NCBI GenBank assembly: GCA_965224325.1
Contig: CBDCYT010000008.1
Span: 5,455-69,454 of the forward strand
From: Dehalococcoidia bacterium
GTDB taxonomy: Bacteria; Chloroflexota; Dehalococcoidia; Lucifugimonadales; UBA3495
Reading direction: 5' to 3'
DNA: 64,000 nucleotides
Positions 1 through 64,000 of the stretch are shown here, one piece after another. Below the pieces are notes generated by a model. It was not told where the DNA came from and searched no databases. It saw only the letters and a program-made list of their open reading frames with translations. Numbering within the stretch: the first letter of the stretch is position 1; the number at the start of each line of letters is the position of its first letter. The position numbers were made by a program, and so were the translations under genes.

Positions 1-323
1 CTCAGTTCTATGGCCCACCTATTTTGGATGTCCAGTTTGGTGCGGAAAACTTCCTCAAATGGCGGGAAATCCGCGTGTCTTCGCCGGTTGGGCTTGGCCG
101 CTAGGATCCCCATTTGGCACCGTTGAAACCAGTCATGTCCTGCATTCAGTAACTGAGATGGTCCAATGAATCCCAGTCTGACTGATCCTGGAATTTCATT
201 GCCGTAGCGAAGACTGAAGGGACCAGAGGTGACCAGTCCTGCTTTGGGTTCGTAGTGTCGGTTACCGTCGCCGAATTCCAAGTGTGGTTCTGGAAGGACA
301 CTAACCTTCAATGAGATCGTCAT
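1..323 (-). CDS. 5' part of a short prokaryotic Argonaute (MID-PIWI type) gene; continues beyond the left edge
   Basis: This minus-strand open frame is absent from the ORF track because it has no stop inside the window. It starts at ATG 323..321 and reads MTISLKVSVLPEPHLEFGDGNRHYEPKAGLVTSGPF...SVRLGFIGPSQLL...FPPFEEVFRTKLDI. The pattern EPxLxFxxG...GLxxxGP...GxIG...FPxFExVF matches what I remember of short pAgo N-termini (for example the SPARTA Ago). It overlaps the upstream gene stop by 23 nt. Confidence 0.55.
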   Translation of the reverse strand, partial: MTISLKVSVLPEPHLEFGDGNRHYEPKAGLVTSGPFSLRYGNEIPGSVRLGFIGPSQLLNAGHDWFQRCQMGILAAKPNRRRHADFPPFEEVFRTKLDIQNRWAIEL

Positions 324-2019
324 CTTGTTGCTCCGCCAGGCTATCGCCGTAGCCTTCGAATGTCACTAACCTAGTGCTGATTTCTACCAGGGCATTGCCC
401 AAATCGATGCTTATGACGCCATTGGAAGTCTCAAGTTGTTTGAGCCAGAACCTAACGTCCGCCAATACCTTGGGATTGTAATGGTCGCTCATGAGGCGTG
501 TGACGACGCTGGCATGCTGATTACTGGGAAGTTGGTTTGACACTCCATCAAGTGTCACCACATAGGTGGGCTGAAGCGTTAAGGCCCATGATCCACCAAA
601 CTGGGTTACCGTGTAGTTGACCGCCTCATGTTCGCAGTATCCGACATTTAGTCTCTGAGGCCATCGGGCCACTCGTCGCTTGGTCTTACGCCCGGCCGTA
701 GTGGTGTAGTCTATGGACCGCGAGTTTTGCTTGTCGCAGCGGTAATATGCACGGTTTCTGTGACGGTCTACTCTCATTCCGGATTGGCTCATTCGTGACT
801 CAAGGGCTTTCTTCAACAGCTCTGCTGGGATGTTGTCGGTGGAAGCGTTTTGGTAAATGTCTTCAAGATTTCGATGTTCAACTGAACCGAGGTCGGCTAT
901 GGTTGAGAACGGAGAATTCGGATTGGTGAGATCTGTGAAGGTGAAGAGTTTCCCCTGTCGTAGGGCAAATGGCGGGAGGCGGAATATCCCGGTTAACGCT
1001 GCGCTTTCGCGTGCATGGGTGATTTTCGCGGTGGCGATATGTATGGTACTTGGGACTGACAGGAATTCGGTCGTGTTGCCCCAATAGATGGTTGGCCGCA
1101 GCGGCCGCGCCGTTTGAGTAGGCGTGTCTATTTCAAGGTGAGATATGCTGGCGATGGCGACGAAACGGTCATTGCTCGGTGGTATTTCAAATGTCGCGGC
1201 CGCACCCACTTCCATCAGTGACTTGAAAGCGTCCACGAGTCCAGATCCTGCCTTATCAACGTAGCCAAGCCCCCAGAATGCCTCAGCTAAGTTTGGGTTT
1301 CTATACGCCGTAAGATGGGTACCGATTTCCCCGCGGTGTATCCGGCTCAGGAATTCTTCTCCGACTGGCACTTTGGCTGGTCCTGTTAACTGGACCATCA
1401 GGGTCTCGTCGAGACCTCCGGGACTTTCTATTTTGACGAAATTCTTATCTATCCAAATTTTGACTGGTTCCCGTGTCTCGTAATCTCGGTGAACGAGCGC
1501 ATTCGCCAGCAGTTCCTTGAGAGCAATCGGTCCGTATGGCTGGACATATCTCGATTGAGCGCCTTTTACTCGAATTGGGCGGTTGATTTCCTCAAGCCGT
1601 TCGAATACGGTCTCGTAGATTTGGGTCACTGACCCATCTATCGCTGTTGGGGGGCGGTCTGGCGTGCCAATCTCCACCCAATGTCCAGGTGAGATGTCGC
1701 GGCTGTTTTCTGCGCACAGCAATACCGCGGCTTTACTGGGTTTAGTGGTTCCATCGGCGTCTTTGGTGAGAAGGCCGATGGCCATGAGTCGGCTGGTGTA
1801 CCAATCGTCATCGGGAGCGCCTGGGATATTGATGCCCATTCTTCGAGAATGTTCGATTGCAATACGTTGCAGAGCTGCTTTGTTTATGTTGGAAGGCTGT
1901 GTGGCATCGGCTGGCCGCATGTCGAATGTAAGTTCATCTGGTGTAAGTGTGCCTGTGGTTCCTGTTTCTGGTGCGATGCTACGAGTTAACTGTGTGGTGG
2001 AAGCGCAGAATTCTTCCAT
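301..2019 (-). CDS. Two-part protein: RecG-C-terminal/HATPase_c_4-like N-terminal half fused to an APAZ-like C-terminal half (candidate pAgo partner/effector)
   Basis: 572-aa ORF. The N-terminal half carries ALKELLANALVHRDYETREPVKIWIDKNFVKIESPGGL ... YRNPNLAEAFWGLGYVDKAGSGL, a HATPase_c_4-type signature, with no recognisable AlbA_2 head. The C-terminal ~270 aa show landmarks I associate with APAZ (PPFALRQGKLFTFTD; HEAVNYTVTQFGGSWALTLQPTYVVTLDG; NPKVLADVRFWLKQL). The start could be M1 (2019) or M34 (1920). Confidence 0.6.
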   Translation of the reverse strand: MEEFCASTTQLTRSIAPETGTTGTLTPDELTFDMRPADATQPSNINKAALQRIAIEHSRRMGINIPGAPDDDWYTSRLMAIGLLTKDADGTTKPSKAAVLLCAENSRDISPGHWVEIGTPDRPPTAIDGSVTQIYETVFERLEEINRPIRVKGAQSRYVQPYGPIALKELLANALVHRDYETREPVKIWIDKNFVKIESPGGLDETLMVQLTGPAKVPVGEEFLSRIHRGEIGTHLTAYRNPNLAEAFWGLGYVDKAGSGLVDAFKSLMEVGAAATFEIPPSNDRFVAIASISHLEIDTPTQTARPLRPTIYWGNTTEFLSVPSTIHIATAKITHARESAALTGIFRLPPFALRQGKLFTFTDLTNPNSPFSTIADLGSVEHRNLEDIYQNASTDNIPAELLKKALESRMSQSGMRVDRHRNRAYYRCDKQNSRSIDYTTTAGRKTKRRVARWPQRLNVGYCEHEAVNYTVTQFGGSWALTLQPTYVVTLDGVSNQLPSNQHASVVTRLMSDHYNPKVLADVRFWLKQLETSNGVISIDLGNALVEISTRLVTFEGYGDSLAEQQDDDLIEG

Positions 2020-4316
2020 AAACCCGTATGCACCAAGTTCAGATCCACGCCCTCGCCGATGATCCCCTCATTCCTAGTCTGTGTCGGACCCACCAGCTCC
2101 GGGGTCAGGTCCAGCCGGGAGTCGTCGGTGAAGTTGGCGACTAGGTCCTCTTTTGGTGGATCCTCCCGGTAACCTGCCACGCGCGGGAAAGTGATCTCCA
2201 GGTGGTCCCGCTCGGGCCGCACCGCCTTCACCTGCACCGTCTGCTTTGGCTTGCCCGGGCCGACAACAACCGGACGGGCGGTGAAGTCGAAGGGAATACC
2301 CAGCACGTCGGCGTACTCGACGTCGAACTTGTTGTCCTCGTTCAGTTCGTAGGACTGGCGCCGCAAGGCCCGGCCCACCACCTGCTCGCACAGGAGCTGT
2401 GTTCCGAAGGCACGCACGCCCAGGACGTGAGTCACGGTGCTGGCGTCCCACCCCTCGGTGAGCATGGACACCGACACCACGCACCGGATGTTCTGTCCCA
2501 ACCGCCCCTCCTTGCCGACCGTGTTCATTGCCTCGCGCAGGAGTTCCTGCTCCGATATCTTGTCGGCCTCCTCCCGATTGCCAGTGCGCTCCTGGCGTTC
2601 CCGGCGGAACCGTTCGATCAGGTCGGCAGCGGCGCGGCGGAAATCATCGCTGAGCTTTTCATCGGACTCCAACTGATGGCTGTCGATCAGCAGGGTGCGC
2701 GGAACAGAGTAGCGGTTGTTGTACTCATCGTAGTTTCGGAACAGCGCGAGTCTCCCGTTAACAACCGAGGTCGTGCCATCCTCGTTGGGGCGCTCGAACC
2801 CGGATATATAGTCGTAGACCAGCTTGGACGTGGCGGTGTTATTGCAGACGACGATGAAACAGGGTGGACACGGGGTGCCGTCGGCCTCCCACTCCTTGAA
2901 AGTCTTCTCGTAATGGCCGTATAGGGCCTCGAGGGCAGTCTGCAACGGCGTGGGAAGGTCCAGTGGGTCCAGGTCACCCGATCGGCCCCTTCCCGCGCGA
3001 GGCATGTCCCTGCGGATATGTTCCCACAGGTTGCGAAACACCGGCACGTCGGCTCCCGGGATGTTGTCCGCAACAGGAACCCTCGGAAGCTTGACGATGC
3101 CGCATTCGATGGCGTCCATCAGCGAGAAGTCGCTGGCGGTCCAAGGGAACAGGGTTCCCTCGGCGTACCCGGAGCCACGCAGGAAGAAGGGCGTGGCCGA
3201 CAGGTCCACCACTTGACGTACACCAAGTTTTCTCTTAGTCATTTCCAGCCCGGAGAGCCACACTCGGGCTTCCTCGGTGTTCTGGTCTGCTTCCCGCTTG
3301 TCCTCGCCAGTAAGAGGGCCCTCGTCATCTTCTCCGGGCTTTTGGCGATAGCAGTGGTGGCCCTCGTCGTTGAGGACCATGATATTCTTCAGGCCCATAA
3401 GCTCGGGCATCACCCGCTGCATCATCTGGCCTTCGGACTCAACGGTCTCTATGGGTTCGCCCGGACCTTGCAGCAGGTCCCGCCCGCCGCTGGATATCGA
3501 CAGTCGCTCCCTGGGGTGGAGGCCGTGATAGTTGGTGATGACTATCTTGGCCCGCTGCAGGTCGCCCAGCATATCGGTGGGTGCCAGTTCCCGGCTTGCG
3601 TAGTAGCTGTCGGGGTCGTTCGGCTGCAGCACCCGCAACCGGTCCCGGATGGTAATTCCGGGCGTGACCACCAGGAAGCCGCGCGTGAACCTTCGGCTGT
3701 TGGGATGTCGCACGGCGTTGATGGTCTGCCACGCGATGATCATGGCCATCACTGTGGTCTTGCCCGCTCCGGTGGCCAACTTGAGAGCGACCCGCAACAG
3801 TTCGGGGTTCGCCTCCAGGCTGGCGCTTTCCAGTCGCTGGAGTGCCATCCTCTCCCCCTGCCCGAGCCGCGGCGCAACTTCGGTGAGCCAGATCAGCGTC
3901 TCTACGGCTTCGACCTGGCAGAAGAAGGGACGGTAATGGTTGAACCTGTGGTGCCGCCAGTGCTGGAGCAGCAGGGCCGTCTCCGGCGTAACGCCCCAGT
4001 TGTGGGGATCTGGGATGGTTCTCCACTGGTCGACGTACCGGCGAGTCTCGTTGACAGCGGCAGTAACGTCGTACTGCTGCTCTACCGTGGAAAGACCCTG
4101 CCCCTCGTCGAAGACTAGTTGCTGCTGACGTCCTCCGCGGGCCCTGCCCCTCTGCCTCGGCTTGGGAATGGGCGTGATGAACTCAGCCCCACGGCGGCTC
4201 TCAATGATCTGCTGGGTCGGCTGCCCAGTCTCGTCCAGCTCCCAGTGTTTGTAGGGGTATTCGTACGGGGAGTTCAGTATCGGCCGGTCGTAGAACGGGT
4301 TCTCCATGTCTTGCAC
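1986..4316 (-). CDS. SF2 DEAD/DEAH-box helicase, type III restriction Res-subunit-like
   Basis: 776-aa ORF. It has Walker A LATGAGKTTVMA (about 3756..3776), DEGH box VLNDEGHHCY (about 3357..3368) and motif VI QVVGRALRR. The N-terminus NPFYDRPILNSPYEYPYKHWELDETGQPT is typical of Res-type helicase subunits. No intact methyltransferase gene lies next to it. Confidence 0.85.
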   Translation of the reverse strand: MQDMENPFYDRPILNSPYEYPYKHWELDETGQPTQQIIESRRGAEFITPIPKPRQRGRARGGRQQQLVFDEGQGLSTVEQQYDVTAAVNETRRYVDQWRTIPDPHNWGVTPETALLLQHWRHHRFNHYRPFFCQVEAVETLIWLTEVAPRLGQGERMALQRLESASLEANPELLRVALKLATGAGKTTVMAMIIAWQTINAVRHPNSRRFTRGFLVVTPGITIRDRLRVLQPNDPDSYYASRELAPTDMLGDLQRAKIVITNYHGLHPRERLSISSGGRDLLQGPGEPIETVESEGQMMQRVMPELMGLKNIMVLNDEGHHCYRQKPGEDDEGPLTGEDKREADQNTEEARVWLSGLEMTKRKLGVRQVVDLSATPFFLRGSGYAEGTLFPWTASDFSLMDAIECGIVKLPRVPVADNIPGADVPVFRNLWEHIRRDMPRAGRGRSGDLDPLDLPTPLQTALEALYGHYEKTFKEWEADGTPCPPCFIVVCNNTATSKLVYDYISGFERPNEDGTTSVVNGRLALFRNYDEYNNRYSVPRTLLIDSHQLESDEKLSDDFRRAAADLIERFRRERQERTGNREEADKISEQELLREAMNTVGKEGRLGQNIRCVVSVSMLTEGWDASTVTHVLGVRAFGTQLLCEQVVGRALRRQSYELNEDNKFDVEYADVLGIPFDFTARPVVVGPGKPKQTVQVKAVRPERDHLEITFPRVAGYREDPPKEDLVANFTDDSRLDLTPELVGPTQTRNEGIIGEGVDLNLVHTGLWKNSALPPHS

Positions 4317-4445
4317 CGCTGAGTTGATTGGGCGCCTGAGCCAGAACGCCGTGTGGTCAAATTGCCGACATTAAGTGTCGACTAACAGGCTTCGGCTCGT
4401 CAATCCTCATTCCCTATGCCGAGCCAGGCTCCGCAGCCGAGCCGT

Positions 4446-4802
4446 TTACGCAGTCTCTCTTAAGAGAGTTGCGTTTGCCCGTGCCACGCTTTTCACCCCC
4501 CGCAACCGCTGCGGGGCGAAGACGATATTCAGAGATCGCGGCCCTGGGCGGAGCTGCTTGGGCTGGCCCTTCGACACCTGCTTGGCGGCGAAGATGCCGA
4601 AATCGGGGTGGTCCGCGCCCTGCTGGGATAGCTGGCTGATGCAGAATACCTTGGGCTTCAGGGATCCGCCCACGGCGTTCAGCAGGTTGGTCAGCGGGGG
4701 ATAGTAGGACGTCTCGGCAGTGCCGACGCCTGAGGCCTTGATCTTCCGGAGGTCGTCGAAGTATTCCTCAACGGCCGCTACCAGTTTGTTGTTGTCGGGC
4801 AT
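4446..4802 (-). pseudogene. N-terminal fragment of a large type IIG/Eco57I-like N6-adenine methyltransferase-restriction protein
   Basis: 118-aa ORF. The first ~85 aa (GTAETSYYPPLTNLLNAVGG ... GADHPDFGIF) resemble the conserved N-terminus of such proteins as I remember it. The rest is non-protein-like and no methyltransferase motifs follow. Confidence 0.4.
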
Positions 4803-4888
4803 GTGTCCCCTGCGATCTTGTGTCCCGCGTCAGATTCGGGTGCTCACACCAGTCCCGTCCCGCCGCCGACGATGGGACTAAGTATTAA

Positions 4889-5398
4889 CCCGTATACTTC
4901 ATCGCGAAACAGGAATTGTTTGCTCACTTCATCACCCGAAACGTGTTGAAGGGAGTACACGTGTCCCCCTTCAATCGCTCCGGGTCGGCGCTGGGAGCGG
5001 TCCGTCTCTTGCTCCGCATGCTTGCCGAAGACAAGGCCGTGGTGGTTTTTCCAGAGGGGCATCGGAGTCCTGACCATACGCTGAAGGAAGGGATGGCGGG
5101 AGTAGTCTACTTGGCCCTAAAATCGCAAGCGCCCATACTGCCGGTGGGGCTGCACGGCACCGAGAAGATACGGGGCTGGCGAATGCCCTTCCCGCTGACC
5201 CGGTTCACCGCCAACATCGGTCAGCCTTTTACCCTACCGTTGATAGAGGGGCAGCCCAGCAGGGAAGTAATGCACAGCTTGCTAGCGATCATAATGGGCC
5301 GTATCGCGGAACTGCTGCCTGAAGGATACCGCGGGGTTTACTCCGGCCAAGCCGCGCCCGCCCCTCAAGGGGCCGGGGCAAATACGCTATCCTTCTAA
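4889..5398 (+). pseudogene. plsC: 5'-truncated PlsC-family 1-acyl-sn-glycerol-3-phosphate acyltransferase
   Basis: The frame is open from 4889, immediately after TAA 4886..4888, with no start codon. It reads PVYFIAKQELF...VVVFPEGHRSP...PILPVGLHG, the downstream acyltransferase blocks. The N-terminal HxxxxD block is absent. Confidence 0.7.
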
Positions 5399-5822
5399 AT
5401 CGGAGTCAGCCTGAATTATCCTCAAGCACGTGGACGCAAGAAGTTTGCCTTGAGATTGACCGAAATCATGACACCGTAATAGGCCGTGGGCATGGGTCGC
5501 GTCGCACTTCACGAAAAGACCCATTGCGGCGAGTCCGATGTAGGAACATATTCGCGCAGACCCATGGCGCGTCGAACTGATAAACCGGCGGACTAGGCAA
5601 ACTTAGGGGCCATCCAGGGCCGCCAGTGGCCTGATTTAGCTACAACAGCGGCTCCCAAAAACCGTGAGAGGCCACTGGCGGTTGCTGGAAGTTGCACACG
5701 TTGTGGGCAAAATGTGGGCGGGTGCTGCAAAACCTCGCTTGGAGCCCTAGCCGAACACGGCGCCTGCCCTGATCCGGTGAGCGCCGTGTCCACAAAAGGG
5801 CCAACAGAGTATTTCGCCGGCT

Positions 5823-6014
5823 TCAGTGATCTAATGGGTCATCGACCATCTGGGCGAACAGCACAGCCCGCGCCGCTGCAAGGGGACGCCGCGCCCACCA
5901 CAGGTGCAGCGTGCTGGGGTGCCCATGCCGGATGGACTTCTCTCGCGCTGACGCCGCGTTGATGGCGTCCAACGGGAGAGCAACCTCTATGAGCTTCTTG
6001 CGGATCGGATTCAT
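5823..6014 (-). pseudogene. N-terminal fragment of a DUF1156-type putative DNA methylase
   Basis: The 63-aa ORF reads [54 protein letters not shown], the hallmark DUF1156 N-terminus. The body of the normally much larger protein is missing. Confidence 0.75.
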
Positions 6015-6736
6015 TGTCTGTCCTGCTCGGGAGGTAACTTGAAGCCCTTTGGGTTCGCGTCAACCAGTTCAGTCACATGGCGAATATCGAAAGCGACGAC
6101 AAAACCCTGATTCTCTTTGAAGTAGGCTATGGGCTGATTATTAGCGCCGAGTAGGGGCCTTCCATTCGCGTCGACTACAGCTTCAACAATCGGGGTGGGG
6201 TAATTGGCTACGACACCCGCGACCCGGAGTTCATTACTTTGTTGACTGGTTGGCACGTACACTAACGGCCCTCCGCTGAACCCCTTGTTGTTGTGTCCAT
6301 CGACATAGATCCGCGAGGAGTCTCCAACAGTGATAGAACTGACTATGCCCGCCTTGACAAATGGTATGGGAAAGTCGCGGTTAATTTGTTCTCCTCCCCC
6401 GTCCCACCCAAATGGAAATCCTAGGAAATAGACTGGCTGGCCATAGGTTAGTCCAGCTGATGATGATTCAAACGGGTGTGAGGGCGCAAGACGAACAGGG
6501 CACGTCAAGACCGCCACATCAGTTTCGCCTGCACCAATGCCGACAACTTCAACAGAAGTGTTCTTCCATTGTCTTTCGTGAAAGATCAATACGCTATTTC
6601 CGGACGTGATGTTCTCAACGACATGCCGAGCTGTGACCAGGTACTGTTTATTGTCTCGGTCAATGGCAAATGCAGTACCGGTTGAATCGCCGAAGCGAAT
6701 ATGAAATGTACGCTGAATTACGTTAGTGGTGATCAC
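6011..6736 (-). CDS. Trypsin-like (chymotrypsin-fold, S1) serine peptidase
   Basis: The 241-aa ORF has a His (TARHVV), Asp (ETDVAVL) and Ser (GFSGGPL) triad in canonical order. Its GTG start overlaps the upstream stop (GTGA, 6733..6736). No obvious signal peptide is present. Confidence 0.75.
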
Positions 6737-7050
6737 GACGGTACCTCAGCACGAGCCAGCAACTCCGGCAGGTCGTAATTCACGCTGGTCACGCCAAAGT
6801 CTGGTTCACGACGAAATGGCTTGCGGATATAGTGGACACTATCGGTCCAACCATTCTGGAACTCGACTATAGCCAGGATGTAGTCGTCCGGCTTGTTGAG
6901 CGAGGTAAGCACCTCGTTCTTGGTGACTGTCACCGTTGTTGCGCCTTGAATTCTCCCTTTAACCGACATTCCCCAGATCGAACCACCTTTCCTGGATATA
7001 GCTCCCGCAGGGATGCTGCCAACTATAATCTCGCATTCCAAGGGCGTCAA
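6733..7050 (-). CDS. Restriction-endonuclease-fold (DUF3883-like) domain protein, probably the C-terminal remnant of a helicase-related defence protein
   Basis: The 105-aa ORF (TTG start) reads SVKGRIQGATTVTVTKNEVLTSLNKPDDYILAIVEF...VHYIRKPFRREPDFGVTSVNYDLPELLARAE. This matches the C-terminal nuclease-fold domain I recall from helicase-related proteins. The usual IEVKGR reads MSVKGR, and no helicase body lies upstream. Confidence 0.45.
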   Translation of the reverse strand: MTPLECEIIVGSIPAGAISRKGGSIWGMSVKGRIQGATTVTVTKNEVLTSLNKPDDYILAIVEFQNGWTDSVHYIRKPFRREPDFGVTSVNYDLPELLARAEVPS

Positions 7051-7214
7051 ATGCGTCCTGATTCGCTCAAATTCCTCCTTTCATGGACCAACCACCGTCC
7101 TGCCAAGCGTAAAATCTCCAAACCGCTTGTCTACGACCAAGTCTCTTCCTTGGGAAGCCCTTTTGCCCTGTACGACCCGGTAACCGTAATCAATCCCGAC
7201 GCTCCTAAAGTGGA

Positions 7215-8546
7215 CTAGCCAGGAGCCAGCCTAAGCCGGCCAATCCGTTCCAGTATCCCGCCTAGCATTTCCCGGTTCACGAGCACCTCAGCAAGCTGAA
7301 ACACCAGCCTTCTGGCATGGCGCACCAACCGCCCTCCAGTCTTGATCATCCTGGTTTGAAGGCTAGTCAGCGACCACTGTTTCATCTCCTCCGGCACGGC
7401 CAGCCTTCTCAAGAAGTTGCCCAGGTTGTAAGCCATTACGAACAGTCCCAGCCTCACCTGGTTGGCCACGAACTTGTGGCAGGACAACCTGGTCCAGTTC
7501 AGGGCGTACTTGCCTTCTTTGATCCATTGCTCCGCCGTGCCCCGGCCATTGTAAAAGCGGACTATCCCTATAGTTGGATAGGTCAGATTGGTGACTATGA
7601 AGCCCACTCTGGGAAACAGTTCTCCCTGGTGCCACTCCACCTTGGCCACCATTCTTCGGGATACATTCCAACTCTGGGCCTGGTAGACGAAGTCATGATA
7701 GGAGACGATGGGCTTCGGGGAAGGCCACTCCGTAGGCCGTACCAGCAAGTGCGCTATCTCCCGCTGCAACACCTGATTGGACCGCAGCCTGATGGCATAG
7801 CCGATGCTTCTCGCTTCCAGGTATTCGTATATCTCCGGCTTGGCAAAGGCGGCGTCAGCACGAAACAGCAGCCTGACTGCTGCTATCAAGTAACGCTCCA
7901 CCACCGGATCGAGGACTTCTTGCCAATCATCGGCACTGTGGACGTTGCCTGACCGTAGCTTCGCTGCTTCACAATCCCCGAACTGGTTGAACAGAAAGAG
8001 AGGGTGATAACAGACACACTCGAAGTGGCCGTTGTAGGCTGCTCCCTCCTGCTGGCCGTGCACTGGACTCTCGGAACTGTCCATATCCAGGATCACTCGC
8101 CGGTGTGGAGTATGAACCATGGCACCCTCCACCCATTGGGAATTCATCCGGGCCAGCCCCTTCAGGTTCTTCTCCTCGGTCAAGGTCTCCGTCTCAAACC
8201 GCCCCATCTCGCTGGTGCTGGCAGCCTTGCGTTCCGAGCCCTGCCATCCCACGACTACTCGCATGGCGGGGTCGTAGGCTAAACGGTCGGCATCGTTGGT
8301 GTCGTCGTAGCCAGCCAGGCGACTGAAGATAGACTGGCGCAGCAGAGGAACCAGGTGGTGGAGGATATTGCGACCAGTGCGGCGGTCCTGGAGGTAGTCC
8401 TCAGCGATTTCGGTAAGGCCCAAGGCATCATCAAACTCTCGAAAAGCAAGAAGACCAGCGTCTGAGGTGATGGTTGAGCCGTGGAATTCCAGGCGGATTT
8501 TGGGGTTGAATTGGAGCCGGAGAGGGGCCTTTTCGCCGTCACCCAT
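7215..8546 (-). CDS. IS1380-family DDE transposase
   Basis: The 443-aa ORF begins ...LRLQFNPKIRLEFHGSTITSDAGLLAFREFDDALGLTE...GYDDTNDADRLAYDPAMR, a typical IS1380-family N-terminus. I could not define the element ends. Confidence 0.85.
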   Translation of the reverse strand: MGDGEKAPLRLQFNPKIRLEFHGSTITSDAGLLAFREFDDALGLTEIAEDYLQDRRTGRNILHHLVPLLRQSIFSRLAGYDDTNDADRLAYDPAMRVVVGWQGSERKAASTSEMGRFETETLTEEKNLKGLARMNSQWVEGAMVHTPHRRVILDMDSSESPVHGQQEGAAYNGHFECVCYHPLFLFNQFGDCEAAKLRSGNVHSADDWQEVLDPVVERYLIAAVRLLFRADAAFAKPEIYEYLEARSIGYAIRLRSNQVLQREIAHLLVRPTEWPSPKPIVSYHDFVYQAQSWNVSRRMVAKVEWHQGELFPRVGFIVTNLTYPTIGIVRFYNGRGTAEQWIKEGKYALNWTRLSCHKFVANQVRLGLFVMAYNLGNFLRRLAVPEEMKQWSLTSLQTRMIKTGGRLVRHARRLVFQLAEVLVNREMLGGILERIGRLRLAPG

Positions 8547-8681
8547 GGGGTGCCTCCAGGATGCTTACGCTACCTATATAAAACTCGCCAGGCTATGGGG
8601 TAATTATAGCCATACCGACGGCCAACGTCTCACAAATGGACAATGGTTTAAAGAATGCCGACGATTTACTCAGAGGGATAT

Positions 8682-9593
8682 TCAGCCATATGGGAAATGT
8701 GGGATAAATTCGTCGAACCCTGCAATGGTGACCAGTGAGAAGTTATCGTCCAGTTTTTGGGCTAGTTCCTTCACCATAGGGGAAAGGGTTTCTTCGGCAG
8801 TGCCTTCCAAGATGCACCAGAATATTCCCTGGGGGAATTTCCTCGCATCTTGGGTTCGGTCAATGAGCAAGCTTCGCATGATGGAAGGTTCAGCACCTCG
8901 GTAGCCGACGACTATTAGAGGATGGTCACGAAGGAGGGGCAGTATCTGCAATGCCAAGTCTTTGTCCAGTTCCTGTACTTCTTCCTCCATGATCCGGTCC
9001 ATGTAGTGATCGGCTTTGCCATGCAGGTGAATCAGCTGCGGGTGCAATGGAGCCGTATTTATTCTGTGCTGTTCGCTTGGTTCCGAGATGGTTATCAGTG
9101 GGCCAGGGCCGAAGGCTGTTTGAAAACGGTCGTCGAAGTTGGGAGTGAGCAAGGTTCGGATGATGCGCTGTTTGACCAGCCGGACCAACTGGTGGTATCC
9201 GCTGCTCGGCTCGGAGACACTGTTGAGCACATGAAGCAGAAACTTCCGCCTTAGTTCTCTTGGCGAGTTGAGGAGGCGCATTGAGTGCTGGTAACGGTCT
9301 TCTACCGCCATGTTCTTTGAGAACCATGTTTGGGACTGGAGGAAGATCTGGACGTCGCTCTCCCGTATCCTTGGGTCATCCGTGTTCCAGCCTTTGTTCA
9401 TAGCGGTAGCCCAGCGTGCTGCCTGGGTGGCCATGTCGTGCGCCATAGGTACGCCTGAAGTTGCCGAGGCCCCTGCCCCGAACAGAATCACAGGGTCGGT
9501 TTCGGCTTCTTTGATTATGGCGGTTAAGTGTTCTGTGCTGATGCGCCGCATCTTGTTATCCTTTTCTGCAGGCGTGCTCGGATTTGTCGTCAT
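8682..9593 (-). CDS. SIR2-family (SIR2_2-type) protein, candidate NAD+-consuming defence effector
   Basis: The 303-aa ORF carries VILFGAGASATSGVPMA, LLTPNFDDRFQ and LIHLHGKADH, landmarks of the SIR2_2 family. Its ATG overlaps the stop of the upstream gene (ATGA at 9591..9595). Confidence 0.8.
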   Translation of the reverse strand: MTTNPSTPAEKDNKMRRISTEHLTAIIKEAETDPVILFGAGASATSGVPMAHDMATQAARWATAMNKGWNTDDPRIRESDVQIFLQSQTWFSKNMAVEDRYQHSMRLLNSPRELRRKFLLHVLNSVSEPSSGYHQLVRLVKQRIIRTLLTPNFDDRFQTAFGPGPLITISEPSEQHRINTAPLHPQLIHLHGKADHYMDRIMEEEVQELDKDLALQILPLLRDHPLIVVGYRGAEPSIMRSLLIDRTQDARKFPQGIFWCILEGTAEETLSPMVKELAQKLDDNFSLVTIAGFDEFIPHFPYG

Positions 9594-10024
9594 CAGGTTG
9601 CGCTCACCACCCTTCGCATATAGACCATCGGGTTTCCGTACGGCCCACCAGAAAGCGAATCAGGGCTACGGTGCTCGATCACTGGCCCTCTGCCCATTTT
9701 GCTGCGCCACGCTCCGTTGGGCATTTGAATAGTCGCGTGCTCCCAGGTACCTTGATCCTCGTAGAGGGCAATCTTTTGGTAGCCTGACTGGGAGGTGCCG
9801 TCGTCACATTCCTCGAATCCCAATCCGACAAAAACTTCCTGCAGGCTTTCAATTCGCTCTGACCTTGTCGCATAGGATGGCCAGTAGCGTCGGGGGGTAT
9901 GATCCCACCACTGGCTTGTATCCCCTGCGGCATACGCGATGCAGTTGTACAGGTCTGACGGCGGATCAATTACGGTAAACCCTTCGTTGCGAAGGTTGGG
10001 GAATGACACATTGAGCCATGTCAT
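9593..10024 (-). CDS. Small Cys/His protein, possibly papain/NlpC-P60-like fold; function unknown
   Basis: The ORF track gives 163 aa. The likely start is MTWLNV at 10024 (143 aa), 4 nt after the upstream stop. Conserved-looking blocks are LYNCIAYAAGDTSQWW and TWEHATIQMPNGAWRSKMGRGPVIEH. The fold assignment is a guess. Confidence 0.5.
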   Translation of the reverse strand: MTWLNVSFPNLRNEGFTVIDPPSDLYNCIAYAAGDTSQWWDHTPRRYWPSYATRSERIESLQEVFVGLGFEECDDGTSQSGYQKIALYEDQGTWEHATIQMPNGAWRSKMGRGPVIEHRSPDSLSGGPYGNPMVYMRRVVSAT

Positions 10025-10028
10025 CCAC

Positions 10029-13000
10029 CTAGATGGGGCCAAGGTCTTCGCCCCATTGCAGCCAAGAATTCTGCATCGCTGCAATGTTGCCGAAGTCGGC
10101 TGGCGATACCGGATCTTCTCCTGTTATCTGTTGTAGGGCTTCAAACCAGTGTCCTCCTTGGGAACGCATTCGCTCAAGAATGAGCGGTACTACCGGTCGG
10201 CCCAAGTCGATAATCTCCTGGTGAATCGGGTGTGCAATTGTACGGTCTGATCTGGACAAGAAGAAAGTTTCTCGTTCCCACTGGTCGGCCAGTTCTTCGA
10301 ATCTCTCCCGTTCGGCAGGTTCGATTTCCTCCAAATCGGCATACTGGTTGTAGCCAAGGCCGCGGACGTGGGGCTCGGTGTTGAGTAGTTCGCGCAAGTG
10401 CGCCAACTCGTCGGCATTCCAGCCCATGGCTTCAGCGACGGCTTCGTCCCACAGCCGGCGCACTTTGCACTCGCCGTCGCGGAACTGAGGGACTTCCATG
10501 TCCTTGGTGCGCTCCCAGCAGTCCGTCAGGGTTCGGCGTATGAGGTCGTCTTTGAAGTTAGGAATGCGGATATTGCCGGAGGCGGCTGGGTTGTATAGGG
10601 GAAACTCTAGTGTGCGTCCTGGATTTCTCATGAGTTGCAGTCGACCTGGCGTTGAGTTGATGAAAACGGCAGTTGCCTTGCTTTCTTCGGCCGTCAGGCC
10701 CGTGACGGGAATGAAGCCTATACCTACGTGCTTATGGTCGCTTGCCGTGGCGGTTAGACGCCCTGTGTTGTTGCGCTGGCCTTGTGTTATTAGCAGGTGG
10801 CCTGCTTTTTCCAGCATCCTTTTCGTTTCCGGGTGGATACCGCTGTTGAGTCTTATTTTCTCTTCATCCATTTGCTTGGGCACCCGATACTCGTCGGGCG
10901 TACTAGTGATGTTGGTCTGTCCCTTGGCTCCTTCTGATGCCAGCACAGGGAAACTTCCATCTGTCTCCATGTCGGTTGTCATAAAGGTGCCGTGCAGCGT
11001 TTGGTACGTCGAATGGATCGATACTTCGGGTATGTCCTTGATGGCGTGGAGGTATGGATCGTAGGCGAACCTTGCCGCTGCTTCCGCCAATTCTGGGGAG
11101 CGCCAGATTGCTGGTGTCCAATCTCCCGATTCGATGCTTTTTGCAGGCCAGTGAGATATTACACCCCAGCCATCTTCTATTTGGCCCTCGGGGCATGCCA
11201 GGAGCGCTCGGTGCATTTCGGTAACCTCGTTGTCGTCAAGGGGCATTCGATCTAGGCTGATGAACTTGGTGTCATGCTTGGTACCATCGTGTCGCTTGAC
11301 AATAATGATGCTTTCGTTGATGGTGGTGTTCTGGCTCATGTTTGTCTGTCTCGGTTGGTGGCAGGTGAGCACAGTGTGGATGTGGTAGCGCTGGGCGAGG
11401 ATGCGCCTCTTGTCCAGTGCGGACGGAGCACAAAGGGCTACTGTTGGATTGATCATCGTCAGGACACCTTCTGCGTCCGTTAGACATTTGTCCGCAAGGG
11501 TGGTGAACAAAGGTTCTAAGGCGTTCTTGTCAACAAAATCTTCAAGAGCATTGTCGTTGTGGATTAGCATCCGTTCCAGGACGTCCGCGCGAGACCGTAA
11601 CGCTTGCTGTGTTGTTTTGGAGAACTTTTCTCCCATCTTGGTGCGGTTGGTGAACGGTGGGTTCATGATGATGATGCGAGCGTCTTTGACCGCCTCCACC
11701 GCATCTTCCAGCTCGGCGTCATCGTGCTGGTTCCAAGCGATTTGGGTGCCGATTTTGTCGTCAGCCAACCCCAACTCGCCGTCCCTGGCGACAATTGCCT
11801 TCTGGCCCAGCAACTCAAGTGTGCCGGCCGATACCTTGGTGAGGTCGTCCGGCGTCGGGCCGTAGGGCATCAGGTGCAGGCCCATCTTCCGGTATTGGAT
11901 CTCTCGATTCCCAGCCGTGAGTTGCGACGCCGCTAGTTGCAGCGACATTGGGTTGATGTCCAGCCCTTTGATGGTTTCTTCGACTGCCAACTTTTGTAGT
12001 TGGGCGAGATCTAATTCATCGGCGCCTTGTTCCTGTGCCCGCCGCTTCATGTCAGCGAGCATTGCGGTCAGCAGAGTTCCGCTGCCGCAAGCCAAGTCAA
12101 CGGTCTTGTGATCTCGCCACACCTGCGGGTCGCTCCAGTCCATGTCGCCGCAGGCGTCCAACGTTAGGCGCGCGGCGATGGCCGCCGCCACTGGCCGCGT
12201 GAAATAGGCACCGTCACTGGCCTGGTTTCCCATGAATTCGTTGAATATAGGGCCGGCGTGGTCGGTGCCCATCTCGGCGTAAGTCGTCGCGATTTCTTGG
12301 GCTGCGGCAGCCACGTGGCGCAGCGCCTTTTCTAGGCCAGCTATCTTGCCGGTGTTCTCCGCGGCGTACACCGTTTCCAGGGCGGGTTCCAGCACTGCCA
12401 GGAAGTCATAGCGCATGATGCGCTCCCACTCCCGGCACAATCGCTTCACGACGTTTGCGTCGTTCTTGATTTCCGATAGATTGCTGATGGGCAGCCAGCT
12501 GCCGACGGCGATGCGCTGGTGAAGCATGGCAGCGTTCATCAGAAGCAGGGCGGCGACATTGCAACTGTCGTTGCGCTTGCCCTCGGCCAAGTTATCCATT
12601 TGAAAGTGGTTGTCCAGCGTGGACTGTAGGCCGTCCTCCCGTAGATGGCGGCCTGCCTCCAGCACGCAGTCCCGCAGAATGTTCAGGTCGCGCTCTACGT
12701 TGTTGCCTTTCAGGCCGGACTTGGTGAGCAGGTTCATCCTGATGGCCGTGGTGTTGTCATTGAGTCCGGTGAGCAGCAGCATTTGCAGCGCGCTGCGGTT
12801 GCTGCGTTCCATGGGATCCTTGGGCTTTCGCTTGCTGGTGTGTTCCACGCGCACGCCCTCGCCGTTGTTCACCATTCGGCGCGCCTTGTCTTTAGTTTCC
12901 CTGATGTCTATAGGACCGAGGGTTCCGTCCGGCTTTGCCTTTTCCCGGGGAGCCCGGTCAACTCGTGATTCAGTGCTGCCGTCAGCGTTCTGATGCGTGG

Positions 13001-15524
13001 TCAGCACTGTATAGATGTCGTTGGCGGTAATGGTATCCAGCGTTAATTTCTCCGGATGTTCCTCGGTTATTCGTTGCAGCAGGTCTGACGACCATCCCGG
13101 GACGCTGGTCTCGGTGATCGTAGGCGTCTCCGGCACCGGGGTTCCCGGCTGTTGCGTCTCGTATGCGCCCGGCGGTTCCAACGTGGCTACGGCCGATCTG
13201 GTTTCCTCGTCAACCGCGGGTACTTCTCTCACCCGCCCTTGTAGTTCGCTGAGGGGACGCAGTCCCACGTCCTGGGGGCGGGCCTTGTGCTCTACAACCT
13301 GTTCGGAGGTTTTCTGGGCCTCGCCTACGGGGCCCACGTGGTAGTGGTGGCGGATGTAACCGGATTCCTGGTTGGCCACGCTGACAGCAGTGGCTACAAC
13401 TTCCTCCGCGGGGGGAACGTAGAGTGTTATCAGTTCCGACAATCGGTCTTCAATGCGCTCGTCGTGGGCACGCAAGGCCAGCAGTATCTGGCCCAGTTCC
13501 TCCCAGCCGTCTTCTTTGCTGCTAGTTTGCAGCCACTCTTCTGGATCTGCTTGGGGCGGTATAACAATTGGGCAAATGATGTAGCCCACTTCTTTTCCTG
13601 GAGCGGTGCGCATGGCGCGCCCGACGGCTTGAATCACGTCAATTGGGCTCTTCCGTGGTTCAAGGAATGCTACGGCGCTCAGCGACGGAGAGTCGGTACC
13701 CTCGCCGAAGATGCCCACGTTCAGGATGCCGTGCGGGCGTTCACTGGTGGCCTGCGCTAGGTTGCCTTTGGCTTGATCGCGGCGCAAGATGTTAGAGGAT
13801 GCGTCCAGGTGTTCCAGTTCGTATTGGGCGGCGTGGCGGCCCGGGAGGTTATCGTCCAAGTATTTCTGAATCCATTCCCTGGCGGTGTCGGACTGGAGAT
13901 CCCTAGCCATGTTCTTGGACTTGTCCACCGTGTTCATAAAGGCGATGCAGGATTTAATCGCTACTTGTTTCTCTGCGTCATCGTCCTGCTGGGTGGCGTT
14001 GCCCATGGCTAGGGCGAAAGCTAGCCCCCGGATGTAGTGGTCGGAGGTGAGGGCCTGTCGCCCTTTACTTTGGGTGTTTTTGGCGAGTAGGTTGGCAGCT
14101 CGATAAGCATCAGGGTCGTTGACGCCGATGGCAATGATACGGTAGTCGGACAGCCAGCCATTGTTCACGGCGTCAATGTAGCTGCGTCGGTAGATTTCCA
14201 CGCCGAACACGGTTTCATCGTCCATGGACCGGACAATCCACTCATCGTTGTTGCGCTGGACTTTCTTCTGATCGTACACTTTGGGCGTGGCGGTTTGGTA
14301 TATGCGGTAGGTGGCGGGGAATGCGTCATTGTCGTGGCAGAGGGTAAAGTTCCGCAGGTTCGGATTCTTCCCGTTCTGCGCATTCTTGCGCAGGCCGGCG
14401 GTCCTGTGGGCTTCGTCGCCGACCATTACGCAGGCAGCGGTTCCCGTACTGCGGAGGGCTTCCGCGACGCGATGTGCGCTTTGGTAGGTGCCGAAGATAA
14501 CGCCAATGTCTTGGCGTTGTTGGGCCGCTTCGATCCATTCGCCGATTGCTTGGGCGTCGGTGGTGACTTGCCCCTTAATGGCGGACGCGCTGACGTTGCT
14601 GCCATCGGCGGTGGGGTTTTTGAGCGTATCGCGTTTTTCTTCGTTTTTGGGATCGTAGCCGGCCGTTTCGTCGGAGCAGACGGCCAGGGCGTTGATGCTG
14701 CCAATGGCGTGTTGCAGGTACTCGCGTCGAATTTGGGCGACCAAGGCGATGGATGGGCATAGTACGACGGACACGTCGCCGGCGGGCGTCAGTGCTTCGA
14801 CGATGCGTAGCGAGATGCGGGTTTTGCCTGTGCCGCAAGGGAGGATTATCTTGCCTCGGGCTTGGCCTACCGGCAGTCCTCCACTATCGCACTGGACGTG
14901 GTCCTGAAGAACGCGGACGGCGGCGGCGACGGCTTCGTCCTGCATACACTGCTTGGTTTGTCGTGCCGTCTCCGGCGCGTCTGGCTGGCAGTGCGGGCAA
15001 GGCTGTTCGTCTTGTCCGCTGCTTTGGCTCAGCAGGTCTGCGTGGATGTTTACGGGCTTGATAGGACGGTCAACGCCGGCCATGGAGAGGGCTTGCTCGG
15101 CCTGCGGGCTAAAGGGCGCCTCGCCGTTGGCGACCAGCCAGCGTTCCGCCCAGAATGGGTTGGACGAGGCGTTTGCAAAGGAGTCCAGTTCGCTTTTCTG
15201 GATTGCTACTGGTATGCCGTTCTCGAGCCGGCGGGACTTGCACTGGATAGCAATGTGTCGTCCGTCACTACGCCGCACGGCCACGACGTCGATGCCGATG
15301 TCCTGATTGGTGGAGCCGGGGAACGTAATTTCGCGGTCCGGCCATTCCGTCCAGGTCCAGCACTCGACTATGTCCCACTCCTTGATGTAGGGGCCGACGG
15401 CTGCGGTGAGGTTTTCCAGCCACTTGCCGCCCGACTGCTGGTCTCGCATTGATTCCAGCCTGTCGATGGCGTTTTCTATGATGACTCTTGCGTCGTCGTT
15501 TAGCATCGGTGCTCCCTCGGCCAA
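10029..15524 (-). CDS. Type ISP-like single-polypeptide restriction-modification enzyme (Mrr-type nuclease + SF2 helicase-like ATPase + gamma-class N6-adenine methyltransferase + C-terminal region)
   Basis: The 1831-aa ORF carries these motifs in order:
- PD-(D/E)xK: DIGIDVVAVRRSDGRHIAIQCK, aa ~75-96.
- Walker A: PCGTGKT, ~14820..14840.
- DEAH: GDEAHR, ~14406..14420.
- Motif VI: QAVGRAMR.
- GAYFTRP, an HsdM-like motif.
- SAM motif I: VDLACGSGT, ~12075..12101.
- NPPF: 11652..11663.
About 540 aa follow that could hold a target-recognition domain. Confidence 0.85.
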   Translation of the reverse strand: MAEGAPMLNDDARVIIENAIDRLESMRDQQSGGKWLENLTAAVGPYIKEWDIVECWTWTEWPDREITFPGSTNQDIGIDVVAVRRSDGRHIAIQCKSRRLENGIPVAIQKSELDSFANASSNPFWAERWLVANGEAPFSPQAEQALSMAGVDRPIKPVNIHADLLSQSSGQDEQPCPHCQPDAPETARQTKQCMQDEAVAAAVRVLQDHVQCDSGGLPVGQARGKIILPCGTGKTRISLRIVEALTPAGDVSVVLCPSIALVAQIRREYLQHAIGSINALAVCSDETAGYDPKNEEKRDTLKNPTADGSNVSASAIKGQVTTDAQAIGEWIEAAQQRQDIGVIFGTYQSAHRVAEALRSTGTAACVMVGDEAHRTAGLRKNAQNGKNPNLRNFTLCHDNDAFPATYRIYQTATPKVYDQKKVQRNNDEWIVRSMDDETVFGVEIYRRSYIDAVNNGWLSDYRIIAIGVNDPDAYRAANLLAKNTQSKGRQALTSDHYIRGLAFALAMGNATQQDDDAEKQVAIKSCIAFMNTVDKSKNMARDLQSDTAREWIQKYLDDNLPGRHAAQYELEHLDASSNILRRDQAKGNLAQATSERPHGILNVGIFGEGTDSPSLSAVAFLEPRKSPIDVIQAVGRAMRTAPGKEVGYIICPIVIPPQADPEEWLQTSSKEDGWEELGQILLALRAHDERIEDRLSELITLYVPPAEEVVATAVSVANQESGYIRHHYHVGPVGEAQKTSEQVVEHKARPQDVGLRPLSELQGRVREVPAVDEETRSAVATLEPPGAYETQQPGTPVPETPTITETSVPGWSSDLLQRITEEHPEKLTLDTITANDIYTVLTTHQNADGSTESRVDRAPREKAKPDGTLGPIDIRETKDKARRMVNNGEGVRVEHTSKRKPKDPMERSNRSALQMLLLTGLNDNTTAIRMNLLTKSGLKGNNVERDLNILRDCVLEAGRHLREDGLQSTLDNHFQMDNLAEGKRNDSCNVAALLLMNAAMLHQRIAVGSWLPISNLSEIKNDANVVKRLCREWERIMRYDFLAVLEPALETVYAAENTGKIAGLEKALRHVAAAAQEIATTYAEMGTDHAGPIFNEFMGNQASDGAYFTRPVAAAIAARLTLDACGDMDWSDPQVWRDHKTVDLACGSGTLLTAMLADMKRRAQEQGADELDLAQLQKLAVEETIKGLDINPMSLQLAASQLTAGNREIQYRKMGLHLMPYGPTPDDLTKVSAGTLELLGQKAIVARDGELGLADDKIGTQIAWNQHDDAELEDAVEAVKDARIIIMNPPFTNRTKMGEKFSKTTQQALRSRADVLERMLIHNDNALEDFVDKNALEPLFTTLADKCLTDAEGVLTMINPTVALCAPSALDKRRILAQRYHIHTVLTCHQPRQTNMSQNTTINESIIIVKRHDGTKHDTKFISLDRMPLDDNEVTEMHRALLACPEGQIEDGWGVISHWPAKSIESGDWTPAIWRSPELAEAAARFAYDPYLHAIKDIPEVSIHSTYQTLHGTFMTTDMETDGSFPVLASEGAKGQTNITSTPDEYRVPKQMDEEKIRLNSGIHPETKRMLEKAGHLLITQGQRNNTGRLTATASDHKHVGIGFIPVTGLTAEESKATAVFINSTPGRLQLMRNPGRTLEFPLYNPAASGNIRIPNFKDDLIRRTLTDCWERTKDMEVPQFRDGECKVRRLWDEAVAEAMGWNADELAHLRELLNTEPHVRGLGYNQYADLEEIEPAERERFEELADQWERETFFLSRSDRTIAHPIHQEIIDLGRPVVPLILERMRSQGGHWFEALQQITGEDPVSPADFGNIAAMQNSWLQWGEDLGPI

Positions 15525-15750
15525 AACAAAGTATCAACGCTGACCAAGGCGGCTCTGGCCAACGTCCACCGCTATTCTAGAGCGGTGCGGGCTTGGTCCT
15601 AGAACCCTCGGCGCAAATTCTGTTTCGATTGGAATCAGGCTAGTCGGCAGATTCTCTGGTCGTACCCCCAGTAGTGGTACTGAACGACTAGGGTCTTCGG
15701 AAAGCCCCGTGCGGCTGGTTCTCCTCTGCTGTAGCCCGCTCCTACAACGA

Positions 15751-16104
15751 TCACGTAAGAGCGTTTCCCTTCATCTCGCTCAGGTCACCTGTGCTCAGGG
15801 TTCGGACGAACTCCAGACCCATGTCGGACGCTAACCCTTGGGCGTCCTGGACGGTCCGGGTCCTTGCGAAGTCTCCCTTCATAGTGCCGCTGTTGGCCTC
15901 CATACGGTCCAGCTGGGTGTCTATGCGGTCGAGCCGGGCATCCAGGTTCGCGTGAGTCGTTCTCTGCTCCTCTACGAACAAGTCGAACCTGACCGGGAGC
16001 TGCAGCAGTTGCTCGCCCAGTATCTGGGCCCGGACGGCGTCCCGCCACTGGAGGTTGTTCCTGAGCGCCTCGAGGAAATCGTCCTGGCTGTTTATGGTCG
16101 TCAT
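15751..16104 (-). CDS. Hypothetical coiled-coil protein
   Basis: The likely start is MTTINSQDDF at 16104; the longer ORF-track version runs into a MITE. It contains a heptad-like stretch, ANLDARLDRIDTQLDRMEAN. No catalytic motifs were seen. Confidence 0.4.
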   Translation of the reverse strand: MTTINSQDDFLEALRNNLQWRDAVRAQILGEQLLQLPVRFDLFVEEQRTTHANLDARLDRIDTQLDRMEANSGTMKGDFARTRTVQDAQGLASDMGLEFVRTLSTGDLSEMKGNALT

Positions 16105-16159
16105 GGTGCGGATTATACCCCGTTCCCCGTCCATTGGTCTGCTTAATCGGTAGTTGCCG

Positions 16160-16322
16160 CAGGGCAACCGCATTCTAAATTCGGACGAGTCTGGAAGTCG
16201 GAATTCCTTCGACAACCAGTAAAAGCGTCCGTTGGATTACGCCCAAATCGGTCATTTCAACGGTAATTAGCCAAGAGGCTGACCATAAATTCCTTGCGTC
16301 AAGTTAGAATGCGGTTGCCCTG
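16160..16322. mobile_element. 163-bp MITE-like element with 19-bp perfect terminal inverted repeats and a 10-bp target duplication
   Basis: CAGGGCAACCGCATTCTAA at 16160..16178 is the exact reverse complement of TTAGAATGCGGTTGCCCTG at 16304..16322. The direct repeat GTAGTTGCCG flanks the element (16150..16159 and 16323..16332). Confidence 0.6.
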
Positions 16323-16573
16323 GTAGTTGCCGTGTCTTTGGCCGCGGCCCTTCTGTTGGCGTCGCTGCGCCTGCGGGATTGCCTGTGGTTCTCGGCGCAG
16401 GTCTCACAACGGGTCTGGCCGAGGATAGCCGGTCGTATGCAGTTCCGGCACTTGCCGAGTTCCTTGGCTTTCCGCTGACGTGATTGGGCGAGTAGACGAG
16501 CCTGCTCCTTGCGCTCCGGTGTCTGGTTTCTTCGCCGTTCATACTCAGCACGCTCTTGCTTCTTTGTCTCCAC
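16304..16573 (-). CDS. Small basic zinc-ribbon protein (CxxC...CxxC)
   Basis: The 89-aa ORF has an Arg/Lys/Glu-rich N-terminus followed by GKCRNCIRPAILGQTRCETCAENH. The last residues and the stop codon are supplied by the MITE right end. Confidence 0.45.
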   Translation of the reverse strand: METKKQERAEYERRRNQTPERKEQARLLAQSRQRKAKELGKCRNCIRPAILGQTRCETCAENHRQSRRRSDANRRAAAKDTATTRATAF

Positions 16574-16753
16574 GGAGGCCGAGTCGGGCTTGGTATGGAG
16601 CTTTAGTTTCCGCGCCTTTGCCGGAGACTCTCCGGGGCGTGTGCTGGCGGTACTTTTCTGTGGCGGCGGTACGGGCTGTTTTTTCTTGGTCTTGGAGCAG
16701 TTGCCTGAGCTGGCTGGTTCCGGCAGGGAGAAGCTAAACTCGAAGGTAGTATG

Positions 16754-18001
16754 GCCTACTGCCCACTTGTGCGGGGGAACCCATCGTCCTCTACATCGCC
16801 CGGCCCGGCTGGGGGGTCTATCCCCGCATGGGCGGGGGAACCTTGTCTCGTAGGGCGTCGGCCAGCGTTGGCCTGGGTCTATCCCCGCGTGGGCGGGGGA
16901 ACCTTGGAGCTAACCGGATGGGCTGGTATTTGAATCGGTCTATCCCCGCGTGGGCGGGGGAACCTTGGGATACCGAACGCTTAGAATGACTGTCTCGGGT
17001 CTATCCCCGCGTGGGCGGGGGAACCGGTTTCGGCCGGCTGGTCTAGGATGACGCCGTTGGTCTATCCCCGCGTGGGCGGGGGAACCCCTTCGGCTTGAGC
17101 CTGAAGGAACGCATCGACGGGTCTATCCCCGCGTGGGCGGGGGAACCCTGCCGATGTGCCGGAGTGTGCCGTCTTGATAGGGTCTATCCCCGCGTGGGCG
17201 GGGGAACCCCCTCGTCGTGGTAAAGGCCGACGGCGGGCAGGGGTCTATCCCCGCGTGGGCGGGGGAACCAAAGGAGTGAATGATGGCAAGCCAGCCGCCG
17301 AAGGTCTATCCCCGCGTGGGCGGGGGAACCAGCTCCACATCCCCTAGGGCCGCCGTCGCCTTCGGTCTATCCCCGCGTGGGCGGGGGAACCAGCCGCGTC
17401 GCCCACGGGGTCAGCGTCGCCACCGGTCTATCCCCGCGTGGGCGGGGGAACCAGGCGGCGGCGGCCTTCCATGGTGACATAGGGGGGTCTATCCCCGCGT
17501 GGGCGGGGGAACCGAGATGAATCTCAATACCCGGAAGAACGGCTGCGGTCTATCCCCGCGTGGGCGGGGGAACCCCCTGCTCGCACTACAATCTGGAGCT
17601 CCGGGTCGGTCTATCCCCGCGTGGGCGGGGGAACCTCTAGGGGAGCCTGGGCGGTGTACGCGCTGGTGGGTCTATCCCCGCGTGGGCGGGGGAACCGGCC
17701 GAGCCCTCGTCGATGAGCAACACGGAGAAGGTCTATCCCCGCGTGGGCGGGGGAACCGTCACAGGCCCACCGTCGCGCTCGGCCTGGACCGGTCTATCCC
17801 CGCGTGGGCGGGGGAACCGGGTGGCCGTGCCGTACGTGGGCGCGCTTCCGAGGTCTATCCCCGCGTGGGCGGGGGAACCTCACGGACGAGCAGTTCGCCT
17901 ACATAGTCTACCGGTCTATCCCCGCGTGGGCGGGGGAACCAGGCCTGCCTGTTGCAGCAGCTCCACCGGGTAAGGTCTATCCCCGCGTGGGCGGGGGAAC
18001 C
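16754..18001 (-). CRISPR. Type I-E-like CRISPR array: 20 repeats of 28 bp plus one degenerate terminal repeat, 33-bp spacers
   Basis: GGTCTATCCCCGCGTGGGCGGGGGAACC recurs at an exact 61-bp period from 16815 to 17974. The 16815 copy has one mismatch, and 16754..16781 is degenerate (18/28 identical, last 11 nt perfect). The reverse complement GGTTCCCCCGCCCACGCGGGGATAGACC has the I-E stem CCCCGC/GCGGGG and an ATAGACC tail. Transcription is therefore inferred on the minus strand, with the leader at 18002..18109. Confidence 0.96.
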
Positions 18002-18109
18002 ACAGTACGGCCGAACGTGACCACTCTGCCCGCCTACGGCTACCGCCGAGGCAGGCAGAGGCGGCCGGGGATTGCGCAGGAGCTCCCGTCGGTCCACCAT
18101 GGAGGCGCC

Positions 18110-18751
18110 ATGTGCGGGAGGTACAGCCTCACAGCCGACCTTGGGGAGCTGGCCCGGCGGTTCGAGTTCGACGGCGACCGGTTGGCCTTCGAACCGGCCT
18201 ACAACGTGGCCCCTACCCAGGACGTCCTGACCGTCGTGGGAAGCGAGGCGAGACGCGGGGGCCTCATGCGCTGGGGGCTGATTCCCCCGTGGGCGGAGAG
18301 CGCCTCCATCGGCAGCCGGATGATCAACGCCAGGGCCGAGACGGCGGCCGGGAAGCCCGCCTTCCGGGATGCACTGAGACGGCGGCGATGCCTCGTGGCG
18401 GAGGACGGCTTCTACGAGTGGTAGCGAGTGGGGCGAGTCAAGAGGCCCATGCGCGTCGTCATGAGGTCGGGGGAGCCCTTCGCCTTCGCAAGGCTTTGGT
18501 CGGTGTGGAGAGCCCCGGAGGGCAACGCCGTCCCTTCGTGGGCTATCATCACCACCGCGGCCAACGACCTGCTCCGGCCCATCCACGCCCGGATGCCGGT
18601 GGTGCTACCCAGCGAGATCGAAGGGCTCTGGCTGGACGCCGGCGTCCTAACCCCCTATCCCGCCGACGCCATGGAGGCCTACGAGGTCTCCACCCTAGTC
18701 AACTCCGTGGCCAATGACGGCCCGGAGGTCATAGAGGTAGCGGGGCCCTGA
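18110..18751 (+). pseudogene. SOS-response-associated peptidase (SRAP/YedK family) interrupted by an in-frame TAG
   Basis: It begins MCGRYSL (catalytic Cys2), then ...NVAPTQ...GLIPPWA...INARAETA...DGFYEW, then TAG at 18422..18424. The same frame continues RVGRVKRPMRVVMRSGEPFAFARLW...HARMPVVL. The two ORF-track pieces (ending 18424 and starting 18428) share one frame. Confidence 0.85.
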
Positions 18752-18887
18752 CCGGCACAGTCCGCGCTGATCGCACCCGAGGGGAGGAGGCGCAACGCTT
18801 TCGCCAGGGGCAATATCCAATCTAGGCCGGCCGCCCCACGCTCCGGCATTGCCCAAAGTTCCCCTGCGCCGCAGCGTCCGGCTGTAG

Positions 18888-19550
18888 TGTCAATAGCAAG
18901 CATCGTTAAGCCCGTGTCCGGCCCGTGCAGAGGCGACTAACTGGTGCGGGCGTGCCGGGGTGCGTATGCTCATGGCGAGACGTGTTGCCTGGACGAAGAC
19001 CGAATAAACGTTGGTGCAGATTGCCCGTTAGCAAGCATGGTCCGGGAGTCTTGCGACTATCATTGGTGACGCCCGGCCAGAGGCGATCCCGTTCGGGAGA
19101 CTGTGCGTTGTCAATGACTCCCTCCGGCGACACGCCTACACGGTAATCGTGGAGGGAATAATGAGCACAGGCCAGAGCAGCACAAACCAGCGGGGCTGTC
19201 CCAGCTGAACCTAAACGCGGCGGGCATCGACGTGGGGGCCACCAGCCACTATGTAGCGGTGTTTGCCGACCGCGCGGAGGGGCCGGTGCAGGAGTTTGAG
19301 GCTTTCACGACGGACCTGTACCGTTTGGCGGACTGGCTGGCCGAGTGCGGCGTGGAGACCGTAGTCATGGAGTCCACCGGCGTGTACTGGATACCCCTCT
19401 TCGGGGTCCTGGAAGAGCGGGGCTTCCAGGTGATGCTGGTGGACCCCAGACGCATCAAGAACGTGCCCGGTCGCAAGACCGGCGTGGTGGACTGCCAGTG
19501 GCTCCAGCAACTCCACACCTACGGCCTGCTTTGCGGGGCTTTCCGTCCGG
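18888..19550 (+). mobile_element. IS110-family element, 5' fragment (copy 1): ~270-bp non-coding left end plus a frameshifted, 3'-truncated DEDD transposase
   Basis: ATG at 19161 opens MSTGQSS..., then the frame breaks because an A-run is 1 nt shorter than in copy 2. The next frame reads AGIDVGATSHYVAV...VVMESTGVYWIPL...MLVDPRRIKNVPGRKTGVVDCQWL (DEDD_Tnp_IS110 N-domain) and ends near 19550. Positions 18888..19332 are near-identical to the reverse complement of 37134..37578. Confidence 0.8.
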
Positions 19551-20297
19551 TAGCGCTCAGTCCTAGGGCTTCTGACCAGGTCAATTTCCCCTGGCCCATC
19601 CAGACTTAGCAAGCCGTCTGCCGGGATATCGCCACTCTCGACGATTCTTACCTTCCAATCTCCATGGCGCACTCCGGCCCCACGCACGGAACGAGCCAAG
19701 CCTTGGAAAACATACGCAGTCTCGGAAATGGAAGGTATCTAACCCACTCCAATCGCGAGGTCATATAAAGTCAACACGCACCATTGTTGAGTTACGAGCG
19801 AAAGCGGGAGTACACTGTAGCCGCACATGACATGTTGGGGGGACGATGCCTATTCCAGAATCGCAATTGAGCGAGTGGTCTGATCACGGCCCCCAGGAAG
19901 CTTCCATTCGTACCCACGAGTCCATCAGAAAAGTGTTGTCTCAATACAGTTGGCCCCCTGGGATGATATACGTGTCAATGGTGCCGAGAAATTATGCCAC
20001 TGGGGCGCCTGAATCGCGTACCACTTGCCCGATGACCTGGGGCCGTAGGCAGGTGGAGTAGCCACTGTTCTGAGAGCGAGCGGAGACAGGGTCAGTGTGA
20101 GCTGGGCGTCGTGGGGTTCTTCTGAAGCCTGCGAGGCGGCGTTCTCCCGGCTGCGCTTGAGGCAGTAGCTCTCGCCGTTCATCGGAGTTGGACGGCCTGA
20201 GATTCCCCGAAGCAACCCAGCCATATTCCATGCGGAATTGGGGGGAGTCCATATGCCAATCTTTGGGAATTATAGTGAATTTTAGCCGGGTGGCCCG

Positions 20298-20528
20298 TTA
20301 CTGGGCCAGCATCTCCGTGCATCCCTCGCACCTCGCGTCCCGGTACAGCGTCTCCGGGTAGTTGACTTCCCGCCCGCACGCGGCGCAGCGGTAGGCTTGG
20401 CCCTTGATGCTTCCGCGTGGTCGCCCGCCGTTCAGAACAACGCGGGCCAATTCCTCTGGCGTCGCGTCTACGCGCGGCGGGTACTTGCGGGCCGGGCGGC
20501 CCTTGGCTTCCTCTGGCATTTCGTACAC
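20298..20528 (-). CDS. Small zinc-ribbon protein, passenger of the IS1595 element
   Basis: The 76-aa ORF reads PPRVDATPEELARVVL ... YRCAACGREVNYPETLYRDARCEGC. It lies just inside the left TIR. Confidence 0.45.
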   Translation of the reverse strand: MYEMPEEAKGRPARKYPPRVDATPEELARVVLNGGRPRGSIKGQAYRCAACGREVNYPETLYRDARCEGCTEMLAQ

Positions 20529-20606
20529 CTCCTTCTAACTCGCCCTCCAGCCGTTAGCACGGTTCAGCGTGATAGAGGGTGCGGTTGGCGAAGTTGGGCG
20601 CGCCCC

Positions 20607-21563
20607 TTAGGCGGTTAGCCCCGCGTAGGTCATACGCTTCCCGTCCGCTCCCTGCGCCATGATGCGCATTTGCTCGGCGGTATCCATCGGGCGGCTGTTG
20701 TGGCGACCCTCGAACTCGGCAACATAGCGGCCCAGGTGCTTGACGCTCATCTGGTGGTAGACGCCCACGTAGCCGCGCTTCAACATGGCCCAATGGCTCT
20801 CTATCCCGTTGGTGTGCGCCATGCCGTGCACGTACTCCTTGGCCGAGTGCTTGACCGCTTCGTGGGGCCTGGGCAGCCCGTTGTAGGCGGCGGCTTCGTC
20901 GGTGTAGACCTGGGTCGTCGGCTGAGTGTTGAGCTTCACGAAGGCTTGGAGTGTCAGCGCGTCCGTGGACGACACGGCGGCAGTGGCAACCTGGCCGGTC
21001 TCCCGGTCCTTCATGCCCACTACGGCGGCCTTGCCCACGGCCCCGCGTCCCGCCTTGAGTTTCTTGTTGGAGTGCTTGTTCTTTTCCTTGCCGCCGATGT
21101 AGGTCTCGTCCACTTCCACCGGGCCGGCGAACTTGTCAGCCTCGACGGTCCACATTTCCCGTATCCGGTGGGCCATGTACCATGCGGAGCTTTGGGCTAT
21201 CCCCAAATCCCGGTGTAGCTTCATGCTGGAGACGCCCTTCAGATTCGTGGCGTAGAGGAAAAAGGCGATGGCCCACTTGGAAAGCGGGAGGTTAGAACTG
21301 TGGAGTAGGGTTCCGGTCTTGACCGAGAAGGACTTGCGGCATTCCTTCTCGCGGCAGCGGAAGGGCTGGGGCTTGCGGCTAGGGACTGTGGCGACGTTCA
21401 GGCTACCGCAGAACGGGCAGGCGACGGCGGAGGGCCAGCGTTGCTCCACGAACCACGTCTCCGCCTTCTCTTCGGTATCGAACTTCTGGACCGCATCCAG
21501 GAGGGTGATTCCCTTGCGGTAGGACTTGCCGGGGCCGCTTTGAGTTGACATTGCCCGCTCCAA
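20607..21563 (-). CDS. IS1595-family (ISXO2-like) DDE transposase
   Basis: The 318-aa ORF has an N-terminal zinc finger (CPFCGS...FRCREKECRKSFSVKTGT), followed by VEVDETYIGGKEKNKH and ...VYTDEAAAYNGL, as in IS1595 transposases. Confidence 0.9.
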   Translation of the reverse strand: MERAMSTQSGPGKSYRKGITLLDAVQKFDTEEKAETWFVEQRWPSAVACPFCGSLNVATVPSRKPQPFRCREKECRKSFSVKTGTLLHSSNLPLSKWAIAFFLYATNLKGVSSMKLHRDLGIAQSSAWYMAHRIREMWTVEADKFAGPVEVDETYIGGKEKNKHSNKKLKAGRGAVGKAAVVGMKDRETGQVATAAVSSTDALTLQAFVKLNTQPTTQVYTDEAAAYNGLPRPHEAVKHSAKEYVHGMAHTNGIESHWAMLKRGYVGVYHQMSVKHLGRYVAEFEGRHNSRPMDTAEQMRIMAQGADGKRMTYAGLTA

Positions 21564-21649
21564 TCACACTTGCCTTATGTGACTATTTTAGCCGAATAGA
21601 GCGGGATTGTCAAGGGTTTTAGCCGGATTATTCCTGGACAGACCTCCCG

Positions 21650-21844
21650 TTAGGTGTTGACCCCGGGGTTGGCCCCGGGTACTGCCTTGATAAGCCCGTC
21701 CAACTTGGTTTCTATGCGGTCAACCTTGGTCTCCAGGCGGTCCAGACGTTCCTCTACCCCGTCCAGCCGCTCAACAATCGGCTTCAAGGCTATGACCAGT
21801 TCCTCCCGGAGCTCCTCCCGCGTTATGTAGCTAATGGTCGCCAT
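21650..21844 (-). CDS. Small coiled-coil hypothetical protein (IS1595 passenger)
   Basis: The likely start is MATISYITREELREE at 21844. The repeat LDGVEERLDRLETKVDRIETKLDGL is present. No other motifs were seen. Confidence 0.35.
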   Translation of the reverse strand: MATISYITREELREELVIALKPIVERLDGVEERLDRLETKVDRIETKLDGLIKAVPGANPGVNT

Positions 21845-22377
21845 TCTGATGTCCTCCTCCGCTGCAGACAGGCAACTATTGTTATGACAGTATGGTAGGT
21901 CACACGGTATAACCCGCCAACCGTGCCTGTCAACCGCCCTCACCGTTCGCAATTGCGAATAGTTGAGGCATCGAGTACAATCCCCGGCGGGCAGTTGCTC
22001 TTGGGAACGGCGGCTGTGATAAGCACCGAATCCTTGCCGCGCCGCGAGGGGGCCTCCTCATATGCGAGACACCATACTGATGGTTTTCGGCACCGGGGTC
22101 GGGCTAGCGGTCGCTTGGGCGCTCATCGGCGGGACACTGCTTGGTGTGTTCTTCCTGAATATACTTAATATGGGACTTATCCCACTCTGCATATGATATA
22201 CATTGGGCACTGGGTCTGCCAACTCGGATTTGGTCGATCGCAATGTGGGGCGGCTGGGGCATCGCCTGCCTTTTCTTCGTGGTTTTCACCGTAGTCACGC
22301 CCTTGGGAGCTGCGGTTGCGCTGGCGAGGACGCTGGTGAGCAAGGAGTGATAGCTTTGACAATAGGAGACGGACGAC

Positions 22378-22593
22378 ATGGCTACTGAGGATGGGTTCAC
22401 TAGAGAGGCTACAATCGCGTTCTTCGACGTGGTTGGCAGGGCGGCCAGGCAGATACCGGACGAACACCGCGACAGGATCATTGACCTAATCGAGGAAACC
22501 CTGCGCGATGCCTACGAGTCTGCCCCGGACATCCGGGAAGATGTAATAAGGCTTCACGTTAGATTTGTATCTGCGCTCCTTGGCCCTACGTAG
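22378..22593 (+). CDS. Hypothetical 71-aa acidic protein (IS1595 passenger)
   Basis: It is an ORF only, with ordinary composition and no recognised motif. Confidence 0.3.
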   Translation: MATEDGFTREATIAFFDVVGRAARQIPDEHRDRIIDLIEETLRDAYESAPDIREDVIRLHVRFVSALLGPT

Positions 22594-22765
22594 GCCGCCC
22601 CTCCCCCCGGCGGCGAGTGCTGGCCCGCCCGTCGGCTAAAATTCACTATAATTCCCCAATCTTTACGCCCATTATCAGAACCCCACACTCCTCAATAGTC
22701 AGACGGTTGCCGGCCCTGGCCCTTACGAAAGCGACCCCTCGTTTTCCCAACCAAGAGAGTGTCCA

Positions 22766-24076
22766 ATGAAAGTCCTGCAGGTAATCCACGGCTACCCTAT
22801 GCGGTACAACGCCGGCTCCGAAGTGTATACCCAGGGCCTGGCCCAGGCGCTTGCCGAACGCAACGAGGTGCATGTGTTCACCAGGCAGGAGAACGCCTTC
22901 CTCCCGGAATACGCCGTTCATCAGGAGACCGATCCGGCAGATACTCGAGTCACTCTTCACGTTGTCAACATGGCTCGGGCGCGTGACGGTTTCCGCCACC
23001 CGGCGGTGGATGATGCCTTCGCGGCGGTCCTGGACCAAGTCCAGCCCGACATCGTGCACGTCGGGCATCTGAATCATCTCTCGACCTCTCTCGTGTTCAC
23101 AGCCCGCGACCGCCGCATCCCGGTGGTCTTCACCCTTCACGACTATTGGCTAATGTGCCCGAGGGGACAGTTCATCCAGATGTACCCCAAAAACCCTTCG
23201 GATACCTGGGCCGTCTGCGACGGTCAGGACGACAGGAAATGCTCCGTGCGTTGTTACTCGCGTTACTTCTCGGGAAAGGCAGATGAGTACGAACTGGATG
23301 CGGCTCACTGGACCGGATGGGTCGGACGGCGCATGGCCCACGTCAGAGAGGTGTGCGATTCTGTGGACGTGTTCATCGCTCCCGCCATGTACCTGTTGCG
23401 TCGTTTCCGGGATGATTTCGGAATCCCAGGAGAGAAACTCGTCTACCTGGACTACGGGTTCCATCTAGACCGACTGGGTGGCAGGAAGCGACTCGGGGGA
23501 GACCCGTTTACTTTCGGGTATATCGGGACCCACATACCGGCAAAGGGAGTGGACCTCCTGATCAAGGCGTTCGGCAGCATGCCTGGTGAATCTCGCCTTC
23601 GCATCTGGGGACGCAACCGGGGTGTGGAGACCGACGGCCTCATGGCATTAGCCCGAGACCTGCCGGGAACCGCCGCCGGCCGCGTCGGATGGATGGGCGA
23701 ATACCGAAATACGGAAATCGTCCCCGCCGTATTCGACCGTTGCGACGCTATTGTCGTCCCGTCGATTTGGGCGGAAAATTCCCCCCTGGTCATACACGAG
23801 GCTTTACAGGCAGGCGTCCCGGTAATCACCGCCGACTATGGAGGGATGGCCGAATACGTCCATCATGAGGAGAACGGTTTGCTCTTCAACCACCGGGATA
23901 TCGAATCCCTGGCCCAACAGATGCAAAGACTCTGCGAGGACCCCCAACTGGCCGAACGATTGGGCGGCAGAGGGTACCTACAATCGGCGGACGGCAACAT
24001 TACGGACATGCTTGAACATTGCCGCGCGGTAGAGCGCATATACGCCAATCTGGTCCACGGAGGCCCCGACAAATGA
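22766..24076 (+). CDS. Glycosyltransferase family 4 (GT-B, group 1)
   Basis: The 436-aa ORF begins MKVLQVIHGYPMRYNAGSEVYTQGLAQAL... and has a C-terminal VVPSIWAENSPLVIHEALQAGVPVI (EX7E-type region). Confidence 0.85.
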   Translation: MKVLQVIHGYPMRYNAGSEVYTQGLAQALAERNEVHVFTRQENAFLPEYAVHQETDPADTRVTLHVVNMARARDGFRHPAVDDAFAAVLDQVQPDIVHVGHLNHLSTSLVFTARDRRIPVVFTLHDYWLMCPRGQFIQMYPKNPSDTWAVCDGQDDRKCSVRCYSRYFSGKADEYELDAAHWTGWVGRRMAHVREVCDSVDVFIAPAMYLLRRFRDDFGIPGEKLVYLDYGFHLDRLGGRKRLGGDPFTFGYIGTHIPAKGVDLLIKAFGSMPGESRLRIWGRNRGVETDGLMALARDLPGTAAGRVGWMGEYRNTEIVPAVFDRCDAIVVPSIWAENSPLVIHEALQAGVPVITADYGGMAEYVHHEENGLLFNHRDIESLAQQMQRLCEDPQLAERLGGRGYLQSADGNITDMLEHCRAVERIYANLVHGGPDK

Positions 24077-25161
24077 CCGTACACTCCTATCACTCGGCGG
24101 GTTTACGACCCGCAACCGGCCAGAGCGACAGCGTGAAGCCTGGACCATGGCGAATCACCTTTGACACCAACCCGGATGACGGCAACCTCCACTGCATCAT
24201 GTGCGAGGACCATTCGCCCCATAGCACAACGCAGACCGACCGGAGGAGCGCCGGCCTCCCCAAGCGCCGCATGGACATCGGTCTGGTCCGTCAGGTCCTG
24301 GCAGATTCCAGAGGCACGCCACTGCGGGAGATAATACCGTCGACCATGGGAGAGCCGCTGTTGTACCGTCATTTCGACGAGATCATCGACCTCTGCGCCG
24401 AGTACGGAGTCAGGCTAAACCTGACCACCAACGGGACCTTTCCAAGGAGGGGAGCGAAGTCCTGGGCGGAGCGCATCGCGCCGGTGGCCTCTGACGTGAA
24501 GGTGTCCTGGAACGGCTCGACCAAGGCGACTCAAGAGAGTGTAATGCTGGGCTCCAACTGGGAGAGCGTACTGGAAAACGTCAAAACGTTCATCGCCGTG
24601 AGAGACGAGCATGCTTTCCAGGGCGGCAACCGGTGCCGCGTGACATTCCAGTTGACCTTCATGGAAACCAACTTCCTCGAACTCCCCGACGTGGTAAAGC
24701 TCGCCGCCAAAATGGGGGTCGACCGGGTGAAGGGCCATCATCTCTGGGTGCATTTCGCCAAGTTGGGCCAGCAGTCAATGCGCCGGAGCCCGGCGGCCAT
24801 CCAGCGGTGGAACGATACCGTGGACGCCGCATACCACGCCGCGGAACGGGACCGGTTGCCCAACGGCGGCAGGGTCTTACTGGAAAATATCTTCAAGCTA
24901 GATGCGACCGGCCAGGGCGAGATTGCCCAGGGAACCAGGTGCCCCTTCCTTGGAGAAGAGGCCTGGGTTGCCTCCGACGGCAGGTTCAACCCGTGCTGCG
25001 CCCCCGACGCCCTGCGCCGGACCCTCGGCTACTTCGGAAACGTGAACGAAATCAGTCTCTACGACATCTGGGAAAGCGCTCCCTACGAGGGCTTGCGGGC
25101 CAACTACATGCAAAATGCGCTTTGCCAGGGTTGCAACATGCGCAGGCCGGATGCTTCATGA
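24073..25161 (+). CDS. Radical SAM/SPASM-type protein with a non-canonical cluster motif
   Basis: The ATG at 24073 overlaps the GT4 stop (ATGA). Motifs are GEPLLYRHFDEIIDL, LNLTTNG, and a Cys-rich C-terminus (CPFLGEEAWVASDGRFNPCC ... CQGCNMR). The expected CxxxCxxC reads GNLHCIMC (24181..24204). Confidence 0.7.
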   Translation: MTVHSYHSAGLRPATGQSDSVKPGPWRITFDTNPDDGNLHCIMCEDHSPHSTTQTDRRSAGLPKRRMDIGLVRQVLADSRGTPLREIIPSTMGEPLLYRHFDEIIDLCAEYGVRLNLTTNGTFPRRGAKSWAERIAPVASDVKVSWNGSTKATQESVMLGSNWESVLENVKTFIAVRDEHAFQGGNRCRVTFQLTFMETNFLELPDVVKLAAKMGVDRVKGHHLWVHFAKLGQQSMRRSPAAIQRWNDTVDAAYHAAERDRLPNGGRVLLENIFKLDATGQGEIAQGTRCPFLGEEAWVASDGRFNPCCAPDALRRTLGYFGNVNEISLYDIWESAPYEGLRANYMQNALCQGCNMRRPDAS

Positions 25162-26849
25162 ACGACGATTGGTTGGAATACAAGATATCCTTAGATGGGT
25201 CCCACCATGTATACCAAGAACAGCCCGCCTATTTTCCAAGATTCCTGGAAGTCCTGAAGTTCCACGCGCCCGGACTCGCCCCGGTGCGCGACGCCTTCGG
25301 CGCCTATCACGTCACCCCAGACGGACATCCGGCCTACGAGTCCCGTTATCTTCGGACCTTTGGATTTTACGAAGGTCGGGCTGCGGTCCATTCCCAAGAT
25401 GGTTGGTTCCACATCCTCCCGGACGGTGAGCGCCTGTACCCGGAGACTCACGCCTGGTGCGGCAATTTTCAGGAGGGCCGCTGCCCCGCCCGCCAAGCGG
25501 ACGGCTGCTACTTCCACCTATCCGCCGACGGCTCACCGGCATATGAACAACGCTACCGGTACGCCGGAGATTTCAAGGACGGCTTCGCTGTCGTGCAGCG
25601 CGACGACGGCAATCACTCCCACATCGACTCCAGCGGAAACCTGGTGCACGGGGCCTGGTTTCTCGACCTGGATGTGTTTCATAAAAATCACGCACGGGCC
25701 CGCGACCCGGGTGGTTGGCATCATGTGGGCATCGGCGGGCAGCCGCTGTATGAGGCCAGGTTCAAGAACGTGGAACCGTTCTACAACGGGCAGTCACGGG
25801 TTGAGGGATTCGATGGGTCCCTGTTGGTGATCGACGAGTCAGGGGAGACCCTGGTCCAACTCAGGAGCCCTCTCAGGTCGCAGCTGGAAGAACTCTCCGC
25901 CGACATGGTCGGTCTGTGGAAGACCCAGGCGATACGGGCGGCCGTGGAACTGGGGGTGTTCGAGTCGTTGCGGGCGACGCCGGAAGACATAGAGAAAAGT
26001 CTCGGACTGGGGAGAGCGGTTGGGCCGAGATTGATGCGCGTGCTCACCGAATTGGGACTCACCCGACGGGTTCCGGACGGGACCTACCATCCAACAGAAA
26101 GGGGGTCCCTCCTCCAGAGGTCGCATCCTCTCTCCATGGCGGACGCGGCGTTGTTCTGGGGCGGTGAGACCTATGCCGCCTGGTCCGACGCCGCCCCGTC
26201 CCTACGGACGGGCCAATCCAGCTTCAAAAGCCTCTACGGGAAGGACTTCTTCGACTGGCTGCAGGACAAGCCGGACCAGCTGGAAGCCTGCCATCGGGCT
26301 TTTGGGGCCTACGCAAAGCATGACTACCAATCCCTGGCGGGGTCAGTGGACTTCGGGGTCCACGACCACATCCTTGACGCCGGGGGTGGAACGGGGGAGT
26401 TGACCTTCACCCTGCTCCGCGCCCACCCCGAGCTCAGGGGAACAGTCATGGACCGGCCGGAGGTGGTGGGTACAGTCAGGGCTCCGGCGGATGTCTCGGC
26501 CCGTTGCAGTTTCGTATCCGGGGACTTCTTCCAGGAGTGGGCGGTTGGTTCGGATGCCGTGATTCTGGCGAGGGTGCTCCATGACTGGCCGGATGAACAC
26601 GCCGTCAGAATACTCCGCCGCGCCCGTGATGCCATGCCAGAACACGGGGACCTTTACGTGGTGGAAATGGTGTTGGACTACTCATCGGGGGCGGGCGGCC
26701 TGTTGGACTTGAACATGCTGGTGATGACCGGGGGCGCGGAACGCACGGAAGCACAGTTCAGGGAATTGCTGGCCAAAGCTAATTTTGAAACGCGTGACGT
26801 CGTGCCAACCGGTTCCGTCAGTTCGGTAATCCGGGCCAGAGCAATTTGA
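25158..26849 (+). CDS. WG-repeat domain fused to a class I SAM-dependent O-methyltransferase (COMT-like)
   Basis: The start MNDDW at 25158 overlaps the upstream stop (ATGA). The N-terminal half has repeated (Y/F)xEGxAxV..DGxWxHI-type units. The C-terminal half carries ILDAGGGTGELT, FVSGDFF, ARVLHDWPDE and LDLNMLVMTGGAERT. Confidence 0.8.
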   Translation: MNDDWLEYKISLDGSHHVYQEQPAYFPRFLEVLKFHAPGLAPVRDAFGAYHVTPDGHPAYESRYLRTFGFYEGRAAVHSQDGWFHILPDGERLYPETHAWCGNFQEGRCPARQADGCYFHLSADGSPAYEQRYRYAGDFKDGFAVVQRDDGNHSHIDSSGNLVHGAWFLDLDVFHKNHARARDPGGWHHVGIGGQPLYEARFKNVEPFYNGQSRVEGFDGSLLVIDESGETLVQLRSPLRSQLEELSADMVGLWKTQAIRAAVELGVFESLRATPEDIEKSLGLGRAVGPRLMRVLTELGLTRRVPDGTYHPTERGSLLQRSHPLSMADAALFWGGETYAAWSDAAPSLRTGQSSFKSLYGKDFFDWLQDKPDQLEACHRAFGAYAKHDYQSLAGSVDFGVHDHILDAGGGTGELTFTLLRAHPELRGTVMDRPEVVGTVRAPADVSARCSFVSGDFFQEWAVGSDAVILARVLHDWPDEHAVRILRRARDAMPEHGDLYVVEMVLDYSSGAGGLLDLNMLVMTGGAERTEAQFRELLAKANFETRDVVPTGSVSSVIRARAI

Positions 26850-27529
26850 ACGTCCCTGGTCGAGTGGCCTCCATCTTGGAACGACTGAAAATAGCCCCGG
26901 ACCGGGCCGATATTTCCTTGATTATCAGGCACGCCGAGCGAGAGGTGTTCCCAGTCGGCGCCTTGGGTACGGAAGTGCCCTTGACGGCCCGCGGAGTCGG
27001 TTCCGCGGAGATGCTTGGGGAGATGCTCCCAGCAAGCCGGACAGTAACCGCAGTATCCAGCCCCGTGCCGCGCTGTGTTCAGACCGCCGAGGCGATTCTG
27101 CGGGGCGTTGGCCGGGATGGCAACCCAGTCCTGGACCACCGGCTTGGGGACCCCGGCCCTTTCGTCGTTGACCCGGAGGCCTGTGGCCGGCTTTTCCTGG
27201 AGCTTCCTATCTCCGAAGTGGTGCGGCGGCAACTCTCCGACGCCCAGCCTCCTATGGGCATGCGCATCACTTCGGAAGGGGTCGATATACTCCTGGGCCT
27301 GGCGGCCGACCATCTCGGCTGGCAGGGACGGCTTAATATCTATGTCACCCATGACGCTATTCTGACCGTCCTGGTCGCCCACCTGTTCCGACTGCCTTTG
27401 CAGGAAGCCGGCTGGCCCGGCTTTTTGGACGGGCTTCTTCTATGGCGGTCCGCTGAGCGGCTCCATTTCATTTGGAGGGGACTCCACCAAGCTTCTCACC
27501 CAATCGGCCGTCAGCGAGATGGCCTCTAA
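26846..27529 (+). CDS. Histidine phosphatase (phosphoglycerate-mutase-like) family protein
   Basis: Motifs are LIIRHAERE (RHG-type) and IYVTHDAIL. The TTG start overlaps the upstream stop. The 3' end overlaps the convergent epimerase gene, so the true stop or extent is uncertain. Confidence 0.6.
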   Translation: MNVPGRVASILERLKIAPDRADISLIIRHAEREVFPVGALGTEVPLTARGVGSAEMLGEMLPASRTVTAVSSPVPRCVQTAEAILRGVGRDGNPVLDHRLGDPGPFVVDPEACGRLFLELPISEVVRRQLSDAQPPMGMRITSEGVDILLGLAADHLGWQGRLNIYVTHDAILTVLVAHLFRLPLQEAGWPGFLDGLLLWRSAERLHFIWRGLHQASHPIGRQRDGL

Positions 27530-28423
27530 CGCAGCGGTCTTGGCAGAGTAGCCGAGAATCAGTTTGGCCTTCTCGGTGCTGAACGCCTCCCTTTGTCCCT
27601 CTTCGCCCGGACGGTATCCCACATGCTCAATTGGCACGGTGTCCCCGGATGCATCGCGGCAAATTCGGGCGAGTTCCTCGATGGTCCGTTCCTGACCATT
27701 GCCAACGTAGAACTTATGCCCAACCACTTTCTCAACAGGAGCCTGGATCGCCAACGTCCAGGCCTCCACAACATCGTCGATGAACGTCAGGTCCCTGGTC
27801 TGCTGTCCGCCCTCGACGATGATGGGCTTGCCGTGCATGGCGTTCCACAACCACTTGAAAATGAAGACCTCCCGGCGCATGTTCGGGCCGATCACGACGC
27901 CGGTGGCCATGACTATCGACGGCACTCCGTAGGCGCGCCGCCACGCCCACATCGCCAGTTCGGCTGCCGCCTTGGAAAAGCCGTAGGGGTTGTGGGGAGT
28001 GAGAGGATGGTCTTCGTCCATCGGAAGGTAGAGAGGCTGGCCGACTTCGTTACCCGACCCGGCAAATATCAACTTCGAGACGCCCTCCGATCGCCGCACA
28101 GCCTCCAGGAGTTCAACGGTGCCTCCGATGTTTTGCATCACCGTATAACGAGGCGATTCAAAAGCCAACGGCGTATCCGGCTGCGCCGCCATGTGGACCA
28201 CTACCGAGTGCCCCGCCACGTCCGAGGGCTGGATGTCCTGAACGCTCTTCCACAGGTAGTGAAAGCCGGGATGGGTCAACTCCCGGCGCAACAGGGAGGC
28301 GTGACTGGGTGCGGCCACGTCGAGTCCGGTCACTCTATATCCAAGAGCCAACAATGCCCCGGCAAGGCGGGAGCCGCCGAAGCCCGCTGCTCCGGTGATG
28401 AGGACCTCCCGCTCAGCGGCCAA
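27440..28423 (-). CDS. NAD-dependent epimerase/dehydratase (extended SDR)
   Basis: It has VLITGAAGFGGSRL (the GxxGxxG Rossmann motif) and YGFSKAAAE (YxxxK). Confidence 0.85.
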   Translation of the reverse strand: MAAEREVLITGAAGFGGSRLAGALLALGYRVTGLDVAAPSHASLLRRELTHPGFHYLWKSVQDIQPSDVAGHSVVVHMAAQPDTPLAFESPRYTVMQNIGGTVELLEAVRRSEGVSKLIFAGSGNEVGQPLYLPMDEDHPLTPHNPYGFSKAAAELAMWAWRRAYGVPSIVMATGVVIGPNMRREVFIFKWLWNAMHGKPIIVEGGQQTRDLTFIDDVVEAWTLAIQAPVEKVVGHKFYVGNGQERTIEELARICRDASGDTVPIEHVGYRPGEEGQREAFSTEKAKLILGYSAKTAALEAISLTADWVRSLVESPPNEMEPLSGPP

Positions 28424-29819
28424 CTTGAATCCCGGTGTTTACCCCGTGGAGTTGGTCCATCCTGGCGTTGTCAACCGGTTTCGCCGCCTGAACTCGTCCT
28501 CTCCCCACCCCCATGTATTCAAAGCCCAGTTTGCCCATTTCGATGGGGTCCAGCACGTTTCTGCCGTCAAATATGAAACGCGGGGGTTCCATGCGTTCGG
28601 CTGCGTCCCGCCAATCGGTGTTGACTATATCGCTCCACTCGGTCACGAGGACCAACGCCTGGGCACGGTCCGAGGCTTCCAGCACGCTGTCGACAAGTTG
28701 GACCGAGGAGGGCAGTTTCGAACGCGCCGACTCCATGGCCCTGGGGTCGAACGCTCCCACCGAGGCGCCCTCCGCTGCCAGGGAACGTATCAGGTCGATG
28801 GCGGGGGCGTCCCGGATGTCGTCTGTACCGGGTTTGAACGCCAGTCCCAGGACGCCAACCCTCAACCCGGCCAGGTTGCCCTGGAACCGTTGGCGCAACG
28901 CGCGCAGCGGCAGACGCCGCTGCCGGTTGTTGGTGTTGATCACTGACCGCAGCAGATTGACGTTGGCGCCGCTCCCCCGGGCTATTTGGTCGAGGGCTCG
29001 GACATCCTTCGGAAAGCAGGAACCCCCGTAGCCAACTCCGGCGTGGATTCTGCTGCCAGTCCTGGAATCCATTGCGAGACCCTCACTAACGTCGTCGATC
29101 GAGGCTCCCAGGGAATCACAGAGTGCGGCGATCTCGTTGACGAATGAGATTCTGGTCGCCAGGAAAGCGTTGCTCGCGTACTTGATCATCTCGGCGCTGG
29201 TGATGTCGGTGGCCATGATTGGCGCGTCAATCCCGGCATACATCCGAGTCATCACTTCAACGGATTTAACGTCGTTTGAGGCTGCGCCGATTACAATCCG
29301 GTCCGGAGACTCCCAGTCGCGTACCGCCTGGCCTTCACGGAGAAATTCGGGATTGGCCACATACCTGATACGGGTCCCGGCTAGTTCCTGTTCCAGGATC
29401 CGAAGGCCGGAGCCCGGCGGCACCGTGCTCTTCATTGCTATGACCAGGTCTTCGGGATACATGGACTTGATCCATGACACGGCAGCCCTGACCTGCTGCA
29501 GATCGGCAGCCGCGCCCTGCGTCGGCGGCGTCCCCACGGCAACCAGGGCAATATCGCCCAGGTCTTCCTTGACTTCGTCGCGGTGCAAGAACCGGAGATT
29601 GCGCATTTGAAGCGCCGACCTGACCCACCGCCCCAGCCCCGGTTCGTACGACCAGGATTGTCCCCCCTTAAGGGCGCCAACAAGTTCCAGATTGATGTCC
29701 ACGGCCAACACATCGTGGCCGGCCAACGCAAGCCCCGCGGCGGCAACGGTGCCGACGTGTCCCAGTCCAACTACTGTTATCTTCAATCTTGCTTCCTTCC
29801 CTGGTTCAAAAGGTCCCAC
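28413..29819 (-). CDS. ugd: UDP-glucose/GDP-mannose 6-dehydrogenase family protein
   Basis: It has KITVVGLGHVGTVAA and the catalytic GGSCFPKD. The C-terminal UDP-binding domain is present. Confidence 0.88.
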   Translation of the reverse strand: MGPFEPGKEARLKITVVGLGHVGTVAAAGLALAGHDVLAVDINLELVGALKGGQSWSYEPGLGRWVRSALQMRNLRFLHRDEVKEDLGDIALVAVGTPPTQGAAADLQQVRAAVSWIKSMYPEDLVIAMKSTVPPGSGLRILEQELAGTRIRYVANPEFLREGQAVRDWESPDRIVIGAASNDVKSVEVMTRMYAGIDAPIMATDITSAEMIKYASNAFLATRISFVNEIAALCDSLGASIDDVSEGLAMDSRTGSRIHAGVGYGGSCFPKDVRALDQIARGSGANVNLLRSVINTNNRQRRLPLRALRQRFQGNLAGLRVGVLGLAFKPGTDDIRDAPAIDLIRSLAAEGASVGAFDPRAMESARSKLPSSVQLVDSVLEASDRAQALVLVTEWSDIVNTDWRDAAERMEPPRFIFDGRNVLDPIEMGKLGFEYMGVGRGRVQAAKPVDNARMDQLHGVNTGIQVGR

Positions 29820-29829
29820 AACCTGTTAG

Positions 29830-31142
29830 TCACGTTTTGTCCTCGTCTTCGTCTTCCGCCCCGGGACCCGAGAAGATCCCGAGCCGGACCAGTTCGCTGT
29901 CGTCGCCGGTCTGGCCGAACAGCCGGCAGGCGTTAAAGACGTCAACGGACCGTTGTTGGTCGGGAGTCAGACTCCCAGGGCGGCCTTCGGTGCCGTCTGG
30001 GAATATCAGCAATCCATCCGCCATCTGAATCAGGGGTGCCAGGGGTTCGCCGTGGGCGCTCTGGGGCCTGTGTTCATCCTCGTTTCTGATACCCATGTCA
30101 GGAGTCGCAGCGGGGAAGCAGGCTTCCTGAATAACGTCGGCAATGTGCCTCAAGCTATCGACCACGCCGTCAAGCACTTCCGGGTACTCCACATCTCTTT
30201 TCAGTTCCACCGGGGCCCAATAGTCGGTGGGCATTCCCAATTCGGCGCGCAGTCCCCCGAGTTTGTCTTGCAATGTGGTAAGGGAGTTGCAACCGACCCA
30301 CAAAGGAGTGCTCCCGGTTATTTCGAACTGGTTATGGTTAATTCCGAACCACACAACAGTGTGGTAGAGCTTTATATACCTTCCGTAACCGTACGATCGA
30401 GGAGTCGCTCGCAAGCCCTTCCGGTTTACCCATCCTTGCTGAATCCCTATTTCAGTGGCAGCATCGATGAGTCGCTTGTATAGACGGAGCTGAGCCTCTG
30501 AATCCGTACCGAATTCCTCGCCATGGTGGATGGGCTTGAACGCTCCCGCGTCGGCATACTTGGCAAGGCTCCGCAGTTGCCGAATTTCAGTCTCGACGCC
30601 GTGGTTGCCGTCGTCGCCGCTCCTGGCGGCCATGCTATCCAGAAGGCCTCCCCAACTCACTATCATCAAGTGCGATTGCCCGGCCCCCACCCGGACACAC
30701 TTGCGCTCCGAGTCGATCTCGGTCAAAGCGCCGAACTCCCCATAAAGACGCTCCTTCAGCTGGGGCCACAACGACTGAATTCGATCCTCTGGAGCTAGGA
30801 ACACCACGACGGCGGGGCCATCGCTGGGTAGCCGTTTGAGGTACGCATTGGGCTGTTGGGAGTGAGCCCAGCCCAGAACTTCACTTCGACGAGCACCCGT
30901 TCCTTGCCGTTTTCGTCGAAACCAACCAGGTCAGGGATTGTTCCATCCGCCTGAATCACCTGGGACTTCACGATGGTAACCGGGGCCACTCCCCTGGCGC
31001 CCGATTGGACTACGTCATTCAACGCCTCCACGGTGGAGTCCGAGTGATCGAAAATGTGACGGAGAGCTTCCGTAGCGATGTTCTCGGTATTGCCGGGGAA
31101 GCTGGAAACCAAGTAGGCCAGCAAAGTATCGTTGTCGGGCAT
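29830..31142 (-). pseudogene. PD-(D/E)xK-fold protein of unknown function, split by a single-base frameshift
   Basis: The 115-aa ORF ends ...IPDLVGFDENGKERVLVEVKFWAGLT. The adjacent frame continues QQPNAYLKRLPSDGPAVVVFLAPEDRIQSLW, which is the 325-aa ORF. The frame switch maps to the GGG/CCC run at 30858..30860. Repaired, the product would be ~437 aa. Confidence 0.7.
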
Positions 31143-31154
31143 GGATAACCTTCC

Positions 31155-31532
31155 TCAAGCCTGATCGCCCGGTTTCACCGGGTAGTCCTCCGACTTGCCC
31201 GTATCACCGGGCTGGATAACAAAGTCACGGCGGTCTCGGTAGAGGCGAGCACGGTTAATGACGTAGTCGCCTTCATCGTTGTAGGGGTCGATGTTGTTGT
31301 AGTGGGTCATCAGCCAGTACTTGTGATCCCCAATGAACAGGTAGGTGTTGTTCATGCTAAAGAAACGGCAGGCGACGCCTTCACCAGCGCGAAAGCGGGC
31401 GCAGATGGCGTCCAGCAGTTCTCGCTGGTTGTCCTTCTCGGTGAGAACGTATTCGTGGGGCCAGGTATCGCGGCAGGTGACCGCCTCCCGCCAACGAGCT
31501 CGGGCGATTAGCTCCGACAATTTGGCACCCAC
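31155..31532 (-). CDS. Hypothetical 125-aa protein (WPHEYV motif)
   Basis: The ORF lies 12 nt upstream of the PD-(D/E)xK gene on the same strand. Blocks TWPHEYVLTEKD and KYWLMTHYN...VINRARL look conserved, but I cannot name the family. Confidence 0.45.
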   Translation of the reverse strand: MGAKLSELIARARWREAVTCRDTWPHEYVLTEKDNQRELLDAICARFRAGEGVACRFFSMNNTYLFIGDHKYWLMTHYNNIDPYNDEGDYVINRARLYRDRRDFVIQPGDTGKSEDYPVKPGDQA

Positions 31533-31719
31533 TATGCACCCCCCTATTGTTCGTCTGTCACGGAAAGGAGTTATAAGCTTCGGAGTTCGGATGTGGCAGT
31601 GGCGGGGAGAAAATATAACACTGCGGTGTGTTGACGTCCAGGTGGTCCACTTTGAGGCGAGTGCAAAACTCGAGGAGGCGGCGTTTTAGGCGTCAAAAGT
31701 GGCTTTGGCGCCAGTGCGG

Positions 31720-32208
31720 CTATCGCGGGAGACTCTCCCGGTGAGGCGCTTCCCGCCTGGACCCCTTACGGCTGGGCCGGGATGCCCCAATCGACCGCCA
31801 CAGTTCGTGCAGGAACCGGACAAACAGGAAGAAGAACATCACTAGGCCGCCCCAGGCCAAGGTTTGCGCCCACCAGACACCTTCCGGTAGTTCGCTGACA
31901 ATCGCCAGCGAGCTTACGGTGAATAGCAACCAGGCGAAGAAGGCCATCATGGGAGCCAGGGACAGGACAGCCAGCACCGTCGCGGTCCGCAGCTTCTCCA
32001 CCATGCTGGCGGCCGCCAGGCATGGCGACAACACAAACAGGAAGGCCGCAACCCCCAGGCTCACCGGCTCAGGAAAGGTCGGGGCCGATATGTTGCCCGG
32101 AAACTCGTAGGTGCCGCCGGACGGCCCCCAGGTTTGGGCTATCATGGAGGCTGCCAGTAGCGCGAGGACCGAGTTGCCAACGAGCCAGTCGCGCCGTAGT
32201 TCGCTCAT
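31720..32208 (-). CDS. Integral membrane protein (about 4 TM segments)
   Basis: The likely start is MSELRRDW at 32208. Four hydrophobic stretches are visible. No other motif was seen. Confidence 0.5.
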   Translation of the reverse strand: MSELRRDWLVGNSVLALLAASMIAQTWGPSGGTYEFPGNISAPTFPEPVSLGVAAFLFVLSPCLAAASMVEKLRTATVLAVLSLAPMMAFFAWLLFTVSSLAIVSELPEGVWWAQTLAWGGLVMFFFLFVRFLHELWRSIGASRPSRKGSRREAPHRESLPR

Positions 32209-32242
32209 CTTTCCCCCAACTTCGTGGCCTGCGCCGCCGTCT

Positions 32243-33490
32243 CTAGGGCAGGTCAACCTCGTAAAACAGCGAGTAGTCAGCCACCTGTAGGCTGGAGCCG
32301 TCCGGCTGAAGGTCCCACAGGGTCAGGGTGTAGACTCCCGGCCCATGGGCCGCCAGGACTGGCGACAGGTCGACCGTGACGGCGAACGCATCACCACTGG
32401 CCTCCCAGGTGGAAGACGTCAGCCACCGCATCTTGAACGTATCGCCGTCCAGTTCCCGGCGGCTTAAACAGGCGTCGCGGGCCTCTCGGTACAACCGTTG
32501 GGCCTCAACAGCCGAACGCGCCGCCGAAAGGTGCGCGTCCACGTCATAGGGGCTGAGACAACTTTGAGGGTCAACAGACTCAAAGTCCCGCTGGCTGTAC
32601 ACCCGGCCCGGCGGAGCAGGAGGACGCAGCGCCGCCACAGGACGTCCAAGCGTCATGGAGGAACTCCGGGCCAACTGGCCCCGGGTGAGTGCATGAGGCG
32701 GCGGATCGTAAACCAGGTCTGCCCACAGGTCAGCAGGAGTGTCGAAGTGCGGCCCTCCGTGGACCGTCCCGGAGAACCTCAAGACCCCGCCCTCCAGAGA
32801 CGGCAAGCGGTCGAAGTTAACGTAGTCGCCCTCAAACACCTGGACACCAGCATGGTAGCGGGCATTCCACGCCAGGCCGATGTTCACCCGCCGGTACTCC
32901 GGGTCCAGCAAGGTAGCCCGATGGCCCGGGCTGTCCAGCCAGACGGCCAACATCCGGTCGATTCTCACCCGGATGTTAGGCTGCTGCCTCCGGTCGCCGT
33001 CACAATAGGCTTGGCCCAGGACATTTTCCCTATGAGGGTGGTAGCCACCAGCCAAGCTGTATCTCATGTAGGTAGTCAGCCCCTCGGTGTTCCAGTGGGA
33101 AGTCCAGCAGCCAGATAACTGCGCCTCGGCGTGTTGCTGGGCCGCCAGATTCCGGCCCAGCAGGACCGGCAAAACCCCGGCGTCAGACCGGGCGGCGTTG
33201 ATCAGAGAGAGCATATAAAGCCGGGAGCCAGCTAGGCTCAGGTCCCGCGCTGCCGGGGGCGGCGTAGGTGTGGGGACAGGAGACGGCGGGATTGCAGTAG
33301 GACTTGGGTCAAACGAGGGCAAGGGCGTAGAAGCAGGCGGACCCGTGAGGGTAGGCAGGAGGGCGGGAACGGTCGCGGTGGCGGCCGGGGCCGACGTGGG
33401 CCGGGACTCAGGACTATTGGGGCCGGCTGCTACACCGCAGGATACTAGGAACGCCAGGATGATGCCGAAGGGCAGCCACCGGAAAGCCAT
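32243..33490 (-). CDS. Secreted/lipoprotein CAP (SCP/PR1, YkwD-like) domain protein
   Basis: It has a signal peptide with a lipobox-like LVSCG, then a Pro/Thr/Ala-rich linker. CAP-type blocks follow (LINAARSDAGV, AAQQHAEAQ, WLDSPGHRATLLDPEYRRVNIGLAW). Confidence 0.7.
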   Translation of the reverse strand: MAFRWLPFGIILAFLVSCGVAAGPNSPESRPTSAPAATATVPALLPTLTGPPASTPLPSFDPSPTAIPPSPVPTPTPPPAARDLSLAGSRLYMLSLINAARSDAGVLPVLLGRNLAAQQHAEAQLSGCWTSHWNTEGLTTYMRYSLAGGYHPHRENVLGQAYCDGDRRQQPNIRVRIDRMLAVWLDSPGHRATLLDPEYRRVNIGLAWNARYHAGVQVFEGDYVNFDRLPSLEGGVLRFSGTVHGGPHFDTPADLWADLVYDPPPHALTRGQLARSSSMTLGRPVAALRPPAPPGRVYSQRDFESVDPQSCLSPYDVDAHLSAARSAVEAQRLYREARDACLSRRELDGDTFKMRWLTSSTWEASGDAFAVTVDLSPVLAAHGPGVYTLTLWDLQPDGSSLQVADYSLFYEVDLP

Positions 33491-34425
33491 CTGGATGGCT
33501 CCGTGGGGTTGGCTCGCCGCAACGGTCGCTGTCTCGACCTATCTAGGGAAATGCGTTTCCCCGCGACAACCCTCCCCACAGAGTGCCAATTGCCACTATA
33601 ATGGAATTGGCCTTTCGGGGCCTGTAGGGGTCACCGTCGAGGCGGCGATTCCTGCACGAGGCCCGGTGGGGACTCCAATTCCTCACCGGGCTTTTGGTTT
33701 ACCCGACAATGTTCAGGCTTCCGCCGAAGTATAGTGGCCGAGGTTATAGGCGTCAACACCGGTGTGGCTGTGCCCCAAAATCCCCTCGAAGGGGGTGATT
33801 TTGGGTCAGCAGAACCGATTTTGGGTCAACCAAGGTTTCTAGGGCCAAACTGAGACCGGGCCAGCTACCCCACTCTGGGGGAAACGAGGTATGATCGCCT
33901 GAGACAGAGGGTGGAGGCGGTTATGGAATTGAAGCTGCTTGGATTGTGGTTACTCACGGGCGCTATCTTCGTGTTGATGCTCATGCAGGTCTATTGTTAC
34001 CTTAGCCTTCGAGGTTCGATAGAACGAGCAGCCAAGCCACCAGAAAAATCAGAATCAACAACGGTGGGGGCACAGGTCGCTTCAACAAACCCTTCAGTAA
34101 CCAGTTCACCGCGACAGTCACAACGATAGCCACCGCCGCCGAACCGATAACATCGCCCATCATCCCTGAACCCCTGTAGAAAAGCAGCAACCGCGCCGCC
34201 TGGGGGAGATAGACGGCGCGGCTTGGTTGCCGGGTGGCCCCCCCAAGGCCCACCTGATCGAACCCGCCTGCGGGACCTTCTGCCAGCTCGAGGCCTCATG
34301 CTGGGGCCGGAACCACCCGGCCCACTCACAGGAATCCTTCCCCACCAGGAGCCTAGATAGCCAGGTTGCCCATATGTAGGGGCCGCCGCTCCGTAGCTCG
34401 GCCTTGATGATTCCCTCCGCTTGGG

Positions 34426-35667
34426 TTAATCGATCTTCCTGACCTGCCAGCGCATCAGGTCAGTGTCCCCGGCCTCCAGGTGAGCCAGCACGGTCGCCTG
34501 AAAGCGTAGTGCGCTCATCAGGGCGTGGAGGGTGATCCGGCGCAACCCCCGGACACAGTGACGCTCCAGACGGCGTGATTCCTTCATGCCCTTGAATACC
34601 CGTTCGATGGCCTGGCGCTTGGCATACATGGTCTTCCATGCGTGGCTGTCCCGCCTGACCCTCCCGAACAGCCGCAGGTTTTCAGCCGGGTCCTCCCATA
34701 CCTCTGAGTCGCAGTAGGAGACCGCGCCCTTGCGGCTGTTTTTCAGATGACAGCCCCCTTCACGGCATATACGGAGGCGTTTGCCGGTCTCCGGGTCGGT
34801 CCCGGCGTATTCCATCGGCTCCCCGCCCATGCAGGTCGGAACCCCCTCCGGGGTGTAGATGCCGTGGTGCAGGTCGGCCTTGGTTGGCCGCCGGATATGG
34901 ATGGTTGGCAACGTGCCCCGATTGTCCAGCCACTCATGGTTCGTGAGCGCATCGTATCCCTTGTCGGCAATCGCAACCTTCGGGTCCCACCAGTCGTACA
35001 GCGACGCCGCCCGCTCCATGACGGGCGGCAACATAGGCGAATCATTCTGATTGGCGGGTGTAACGATAATCGCCAGGGGTACGCCGTGATTGGCGTCGGC
35101 TACCGCGTGGCCCCGATAGCCGAACACCCACTCCTTGCCGTCATTCCGGGACTTGGGCGTGGCTTTGACTCTGGCGGAGTTCTTGTAGCCCCACTTGGCT
35201 TCGGGGTCACTGTGAGGCTTCCGGTTGCCATTGGAGTGAGAGCGAATGGTGGTGGCGTCCACCGCCACCACTTCGCCCAGGTTCGGCAGGTGGACGCGCA
35301 GCCGGTCGGTCGCACTGGCAAAAGCCTGCTCCACCAGGTCGGAGTGGTCGCTGAGGCGCTGGATGAACCTGTTGAAGGTGGTGCGATGCGGCAACGTGTG
35401 CCCGAAGCCGCACAGTCCCCGGACATAGGGGTCGTCCTCTAGGAGGCGGATCAGGGCGTTGGTGTGGGGCAGGTTGAGGGAGAAACTGGCGGCGTAGGCC
35501 CGCCACATGGCTTCCAGGGGATAGCCGGGGCGCCCAGTAAGATGGTAGAGGCTGAGGCAAAAGAGCAGTGGAGTGGCGTCGATGGCGTTTAGCTGCGCCG
35601 CCAAACTCGGCCCCTGGCCCGCTGGCAGGTCGGACTCGACCTGTGTGGTAGAATAAAAAATAGCCAC
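34426..35667 (-). CDS. DDE transposase, IS5/IS1182-like (IS4 superfamily)
   Basis: The 413-aa ORF has a DUF772-like N-terminus (GRPGYPLEAMWRAYAASFSLNLPHTNALIRLLEDDPYVRGLCGF). Further motifs are VAVDATTIRSH, IADKGYD and RQAIERVFKGMKE. Confidence 0.8.
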   Translation of the reverse strand: MAIFYSTTQVESDLPAGQGPSLAAQLNAIDATPLLFCLSLYHLTGRPGYPLEAMWRAYAASFSLNLPHTNALIRLLEDDPYVRGLCGFGHTLPHRTTFNRFIQRLSDHSDLVEQAFASATDRLRVHLPNLGEVVAVDATTIRSHSNGNRKPHSDPEAKWGYKNSARVKATPKSRNDGKEWVFGYRGHAVADANHGVPLAIIVTPANQNDSPMLPPVMERAASLYDWWDPKVAIADKGYDALTNHEWLDNRGTLPTIHIRRPTKADLHHGIYTPEGVPTCMGGEPMEYAGTDPETGKRLRICREGGCHLKNSRKGAVSYCDSEVWEDPAENLRLFGRVRRDSHAWKTMYAKRQAIERVFKGMKESRRLERHCVRGLRRITLHALMSALRFQATVLAHLEAGDTDLMRWQVRKID

Positions 35668-35768
35668 TCGGAAGTGCCATTTCCTTGTAGGCCAGAGCCC
35701 GTCGCAGCGTCAACTACGGCGGGTTCGTTTGTGTCGTCAACTATACAGGCGTAATCCCCCGGTTGCAA

Positions 35769-36425
35769 TCACCGGGGGAGGCCGTACAGCCTCCCCAACA
35801 CTACGGCAGTCTGGGCGATGGTCGCCAGTGCCTCCCGCCGCCCTCCGGGACGCTCGGCCGCATGGGCGGATTCCCCGCCGGCCGTCACCACCGCCTCGCA
35901 GCAGTAGGCGACATACCCATTCAACAGCTTCACCTTCCTGGCCTCATGCACCATGGCGGTTATCTTAGCGTCGGGAATCCCCTGGTCCATGAGCGCCGCC
36001 TGCACCGCCCCTCGGCATCCCATCGCCACGGAAGCCTCGTATTGACCATCGGCAAAATGCGCCACGACGATCTCCATGCGGCGGCGGACATCCTGCGGGA
36101 GACGGATGTGCTGGAATACCTGTAGGAACTCCTGGGGGACCCGAACGGACGGCTCTTTGATCACCGGGGTCTCCAGCAGCCTCCCGCCAGTCAGACCGTC
36201 TCGGGGCCGGATCGCCTCGTAGTGTGTTTGCGCTCTTCGGTCATAGTATTCGTCACCAATCTTGACTCCCAGCAGGGCGAAACAGCCGTCGCAGCGCACG
36301 TCAAATAGGCCGAACGCATAGAGCTGGGCATCTAGATAAATGGCTTTCCCGCAGGCCGGGCATCCAAGATCAGGCACGTAGGTCGTTTCCTCGACGATGG
36401 GTTCCTGGTCGGTCGCGGGTATCAT
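35769..36425 (-). CDS. Zinc-ribbon plus DUF4145-like domain protein
   Basis: The 218-aa ORF has an N-terminal CPACG...CDGC. The C-terminal helical region (ASVAMGCRGAVQAALMDQG...VVTAGGESAH) resembles DUF4145. This is a tentative assignment. Confidence 0.4.
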   Translation of the reverse strand: MIPATDQEPIVEETTYVPDLGCPACGKAIYLDAQLYAFGLFDVRCDGCFALLGVKIGDEYYDRRAQTHYEAIRPRDGLTGGRLLETPVIKEPSVRVPQEFLQVFQHIRLPQDVRRRMEIVVAHFADGQYEASVAMGCRGAVQAALMDQGIPDAKITAMVHEARKVKLLNGYVAYCCEAVVTAGGESAHAAERPGGRREALATIAQTAVVLGRLYGLPR

Positions 36426-36906
36426 ACTGGTAGCCTCCTGTTGGCTTCAACCCCCGGGGCGTTTTTACGAGACTGTATGGATGCCATGGCTTTGCGGCTG
36501 TTTGGGACGGGGGAGGAAAGGAGGTGCCCCAGTGGGGCCTACGGCTGTACCCAAGAACGCTCGCTCCAATATAGTGCGGTGACCGGGCCGCACATAGGGG
36601 TCTGGCCCAGGGCTACGCGAAAGCCCTTGCCAGGTGCGGTCCGACTACTTATCCCTAACCCGGCATCCCATACCAGGATTTTCATGGTCTCCCCAGTCCC
36701 AAGCAGCCGTAAACCTGCGTCTCTAGGCATCATATCCGAGTTTTGCACTCGCCTCCACTTTCTCGCCGCCCCTGACACCCAAAAGTAGCTCCTGCGCCAA
36801 AAGTCCGTCTTGGCCCAAAAGTACCCCGCCTGACCCAAAAGTCGGGCGAAACTTGGACTTTTGGCGCAAAGCCCCTTAGTGCTGATTCCGATTCCCACAG
36901 GAGGGC

Positions 36907-45112: not shown

Positions 45113-46306
45113 TTAGTCCGCCAAGGCAGCGGCTTTGGTCTGGCTCCTGAAGGACGGCATCACCTCTTTGCCGAACCATTCTAGCTGCTCCAGGTAGACC
45201 TTCTCCGGCACTCCGCCGCTGGGGGGGCCGATATTGATTTCTTCCAACCCCGGAAAGCGCTCTTGGATGTCTAGAAGTTTTTCCTTGATCAGCTCCGGCG
45301 GACCGCACAGCCACCGTCCCGCCTCGACGCCGTCCTTCATCGTAGGCAGTCCGGCAGAGCGGGCCCTTCGGGGATCGGCCATGGCCTCGATTTGCTCCGG
45401 GGTTAGCGGAACGAAGCCCAGGGGGCCGAACATTTTCATGAACTCCTCCATGTACACATTGGCTTCGTCCATAGCCGCCGCCTCCGTGTCGCCTAGGAAC
45501 GTATTGTAGGCGATTATGAGGTCTCCCCCCAGTTCGGTCTCTCTCCCATGGCGGGCCAAGGTTTCCTGCCAGCGGTTAATCGTCTCGAGACTGCCGCCCC
45601 CCAACGCTGCCCCGCCGCCGATGAGGCCCTTGATGCCATGCTTGGCCATAAAATCCATCTGCCGTTGGCTGCCGGTGACCAAGGGTTGCCAGCATTCCAC
45701 CGGCAGAGTCCGGGGCCGCGGCACCAAGGTGATTTCCTCCAGCTCATATCCCCGGTAGGGCACCCTGGGCGGGATAGTGTAATGCTTACCCCGATGCGAG
45801 AAGGACCGGCTGTTGAATGCCTTGAAGAGGACCTCGACCTGCTCCTCGAACAGCTCCTGGTTGGCGTCCGAGTCCGTGATGGTGCTGGGCGCGCCGAAAG
45901 TATCAACTTCGCGGCTGTGGTAGCCGCGTCCCACGCCAAAGATCACCCGTCCGTTAGTCAAGATATCGGCGGTGGCGTAGTCTTCCGCCAAGCGCAGGGG
46001 GTGCCACATAGGAGAGATATTGAAACCGCACCCGAATTTGATCTTTTCGGTTACGTGGGCCAGATGGACGTTGAACAGAAGTAGGTTGGGGATAACCTCA
46101 TAGCCTTCCCGTTGAAAGTGGTGCTCCGCCATCCAAAAGGTGTCATACCCCAGCCGGTCCATTAGCTGGGCCATGTTTTGGGCCTTGCTAAAGACGGTGG
46201 CAAGATGCTCGTCGGACAGCCACCGGTCGTTGGCCGGGGTGCCGTCAAGACCTATATCCTCCAGGTCCACGTTTCCAGCGAACAAGCTGCCGAATCTTGT
46301 TATCAC
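45113..46306 (-). CDS. LLM-class (luciferase-like) flavin-dependent oxidoreductase, paralog 1
   Basis: The 397-aa ORF carries FWMAEHHFQREGYEVIPNLL, PLRLAEDYATADILTNGRVIFGVGRGYH and related motifs. Confidence 0.85.
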   Translation of the reverse strand: MITRFGSLFAGNVDLEDIGLDGTPANDRWLSDEHLATVFSKAQNMAQLMDRLGYDTFWMAEHHFQREGYEVIPNLLLFNVHLAHVTEKIKFGCGFNISPMWHPLRLAEDYATADILTNGRVIFGVGRGYHSREVDTFGAPSTITDSDANQELFEEQVEVLFKAFNSRSFSHRGKHYTIPPRVPYRGYELEEITLVPRPRTLPVECWQPLVTGSQRQMDFMAKHGIKGLIGGGAALGGGSLETINRWQETLARHGRETELGGDLIIAYNTFLGDTEAAAMDEANVYMEEFMKMFGPLGFVPLTPEQIEAMADPRRARSAGLPTMKDGVEAGRWLCGPPELIKEKLLDIQERFPGLEEINIGPPSGGVPEKVYLEQLEWFGKEVMPSFRSQTKAAALAD

Positions 46307-46625
46307 TCTTCACCTCGTCTTGTTATTGCCTGTATTTGTCTACTTGTATCCAGCGGAGAGTAGACGTTACTCCCTGGTGGCGCGGAAACCGTTTCAACTC
46401 CCCTTAACCAACGTCCTAATCTATGGAAGTTATTGGGGGAAGTTATTGGGCGTTTTATCAGAAACCGTTACGGGAGAGAGGAACGGCGCTATGCCCTGCT
46501 ATGCCCCAGACTAGCGGAACTGGCCTGAGACCTACACGGGCGAGGAGTCTCCAACTTCCAATCTACGCAGGCACGGCCGCTTATAGCGTTTACGTCGAGG
46601 CAGCGCCGGCCGTATGACCGGCAAT

Positions 46626-47819
46626 CTAGGCGGCGGTTGTGGGCTCCGCGGCCTGGTCCTTGAAGGCCGGCATAACCTCTTCGGAGAAACGTTGGAGCTG
46701 CTCGAGGATGACCGACTGAGGAGTTCCTATCACCTGGCCTACGTTTACCGATGCCAAGCCGGGGTACCGCTCTTGAATGTTCATAAGCTTTTCGGTTATG
46801 AGTTCCGCGGGACCGCACAGCCATGAACCGGCCGCCGCCGCTTGATCAAGAGTGGGCAGACCCGCGGAGCGGGCGCGGCTTGGGTCGCCGACGGCCGCCA
46901 GTTGGTCGGCGCTTAACCCCCGGACGAATCCCAGGGGAGCGAACATTTTCATATTTTCTTCAAAAAATGGGGTGGCTTCTTTGATGGCCTGACTTTCGGT
47001 CTCCGCAATGTGAAAGCTGTAACCGATGGCTAGGTCCTCGCCCAGCTCGAGCTCTCGTCCGGCCCTGGCTTGGGCGTCTCTCCAAGCCTCCATCACCTGA
47101 TCCGTAGCCCCACCCGCGGCGGCGCCTCCTCCAATGAGCCCCTTAATGCCGTGCTTAGCCATGAAGTCCATCTGCCGCTGGCTGCCGCTTACGAGGGGTT
47201 GCCAACATTCCACCGGCAAGGTGCGGGGCCTGGGGACCAAAGTTATCTCCTTCAGTTGGTAGCCGCGGTATGGCACTTCCGGCGGAATTTGGTAGTACTC
47301 ACTGTGATGTGAGAAGGAGCGGTTGTCGAACGCCTTCAAAATGATTTCTACTTGGTCTTCAAAAAGCTCACGATTAGCCGCGTCGTCAGTGGCTGTACTG
47401 GGGGCGCCCAGAGATTCGGTCTCCCTGGAGTGGTAACCACGGCCCACGCCGAATACTACCCGGCCGTTAGTGAGCCAATCTGCGGTGGCAAAGTCTTCCG
47501 CCAGACGCAGTGGATGCCACATGGGAGTAATGTTGAATCCGCAGCCGAATCTGAGGTTCTTGGTGAGTTGGGCCAGATGGACGAAGAGCATCAGCAGGTT
47601 TGGCAGGCACTCATAGCCTTCCCTCTGAAAGCGGTGCTCCGCTGCCCAAAAGACGTCGTAGCCCGTGCGGTCCATCAACTTGGCTATAGCTTCGCTTTTA
47701 TCGAACACCGTTGCTAGGTGCTCGTCGGACAACCACCGCTCATTCACCGGGGTGCCGTCCAGACCGATGTTTTCCAAGTCTACGTGACCAGCGAACAGGC
47801 TGCCAAAGCTCTTTATCAT
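46626..47819 (-). CDS. LLM-class flavin-dependent oxidoreductase, paralog 2
   Basis: The 397-aa ORF is colinear with, and clearly similar along its whole length to, the product of 45113..46306. Confidence 0.85.
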   Translation of the reverse strand: MIKSFGSLFAGHVDLENIGLDGTPVNERWLSDEHLATVFDKSEAIAKLMDRTGYDVFWAAEHRFQREGYECLPNLLMLFVHLAQLTKNLRFGCGFNITPMWHPLRLAEDFATADWLTNGRVVFGVGRGYHSRETESLGAPSTATDDAANRELFEDQVEIILKAFDNRSFSHHSEYYQIPPEVPYRGYQLKEITLVPRPRTLPVECWQPLVSGSQRQMDFMAKHGIKGLIGGGAAAGGATDQVMEAWRDAQARAGRELELGEDLAIGYSFHIAETESQAIKEATPFFEENMKMFAPLGFVRGLSADQLAAVGDPSRARSAGLPTLDQAAAAGSWLCGPAELITEKLMNIQERYPGLASVNVGQVIGTPQSVILEQLQRFSEEVMPAFKDQAAEPTTAA

Positions 47820-48268
47820 TTCTCACTCACCCTCGGGGTAGAGGCGCAGATCTCCCCGCACATTGTAATCCAGGAGGGTTGGTTGTCAACCGCCGGGGCG
47901 GCTGAGCCGCCGGGCGGCGGGGTGGCCAGGCGGTGCTCATCGCCGCCGGGCCACCATCTCGTTGATGGTGCTTTCGTGGCTACGGTCTTTAGAATAGGCC
48001 GTCGTCATACCAGAAGTGGTTCACCTCTATGAAGCTCGAGCGGCCCGAGATTGCCAGTCGCTGCCTGAATCTGATCAGTTGAAACATTACGCTCATCCGT
48101 TTGCCCAGGAATTGATCACGTCAATCCCATTTCCATCGAAATCGTCTGCGTTTCGAGTTGCGACCGATGTCCCGAGGGAGCGGGCCCTGGCCGCAACCTG
48201 GGGATGGGCAAGATTGATGGGATGACCAACGACACGGCGAGCGGCTAGCTATCCCGAACAAGCCGGTT

Positions 48269-49372
48269 CTAGCTGTTTAGTCCGGTGGTCCATTGGTAAC
48301 GTCGTTTCAACCTCGTAAGCCGGTTGTAACCAATCCTTTCTTCTTTTTGTAGTCTACCGACCACTATGAATGGCGCTATCCCCACCGCCTGCGCAAACTC
48401 CATAACGGCGGGCAACGCGAAGTGACCTTGATCACAGAAACCTTTCCAATCTTTCGCTGCAACAAGAAAATCGCTGGCAAATTGATCAGCCTCGACCTCG
48501 ATTTCTAGCATGTCAGGGTCAGCGCCAAGTCCGTCAATTACGACCCGGCGCTGCGTCCTATGCCTGAGTAGATGGCACGCCTCGTGAAAGAACGTGAACC
48601 AAAAGATGTCGGCCCACTTGCCCCTGATGCTCATCTGTATCAAGGCTTTTCGGTCTGTAAGCCACCGTGTGGCGCCGTTGGCCCCGCTCCGCGGGAGTTC
48701 CTGCACCATGGAGAACACGACTCCCGCTTGAGCACAGAGGGTTGACATCTCTGGGAGAAATTCTTCCGGTGAACAGGCCGTCATCCCCCTGATTTTGACG
48801 AGCGCCTCGACGAAGGCTCCCTCGTCGTAATCAGCTGTATGCACACGACCAGCGTCCATCTCCCCTTTCCGGAGCCAGACCGCGAGGGCGCCGGGAGAGA
48901 TACTTTGTTGCGCCGCCTCGGTAATTCGGAACCCCACTGCTGCGTGGTACGCCAAGGGTTCAGGAGTGGCCACACCGAGGAAGCTCAGCAAGGCTTCCAA
49001 TTTGCTCGGCTTGTCCTGCTTGGCTTCCATCCAACCTCTCTTGATCAATTCCTTGATTGGATATTCGTCCAGACGGGCCAAGTTACGCTCAGGAGCGTCC
49101 CGGTCACGGTTCCTGGCTAAGACCATACGGTAGTCAGCCTCCAGGTTCGTCCAGAACTGGGCATCTATTCCAAGCACTTTCTCCAACCCAATTGCAGTCT
49201 CGGGAGTAATTGCTTTCTTTGCATTGATGATCTCGTTTATCGCCTGTGGCGGCCTGCCGAGTCTTGCGGCGAGTTCCTTCTGAGTCATTCCCCGCGCTTC
49301 CAATTCTTCTTTCAATACATCTCCCGGGGGAATAGGCAAGTCCGACAACACGCTCAGTTTCTCAACTATCAT
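48269..49372 (-). CDS. higA: HigA-type HTH antitoxin fused to an ImmA/IrrE-family zinc metallopeptidase domain
   Basis: The N-terminus has LKEELEARGMTQKELAARLGRPPQAINEIINAKKAITPETAIGLEKVLG (HTH_3). The C-terminal domain has the HEXXH motif FFHEACHLL. It overlaps the upstream toxin gene by 11 nt. Confidence 0.8.
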   Translation of the reverse strand: MIVEKLSVLSDLPIPPGDVLKEELEARGMTQKELAARLGRPPQAINEIINAKKAITPETAIGLEKVLGIDAQFWTNLEADYRMVLARNRDRDAPERNLARLDEYPIKELIKRGWMEAKQDKPSKLEALLSFLGVATPEPLAYHAAVGFRITEAAQQSISPGALAVWLRKGEMDAGRVHTADYDEGAFVEALVKIRGMTACSPEEFLPEMSTLCAQAGVVFSMVQELPRSGANGATRWLTDRKALIQMSIRGKWADIFWFTFFHEACHLLRHRTQRRVVIDGLGADPDMLEIEVEADQFASDFLVAAKDWKGFCDQGHFALPAVMEFAQAVGIAPFIVVGRLQKEERIGYNRLTRLKRRYQWTTGLNS

Positions 49373-49661
49373 AATGGTTGCTGATCTCCTCTATAACCAA
49401 GGACTGCTCCGTATCACCCTTCGTGACTATGAGACGCGACCTCCCCGTAAGATGGATAGATAATAGCCCCTCTTTGGTTCCCTTTAGGGGATGAAGTCGC
49501 ATCGCCAAGATACTGTAAGCTCCGTGAAAATCTTTGACCCTATGAAGTTCGTTGATGCGGGTGACATACTTTTTACCAACTTCTGGTCCCCATTCCTGAA
49601 TCGCGTTGGCTGACTCTTCGTAGTTCCGTCTAAGACGTCTCGTTCGAAACACCACTTCCAT
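49362..49661 (-). CDS. higB: HigB-type (plasmid maintenance killer) toxin
   Basis: The 99-aa ORF reads RTRRLRRNYE...RINELHRVKDFHGAYSILAMRLHPLKGTKEGLLSIHLTGRSRLIV, the HigB pattern (...LKG...SI.....RL.F). Confidence 0.75.
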   Translation of the reverse strand: MEVVFRTRRLRRNYEESANAIQEWGPEVGKKYVTRINELHRVKDFHGAYSILAMRLHPLKGTKEGLLSIHLTGRSRLIVTKGDTEQSLVIEEISNHYDS

Positions 49662-49966
49662 TCTTCACCCTATGGGCGAATCATATGTTAGCAGGTAAAC
49701 CTTGTCAAACGTGATGTTCCATTTTTCCGCACACCTTTTGAAGAACCGACACCGCAGAGGAAAATGCGTAGAAAGGTTGACACCATTGTTCAACTGACAT
49801 TACATTCCATCGCCAGTCTGAACCTCCCGAAACGTCGGCAACCGAGGCCGGCGCCGGTCTACCGAAGGCGCAGTCCAGCGGCCCGGTCAACGTCTGTCCT
49901 CGCCGATGACAGCAACGGCGTTCAACTATAAATTGGCTCTCGTCAATGTCGGTGCAGCTTGCCATG

Positions 49967-50146
49967 GGGTCATTTAGTTATCGGAAGTTGTCGCCTTACA
50001 CCCCCGTCATTCCCGCGAAAGCGGGAATCCAGAGACTTTACGGGGAGCGAGAGTTCGAGGTGGACTCGCTTTTCTGGGCCCCGGCATTCCCCGGGGTGAC
50101 GGTGAAGAGGTGAAGAGTACCTCGCCTAGCTACCTTTAAATGACCC
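49967..50146. mobile_element. MITE family 1, copy b (180 bp, short-hairpin form)
   Basis: The 10-bp TIR GGGTCATTTA at 49967..49976 matches TAAATGACCC at 50137..50146. It contains GTCATTCCCGCGAAAGCGGGAATCC internally and aligns with the reverse complement of 41091..41285. Confidence 0.75.
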
Positions 50147-50316
50147 TGCACCTTACCATTGGGACCGTGCGCCACTCACCGGTCTAATGACTCCGGCGGG
50201 GCAATTCCCCCCATAGTGGGTTACGCCCGTTTCGCAGTCAGCCGCTCCGCGAAACGCGGCGTGAACCGGTGAAGCTTCCGCCAGCCTAATCCCCAAGATA
50301 GCCTTGAAACCGGTGA

Positions 50317-51069
50317 TTACCTGAAGCCGAGGCCTTGTTCGTTGAGGCTAACGAAACGTCCGCCATTGCCTATCACCACGTGGTCCAGCAGTTCCACGCC
50401 CAACAGTTTGCCGGCCGCCGCCAACTGCTGGGTTATACCAACATCTTCCTGGCTAGGCGTGGGGTCCCCAGATGGATGATTGTGCACCACAATAATCGAG
50501 GGCGCATTATCCCGCACCGCCGGGCGGATGACTTCGGCCGGCCGGACCACCGAGGAGTTCACGTTTCCCACATAAATGTCTTGGATGCTGAGCACCTCGT
50601 TCCTGGTGTTGAGCAGCAGCACCCTTAGGTGCTCTTGCTCCAATGCAGCCATTTCCCCCATGACCAGGTTGGCCACGTCCTGAGGCGAATTGATGGTTAC
50701 CCGCTCGGCCGGCGACAGCGACACCAAACGTCGGCCCAGCTCCAGACCGGCCATTAGCTGGCATGCCTTGGCCTCGCTCAACCCCTTCAAAGCGCACAAC
50801 TCGGCGAAGGTGCCGCGGCCCAACCCGGATAAGCCGTCGAATTGGGCAAGCACACGGGAAGATAGAGATAGAACGTTTTCCCCCTGCATGCCGGTCCTGA
50901 GAAGAATGGCGATCAACTCCGTGTTGCTCAAGTTCTTGGCGCCGTAGTGTTTCAACCTCTCCCGAGGCCGCTCTCCTTGCGGTAGGTCCCGGATGGTTGG
51001 CTGGTACCCTGCTTCTACCTTCCCGTTCATCGGCTCACCAATCTTTGAGCTACAGGCCTGGTCCGCCAC
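50317..51069 (-). CDS. radC: RadC-family JAB/MPN-domain protein
   Basis: It has ERPRERL, LLRTGMQGENVLSLS (HhH region) and HNHPSGDPTPSQED (the JAMM motif). The start may be the internal MNGKVE at 51030. Confidence 0.85.
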   Translation of the reverse strand: MADQACSSKIGEPMNGKVEAGYQPTIRDLPQGERPRERLKHYGAKNLSNTELIAILLRTGMQGENVLSLSSRVLAQFDGLSGLGRGTFAELCALKGLSEAKACQLMAGLELGRRLVSLSPAERVTINSPQDVANLVMGEMAALEQEHLRVLLLNTRNEVLSIQDIYVGNVNSSVVRPAEVIRPAVRDNAPSIIVVHNHPSGDPTPSQEDVGITQQLAAAGKLLGVELLDHVVIGNGGRFVSLNEQGLGFR

Positions 51070-51419
51070 ACCAGGATATTAATGAATGTCAGTGGGCTTA
51101 GAAAGGGGTTGGTGACAGTACCAGACGTTAGGGAGGGAGCAGCAACGTTTCCAAAGGCAACTAAACATCCGCAATGACGGGTCTTTCAGTGACTGGCGCC
51201 GAATACGGGTCCGCGCACCTGACGTGCCAGGGTCGAGCCAAAGGCCCACCCGCGGTTGGACAGGCTCGCCATGGCCCGACGGAGGCGAGCCAAAGGGATG
51301 GCCCATAGTTGGACGGGCCCGTCTTGACCCGGTTCCCACTCACGGTGAAACGGCCCCGGGGCCCCGTGTGCATAGCCGGACCCTAGCCTTTATACTTAGC
51401 TGCGAAGACCGGTGGGTTA

Positions 51420-53162
51420 ATGACACGAATCTTTCGGCTAGCACTGGCGCAAATCAACACAACCGTCGGCGATATTCCGGGCAACACTGCTCTCATGCTG
51501 GACTGTCTAGAGCGGGCCCGGGAGGCCCAAGCCGACTTGGCCGCGTTTCCGGAACTAGCCACTACCGGCTATCCACCTGAGGACCTCCTCTTCAAGACCT
51601 CTTTCCTGCGGGACAACGTGGCGGCCATGGAGAAAGTAGTCGCCGCCGCTCGTGGCATGGCAGTTATAGTGGGCTACGTTCATCCGGGCATGGAGATATC
51701 CAATGCCGCGGCCATCGGATTCGATGGCAAACTGGTGGACAGCTATCACAAGATGTACTTACCCAACTACGGCGTATTCGATGAAGACCGCTATTTCCAC
51801 AAGGGGAACACCTGCCCGGTGTACGTGATTAGCGGGGTGAACGTGGGCGTCAACATCTGCGAAGATATTTGGCGCCCAATGGGTCCCATCTCGGTCCAGC
51901 GGGAAGCCGGGGCGGAGCTGATTGTAAATATCAACGCCTCACCCTTCCACGCTGGGAAGAGGGCCTACCGCGAGAAAATGGTCGCCACCCGCGCCGCGGA
52001 TAACGGCCTTCATGTTGCCTATCTCAACACGGTCGGCGCACAGGACGAATTGGTGTTCGATGGCGCCAGCCTGATTTGCGACGCCAGCGGCCAAGTGGTC
52101 GCCCGTGGCCCGGCTTTCGAAGAGTCACTGCTCGTCGTTGATCTGGACATAGAAGCAACACACCGCGACCGCCTGCGCGGCCCGCGGCGGAGGAAGGAGA
52201 ATCCCGCTATCTTGGCAGAAATAGGCCCTTCCCAAGTGCTGAACGTGTCCGGCGGCGAGTCCAGGTCCCGTCTACCCCTAGAAACGCCGGAGCAGCCTAC
52301 GGGCATGGGCGAGGAAGAGGAGGTCTACCGGGCCTTGGTGCTGGGGACACGCGACTATCTGCGCAAGTCCGGCTTTAGCAAAGCGCTGGTGGGACTCTCA
52401 GGAGGTGTGGACTCAGCCCTCACTGCCGCTGTGGCCGTGGATGCCCTAGGGCCAAATAACGTGGTGGGGGTCTCCATGCCTTCCCGGTTCTCCTCTGATG
52501 GTAGCATCAGCGACTCCAAGGAGTTGGCGGACAATCTCGGAATGGACCTCTGGACCGTGCCCATAGAGCGGGCGCACGTTGCCTTTAGCGAAATGCTTGA
52601 ACCCCACTTCCGCGGCACGCAGCCCAACGTGGCCGAAGAGAACATTCAAGCCAGGATAAGAGGCAACATTCTCATGGCCATCTCTAACAAATTCGGCTGG
52701 ATGGTATTGACTACAGGGAACAAGAGCGAGATGGCTATGGGTTACGCAACTTTGTACGGTGATATGGCCGGCGGGTTTGCGGTAATAAAAGACGTGCCCA
52801 AGACCCTAGTTTACCGGCTGAGCCGCTGGCGCAACGAGAACGGCGAGCCTCTCGGCGTAATCCCGGAGGCGATTATCAACAAGCCTCCTTCAGCCGAGCT
52901 TAAAGAGGGACAACTGGACGAAGATAGCCTCCCTCCCTATGAGGTGCTGGACCCGGTGGTCAAAGCTTACGTCGAGGAAGACTGGAGCTACGACGATATG
53001 GTGACTAAAGGGTTTGACCCTCAGGTGACCCGCCAGGTGATTGCCGCAGTGGACCGTAACGAGTACAAGCGCCGTCAAGCTCCCCCGGGCGTCAAAATCA
53101 CACCCCGGGCCTTTGGCAAAGACCGGCGCCTCCCAATCGTCAACCGCTTCCATCAAGTGTAG
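51420..53162 (+). CDS. nadE: Glutamine-dependent NAD+ synthetase
   Basis: An N-terminal CN-hydrolase domain (FPELATTGYPPEDL, NICEDIW) is followed by a C-terminal NAD synthetase domain (GLSGGVDSALTA, the SGGxDS PP-loop). Confidence 0.92.
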   Translation: MTRIFRLALAQINTTVGDIPGNTALMLDCLERAREAQADLAAFPELATTGYPPEDLLFKTSFLRDNVAAMEKVVAAARGMAVIVGYVHPGMEISNAAAIGFDGKLVDSYHKMYLPNYGVFDEDRYFHKGNTCPVYVISGVNVGVNICEDIWRPMGPISVQREAGAELIVNINASPFHAGKRAYREKMVATRAADNGLHVAYLNTVGAQDELVFDGASLICDASGQVVARGPAFEESLLVVDLDIEATHRDRLRGPRRRKENPAILAEIGPSQVLNVSGGESRSRLPLETPEQPTGMGEEEEVYRALVLGTRDYLRKSGFSKALVGLSGGVDSALTAAVAVDALGPNNVVGVSMPSRFSSDGSISDSKELADNLGMDLWTVPIERAHVAFSEMLEPHFRGTQPNVAEENIQARIRGNILMAISNKFGWMVLTTGNKSEMAMGYATLYGDMAGGFAVIKDVPKTLVYRLSRWRNENGEPLGVIPEAIINKPPSAELKEGQLDEDSLPPYEVLDPVVKAYVEEDWSYDDMVTKGFDPQVTRQVIAAVDRNEYKRRQAPPGVKITPRAFGKDRRLPIVNRFHQV

Positions 53163-53375
53163 TAGGCTGGTGTAGTTGACAAGCGTAGCTGGCTTGAGCC
53201 TGACGCGTGGCGCCGTCAGTCCGGTCTTGCCAAGGTTGTGCCCACTGGAAGCCCGGTCTTTGCCGGTCTTGGCTAGAAGACCCGGACTTTAGCCGGAGGG
53301 CCACAGGGCTCGGGTAGGACCCCCGGAAACCGGGCATGCGACGGCGGATGCCTCCGGGCCGGGCCGGTGGAGCCG

Positions 53376-53765
53376 TTAGTCTGGAATCCAGACCACGGCC
53401 TCCACCTCTACTAGATACTCAGGCCGGACCAAAGCGGCAACTATCACCGTGGAGCTGGCCGGTGGGCTGCTAGGCCAGGTCTCTCCCCGCACCTTGCTAT
53501 AGCCAGCATAGTTGTTGACGTCGGTGAGGAAGCAGGTTATTTTCACCGTGTCTTGCATACCAGCCCCCGCCGCCTCGACGATGGTCTGTATGTTGGCCAT
53601 GACCTGTCTGCTCTGGGCCTCACAGTCGCCGGCTCCCACCAGGTTGCCGTTGCTGTCCGTGGCCACGTTGCCCGATACGAAAAGGAGACCGCCTACCCGG
53701 ATGCCCGGTGCAAGAGCCGGATTGAGGTTGATACCCGGGGGAGTGATGGGAATTCTCTCTGACAT
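53376..53765 (-). CDS. RidA/YjgF-family reactive intermediate deaminase
   Basis: The 129-aa ORF carries GGLLFVSGNVATD, QVMANIQTIVEAAG, KITCFLTD and PASSTVIVAAL...VEVEAV. Confidence 0.85.
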   Translation of the reverse strand: MSERIPITPPGINLNPALAPGIRVGGLLFVSGNVATDSNGNLVGAGDCEAQSRQVMANIQTIVEAAGAGMQDTVKITCFLTDVNNYAGYSKVRGETWPSSPPASSTVIVAALVRPEYLVEVEAVVWIPD

Positions 53766-53961
53766 GTGATTACCTCCGTTAGCGTTTGGCGGCCGAAGCC
53801 GTCCTGGAGATAGGACTTAGGCCCGGTAGCGGCGGTTCCGTGGGTGAGAGTCGTGGGTGGGAGCCGTGAGCGAGATAAATATCGCCGCAATGGACCCATA
53901 AGTCATGCGATGGCGCGGAATGGTGTGCCCCGCCTGACGAATGCACAGGGGAATGCGCAGG

Positions 53962-56121
53962 TCAGGACCGGGTTGGAGCGGGAAAGCTGGAGCGGTCTCT
54001 GGTGACAGAGGTTATCCCGCGAACTCCCTCCAGCTTGGCGAACAGCTTGCCCAACTGCTCCAAGCCGGTGGTGTGAAGAGTTAGTTCGATGGTCACGGTC
54101 CCGTCTTCCAACTCCTGGGTGACGACCGAGGCGATGTTAACGTGCTCTTCCGAGACCGCGACAGTTATGTCTCGCAGCAATCCCACCCGGTCATAGGCTT
54201 TCATCTTGACCCGCACGGGATACAGTTGCCGCTCCACGCCCCAGTCGACGTTTACGATGCGCTCCTGCTCGTCTTCGTTTCGAAGGCTGTGACAATCCTT
54301 CTTGTGAACGGTAACCCCGCGGGTCCGGGTGATGAATCCCAGAATCTCATCTCCCGGAATAGGGTTGCAGCACCTGCCCACGCGGACCAATAGGTCGCCT
54401 ACGCCCAAGACAGAGATGCCCGAGCTGGGACTGGAAAGGGGCACGTTGGGTTTGGGGCGCTGCACCTCCGGCTCGGTCCCCTGGCGGGCCTGAGCTAGAC
54501 GATGCGACACCTGGCTTTCGGTGATGATTCCTGACCCTAAATTGGCCAACAGCTCGTCAATGCTGTCGTATTTACAAATGGCCACGACCTCATCGTCATC
54601 CAGGTGTTGACTGAGGCGCCGCAGTTCCCGGCGCAACAATTCCCGGCCCCGCTGGATGTTGGTGCCTCGTGCTTGGCGGCGGAACCACTGGCGGACTTTC
54701 TGCCTGGCACTGGCCGAGACCACGTAACCCCGGTTGGGGTTGAGCCAATCCAAGCTGGGGCCGCGCTCAGCCTTGGAGGCCACGACCTCTACGGTATCCC
54801 CGTTCTCCAATACGGTGTCCAGGGACACCAACCGGCCGTTTACTTTGGCGCCCATGCACCTGTGTCCCAACTCGGTGTGTATCTTGTAGGCGAAATCCAC
54901 AGGCGTCGAGCCCGCGGTGAGTTCCGCAATGTCCCCCTTGGGAGTGTAGACAAACACCTGGTCTTGGAAAATGTCTTGCCGAACTGACTCGATAAACTCA
55001 TCGGTGGCGGTCACTTCACGCTGCCACTCCAGCAGCTGCCGCATCCAAGTCATCTTCTCTTCAAAGCGTGGGTCGCTGGAGTTTCCTTCTTTGTAACGCC
55101 AGTGAGCCGCCACGCCGTATTCAGAGATTTGGTGCAACTCGTAAGTCTTGATCTGCACTTCCAAGGGGTTGCCGCCCTCGCAAATTACGGTGGTGTGCAA
55201 AGCCTGATACAAGTTGTCTTTTGGCGTGGCGATATAGTCGTCGAACTGGCCGGGAATGGGGTGCCACAGCTGGTGGGCCACTCCCAGGATCTTGTAACAA
55301 TCTTCCTTGGTGTCCACCAGCACCCGAAGAGCGTACAGGTCGTATATGTCCTGCAACTCTTTGCCCTCGGCCGCGTACTTCTGCATTTTTCTATAGGTGC
55401 TGTATATGCCTTTGGGCCGCCCCACCACTTCCCCACGGACTTTGAACAGTTCCATCTCTTTCCGCAGGGTAGCGGCGATGTGCTCTACGTAAGCTTCCCG
55501 CTCTGTCCTCTTGGAGGCTAGCATCTTGGAGATTTCCCGGTACTTGGGCTCATCCAGGTAGCGAAAGGCCAGGTCGTCCAACCGCCACTTGATTTCCCAG
55601 ATGCCGAGCCGGTGGGCTAAGGGAGAATATATGTCCAGGGTCTCTTGGGCAATTCTCTTGCGTTTATCCGGAGGCAGGGCTTCAAGGGTCCGCATATTGT
55701 GCAGGCGGTCGGCCAGCTTGATGAGCACCACCCGAATATCTTCCGCCATTGAAACCAGCATTTTACGCAGGCTTTCGGCATAGAGGCTATCTTCGTCGTT
55801 GTAATGGTCGGGGCCGGGGCTGTGGGAGCTGTGGAGACGGTCGTCCAAACGAGTGAGCTTGGTAACCCCGTCAACCAGCTTGGCGGTCTCAGCGCCGAAC
55901 CGGTCTTCGACCTGGCCTAGAGTCACGCCGCAATCTTCTATTACGTCGTGGAGCAAAGCGGCGATGATGGTGTGAGCGTCGAGGTGGAGATCCGCCAGGA
56001 AAAGCGCGGTTTCCAGGGGGTGTGCAATGTAGGGCTCGCCCGATTTTCGGAGCTGCCCGCTGTGGCATTCGTTCGCGAAGACGTACGCCTGCCCGATCAA
56101 CTCTGTCGCATCATCGGACAA
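53962..56121 (-). CDS. rel: Bifunctional (p)ppGpp synthetase/hydrolase (RelA/SpoT homolog)
   Basis: The 719-aa ORF has an HD hydrolase domain (HPLETALFL...LLHDVIED). The synthetase domain (YRALHTTV..., EVQIKTYELH), TGS (VFVYTPKGDI) and a C-terminal ACT-like domain follow. Confidence 0.93.
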   Translation of the reverse strand: MSDDATELIGQAYVFANECHSGQLRKSGEPYIAHPLETALFLADLHLDAHTIIAALLHDVIEDCGVTLGQVEDRFGAETAKLVDGVTKLTRLDDRLHSSHSPGPDHYNDEDSLYAESLRKMLVSMAEDIRVVLIKLADRLHNMRTLEALPPDKRKRIAQETLDIYSPLAHRLGIWEIKWRLDDLAFRYLDEPKYREISKMLASKRTEREAYVEHIAATLRKEMELFKVRGEVVGRPKGIYSTYRKMQKYAAEGKELQDIYDLYALRVLVDTKEDCYKILGVAHQLWHPIPGQFDDYIATPKDNLYQALHTTVICEGGNPLEVQIKTYELHQISEYGVAAHWRYKEGNSSDPRFEEKMTWMRQLLEWQREVTATDEFIESVRQDIFQDQVFVYTPKGDIAELTAGSTPVDFAYKIHTELGHRCMGAKVNGRLVSLDTVLENGDTVEVVASKAERGPSLDWLNPNRGYVVSASARQKVRQWFRRQARGTNIQRGRELLRRELRRLSQHLDDDEVVAICKYDSIDELLANLGSGIITESQVSHRLAQARQGTEPEVQRPKPNVPLSSPSSGISVLGVGDLLVRVGRCCNPIPGDEILGFITRTRGVTVHKKDCHSLRNEDEQERIVNVDWGVERQLYPVRVKMKAYDRVGLLRDITVAVSEEHVNIASVVTQELEDGTVTIELTLHTTGLEQLGKLFAKLEGVRGITSVTRDRSSFPAPTRS

Positions 56122-56432
56122 GTAGCCGCAAACCCGGTCTATTAATACTGTTGCGTTGTCCGCCGCTACCCCACGTTTGTTGCCTTGGTCAGCATTGATG
56201 ATAATATGGGTAACGTCCTAAAACGGATAAGACCAATACTTTGTCGCATTCTAACTCTTTTAGCAACAAAAAACCACCAAACCACCAATCGATAAATCGC
56301 ATACCGGACCCAGGTTCCAAAAATTGCGTGTCCGGTGTCTTTCCCGGAGGTCCTGGACCCGGACGTCCCGGTTCTTTTGCTTGCTCTCCAGTTCAGCTAC
56401 CGGCCGGATGATGCCGGGGAAGGGGTAATAGT

Positions 56433-57470
56433 ATGGCCACTCAAGCGACGAAATACCTCATGTACGTCTCACTACAGGATGACGATAAGGTGTCAATATT
56501 TCGTGTGGATGCCGTGTCCGGCGAAATCGACCACCAAGAGGACGCCGCGATCGCGGGTGGCCCTGCGCCTTTGGCCGTGGACCCCGGGCGAAAATATCTC
56601 TACGTCGGACTCCGGGGGTCCCAAGAGATTTCCAGCTACAGCATAAACCAAAGCACCGGAGGGCTCTCTTTCACCGGCGCCGCTCCGCTGCAAGGTGAGC
56701 CGGTTTACTTGGCCACAGACAGAAGCGGCAAGTTTGCGCTTTCCGCCTACTATTACCAGAGCACCGCGGCGGTCCATGCCATAGACAGCAACGGTGTCGT
56801 CGTTGCTCCACCTGTGGAGTGGCTTTACACGGCCAGGGGGGCCCATGCCATCCAGACGGACCCGTCCAATAAATTCGTCTTTGTGCCCCACATCGCGGGC
56901 AGAGGCCCCAACGCTATTTTTCAGTTCAGGTTTGACGAGGACACCGGGCGTCTCACCCCCAACTCACCGCCCAGACACTCTCCACAAGACACGTTAGGCC
57001 CAAGGCACTTCTGCTTCCATCCCAAGGAACCCGTGGTTTACTTCTCCGACGAGCAGGGTTGCAGCGTAACCGCGTACCGGTTGGACCCATCGGCGGGAAC
57101 ATTAACTCCTTTCCAGACGATTTCGACTCTTCCAGATGGTTGTAATGAGCCCAACTCTTGTTCCCAGATCCAAATAACGCCTTCGGGCAAATTCTTGTAT
57201 GCTCCCAACCGCGGCCATAACAGCGTGGCATGCTTTACCATCGATCCATCCACCAGCCGGTTGACGGCGACGGGGCAAGTGCCCACGGAACCGGTCCCCA
57301 GGGCTTTCAGTTTGGACCCGGCCGGAAACTTCCTATTCGTCGCCGGCTTAGAATCGGGCCGCTTGGCTTCATATCGGGTCGATAGCGGCAACGGCCAGCT
57401 CTCGCCGATGGGGACCTGTGCGGTGGGTAACAAACCCATGTGGGTGCTGATTACCGAGTTGCCGGGGTAG
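56433..57470 (+). CDS. Lactonase-family 7-bladed beta-propeller protein (6-phosphogluconolactonase-like)
   Basis: The 345-aa ORF has a repeated propeller-blade pattern (YLYVGLRGSQEISSY, FALSAYYYQSTAAVHAI, FVFVPHIAGRG, VVYFSDEQGCSVTAY, FLYAPNRGHNSVACF, FLFVAGLESGRLASY). Confidence 0.75.
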   Translation: MATQATKYLMYVSLQDDDKVSIFRVDAVSGEIDHQEDAAIAGGPAPLAVDPGRKYLYVGLRGSQEISSYSINQSTGGLSFTGAAPLQGEPVYLATDRSGKFALSAYYYQSTAAVHAIDSNGVVVAPPVEWLYTARGAHAIQTDPSNKFVFVPHIAGRGPNAIFQFRFDEDTGRLTPNSPPRHSPQDTLGPRHFCFHPKEPVVYFSDEQGCSVTAYRLDPSAGTLTPFQTISTLPDGCNEPNSCSQIQITPSGKFLYAPNRGHNSVACFTIDPSTSRLTATGQVPTEPVPRAFSLDPAGNFLFVAGLESGRLASYRVDSGNGQLSPMGTCAVGNKPMWVLITELPG

Positions 57471-57584
57471 ACCACAATAGGCGCATGGACCGGTGTCGCC
57501 ACCGCCGACGCCTCTGGATAATGTCCCGCCCCGAGGCAGTGTTTGCGGGTCCAGCTCGGTCTGTTTAGCCTGTTTCTTTAATTC

Positions 57585-57950
57585 CGGTTGTTCAAGAAGG
57601 TAACTATTGCTTGATTCCTTTCGTTCAGTCATTGCCAATATGAGCCCGTCTCAGAAGTCTCCATTTGCGATTTTTGGGCGGACGCAATCTGACGAGTTAC
57701 TCTTGATTAACCGCCTAAACCAGTATTGAATGCGGCTCAGTAACCCGTCATTCCCGCGAAAGCGGGAATCCAGAAAGGTAGGATGCTGAGGGACTCAGCT
57801 TTATGAGACAAGCTCAAATATGCCAAGCCATCGGTTGTTCAAGAGGGCAGCCATTGCTTGATTCCTTTCATTCAGCCATTGCCAATATGACGAGGTGCCG
57901 GTTGTTCAAGAGGGCAGCCATTGCTTGATTCCTTTCGTTCAGCCATTGCC
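57585..57950 (+). repeat. Three tandem copies of a ~67-bp unit, the first interrupted by a MITE
   Basis: The unit is CGGTTGTTCAAGAGGGCAGCCATTGCTTGATTCCTTTC(A/G)TTCAGCCATTGCCAATATGACGAGGTG. It occurs at 57585..57640 (+57817..57831), 57832..57898 and 57899..~57950. The third copy contains the putative TTG start of the MFS gene. Confidence 0.8.
57641..57816. mobile_element. MITE family 2, copy A (176 bp, short-hairpin form)
   Basis: The imperfect TIR TGAGCCCGTCTCA (57641..57653) matches TGAGACAAGCTCA (57804..57816), 11 of 13 complementary. It is flanked by AATA on both sides and has an internal REP core. Confidence 0.75.
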
Positions 57951-59429
57951 AGCAGGCCAAGCTACAAGTATTGGGTGTTTGGCGCAATAGCCCTCGGCAC
58001 CTTCGGGTCCGTAGTCGATCACGGCAGCAGCTTGGTAGCCCTGCCCACCATTGTGGACCATTTCGGCACCGATATCCCCACAGTTCAATGGGTGGTGATT
58101 GCCTACACATTGACTATCACCGCTTTGCTTCTACCCATGGGCCGGTTGTCCGATCTGGTGGGGCGTAGAAAAGTGTACTTGTTCGGGACCCTGGTGTTCG
58201 TCCTTGGCGCCGGAATGAGCGGTTCTTCCGTAAGCCTTGAGATGTTGATCGGATCCCGGATCATCCAAGGCGTAGGGGCCGCCATGACCCAGGGCACCGG
58301 CATGGCGATTATCACTTCTGTCTTCCCCAGCAACCAGCGAGGCAAGGCGATTGGCTTTATCATGACAGTGGTAGGCGCGGGGGGAATAGCCGGACCGGCC
58401 ATCGGCGGCCTGTTGGTGCAGGGGTTCGACTGGCCCTACGTATTCTGGATTAACATCCCGTTGGGATTACTGGGGATAGCCGCCGTGCTGGTTATCCTCC
58501 AGGAAAAAGGCTTCGGCGAGGATTCCCGGCAACAGGGCAGCAAATTTGACTGGCCCGGCGCGGCACTGTCCAGTGGGGCGCTTCTCACTCTGCTTCTGGC
58601 CATGACCAACGGGTATAGGTCCGGTTGGACCTCCTTACCCATCCTGCTGGCCCTAGCGGGCTTTTTCGTCTTGATAACTTCCTTCATCTGGTGGGAGTCC
58701 CGCACACCCAACCCAATGCTGGACGTGAAGCTATTTGGAAGTAAAGCCTTCTCCCTTGGAGTATCCGCGTCGTTCCTCACCTTCCTGGGCAGTGCCTCGG
58801 TCTTATTCTTAATGCCTTTTTATCTGCAAGGGGTGATGGGACTCAGCCCCAGGTCAGCCGGGTTGATCGTAATGCCGGGCGCCCTGTGCCTCGCGTTCAT
58901 GGGTCCGGTTAGCGGCATGTTATCAGACCGGTTTGGCTGGCGCTGGTTCACGGTGGGCGGCTTGGCTAGTTCCGCCGCGGGTCTGTTTTTGTTGTCCAGG
59001 CTGACCACCGATTCAACCCTGATCGATGTGTTCCCGGCCCTGATCTTGACTAGCGGCGGCATGGGGGTCTTTTACTCAGCGAACTCCAGTTCAGTGTTGA
59101 GCGCCGTGGAAATGGAACGATATGGCGTCGTGTCTGCGCTTCTCAACCTAGTGCGAAATGGTGGAAACATCGTCAGCCTCGCCTTGGCTACAATCATCGT
59201 CACAACCACCATGGGGTCACTGGGGTTCGAGCCCAGCCTGGAAGTAGTGCGCGACTCCGTCCGGCCCGACGTAGGCCACGCCTTTTCCGCGGGCATGCGC
59301 AACGCCTTTCTGACCATGATGGGTCTATTGCTAATAGCGCTAGCCGTATCGGCGGTTAAGAGTGAGAGTGAAAAGGAAAGAGAAGCCGGACCAATCTTGC
59401 CATCTGGAGTTGAGCAGACCCCGGATTGA
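57921..59429 (+). CDS. MFS transporter, DHA2 (EmrB/QacA-like, 14-TMS) drug:H+ antiporter family
   Basis: The 502-aa ORF carries WVFGAIALGTFGSVVDHGSSLVALPTI and GRLSDLVGRRKVYLFG (motif A-like). About 14 hydrophobic segments are visible. The TTG start is uncertain. Confidence 0.85.
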   Translation: MLDSFRSAIASRPSYKYWVFGAIALGTFGSVVDHGSSLVALPTIVDHFGTDIPTVQWVVIAYTLTITALLLPMGRLSDLVGRRKVYLFGTLVFVLGAGMSGSSVSLEMLIGSRIIQGVGAAMTQGTGMAIITSVFPSNQRGKAIGFIMTVVGAGGIAGPAIGGLLVQGFDWPYVFWINIPLGLLGIAAVLVILQEKGFGEDSRQQGSKFDWPGAALSSGALLTLLLAMTNGYRSGWTSLPILLALAGFFVLITSFIWWESRTPNPMLDVKLFGSKAFSLGVSASFLTFLGSASVLFLMPFYLQGVMGLSPRSAGLIVMPGALCLAFMGPVSGMLSDRFGWRWFTVGGLASSAAGLFLLSRLTTDSTLIDVFPALILTSGGMGVFYSANSSSVLSAVEMERYGVVSALLNLVRNGGNIVSLALATIIVTTTMGSLGFEPSLEVVRDSVRPDVGHAFSAGMRNAFLTMMGLLLIALAVSAVKSESEKEREAGPILPSGVEQTPD

Positions 59430-59747
59430 CAAAATCGGGGATAACTGGGCAGCCTCGCCCTGCGCCGTTGGCCGGGCTCGGAATGATACCGCTTGATAAG
59501 TCGGGGACAACGAGAGGTTTTTGCGGCCGGGGCTAGCCCGGCGCAAGGGTCACCGGGGGATTACGCTGACAAGGGCTTCACGCTTTCATCCGCAGGCAAT
59601 TCCGCCTTTTAACGCGTTGATACGCCAACATTACTTAATAGCTCATAACCCGGCAGATTCCAGCCGTCGGCCGCAACAAATATCCCGGCTGGCCGGGTAT
59701 GAACGCCTCGCATGTGCTCGAACCCCCCGAAACTCACCATAGTTCAG

Positions 59748-59958
59748 GAGCTTGTCTCATAAAGCTGAGTCCTCCAGCATCCTACCCCTCTGGATTCCTG
59801 GTCCCCGATCGGGATCGGGGACCGGCTTCGCGGGAATGACAGGTTATGGAGCCGCATTCAATACTGGTTTAGGCGGTTAATAATAGTACCCCGTCAGGAG
59901 CAACCCGTCAGGTTGCGTACACCCAAAATCGTGAGTGGAGACCTCTGAGACGGGCTCA
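59748..59958. mobile_element. MITE family 2, copy B (211 bp, long-hairpin form), inverted relative to copy A
   Basis: Its reverse complement aligns with 57641..57816 apart from indels. It ends in TGAGACGGGCTCA (59946..59958) and starts GAGCTTGTCTCA (59748). Confidence 0.75.
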
Positions 59959-60059
59959 GTTTGGACGGCGGGTTTGCGTCGCGAGACCTGTTTGCTTCCT
60001 TCCGGATGGATGTGATACCGTACTTTATACAGCCTTGATCCACGCATTTGGAGAAAATC

Positions 60060-60560
60060 ATGAGTTATACGCCTAGTCACCTAGGACACGTGAATATATA
60101 CGTGCGGAATGCCGAAAAGGCACAAGAGTGGTATACGGAAGTGCTTGGGCTCCACACCTACGACTTAATGCCGGGCCGGGCTGCTTTCATGTCGGCTAAC
60201 AGGGACGAGTCCCATGAGGTGGCCCTCATGGAAGTCGGCGAGGACGCTATGGGCCCCTGCCAAGGCCAGGTGGGATTGAACCACATGGCTTGGCGCATGG
60301 GATCCCTGGAAGACTTGGAAGACTTCTACCATAGACTCGGAGAGAAAAACGTCCCCATCGGCAAGGTGTCGGACCACGGCATTTCGTTGGGAATATACCT
60401 CCAAGACCCCGATGGGAACGGCATAGAAGTGTATTACGAGTTGCCCAGGAGCGAGTGGCCCACTCAAGAGAAAATATTCTCCCAGGGAAGGCCGCAGGGT
60501 CACTTCCCCGGTCCTTGGGAAAAGGACTTGGCCCCCGACGCCGTCGCTAAAACTTCGTAA
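60060..60560 (+). CDS. VOC-family (glyoxalase/extradiol dioxygenase-like) protein
   Basis: It has LGHVNIYVRNAEKAQEWYTEVLGL, ...GLNHMAW... and GISLGIYLQDPDGNGIEVYYE. The likely start is MSYTPSH at 60060, although the ORF is open from 60048. Confidence 0.8.
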   Translation: MSYTPSHLGHVNIYVRNAEKAQEWYTEVLGLHTYDLMPGRAAFMSANRDESHEVALMEVGEDAMGPCQGQVGLNHMAWRMGSLEDLEDFYHRLGEKNVPIGKVSDHGISLGIYLQDPDGNGIEVYYELPRSEWPTQEKIFSQGRPQGHFPGPWEKDLAPDAVAKTS

Positions 60561-60582
60561 GTTTTTTGATCTGGCCGAAGGT

Positions 60583-60617
60583 TTGGGAGGCGCACCAAGC
60601 GCCTCCCAATTTATTTT
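60583..60617 (+). terminator. Rho-independent terminator downstream of the VOC gene
   Basis: The perfect 11-bp stem TTGGGAGGCGC / GCGCCTCCCAA has an ACCAA loop and is followed by TTTATTTT. Confidence 0.75.
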
Positions 60618-60770
60618 CACCCACACTCAGCTAGGCAAACGTCCTAGTTTCTCCAGTCTCTGCCCGCCGCATCACCAGTCAGCTATCATCGAAGCTGCAT
60701 CTCAGACCTATGCACGTCATGCAACCAGTCTACGCTGCGCTATGCCCAGACGCATTGCGTGCTCCGGACG

Positions 60771-62774
60771 CTAGCGGGAGCGGCTCTTGAGCCTGGTGGG
60801 GGTGTCGGCGATGAACCCGGAGAGGTTTAGGGCGGTGTGAATCAGGCCGATGTGGGAGTAGGCTTGGGGAAAGTTCCCCAATTGCCGCATAGAGACCGGG
60901 TCGAACATTTCTCCGAAGAGGCCCAGGTGGTTAGCCTGGTTTGTGATCATCTCGTGGAAGTAATCGAACCCGCGGTCGGTCTGGCCAGTGTATATAAGGT
61001 TTCCGATCAACCAGAAGCCCAGCAGGGTGAAAGCGCCCTCCTGCTGGCCTCCCAGCCCGTCGTCCGTTTCTTCCGGGAGATATCGCCAAACCAGCGACCC
61101 GTCGGTTAGCTCCCGCTCGATGGCGTCCAGGTTTTGGCGGACGCGGGGGTCCTGGCGCGGCACCAAACCCAGAAAGGGTATGATCAAGTTTGAGGCATCC
61201 AAAGCGTCGTGGCCATATCGCTGCCGGAAGGCCTGTTTGCCGGGAGTCCATCCTGAGTCTAGGATTTCGGACTTGATGCGGCGGGCAGTGCTGGACCAGC
61301 GGAGGGACAATTGCGGGTGTCCCATAGCGGTGGCAATGTAGGCCGCGCGGTCGAGGCCGGCCCAGCACATTGCCTTGGAATACACGAAGTGTTGCTGCTT
61401 GCCGCGTACTTCCCAAACGCCGCGGTCTTTTAACCGCCAATTAGCCATCACGGTTTCGGCCAGCTCCTGCACCAGTTTCCAGGCTTCCGGGGATATCTCC
61501 CCATGCAGCAGAAGCAGGGAATGGATGGAGATGATGACTTCTCCGAAAACGTCGAGTTGAAGGTGCCGAGCAGCGGCGTTGCCGATGCGGACGGGCCTGG
61601 ACCCCTCATACCCGCGCAGATGGTCGAGGGTGTGCTCCCGGAGCGATGAATTTGGGCTGACGCCGTAAAGGATGCGAGTTTTGTTGCGGCTTAAGTGGCA
61701 CTGTTCCAGCAGCCAGCGGGTGTACCGGTCGGCCCCGTAAACGTCCCCCAGACGATAGAGAATATCCACCGTGAAGCTGGAGTCCCGCAGCCAGGAGAAG
61801 CGGTAGTCCCAATTGCGCGAGCCTCCCAGGGTTTCCGGAAGGCTGGTCGTCGGTGAGGCGACGATGGCTCCGGAGTGCCGGTACATCATCAGGTGGAGCA
61901 CCAAGAAAGAACGCACAACGGCGTCTCGCCAGAGCCCGTTGTAGTTCATTCCGGCCACCAGGTTCCGCCAGTACTGCCTGGTATAGTCGAGTTTCTCGGC
62001 GGTGCGGCTCCCTTCCAGGGTGACCGGGCGGCCGTGACCGTATGCAAGCACGAAGGTCGCGGTCTGCCCTTGGGTGAGGGTGAAATTGCAGGTGACGCCG
62101 CGGTCGTAAAATGGAAGGGGAATGCTGGCCAGGAGAGTCAGGGTTTGACGGCCGCCGCGGGCTTGAACGCCCCCACCCCCGGAACGGCCGCGCAATGGGC
62201 TGAAGCTGGGCAGAGCTCGCCCATAGTCGTGTCTGGGTTGGAAATCGCAGCAAAGGTCAACCTCTCCGGAGAGGCAAGTGACGATACGGTGGATTTCGTG
62301 TAGGGAATTGGGCGGCGTCTCGGGATTGTCGTCGTCGTCGTGGGCGGCGGGCATAAAATCGGTGATGGAGACTACCCCGGCGCCAGTGTTGAAAGTGGTC
62401 TCGAGAATGTTGGTGTCGGGGAGGTACTCCTGCCAAGTCTCAATGCAGGGACCTACAGGACTGATGCGGAAGTGCCCGCCGGCCTCCGGGTCGAGGATGG
62501 CAGCGAAGACGCTGGGGGAGTCGAAGCGCGGAAAGCAACACCAATCCACGGAGCCGTCGGTGCCGACAAGCGCCGCTGAAGACATGTCTCCTATCAGTCC
62601 GTAACGGTACAAATATGGCCCGAATTGGAGTGTTTGGCAGGTTTGGGGTGAGTCTATCACCGGGGCGCGGCGGTATGCAACGAGGGAGCGACCTCTCCGG
62701 ATTGACAATGCTGCTACGCCCAGCGGCGTTGACCCCAGAACAGCTTGATCAGTTCCGCCGGATGGCCGGCGCAA
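60771..62774 (-). CDS. Glycoside hydrolase family 15 (glucoamylase/glucodextranase-like)
   Basis: It has YGLIGDMSSAALVGTDGSVDWCCFPRFDSPSVFAAILD (a typical GH15 N-terminus) and later WDYRFSWLRDSSFTV. The true start is probably downstream of 62774. Confidence 0.85.
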   Translation of the reverse strand: MRRPSGGTDQAVLGSTPLGVAALSIRRGRSLVAYRRAPVIDSPQTCQTLQFGPYLYRYGLIGDMSSAALVGTDGSVDWCCFPRFDSPSVFAAILDPEAGGHFRISPVGPCIETWQEYLPDTNILETTFNTGAGVVSITDFMPAAHDDDDNPETPPNSLHEIHRIVTCLSGEVDLCCDFQPRHDYGRALPSFSPLRGRSGGGGVQARGGRQTLTLLASIPLPFYDRGVTCNFTLTQGQTATFVLAYGHGRPVTLEGSRTAEKLDYTRQYWRNLVAGMNYNGLWRDAVVRSFLVLHLMMYRHSGAIVASPTTSLPETLGGSRNWDYRFSWLRDSSFTVDILYRLGDVYGADRYTRWLLEQCHLSRNKTRILYGVSPNSSLREHTLDHLRGYEGSRPVRIGNAAARHLQLDVFGEVIISIHSLLLLHGEISPEAWKLVQELAETVMANWRLKDRGVWEVRGKQQHFVYSKAMCWAGLDRAAYIATAMGHPQLSLRWSSTARRIKSEILDSGWTPGKQAFRQRYGHDALDASNLIIPFLGLVPRQDPRVRQNLDAIERELTDGSLVWRYLPEETDDGLGGQQEGAFTLLGFWLIGNLIYTGQTDRGFDYFHEMITNQANHLGLFGEMFDPVSMRQLGNFPQAYSHIGLIHTALNLSGFIADTPTRLKSRSR

Positions 62775-63146
62775 GCGTCAGGGAATGGGCCAGGCAAACG
62801 CTTCGGGCCTTACCCAGAGAGTAGCGGTACCTCCCGATCTCCCATCAACTTCGGCACGATTCCCTGCTGGACGTCCTTGGCTTTTGCAGGGGTCTGGCAA
62901 AGCGGTTTGCGCAATAGCGAGGGAGCTCTCCCAATCCGCCTGCCTGGAAAAATAGTAAACGCAGAACCCGGGGAATCGGTCAAGGTGAATCCTCCGGTCC
63001 GGAGGGTCCTCACTATTGGCCAGCTGACCCGGTCAATCTTGGGACGCCGGCAATAATATACTGATGCCAAACACCATCGCGGAGCCCACCAAACTCTTGC
63101 CCGAGCGGTCAGGAGACCCATTATGACGCTTCAACAAGCCGAAGCA

Positions 63147-64000
63147 CTAAACCAAAGCCAAGGTGGGATGTGCATTTACAATACATCGGTGATTGGGCTG
63201 GGATTCTCGCAGAAATCCTTCGGCCTTTGATTGTAGGACGGTGCGGCAGCGGCCCTTGACCTCGTCTTTCCGGATGGACAGCCCGCAGAGGAAATTCCCG
63301 ACCCTCTCCTTTACCAGGGCCTTGGTTCCCAAGCACAGGTTTCCGGTGGCTTCCTCTCTCGCCCAGCCCCAGATGGCCTCATCGGCGTTGAAGTCCGGGC
63401 TGTAGCCCGGCAGGTTCATCAGCCGCAGCCCCAAGCCCGGCGTCCGCAGATACTCACGCACCGCCTCGCCGCGGTGCGCCGGCGCGTTGTCCCAAATCAC
63501 GTTGAGCGGCCCGGAGTGCCTCTGCCGCAACCGCTCCAGGAAGGCAGCCGAGGTTCCGGAGTTGCTGTTCCCCTCCAGGTCCATCCACTCCACCTCACCG
63601 GTCTCCAGGCACACTGCCGAGTAGTAGCTGGCCTTTTCGCCATAGCTCGGGCTGGTCGAGTCCACCAAGGCCGGCTCTCCCTTTAGCACCCATTTGCCTC
63701 TCAGTTCGGCATCGGCCCGGAAATGGGCCTCGTCGGCGAAGAATATCTTCGCTCCCGTACGCCACGCCTCGTCCGACAGGGTGGCGTACTCCGCCACGAA
63801 GGCCTCCCGCTTCTGCTCATCTGCCTTGACCAGACGCTTCTTGGGACGCTTCAGGACAAACCCCAAGCGGTGCAGATAGTTCAGGCAAGTGCTGCGGCTC
63901 AGGCCAATGCCGAAACGCTTCGAGACAAACTGCCGCACCACTTTCCAGTTCCAGTTGGCCATTTCTATGCCCGACATCTCGGGCAACTCCTGCACTGCCC
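63147..64000 (-). CDS. IS630-family (Tc1/mariner-like, DDE_3) transposase, N-terminus beyond the right edge
   Basis: It has IFFADEAHFRADAELRGKWV, NVIWDNAPAHRGEAV and LPGYSPDFNADEAIWGW (the DDE triad context). The N-terminal HTH portion is missing from the window. Confidence 0.85.
   Translation of the reverse strand, partial: AVQELPEMSGIEMANWNWKVVRQFVSKRFGIGLSRSTCLNYLHRLGFVLKRPKKRLVKADEQKREAFVAEYATLSDEAWRTGAKIFFADEAHFRADAELRGKWVLKGEPALVDSTSPSYGEKASYYSAVCLETGEVEWMDLEGNSNSGTSAAFLERLRQRHSGPLNVIWDNAPAHRGEAVREYLRTPGLGLRLMNLPGYSPDFNADEAIWGWAREEATGNLCLGTKALVKERVGNFLCGLSIRKDEVKGRCRTVLQSKAEGFLRESQPNHRCIVNAHPTLALV

Follow-up and report, generated by a model that had tools for sequence, protein, structure and literature searches.

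The window, a 64,000-nucleotide stretch of genomic DNA, carries on its minus strand three consecutive open reading frames (ORFs), a giant restriction-modification (RM) ORF, a gene for a small Cys/His protein and a SIR2 ORF, all found where the first-pass annotation had placed them. The giant ORF (10029..15524) codes for the annotated 1831 amino acids if counted from a TTG codon, but homologous sequences suggest that the true start may be Met7 at 15506. Its stop codon TAG (10031-10029) is followed by GTGG and then, at 10024, by the ATG of the 143-amino-acid Cys/His protein, in agreement with the 4-nt gap described previously. The stop codon of the latter, TGA (9595-9593), shares a single base with the ATG of the SIR2 ORF (9593-9591). 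The reported overlap thus exists, yet it comprises one base within TGATG rather than the four of an ATGA.

The giant ORF aligns over its entire length with homologues, as single full-length tblastn HSPs with 55-62% identity at 37 genome loci. Its N-terminal part comprises an Mrr-like PD-(D/E)xK nuclease domain (15060..15371, residues 52-155; Pfam Mrr_cat_2, E 1.5e-13), where D79 and Q94-C95-K96 are invariant in the homologue alignment, and an SF2 translocase (13410..14945, residues 194-705; Pfam ResIII 194-415, Helicase_C 567-640) with the motifs GTGKT, DEAH and QAVGRAMR. Across residues 70-704 there are matches to LlaBIII (4XQK, E 1e-52) and LlaGI (5FFJ), both Type ISP enzymes, the Mrr nuclease region falling within the LlaBIII match, and residues 10-722 align with canonical Type ISP fusions (hhalign E 1.6e-86). 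A linker follows (12243..13409, residues 706-1094), which consists of a poorly conserved Pro/Thr/Glu-rich stretch and a helical region. The linker yields no Pfam match, that to ISP_coupler included, whereas this domain is detected in L068.

The second half of the giant contains a gamma-class N6-adenine DNA methyltransferase (11505..12242, residues 1095-1340), identified by motif I (DLACGSGTL, residues 1143-1151) and motif IV (NPPF, residues 1288-1291), both invariant in 14 homologues, as well as by Foldseek and by weak Pfam matches at residues 1095-1336. An AlphaFold2 (AF2) model of residues 1000-1831 has low pLDDT over the modelled portion of the linker (1000-1094), and its Foldseek matches are gamma-class N6-adenine methyltransferases with a target recognition domain (TRD), foremost CamA (E 1e-12, about 660 columns), followed by BpuSI, BrxX/PglX, M.BseCI, MmeI and M.TaqI. 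The alignments with CamA and M.BseCI reach into a well-predicted, TRD-like region (10320..11504, residues 1341-1735), where Pfam did not find Type_ISP_C and the hhalign comparison with the Type ISP TRD was negative. The domain order proposed earlier, Mrr nuclease, SF2 ATPase and gamma-class methyltransferase with NPPF, is therefore supported by Pfam, LlaBIII/LlaGI and Foldseek, and judged by its sequence the giant is a single-chain RM enzyme, Type ISP-like but divergent.

The 143-amino-acid protein (9593..10024, minus strand) belongs to the family DUF7689 (Pfam PF24738, E 5e-34). It is very highly conserved, with 55-91% identity across phyla, and a Cys-His-His triad is invariant over 30 diverse members. 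In the AF2 model (pLDDT 89.6) the invariant Cys lies at the N-terminus of a helix; this putative active-site residue is Cys28 if the ATG at 10024 is taken as the start (C29 in alignment numbering). The top Foldseek matches are weak (E 0.02-0.1, TM about 0.35), all of them NlpC/P60 peptidases, and an NlpC/P60-like papain fold is predicted accordingly.

The last 95 or so residues of the giant (10032..10319, minus strand; residues ~1736-1831) form a helical C-terminal domain (CTD), which hhalign aligns with the C-termini of otherwise dissimilar proteins (E 7e-28, 42% identity). The CTD is the obligate upstream partner of DUF7689: its coding sequence lies immediately upstream of the DUF7689 gene at 74 of 80 genome loci and at 76 of 80 distant metagenome loci, and the loci where this adjacency is missing are mostly located at contig edges. 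The CTD and DUF7689 thus constitute a conserved, portable two-gene module, and in one database protein (P0294) both are joined in a single chain. The claimed coupling of the giant to the Cys/His protein likewise recurs, with identical stop-to-start geometry, in dozens of genomes. Within the giant family the CTD is optional, as 63 of 120 matches stop short of it, and locus L083, where the giant has no CTD, is also devoid of DUF7689.

Usually, the CTD occurs as a free-standing small protein. Carriers of less than 300 amino acids, defined here as free-standing, account for 22 of the 74 DUF7689-adjacent carriers in the genome set, and the median carrier of the metagenome set comprises 153 amino acids. 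Fused carriers, where annotated, are always DNA methyltransferases, RM enzymes or helicases, and six or more architectures from independent lineages are represented among them: the giant of the window type, canonical Type ISP, MTase-Type_ISP_C, N6_Mtase-Methylase_S, N6_Mtase/Eco57I and a DEAD-MZB helicase. Some free-standing CTD-DUF7689 copies adjoin unrelated genes, for example those for ribonucleotide reductase, a sulfatase or transposases. One CTD protein harbours an IS1595-type zinc ribbon, and another has an N-terminus that, judged by eye, resembles RHH.

The SIR2 ORF (8682..9593, minus strand; 303 amino acids) was correctly assigned to the SIR2_2 family (Pfam E 3e-7) and retains the invariant residues Asn152 (TPNFD) and His191 (HLHG). 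It is the front third of a SIR2-APAZ gene of about 870 codons, which belongs to a SPARSA operon and is split by a transposon. The ORF matches positions 4-282 of the PADLOC model PDLC02402 (Aga_SIR2-PNTD1-PNTD2, 876 positions; E 5e-94), and the 3' two-thirds of the gene lie at 301..2022 on the same strand, where an ORF of 572 amino acids (301-2019) begins at a native internal Met and matches positions 302-815 (E 2e-103). The gene also contains a weak HATPase_c_4-like stretch. Downstream follows the start of a short pAgo gene (1..323, minus strand), which leaves the window and was detected by tblastn with the pAgo of locus L002 (48.6% identity over 105 amino acids, E 3e-30). The latter protein corresponds to PADLOC pAgo_I (E 4e-134) and follows a homologous SIR2-APAZ gene. 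In the close relative L001 the SIR2 and 3' parts are contiguous and uninterrupted, and a full pAgo is found at the equivalent place (E 2e-178). SPARSA systems combine a short pAgo with SIR2-APAZ and confer abortive infection through NAD+ depletion (PMC9097488, PMC10781750, PMC10474274).

The two parts of the gene are separated by a block of 6,681 bp (2023..8703, minus strand), flanked by a 5-bp direct repeat, TTTAT, at 8704-8708 and 2018-2022. Starting at one end, the block comprises an IS1380-family transposase (7215-8546; Pfam DDE_Tnp_1_4, E 4e-131), a C-terminal fragment of HmaA (6733-7050), a trypsin-like gene (6011-6736), an N-terminal fragment of HmaB/DUF1156 (5823-6014) and, at the far end, a 3'-truncated ResIII helicase gene extending down to 2023. 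No clear IS1380 inverted repeats were found at the block. The junction, mapped against L001, shows that only 8704-9593 of the SIR2 ORF are native (the SIR2 domain, about 296 amino acids), while its final seven codons (IPHFPYG) and the stop derive from the block; the ORF is hence the truncated remnant that the first-pass annotation had considered as a possibility. Since the first gene is cut after about codon 296, the SPARSA operon is almost certainly inactive here. IS1380-family elements generate repeats of 4-5 bp, and one-ended transposition can carry along adjacent DNA (PMC12116815). A single transposition event is modelled on the basis of the 5-bp duplication and the comparison with one relative, L001, a contig of 2x coverage.

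We consider it likely that the locus comprises two separate defence systems, arranged head to tail in a defence island of a bacterium that is probably a marine sponge symbiont of the Dehalococcoidia/SAR202 type: a Type ISP-like RM enzyme with a CTD-DUF7689 module, and a SPARSA operon split by an IS1380 unit. By analogy with LlaGI and LlaBIII, the giant would methylate its own site on host DNA, translocate on unmodified DNA at the expense of ATP and cut upon collision of two enzymes. Collision cleavage is an analogy only, because the giant lacks ISP_coupler and Type_ISP_C, and its methyltransferase-TRD half shows no detectable homology to the corresponding half of LlaGI-type enzymes. The CTD would bind DUF7689, a putative Cys-His-His hydrolase, and restrain it as an antitoxin restrains a toxin. 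Where the CTD is fused to an RM enzyme, release of the hydrolase would depend on the fate of the enzyme, an arrangement that would act as an addiction device or as an abortive back-up. The first SPARSA gene, whose start codon overlaps the stop codon of DUF7689 by one base, has been interrupted by the 6.68-kb unit, and the 303-amino-acid SIR2 protein is its residual N-terminal fragment.

The role of the module might be a different one. A tentative alternative is that CTD-DUF7689 takes no part in restriction and acts as a selfish cassette of the toxin-antitoxin or addiction type, the fusion to RM enzymes merely stabilizing the RM genes or the cassette itself in mobile defence islands. The small size and tight coupling of the two genes, their free-standing occurrence in most loci, in part next to unrelated genes, and the CTD proteins with a zinc ribbon or RHH-like N-terminus are in line with this notion. 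However, all large carriers examined are DNA methyltransferases, RM enzymes or helicases, and their spread over so many architectures argues for a functional link. Rather improbable is a third option, according to which DUF7689 is not a toxin but a helper enzyme that docks via the CTD onto the RM or methyltransferase machinery, for instance a peptidase that clears anti-restriction proteins or processes the enzyme. The invariant catalytic-type triad, the sequence conservation across phyla and the nature of the fused carriers (helicases or MTase-TRD enzymes, some of them related to Ocr-sensitive classes) would suit such a helper, but the module most often occurs as a free-standing pair without a neighbouring RM gene, a setting in which a helper dedicated to RM would hardly be expected.

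The first-pass annotation had proposed that the giant, the Cys/His protein and SIR2 form one new system, a translocating RM enzyme coupled to an NAD+-depleting effector; despite the one-base overlap, the identical gene order in L001 and the intact catalytic Asn and His, this is very unlikely, as the SIR2 ORF is a piece of a known Argonaute defence gene with its own pAgo partner and therefore does not define a new restriction-SIR2 system, tblastn and HMM searches detected no SIR2, APAZ or pAgo near DUF7689 in any of 80 other genomes, and in L002 the same SPARSA type adjoins an unrelated Type I RM system. The adjacency of giant, DUF7689 and SIR2-APAZ is common only to the window and L001. Given this shared order and the overlap, co-transcription and some functional interplay of DUF7689 and SIR2-APAZ are possible in this lineage.

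Compared to known systems, the giant resembles Type ISP enzymes such as LlaGI and LlaBIII as a single chain of Mrr nuclease, SF2 ATPase, gamma-class methyltransferase and TRD, with clear homology in the nuclease-motor half. It differs by the missing ISP_coupler and Type_ISP_C domains, the additional CTD and the coupled DUF7689 gene, as well as by a methyltransferase-TRD half that has no detectable sequence or profile homology to Type ISP and, in the predicted structure, rather resembles CamA, Type IIG enzymes and BrxX. As in SPARSA, the SIR2 ORF and the ORF 301-2019 together match the PADLOC SIR2-APAZ model from one end to the other, and they precede a short pAgo. Yet the gene is interrupted here, and with about 870 amino acids its product exceeds the second SIR2-APAZ model of PADLOC in length (PDLC02419, 558 positions). 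The inserted block is reminiscent of ISEcp1/ISEc9-type units (PMC12116815) in having the transposase at one end, adjacent DNA carried along, a far end that lies at an arbitrary point within a gene and terminates in G, and a 5-bp target duplication. In contrast to these units, it has no recognizable inverted repeats and carries decayed defence genes instead of a resistance gene.

The CTD-DUF7689 module resembles toxin-antitoxin pairs in consisting of two tightly coupled small genes and in its wide, patchy distribution, often in mobile or defence regions. As in such pairs, the upstream product is helical without catalytic-looking residues and the downstream one enzyme-like with an invariant triad. 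Unlike typical antitoxins, however, the CTD recurs as a C-terminal fusion to large RM enzymes. The anticodon nuclease PrrC is kept latent by the Type Ic RM enzyme EcoprrI. While the proteins of the CTD-DUF7689 fusion are unrelated to the PrrC system, the hypothetical principle would be similar: an RM enzyme masks a latent effector, which is set free when the enzyme itself is attacked.

The three open reading frames (ORFs) that had been proposed to form one restriction and abortive-infection unit all lie on the minus strand, at the places where the first-pass annotation had put them. A giant Type ISP-like protein of 1831 aa, counted from a TTG, is encoded at positions 10029-15524. It is followed by a 143-aa Cys/His protein read from an ATG (9593-10024), which belongs to the Pfam family DUF7689 (E 5e-34), and by a 303-aa ORF at 8682-9593 with a match to SIR2_2 (E 3e-7). 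The next gene after the SIR2 ORF (7215-8546) codes for an IS1380-type transposase (DDE_Tnp_1_4, E 4e-131). The TAG stop codon of the giant (10031-10029) is succeeded by GTGG and then by the DUF7689 ATG at 10024, and the DUF7689 TGA (9595-9593) shares one base with the SIR2 ATG (9593-9591). The latter overlap exists as described, yet its sequence is TGATG and not ATGA. A promoter and terminator scan of the region 8500-16500 returned sites no more numerous than in shuffled sequence, and is therefore uninformative on the operon structure. Upstream of the giant, an SRAP peptidase fragment and an IS1595-family transposase (at 17804-18424 and 20607-21563) are further signs of a mobile-element-rich region.

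The SIR2 ORF had been taken for an independent gene and turns out to be a transposon-truncated fragment of a short-Argonaute (SPARSA) gene. Of the 876 positions of the PADLOC model Aga_SIR2-PNTD1-PNTD2 (PDLC02402), it covers 4-282 (E 5e-94), and a 572-aa ORF on the same strand, far downstream (301-2019), covers 302-815 (E 2e-103). In the metagenomic relative L001, the sequences corresponding to window positions 8704-9562 and 15-2022 are contiguous (75-79% nucleotide identity). Window positions 323-1 code for the first ~105 residues of a short pAgo (E 3e-30); a complete pAgo occupies the corresponding position in L001 (E 2e-178), and in a second relative, L002, the homologue of the interrupted gene (56% identical) precedes a pAgo_I protein (PADLOC, E 4e-134). 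These matches indicate that the interrupted SIR2-APAZ gene belongs to a SPARSA operon, which is disrupted in the window. SPARSA is a known NAD+-depleting system (PMC9097488, PMC10781750, PMC10474274). The catalytic residues on which a SIR2 effector would depend, Asn152 and His191, are present and intact, yet the insertion has severed the domain from APAZ and pAgo. The two parts of the interrupted gene (301-2019 and 8682-9593) remain open and undecayed, and hence the insertion seems recent. The start of the 3' half coincides exactly with an internal Met of the native gene, and the two halves could conceivably be expressed separately.

The interruption is caused by a block of 6,681 bp (2023-8703), which sits inside the SIR2-APAZ gene and is flanked by the 5-bp direct repeat TTTAT at both junctions. 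In a base-level alignment with L001 the left junction (8704/8703), read on the minus strand, is ...GACGAATTTAT/CCCACATTTCCC..., the slash marking the boundary. The right junction (2023/2022), aligned at base level and read on the same strand, is ...CATACGGG/TTTATGGAAG..., and the uninterrupted relative carries ...GACCAATTCATGGAGG... at this site. The final seven residues of the SIR2 ORF (IPHFPYG) are coded by the insert. The IS1380-family transposase comes first in the block and is followed by decayed defence genes. Of an HmaA-like helicase only the last ~80 residues are left; a trypsin-like gene follows, then the N-terminal 63 residues of an HmaB/DUF1156 methylase and a ResIII helicase gene, which loses its own 3' end at the junction. 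The cargo also includes an acyltransferase fragment on the opposite strand. Members of the IS1380 family generate duplications of 4-5 bp and can move adjacent DNA by one-ended transposition (PMC12116815), and the block resembles a unit mobilised by ISEcp1-style one-ended transposition. A comparison of position 8703 with ~7100 or 2023 yielded no convincing inverted repeats, and searches for further copies of the element in the window and the fetched loci, or for an identical transposase elsewhere, produced nothing usable.

The linkage of the three genes in other genomes was assessed with 80 loci, which were fetched from GTDB genomes with an alignment of DUF7689 homologues. These loci appear to stem mostly from MAGs of marine sponge symbionts and include Dehalococcoidia/SAR202, Latescibacterota, Entotheonella, Gemmatimonadota, Pseudomonadales, Ca. 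Synechococcus spongiarum, Caldilineaceae and Pirellulales. Neither tblastn nor an HMM search placed a counterpart of either part of the split gene, SIR2 or APAZ, within 10 kb in any of them (0/80), and the proposed co-occurrence of the three genes does not hold. Nor did the 80 loci reveal a conserved third gene downstream of DUF7689, the biggest cluster comprising 10 loci and not corresponding to the transposase of the window. The linkage to SIR2 is an accident of position within a defence island, common only to one close relative. This relative, L001, is the only one that shares the giant-SPARSA adjacency, on a contig of 2x coverage. Its DUF7689 copy (3693-4160) is only ~34% identical to that of the window and is separated from the SIR2-APAZ start by an apparent gap of ~250 nt; both features may be explained by contig errors. 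The only SIR2 protein among the neighbours sampled, a 1270-aa SIR2_2-DUF4020 protein at L059 (4278-8090), belongs to a different family and lies ~1.3 kb upstream of a DUF7689 pair with a free-standing partner. At four loci (L035, L037, L038 and L051) a gene of ~360 aa recurs about 300-340 nt downstream of DUF7689; the L035 copy matches PADLOC PD-Lambda-2_B (E 1e-124) and has an M78/IrrE-like peptidase domain.

Had the coupling of a translocating restriction-modification (RM) enzyme to a SIR2 NADase held, it would have amounted to a defence system of a new type; the claim is an artefact, a transposon-truncated SPARSA gene having been mistaken for one that codes for a small SIR2 protein. What stands of the original interpretation is the part concerning the giant and the Cys/His protein, and the coupling of these two is a conserved pairing.

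The domain order of Type ISP enzymes, which had been ascribed to the giant, is borne out by Pfam domains, homology to LlaBIII and LlaGI, and structural matches to gamma-class methyltransferases. Pfam places an Mrr_cat_2 nuclease domain at aa 52-155 (E 1.5e-13), ResIII at aa 194-415, Helicase_C at aa 567-640 and, with weak matches, a methyltransferase at aa 1095-1336. In the homologue alignment D79 and QCK94-96 of the Mrr-like PD-(D/E)xK nuclease are invariant. The SF2 helicase-like ATPase is homologous to LlaGI and LlaBIII (phmmer against the PDB, E 1e-52 and 4e-52), with the LlaBIII alignment beginning at aa 70, and the nuclease-motor half of window-type giants aligns with that of canonical Type ISP enzymes bearing the same C-terminus (hhalign, E 1.6e-86, 31% identity). 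The methyltransferase has motif I ahead of NPPF, both invariant, and is of the gamma-class N6-adenine type. A PDB profile search with the C-terminal half gave a best match of only E 0.14; its structural model retrieved CamA as the best Foldseek match (E 1e-12), then BpuSI, BrxX/PglX, M.BseCI, MmeI and M.TaqI, all of which are gamma N6-adenine methyltransferases with a target recognition region (TRD). Between motor and methyltransferase no Pfam match to ISP_coupler was obtained in the giant at E<=0.01, whereas a canonical relative, L068, matches this domain with E 1.6e-42. The Type_ISP_C specificity domain likewise has no Pfam match in the giant and no hhalign similarity in that region; in the model, a TRD-like fold resembling CamA/M.BseCI stands in its place. 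The giant is therefore likened to Type ISP in its mode of action and not filed as a member, and it represents a putative divergent Type ISP-like RM enzyme. By analogy with Type ISP enzymes it would translocate along DNA at the expense of ATP, cleave upon collision and hemimethylate an asymmetric site. Database homologues of its C-terminal half begin at many internal positions (aa ~900-1400), and many come from long-read contigs of 2x coverage. They are probably frameshift or gene-calling fragments rather than true split genes, and since many have arbitrary start points, homologue lengths were not taken as evidence for split genes.

The giant-DUF7689 pair is real and conserved, and it would act through the last ~95 aa of the giant (aa ~1736-1831), here termed CTD. 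The gene directly upstream of DUF7689 ends in a homologue of the giant's last ~85-117 residues in 74 of the 80 GTDB loci. It is a full-length window-type giant in 37 loci (55-62% identity) and a free-standing protein of <300 aa in 22; in others the CTD is carried by a different large protein. At L068 the carrier is a canonical Type ISP enzyme in which ISP_coupler and Type_ISP_C are both present, at L003 an MTase-Type_ISP_C protein devoid of a motor, and at L071 a DEAD-Helicase_C-MZB helicase. Between the C-terminal halves of window-type giants and canonical Type ISP carriers the CTD alone aligns (hhalign, E 7e-28, 42% identity); it has thus been grafted onto different scaffolds. Conversely, many giants lack it: 63 of the 120 best database matches end at aa ~1730-1752, and a CTD-less giant at L083 has no DUF7689. 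The L083 giant is called as 1287 + 397 aa, with a weak DUF7121 protein in the place of DUF7689, and its island contains GmrSD, an Mrr-family enzyme and a Type I-E CRISPR-Cas locus.

The DUF7689 family comprises 3,600 representatives at 50% identity (E<=1e-3). A second set of 80 loci from varied metagenomes, holding distant members (35-49% identity), gave the same arrangement: a CTD HMM match ends directly upstream of DUF7689 in 76/80, three of the four exceptions are at contig edges, and in both sets the loci without an upstream CTD are mostly found there. Metagenome carriers are mostly small (median stop-to-stop ORF of 153 aa), and the only two large ones are both DNA methyltransferases (N6_Mtase/Eco57I and N6_Mtase+Methylase_S). 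In one database protein, P0294, CTD and DUF7689 form a single chain, an indirect hint that one partner might be toxic and be neutralised by binding of the other. Neither NCBIfam nor PADLOC contains a model for DUF7689 or the CTD, and Pfam has none for the CTD.

Window-type giants (55-62% identity) with DUF7689 (55-91%) occur across apparent sponge-symbiont MAGs of at least eight phyla (L003-L082), implying much horizontal exchange among members of the sponge microbiome. Two or three copies are present in some genomes, e.g., OZ253670, OY762251 and OZ241923. DUF7689 is also fused to other N-terminal regions in P0345 (393 aa) and P0306 (989 aa); one fusion partner is DUF4062/TIR-like by eye (RIFISSTHFDL...), and another is long, fn3-rich and apparently secreted. 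Among free-standing CTD proteins, one has an RHH-like N-terminal stretch by eye (L140, 85-552) and another an IS1595-type zinc ribbon (L096, 133-897; Pfam E 5e-13); such possible DNA-binding N-termini would fit autoregulated antitoxins.

The AF2 model of the DUF7689 protein (pLDDT 89.6) places Cys29 (alignment numbering; Cys28 from the ATG) at the N-terminus of helix 29-33, His97 in strand 94-101 and His119 in strand 116-119. None of the three residues varies, either within the close clade or among 30 diverse members of the family. The top 13 Foldseek matches are NlpC/P60 or CHAP-type peptidases, albeit weak (E 0.02-0.1, TM ~0.35), and the best PDB matches include Spr/MepS, CwlO and LytE. The CTD is helical in its model and conserved at Trp, Gly, Pro and Leu residues, a pattern that suits a binding domain better than an enzyme. 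In the reading that we prefer, the two proteins form an antitoxin-toxin-like pair, in which the CTD would bind and restrain DUF7689 as a Cys-His-His hydrolase; fusion of the CTD to RM-type enzymes would tie release of the hydrolase to the state of the enzyme. Both the pairing in this sense and the release step are what we infer. Alternatively, the two genes could represent a purely selfish toxin-antitoxin cassette, or DUF7689 could be a non-toxic helper peptidase. A more far-reaching reading regards the pair as an undescribed, widespread module of a helical partner and an NlpC/P60-like hydrolase, which may act as a guard where the partner is joined to the C-terminal end of an RM enzyme, methyltransferase or helicase: the RM enzyme would hold a latent toxic hydrolase and set it free upon its own inhibition, degradation or loss. 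We advance this tentatively and consider it rather improbable. If true, restriction would gain an abortive-infection or addiction arm, and the earlier idea of restriction plus an abortive arm would be kept, with DUF7689 as effector instead of SIR2. No paper mentions DUF7689, and none was found that links NlpC/P60-type proteins to RM systems.

What merits further work is the CTD-DUF7689 module, an uncharacterised, strictly conserved pair repeatedly grafted onto RM, methyltransferase and helicase C-termini. Should the pair turn out to be a guard, or a toxin-antitoxin module tethered to its carrier, restriction would be linked in a new way to a second line of defence, and DUF7689 would gain a function. 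Of interest as well is the divergent Type ISP-like branch, spread over the sponge symbionts at the identities given.

Three parts of the region are of known kinds: SPARSA, the Type ISP-like RM enzyme and the IS1380 transposition unit. Like SPARSA, the ancestral window gene combined SIR2 and APAZ in one protein with a short pAgo (MID-PIWI) gene directly downstream; the intact operon is absent from the window, where the insertion parts SIR2 from APAZ. The inserted block agrees with IS1380 transposition units in its DDE transposase and TTTAT target duplication. The giant shares with Type ISP enzymes an Mrr-like nuclease, a homologous SF2 motor and a gamma N6-adenine methyltransferase with NPPF in one chain, but lacks both ISP_coupler and Type_ISP_C. 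Neither the CTD-DUF7689 module nor the recurrent joining of its CTD to RM enzymes appears to have been described previously; with toxin-antitoxin modules the pair has in common the conserved arrangement of two adjacent genes.
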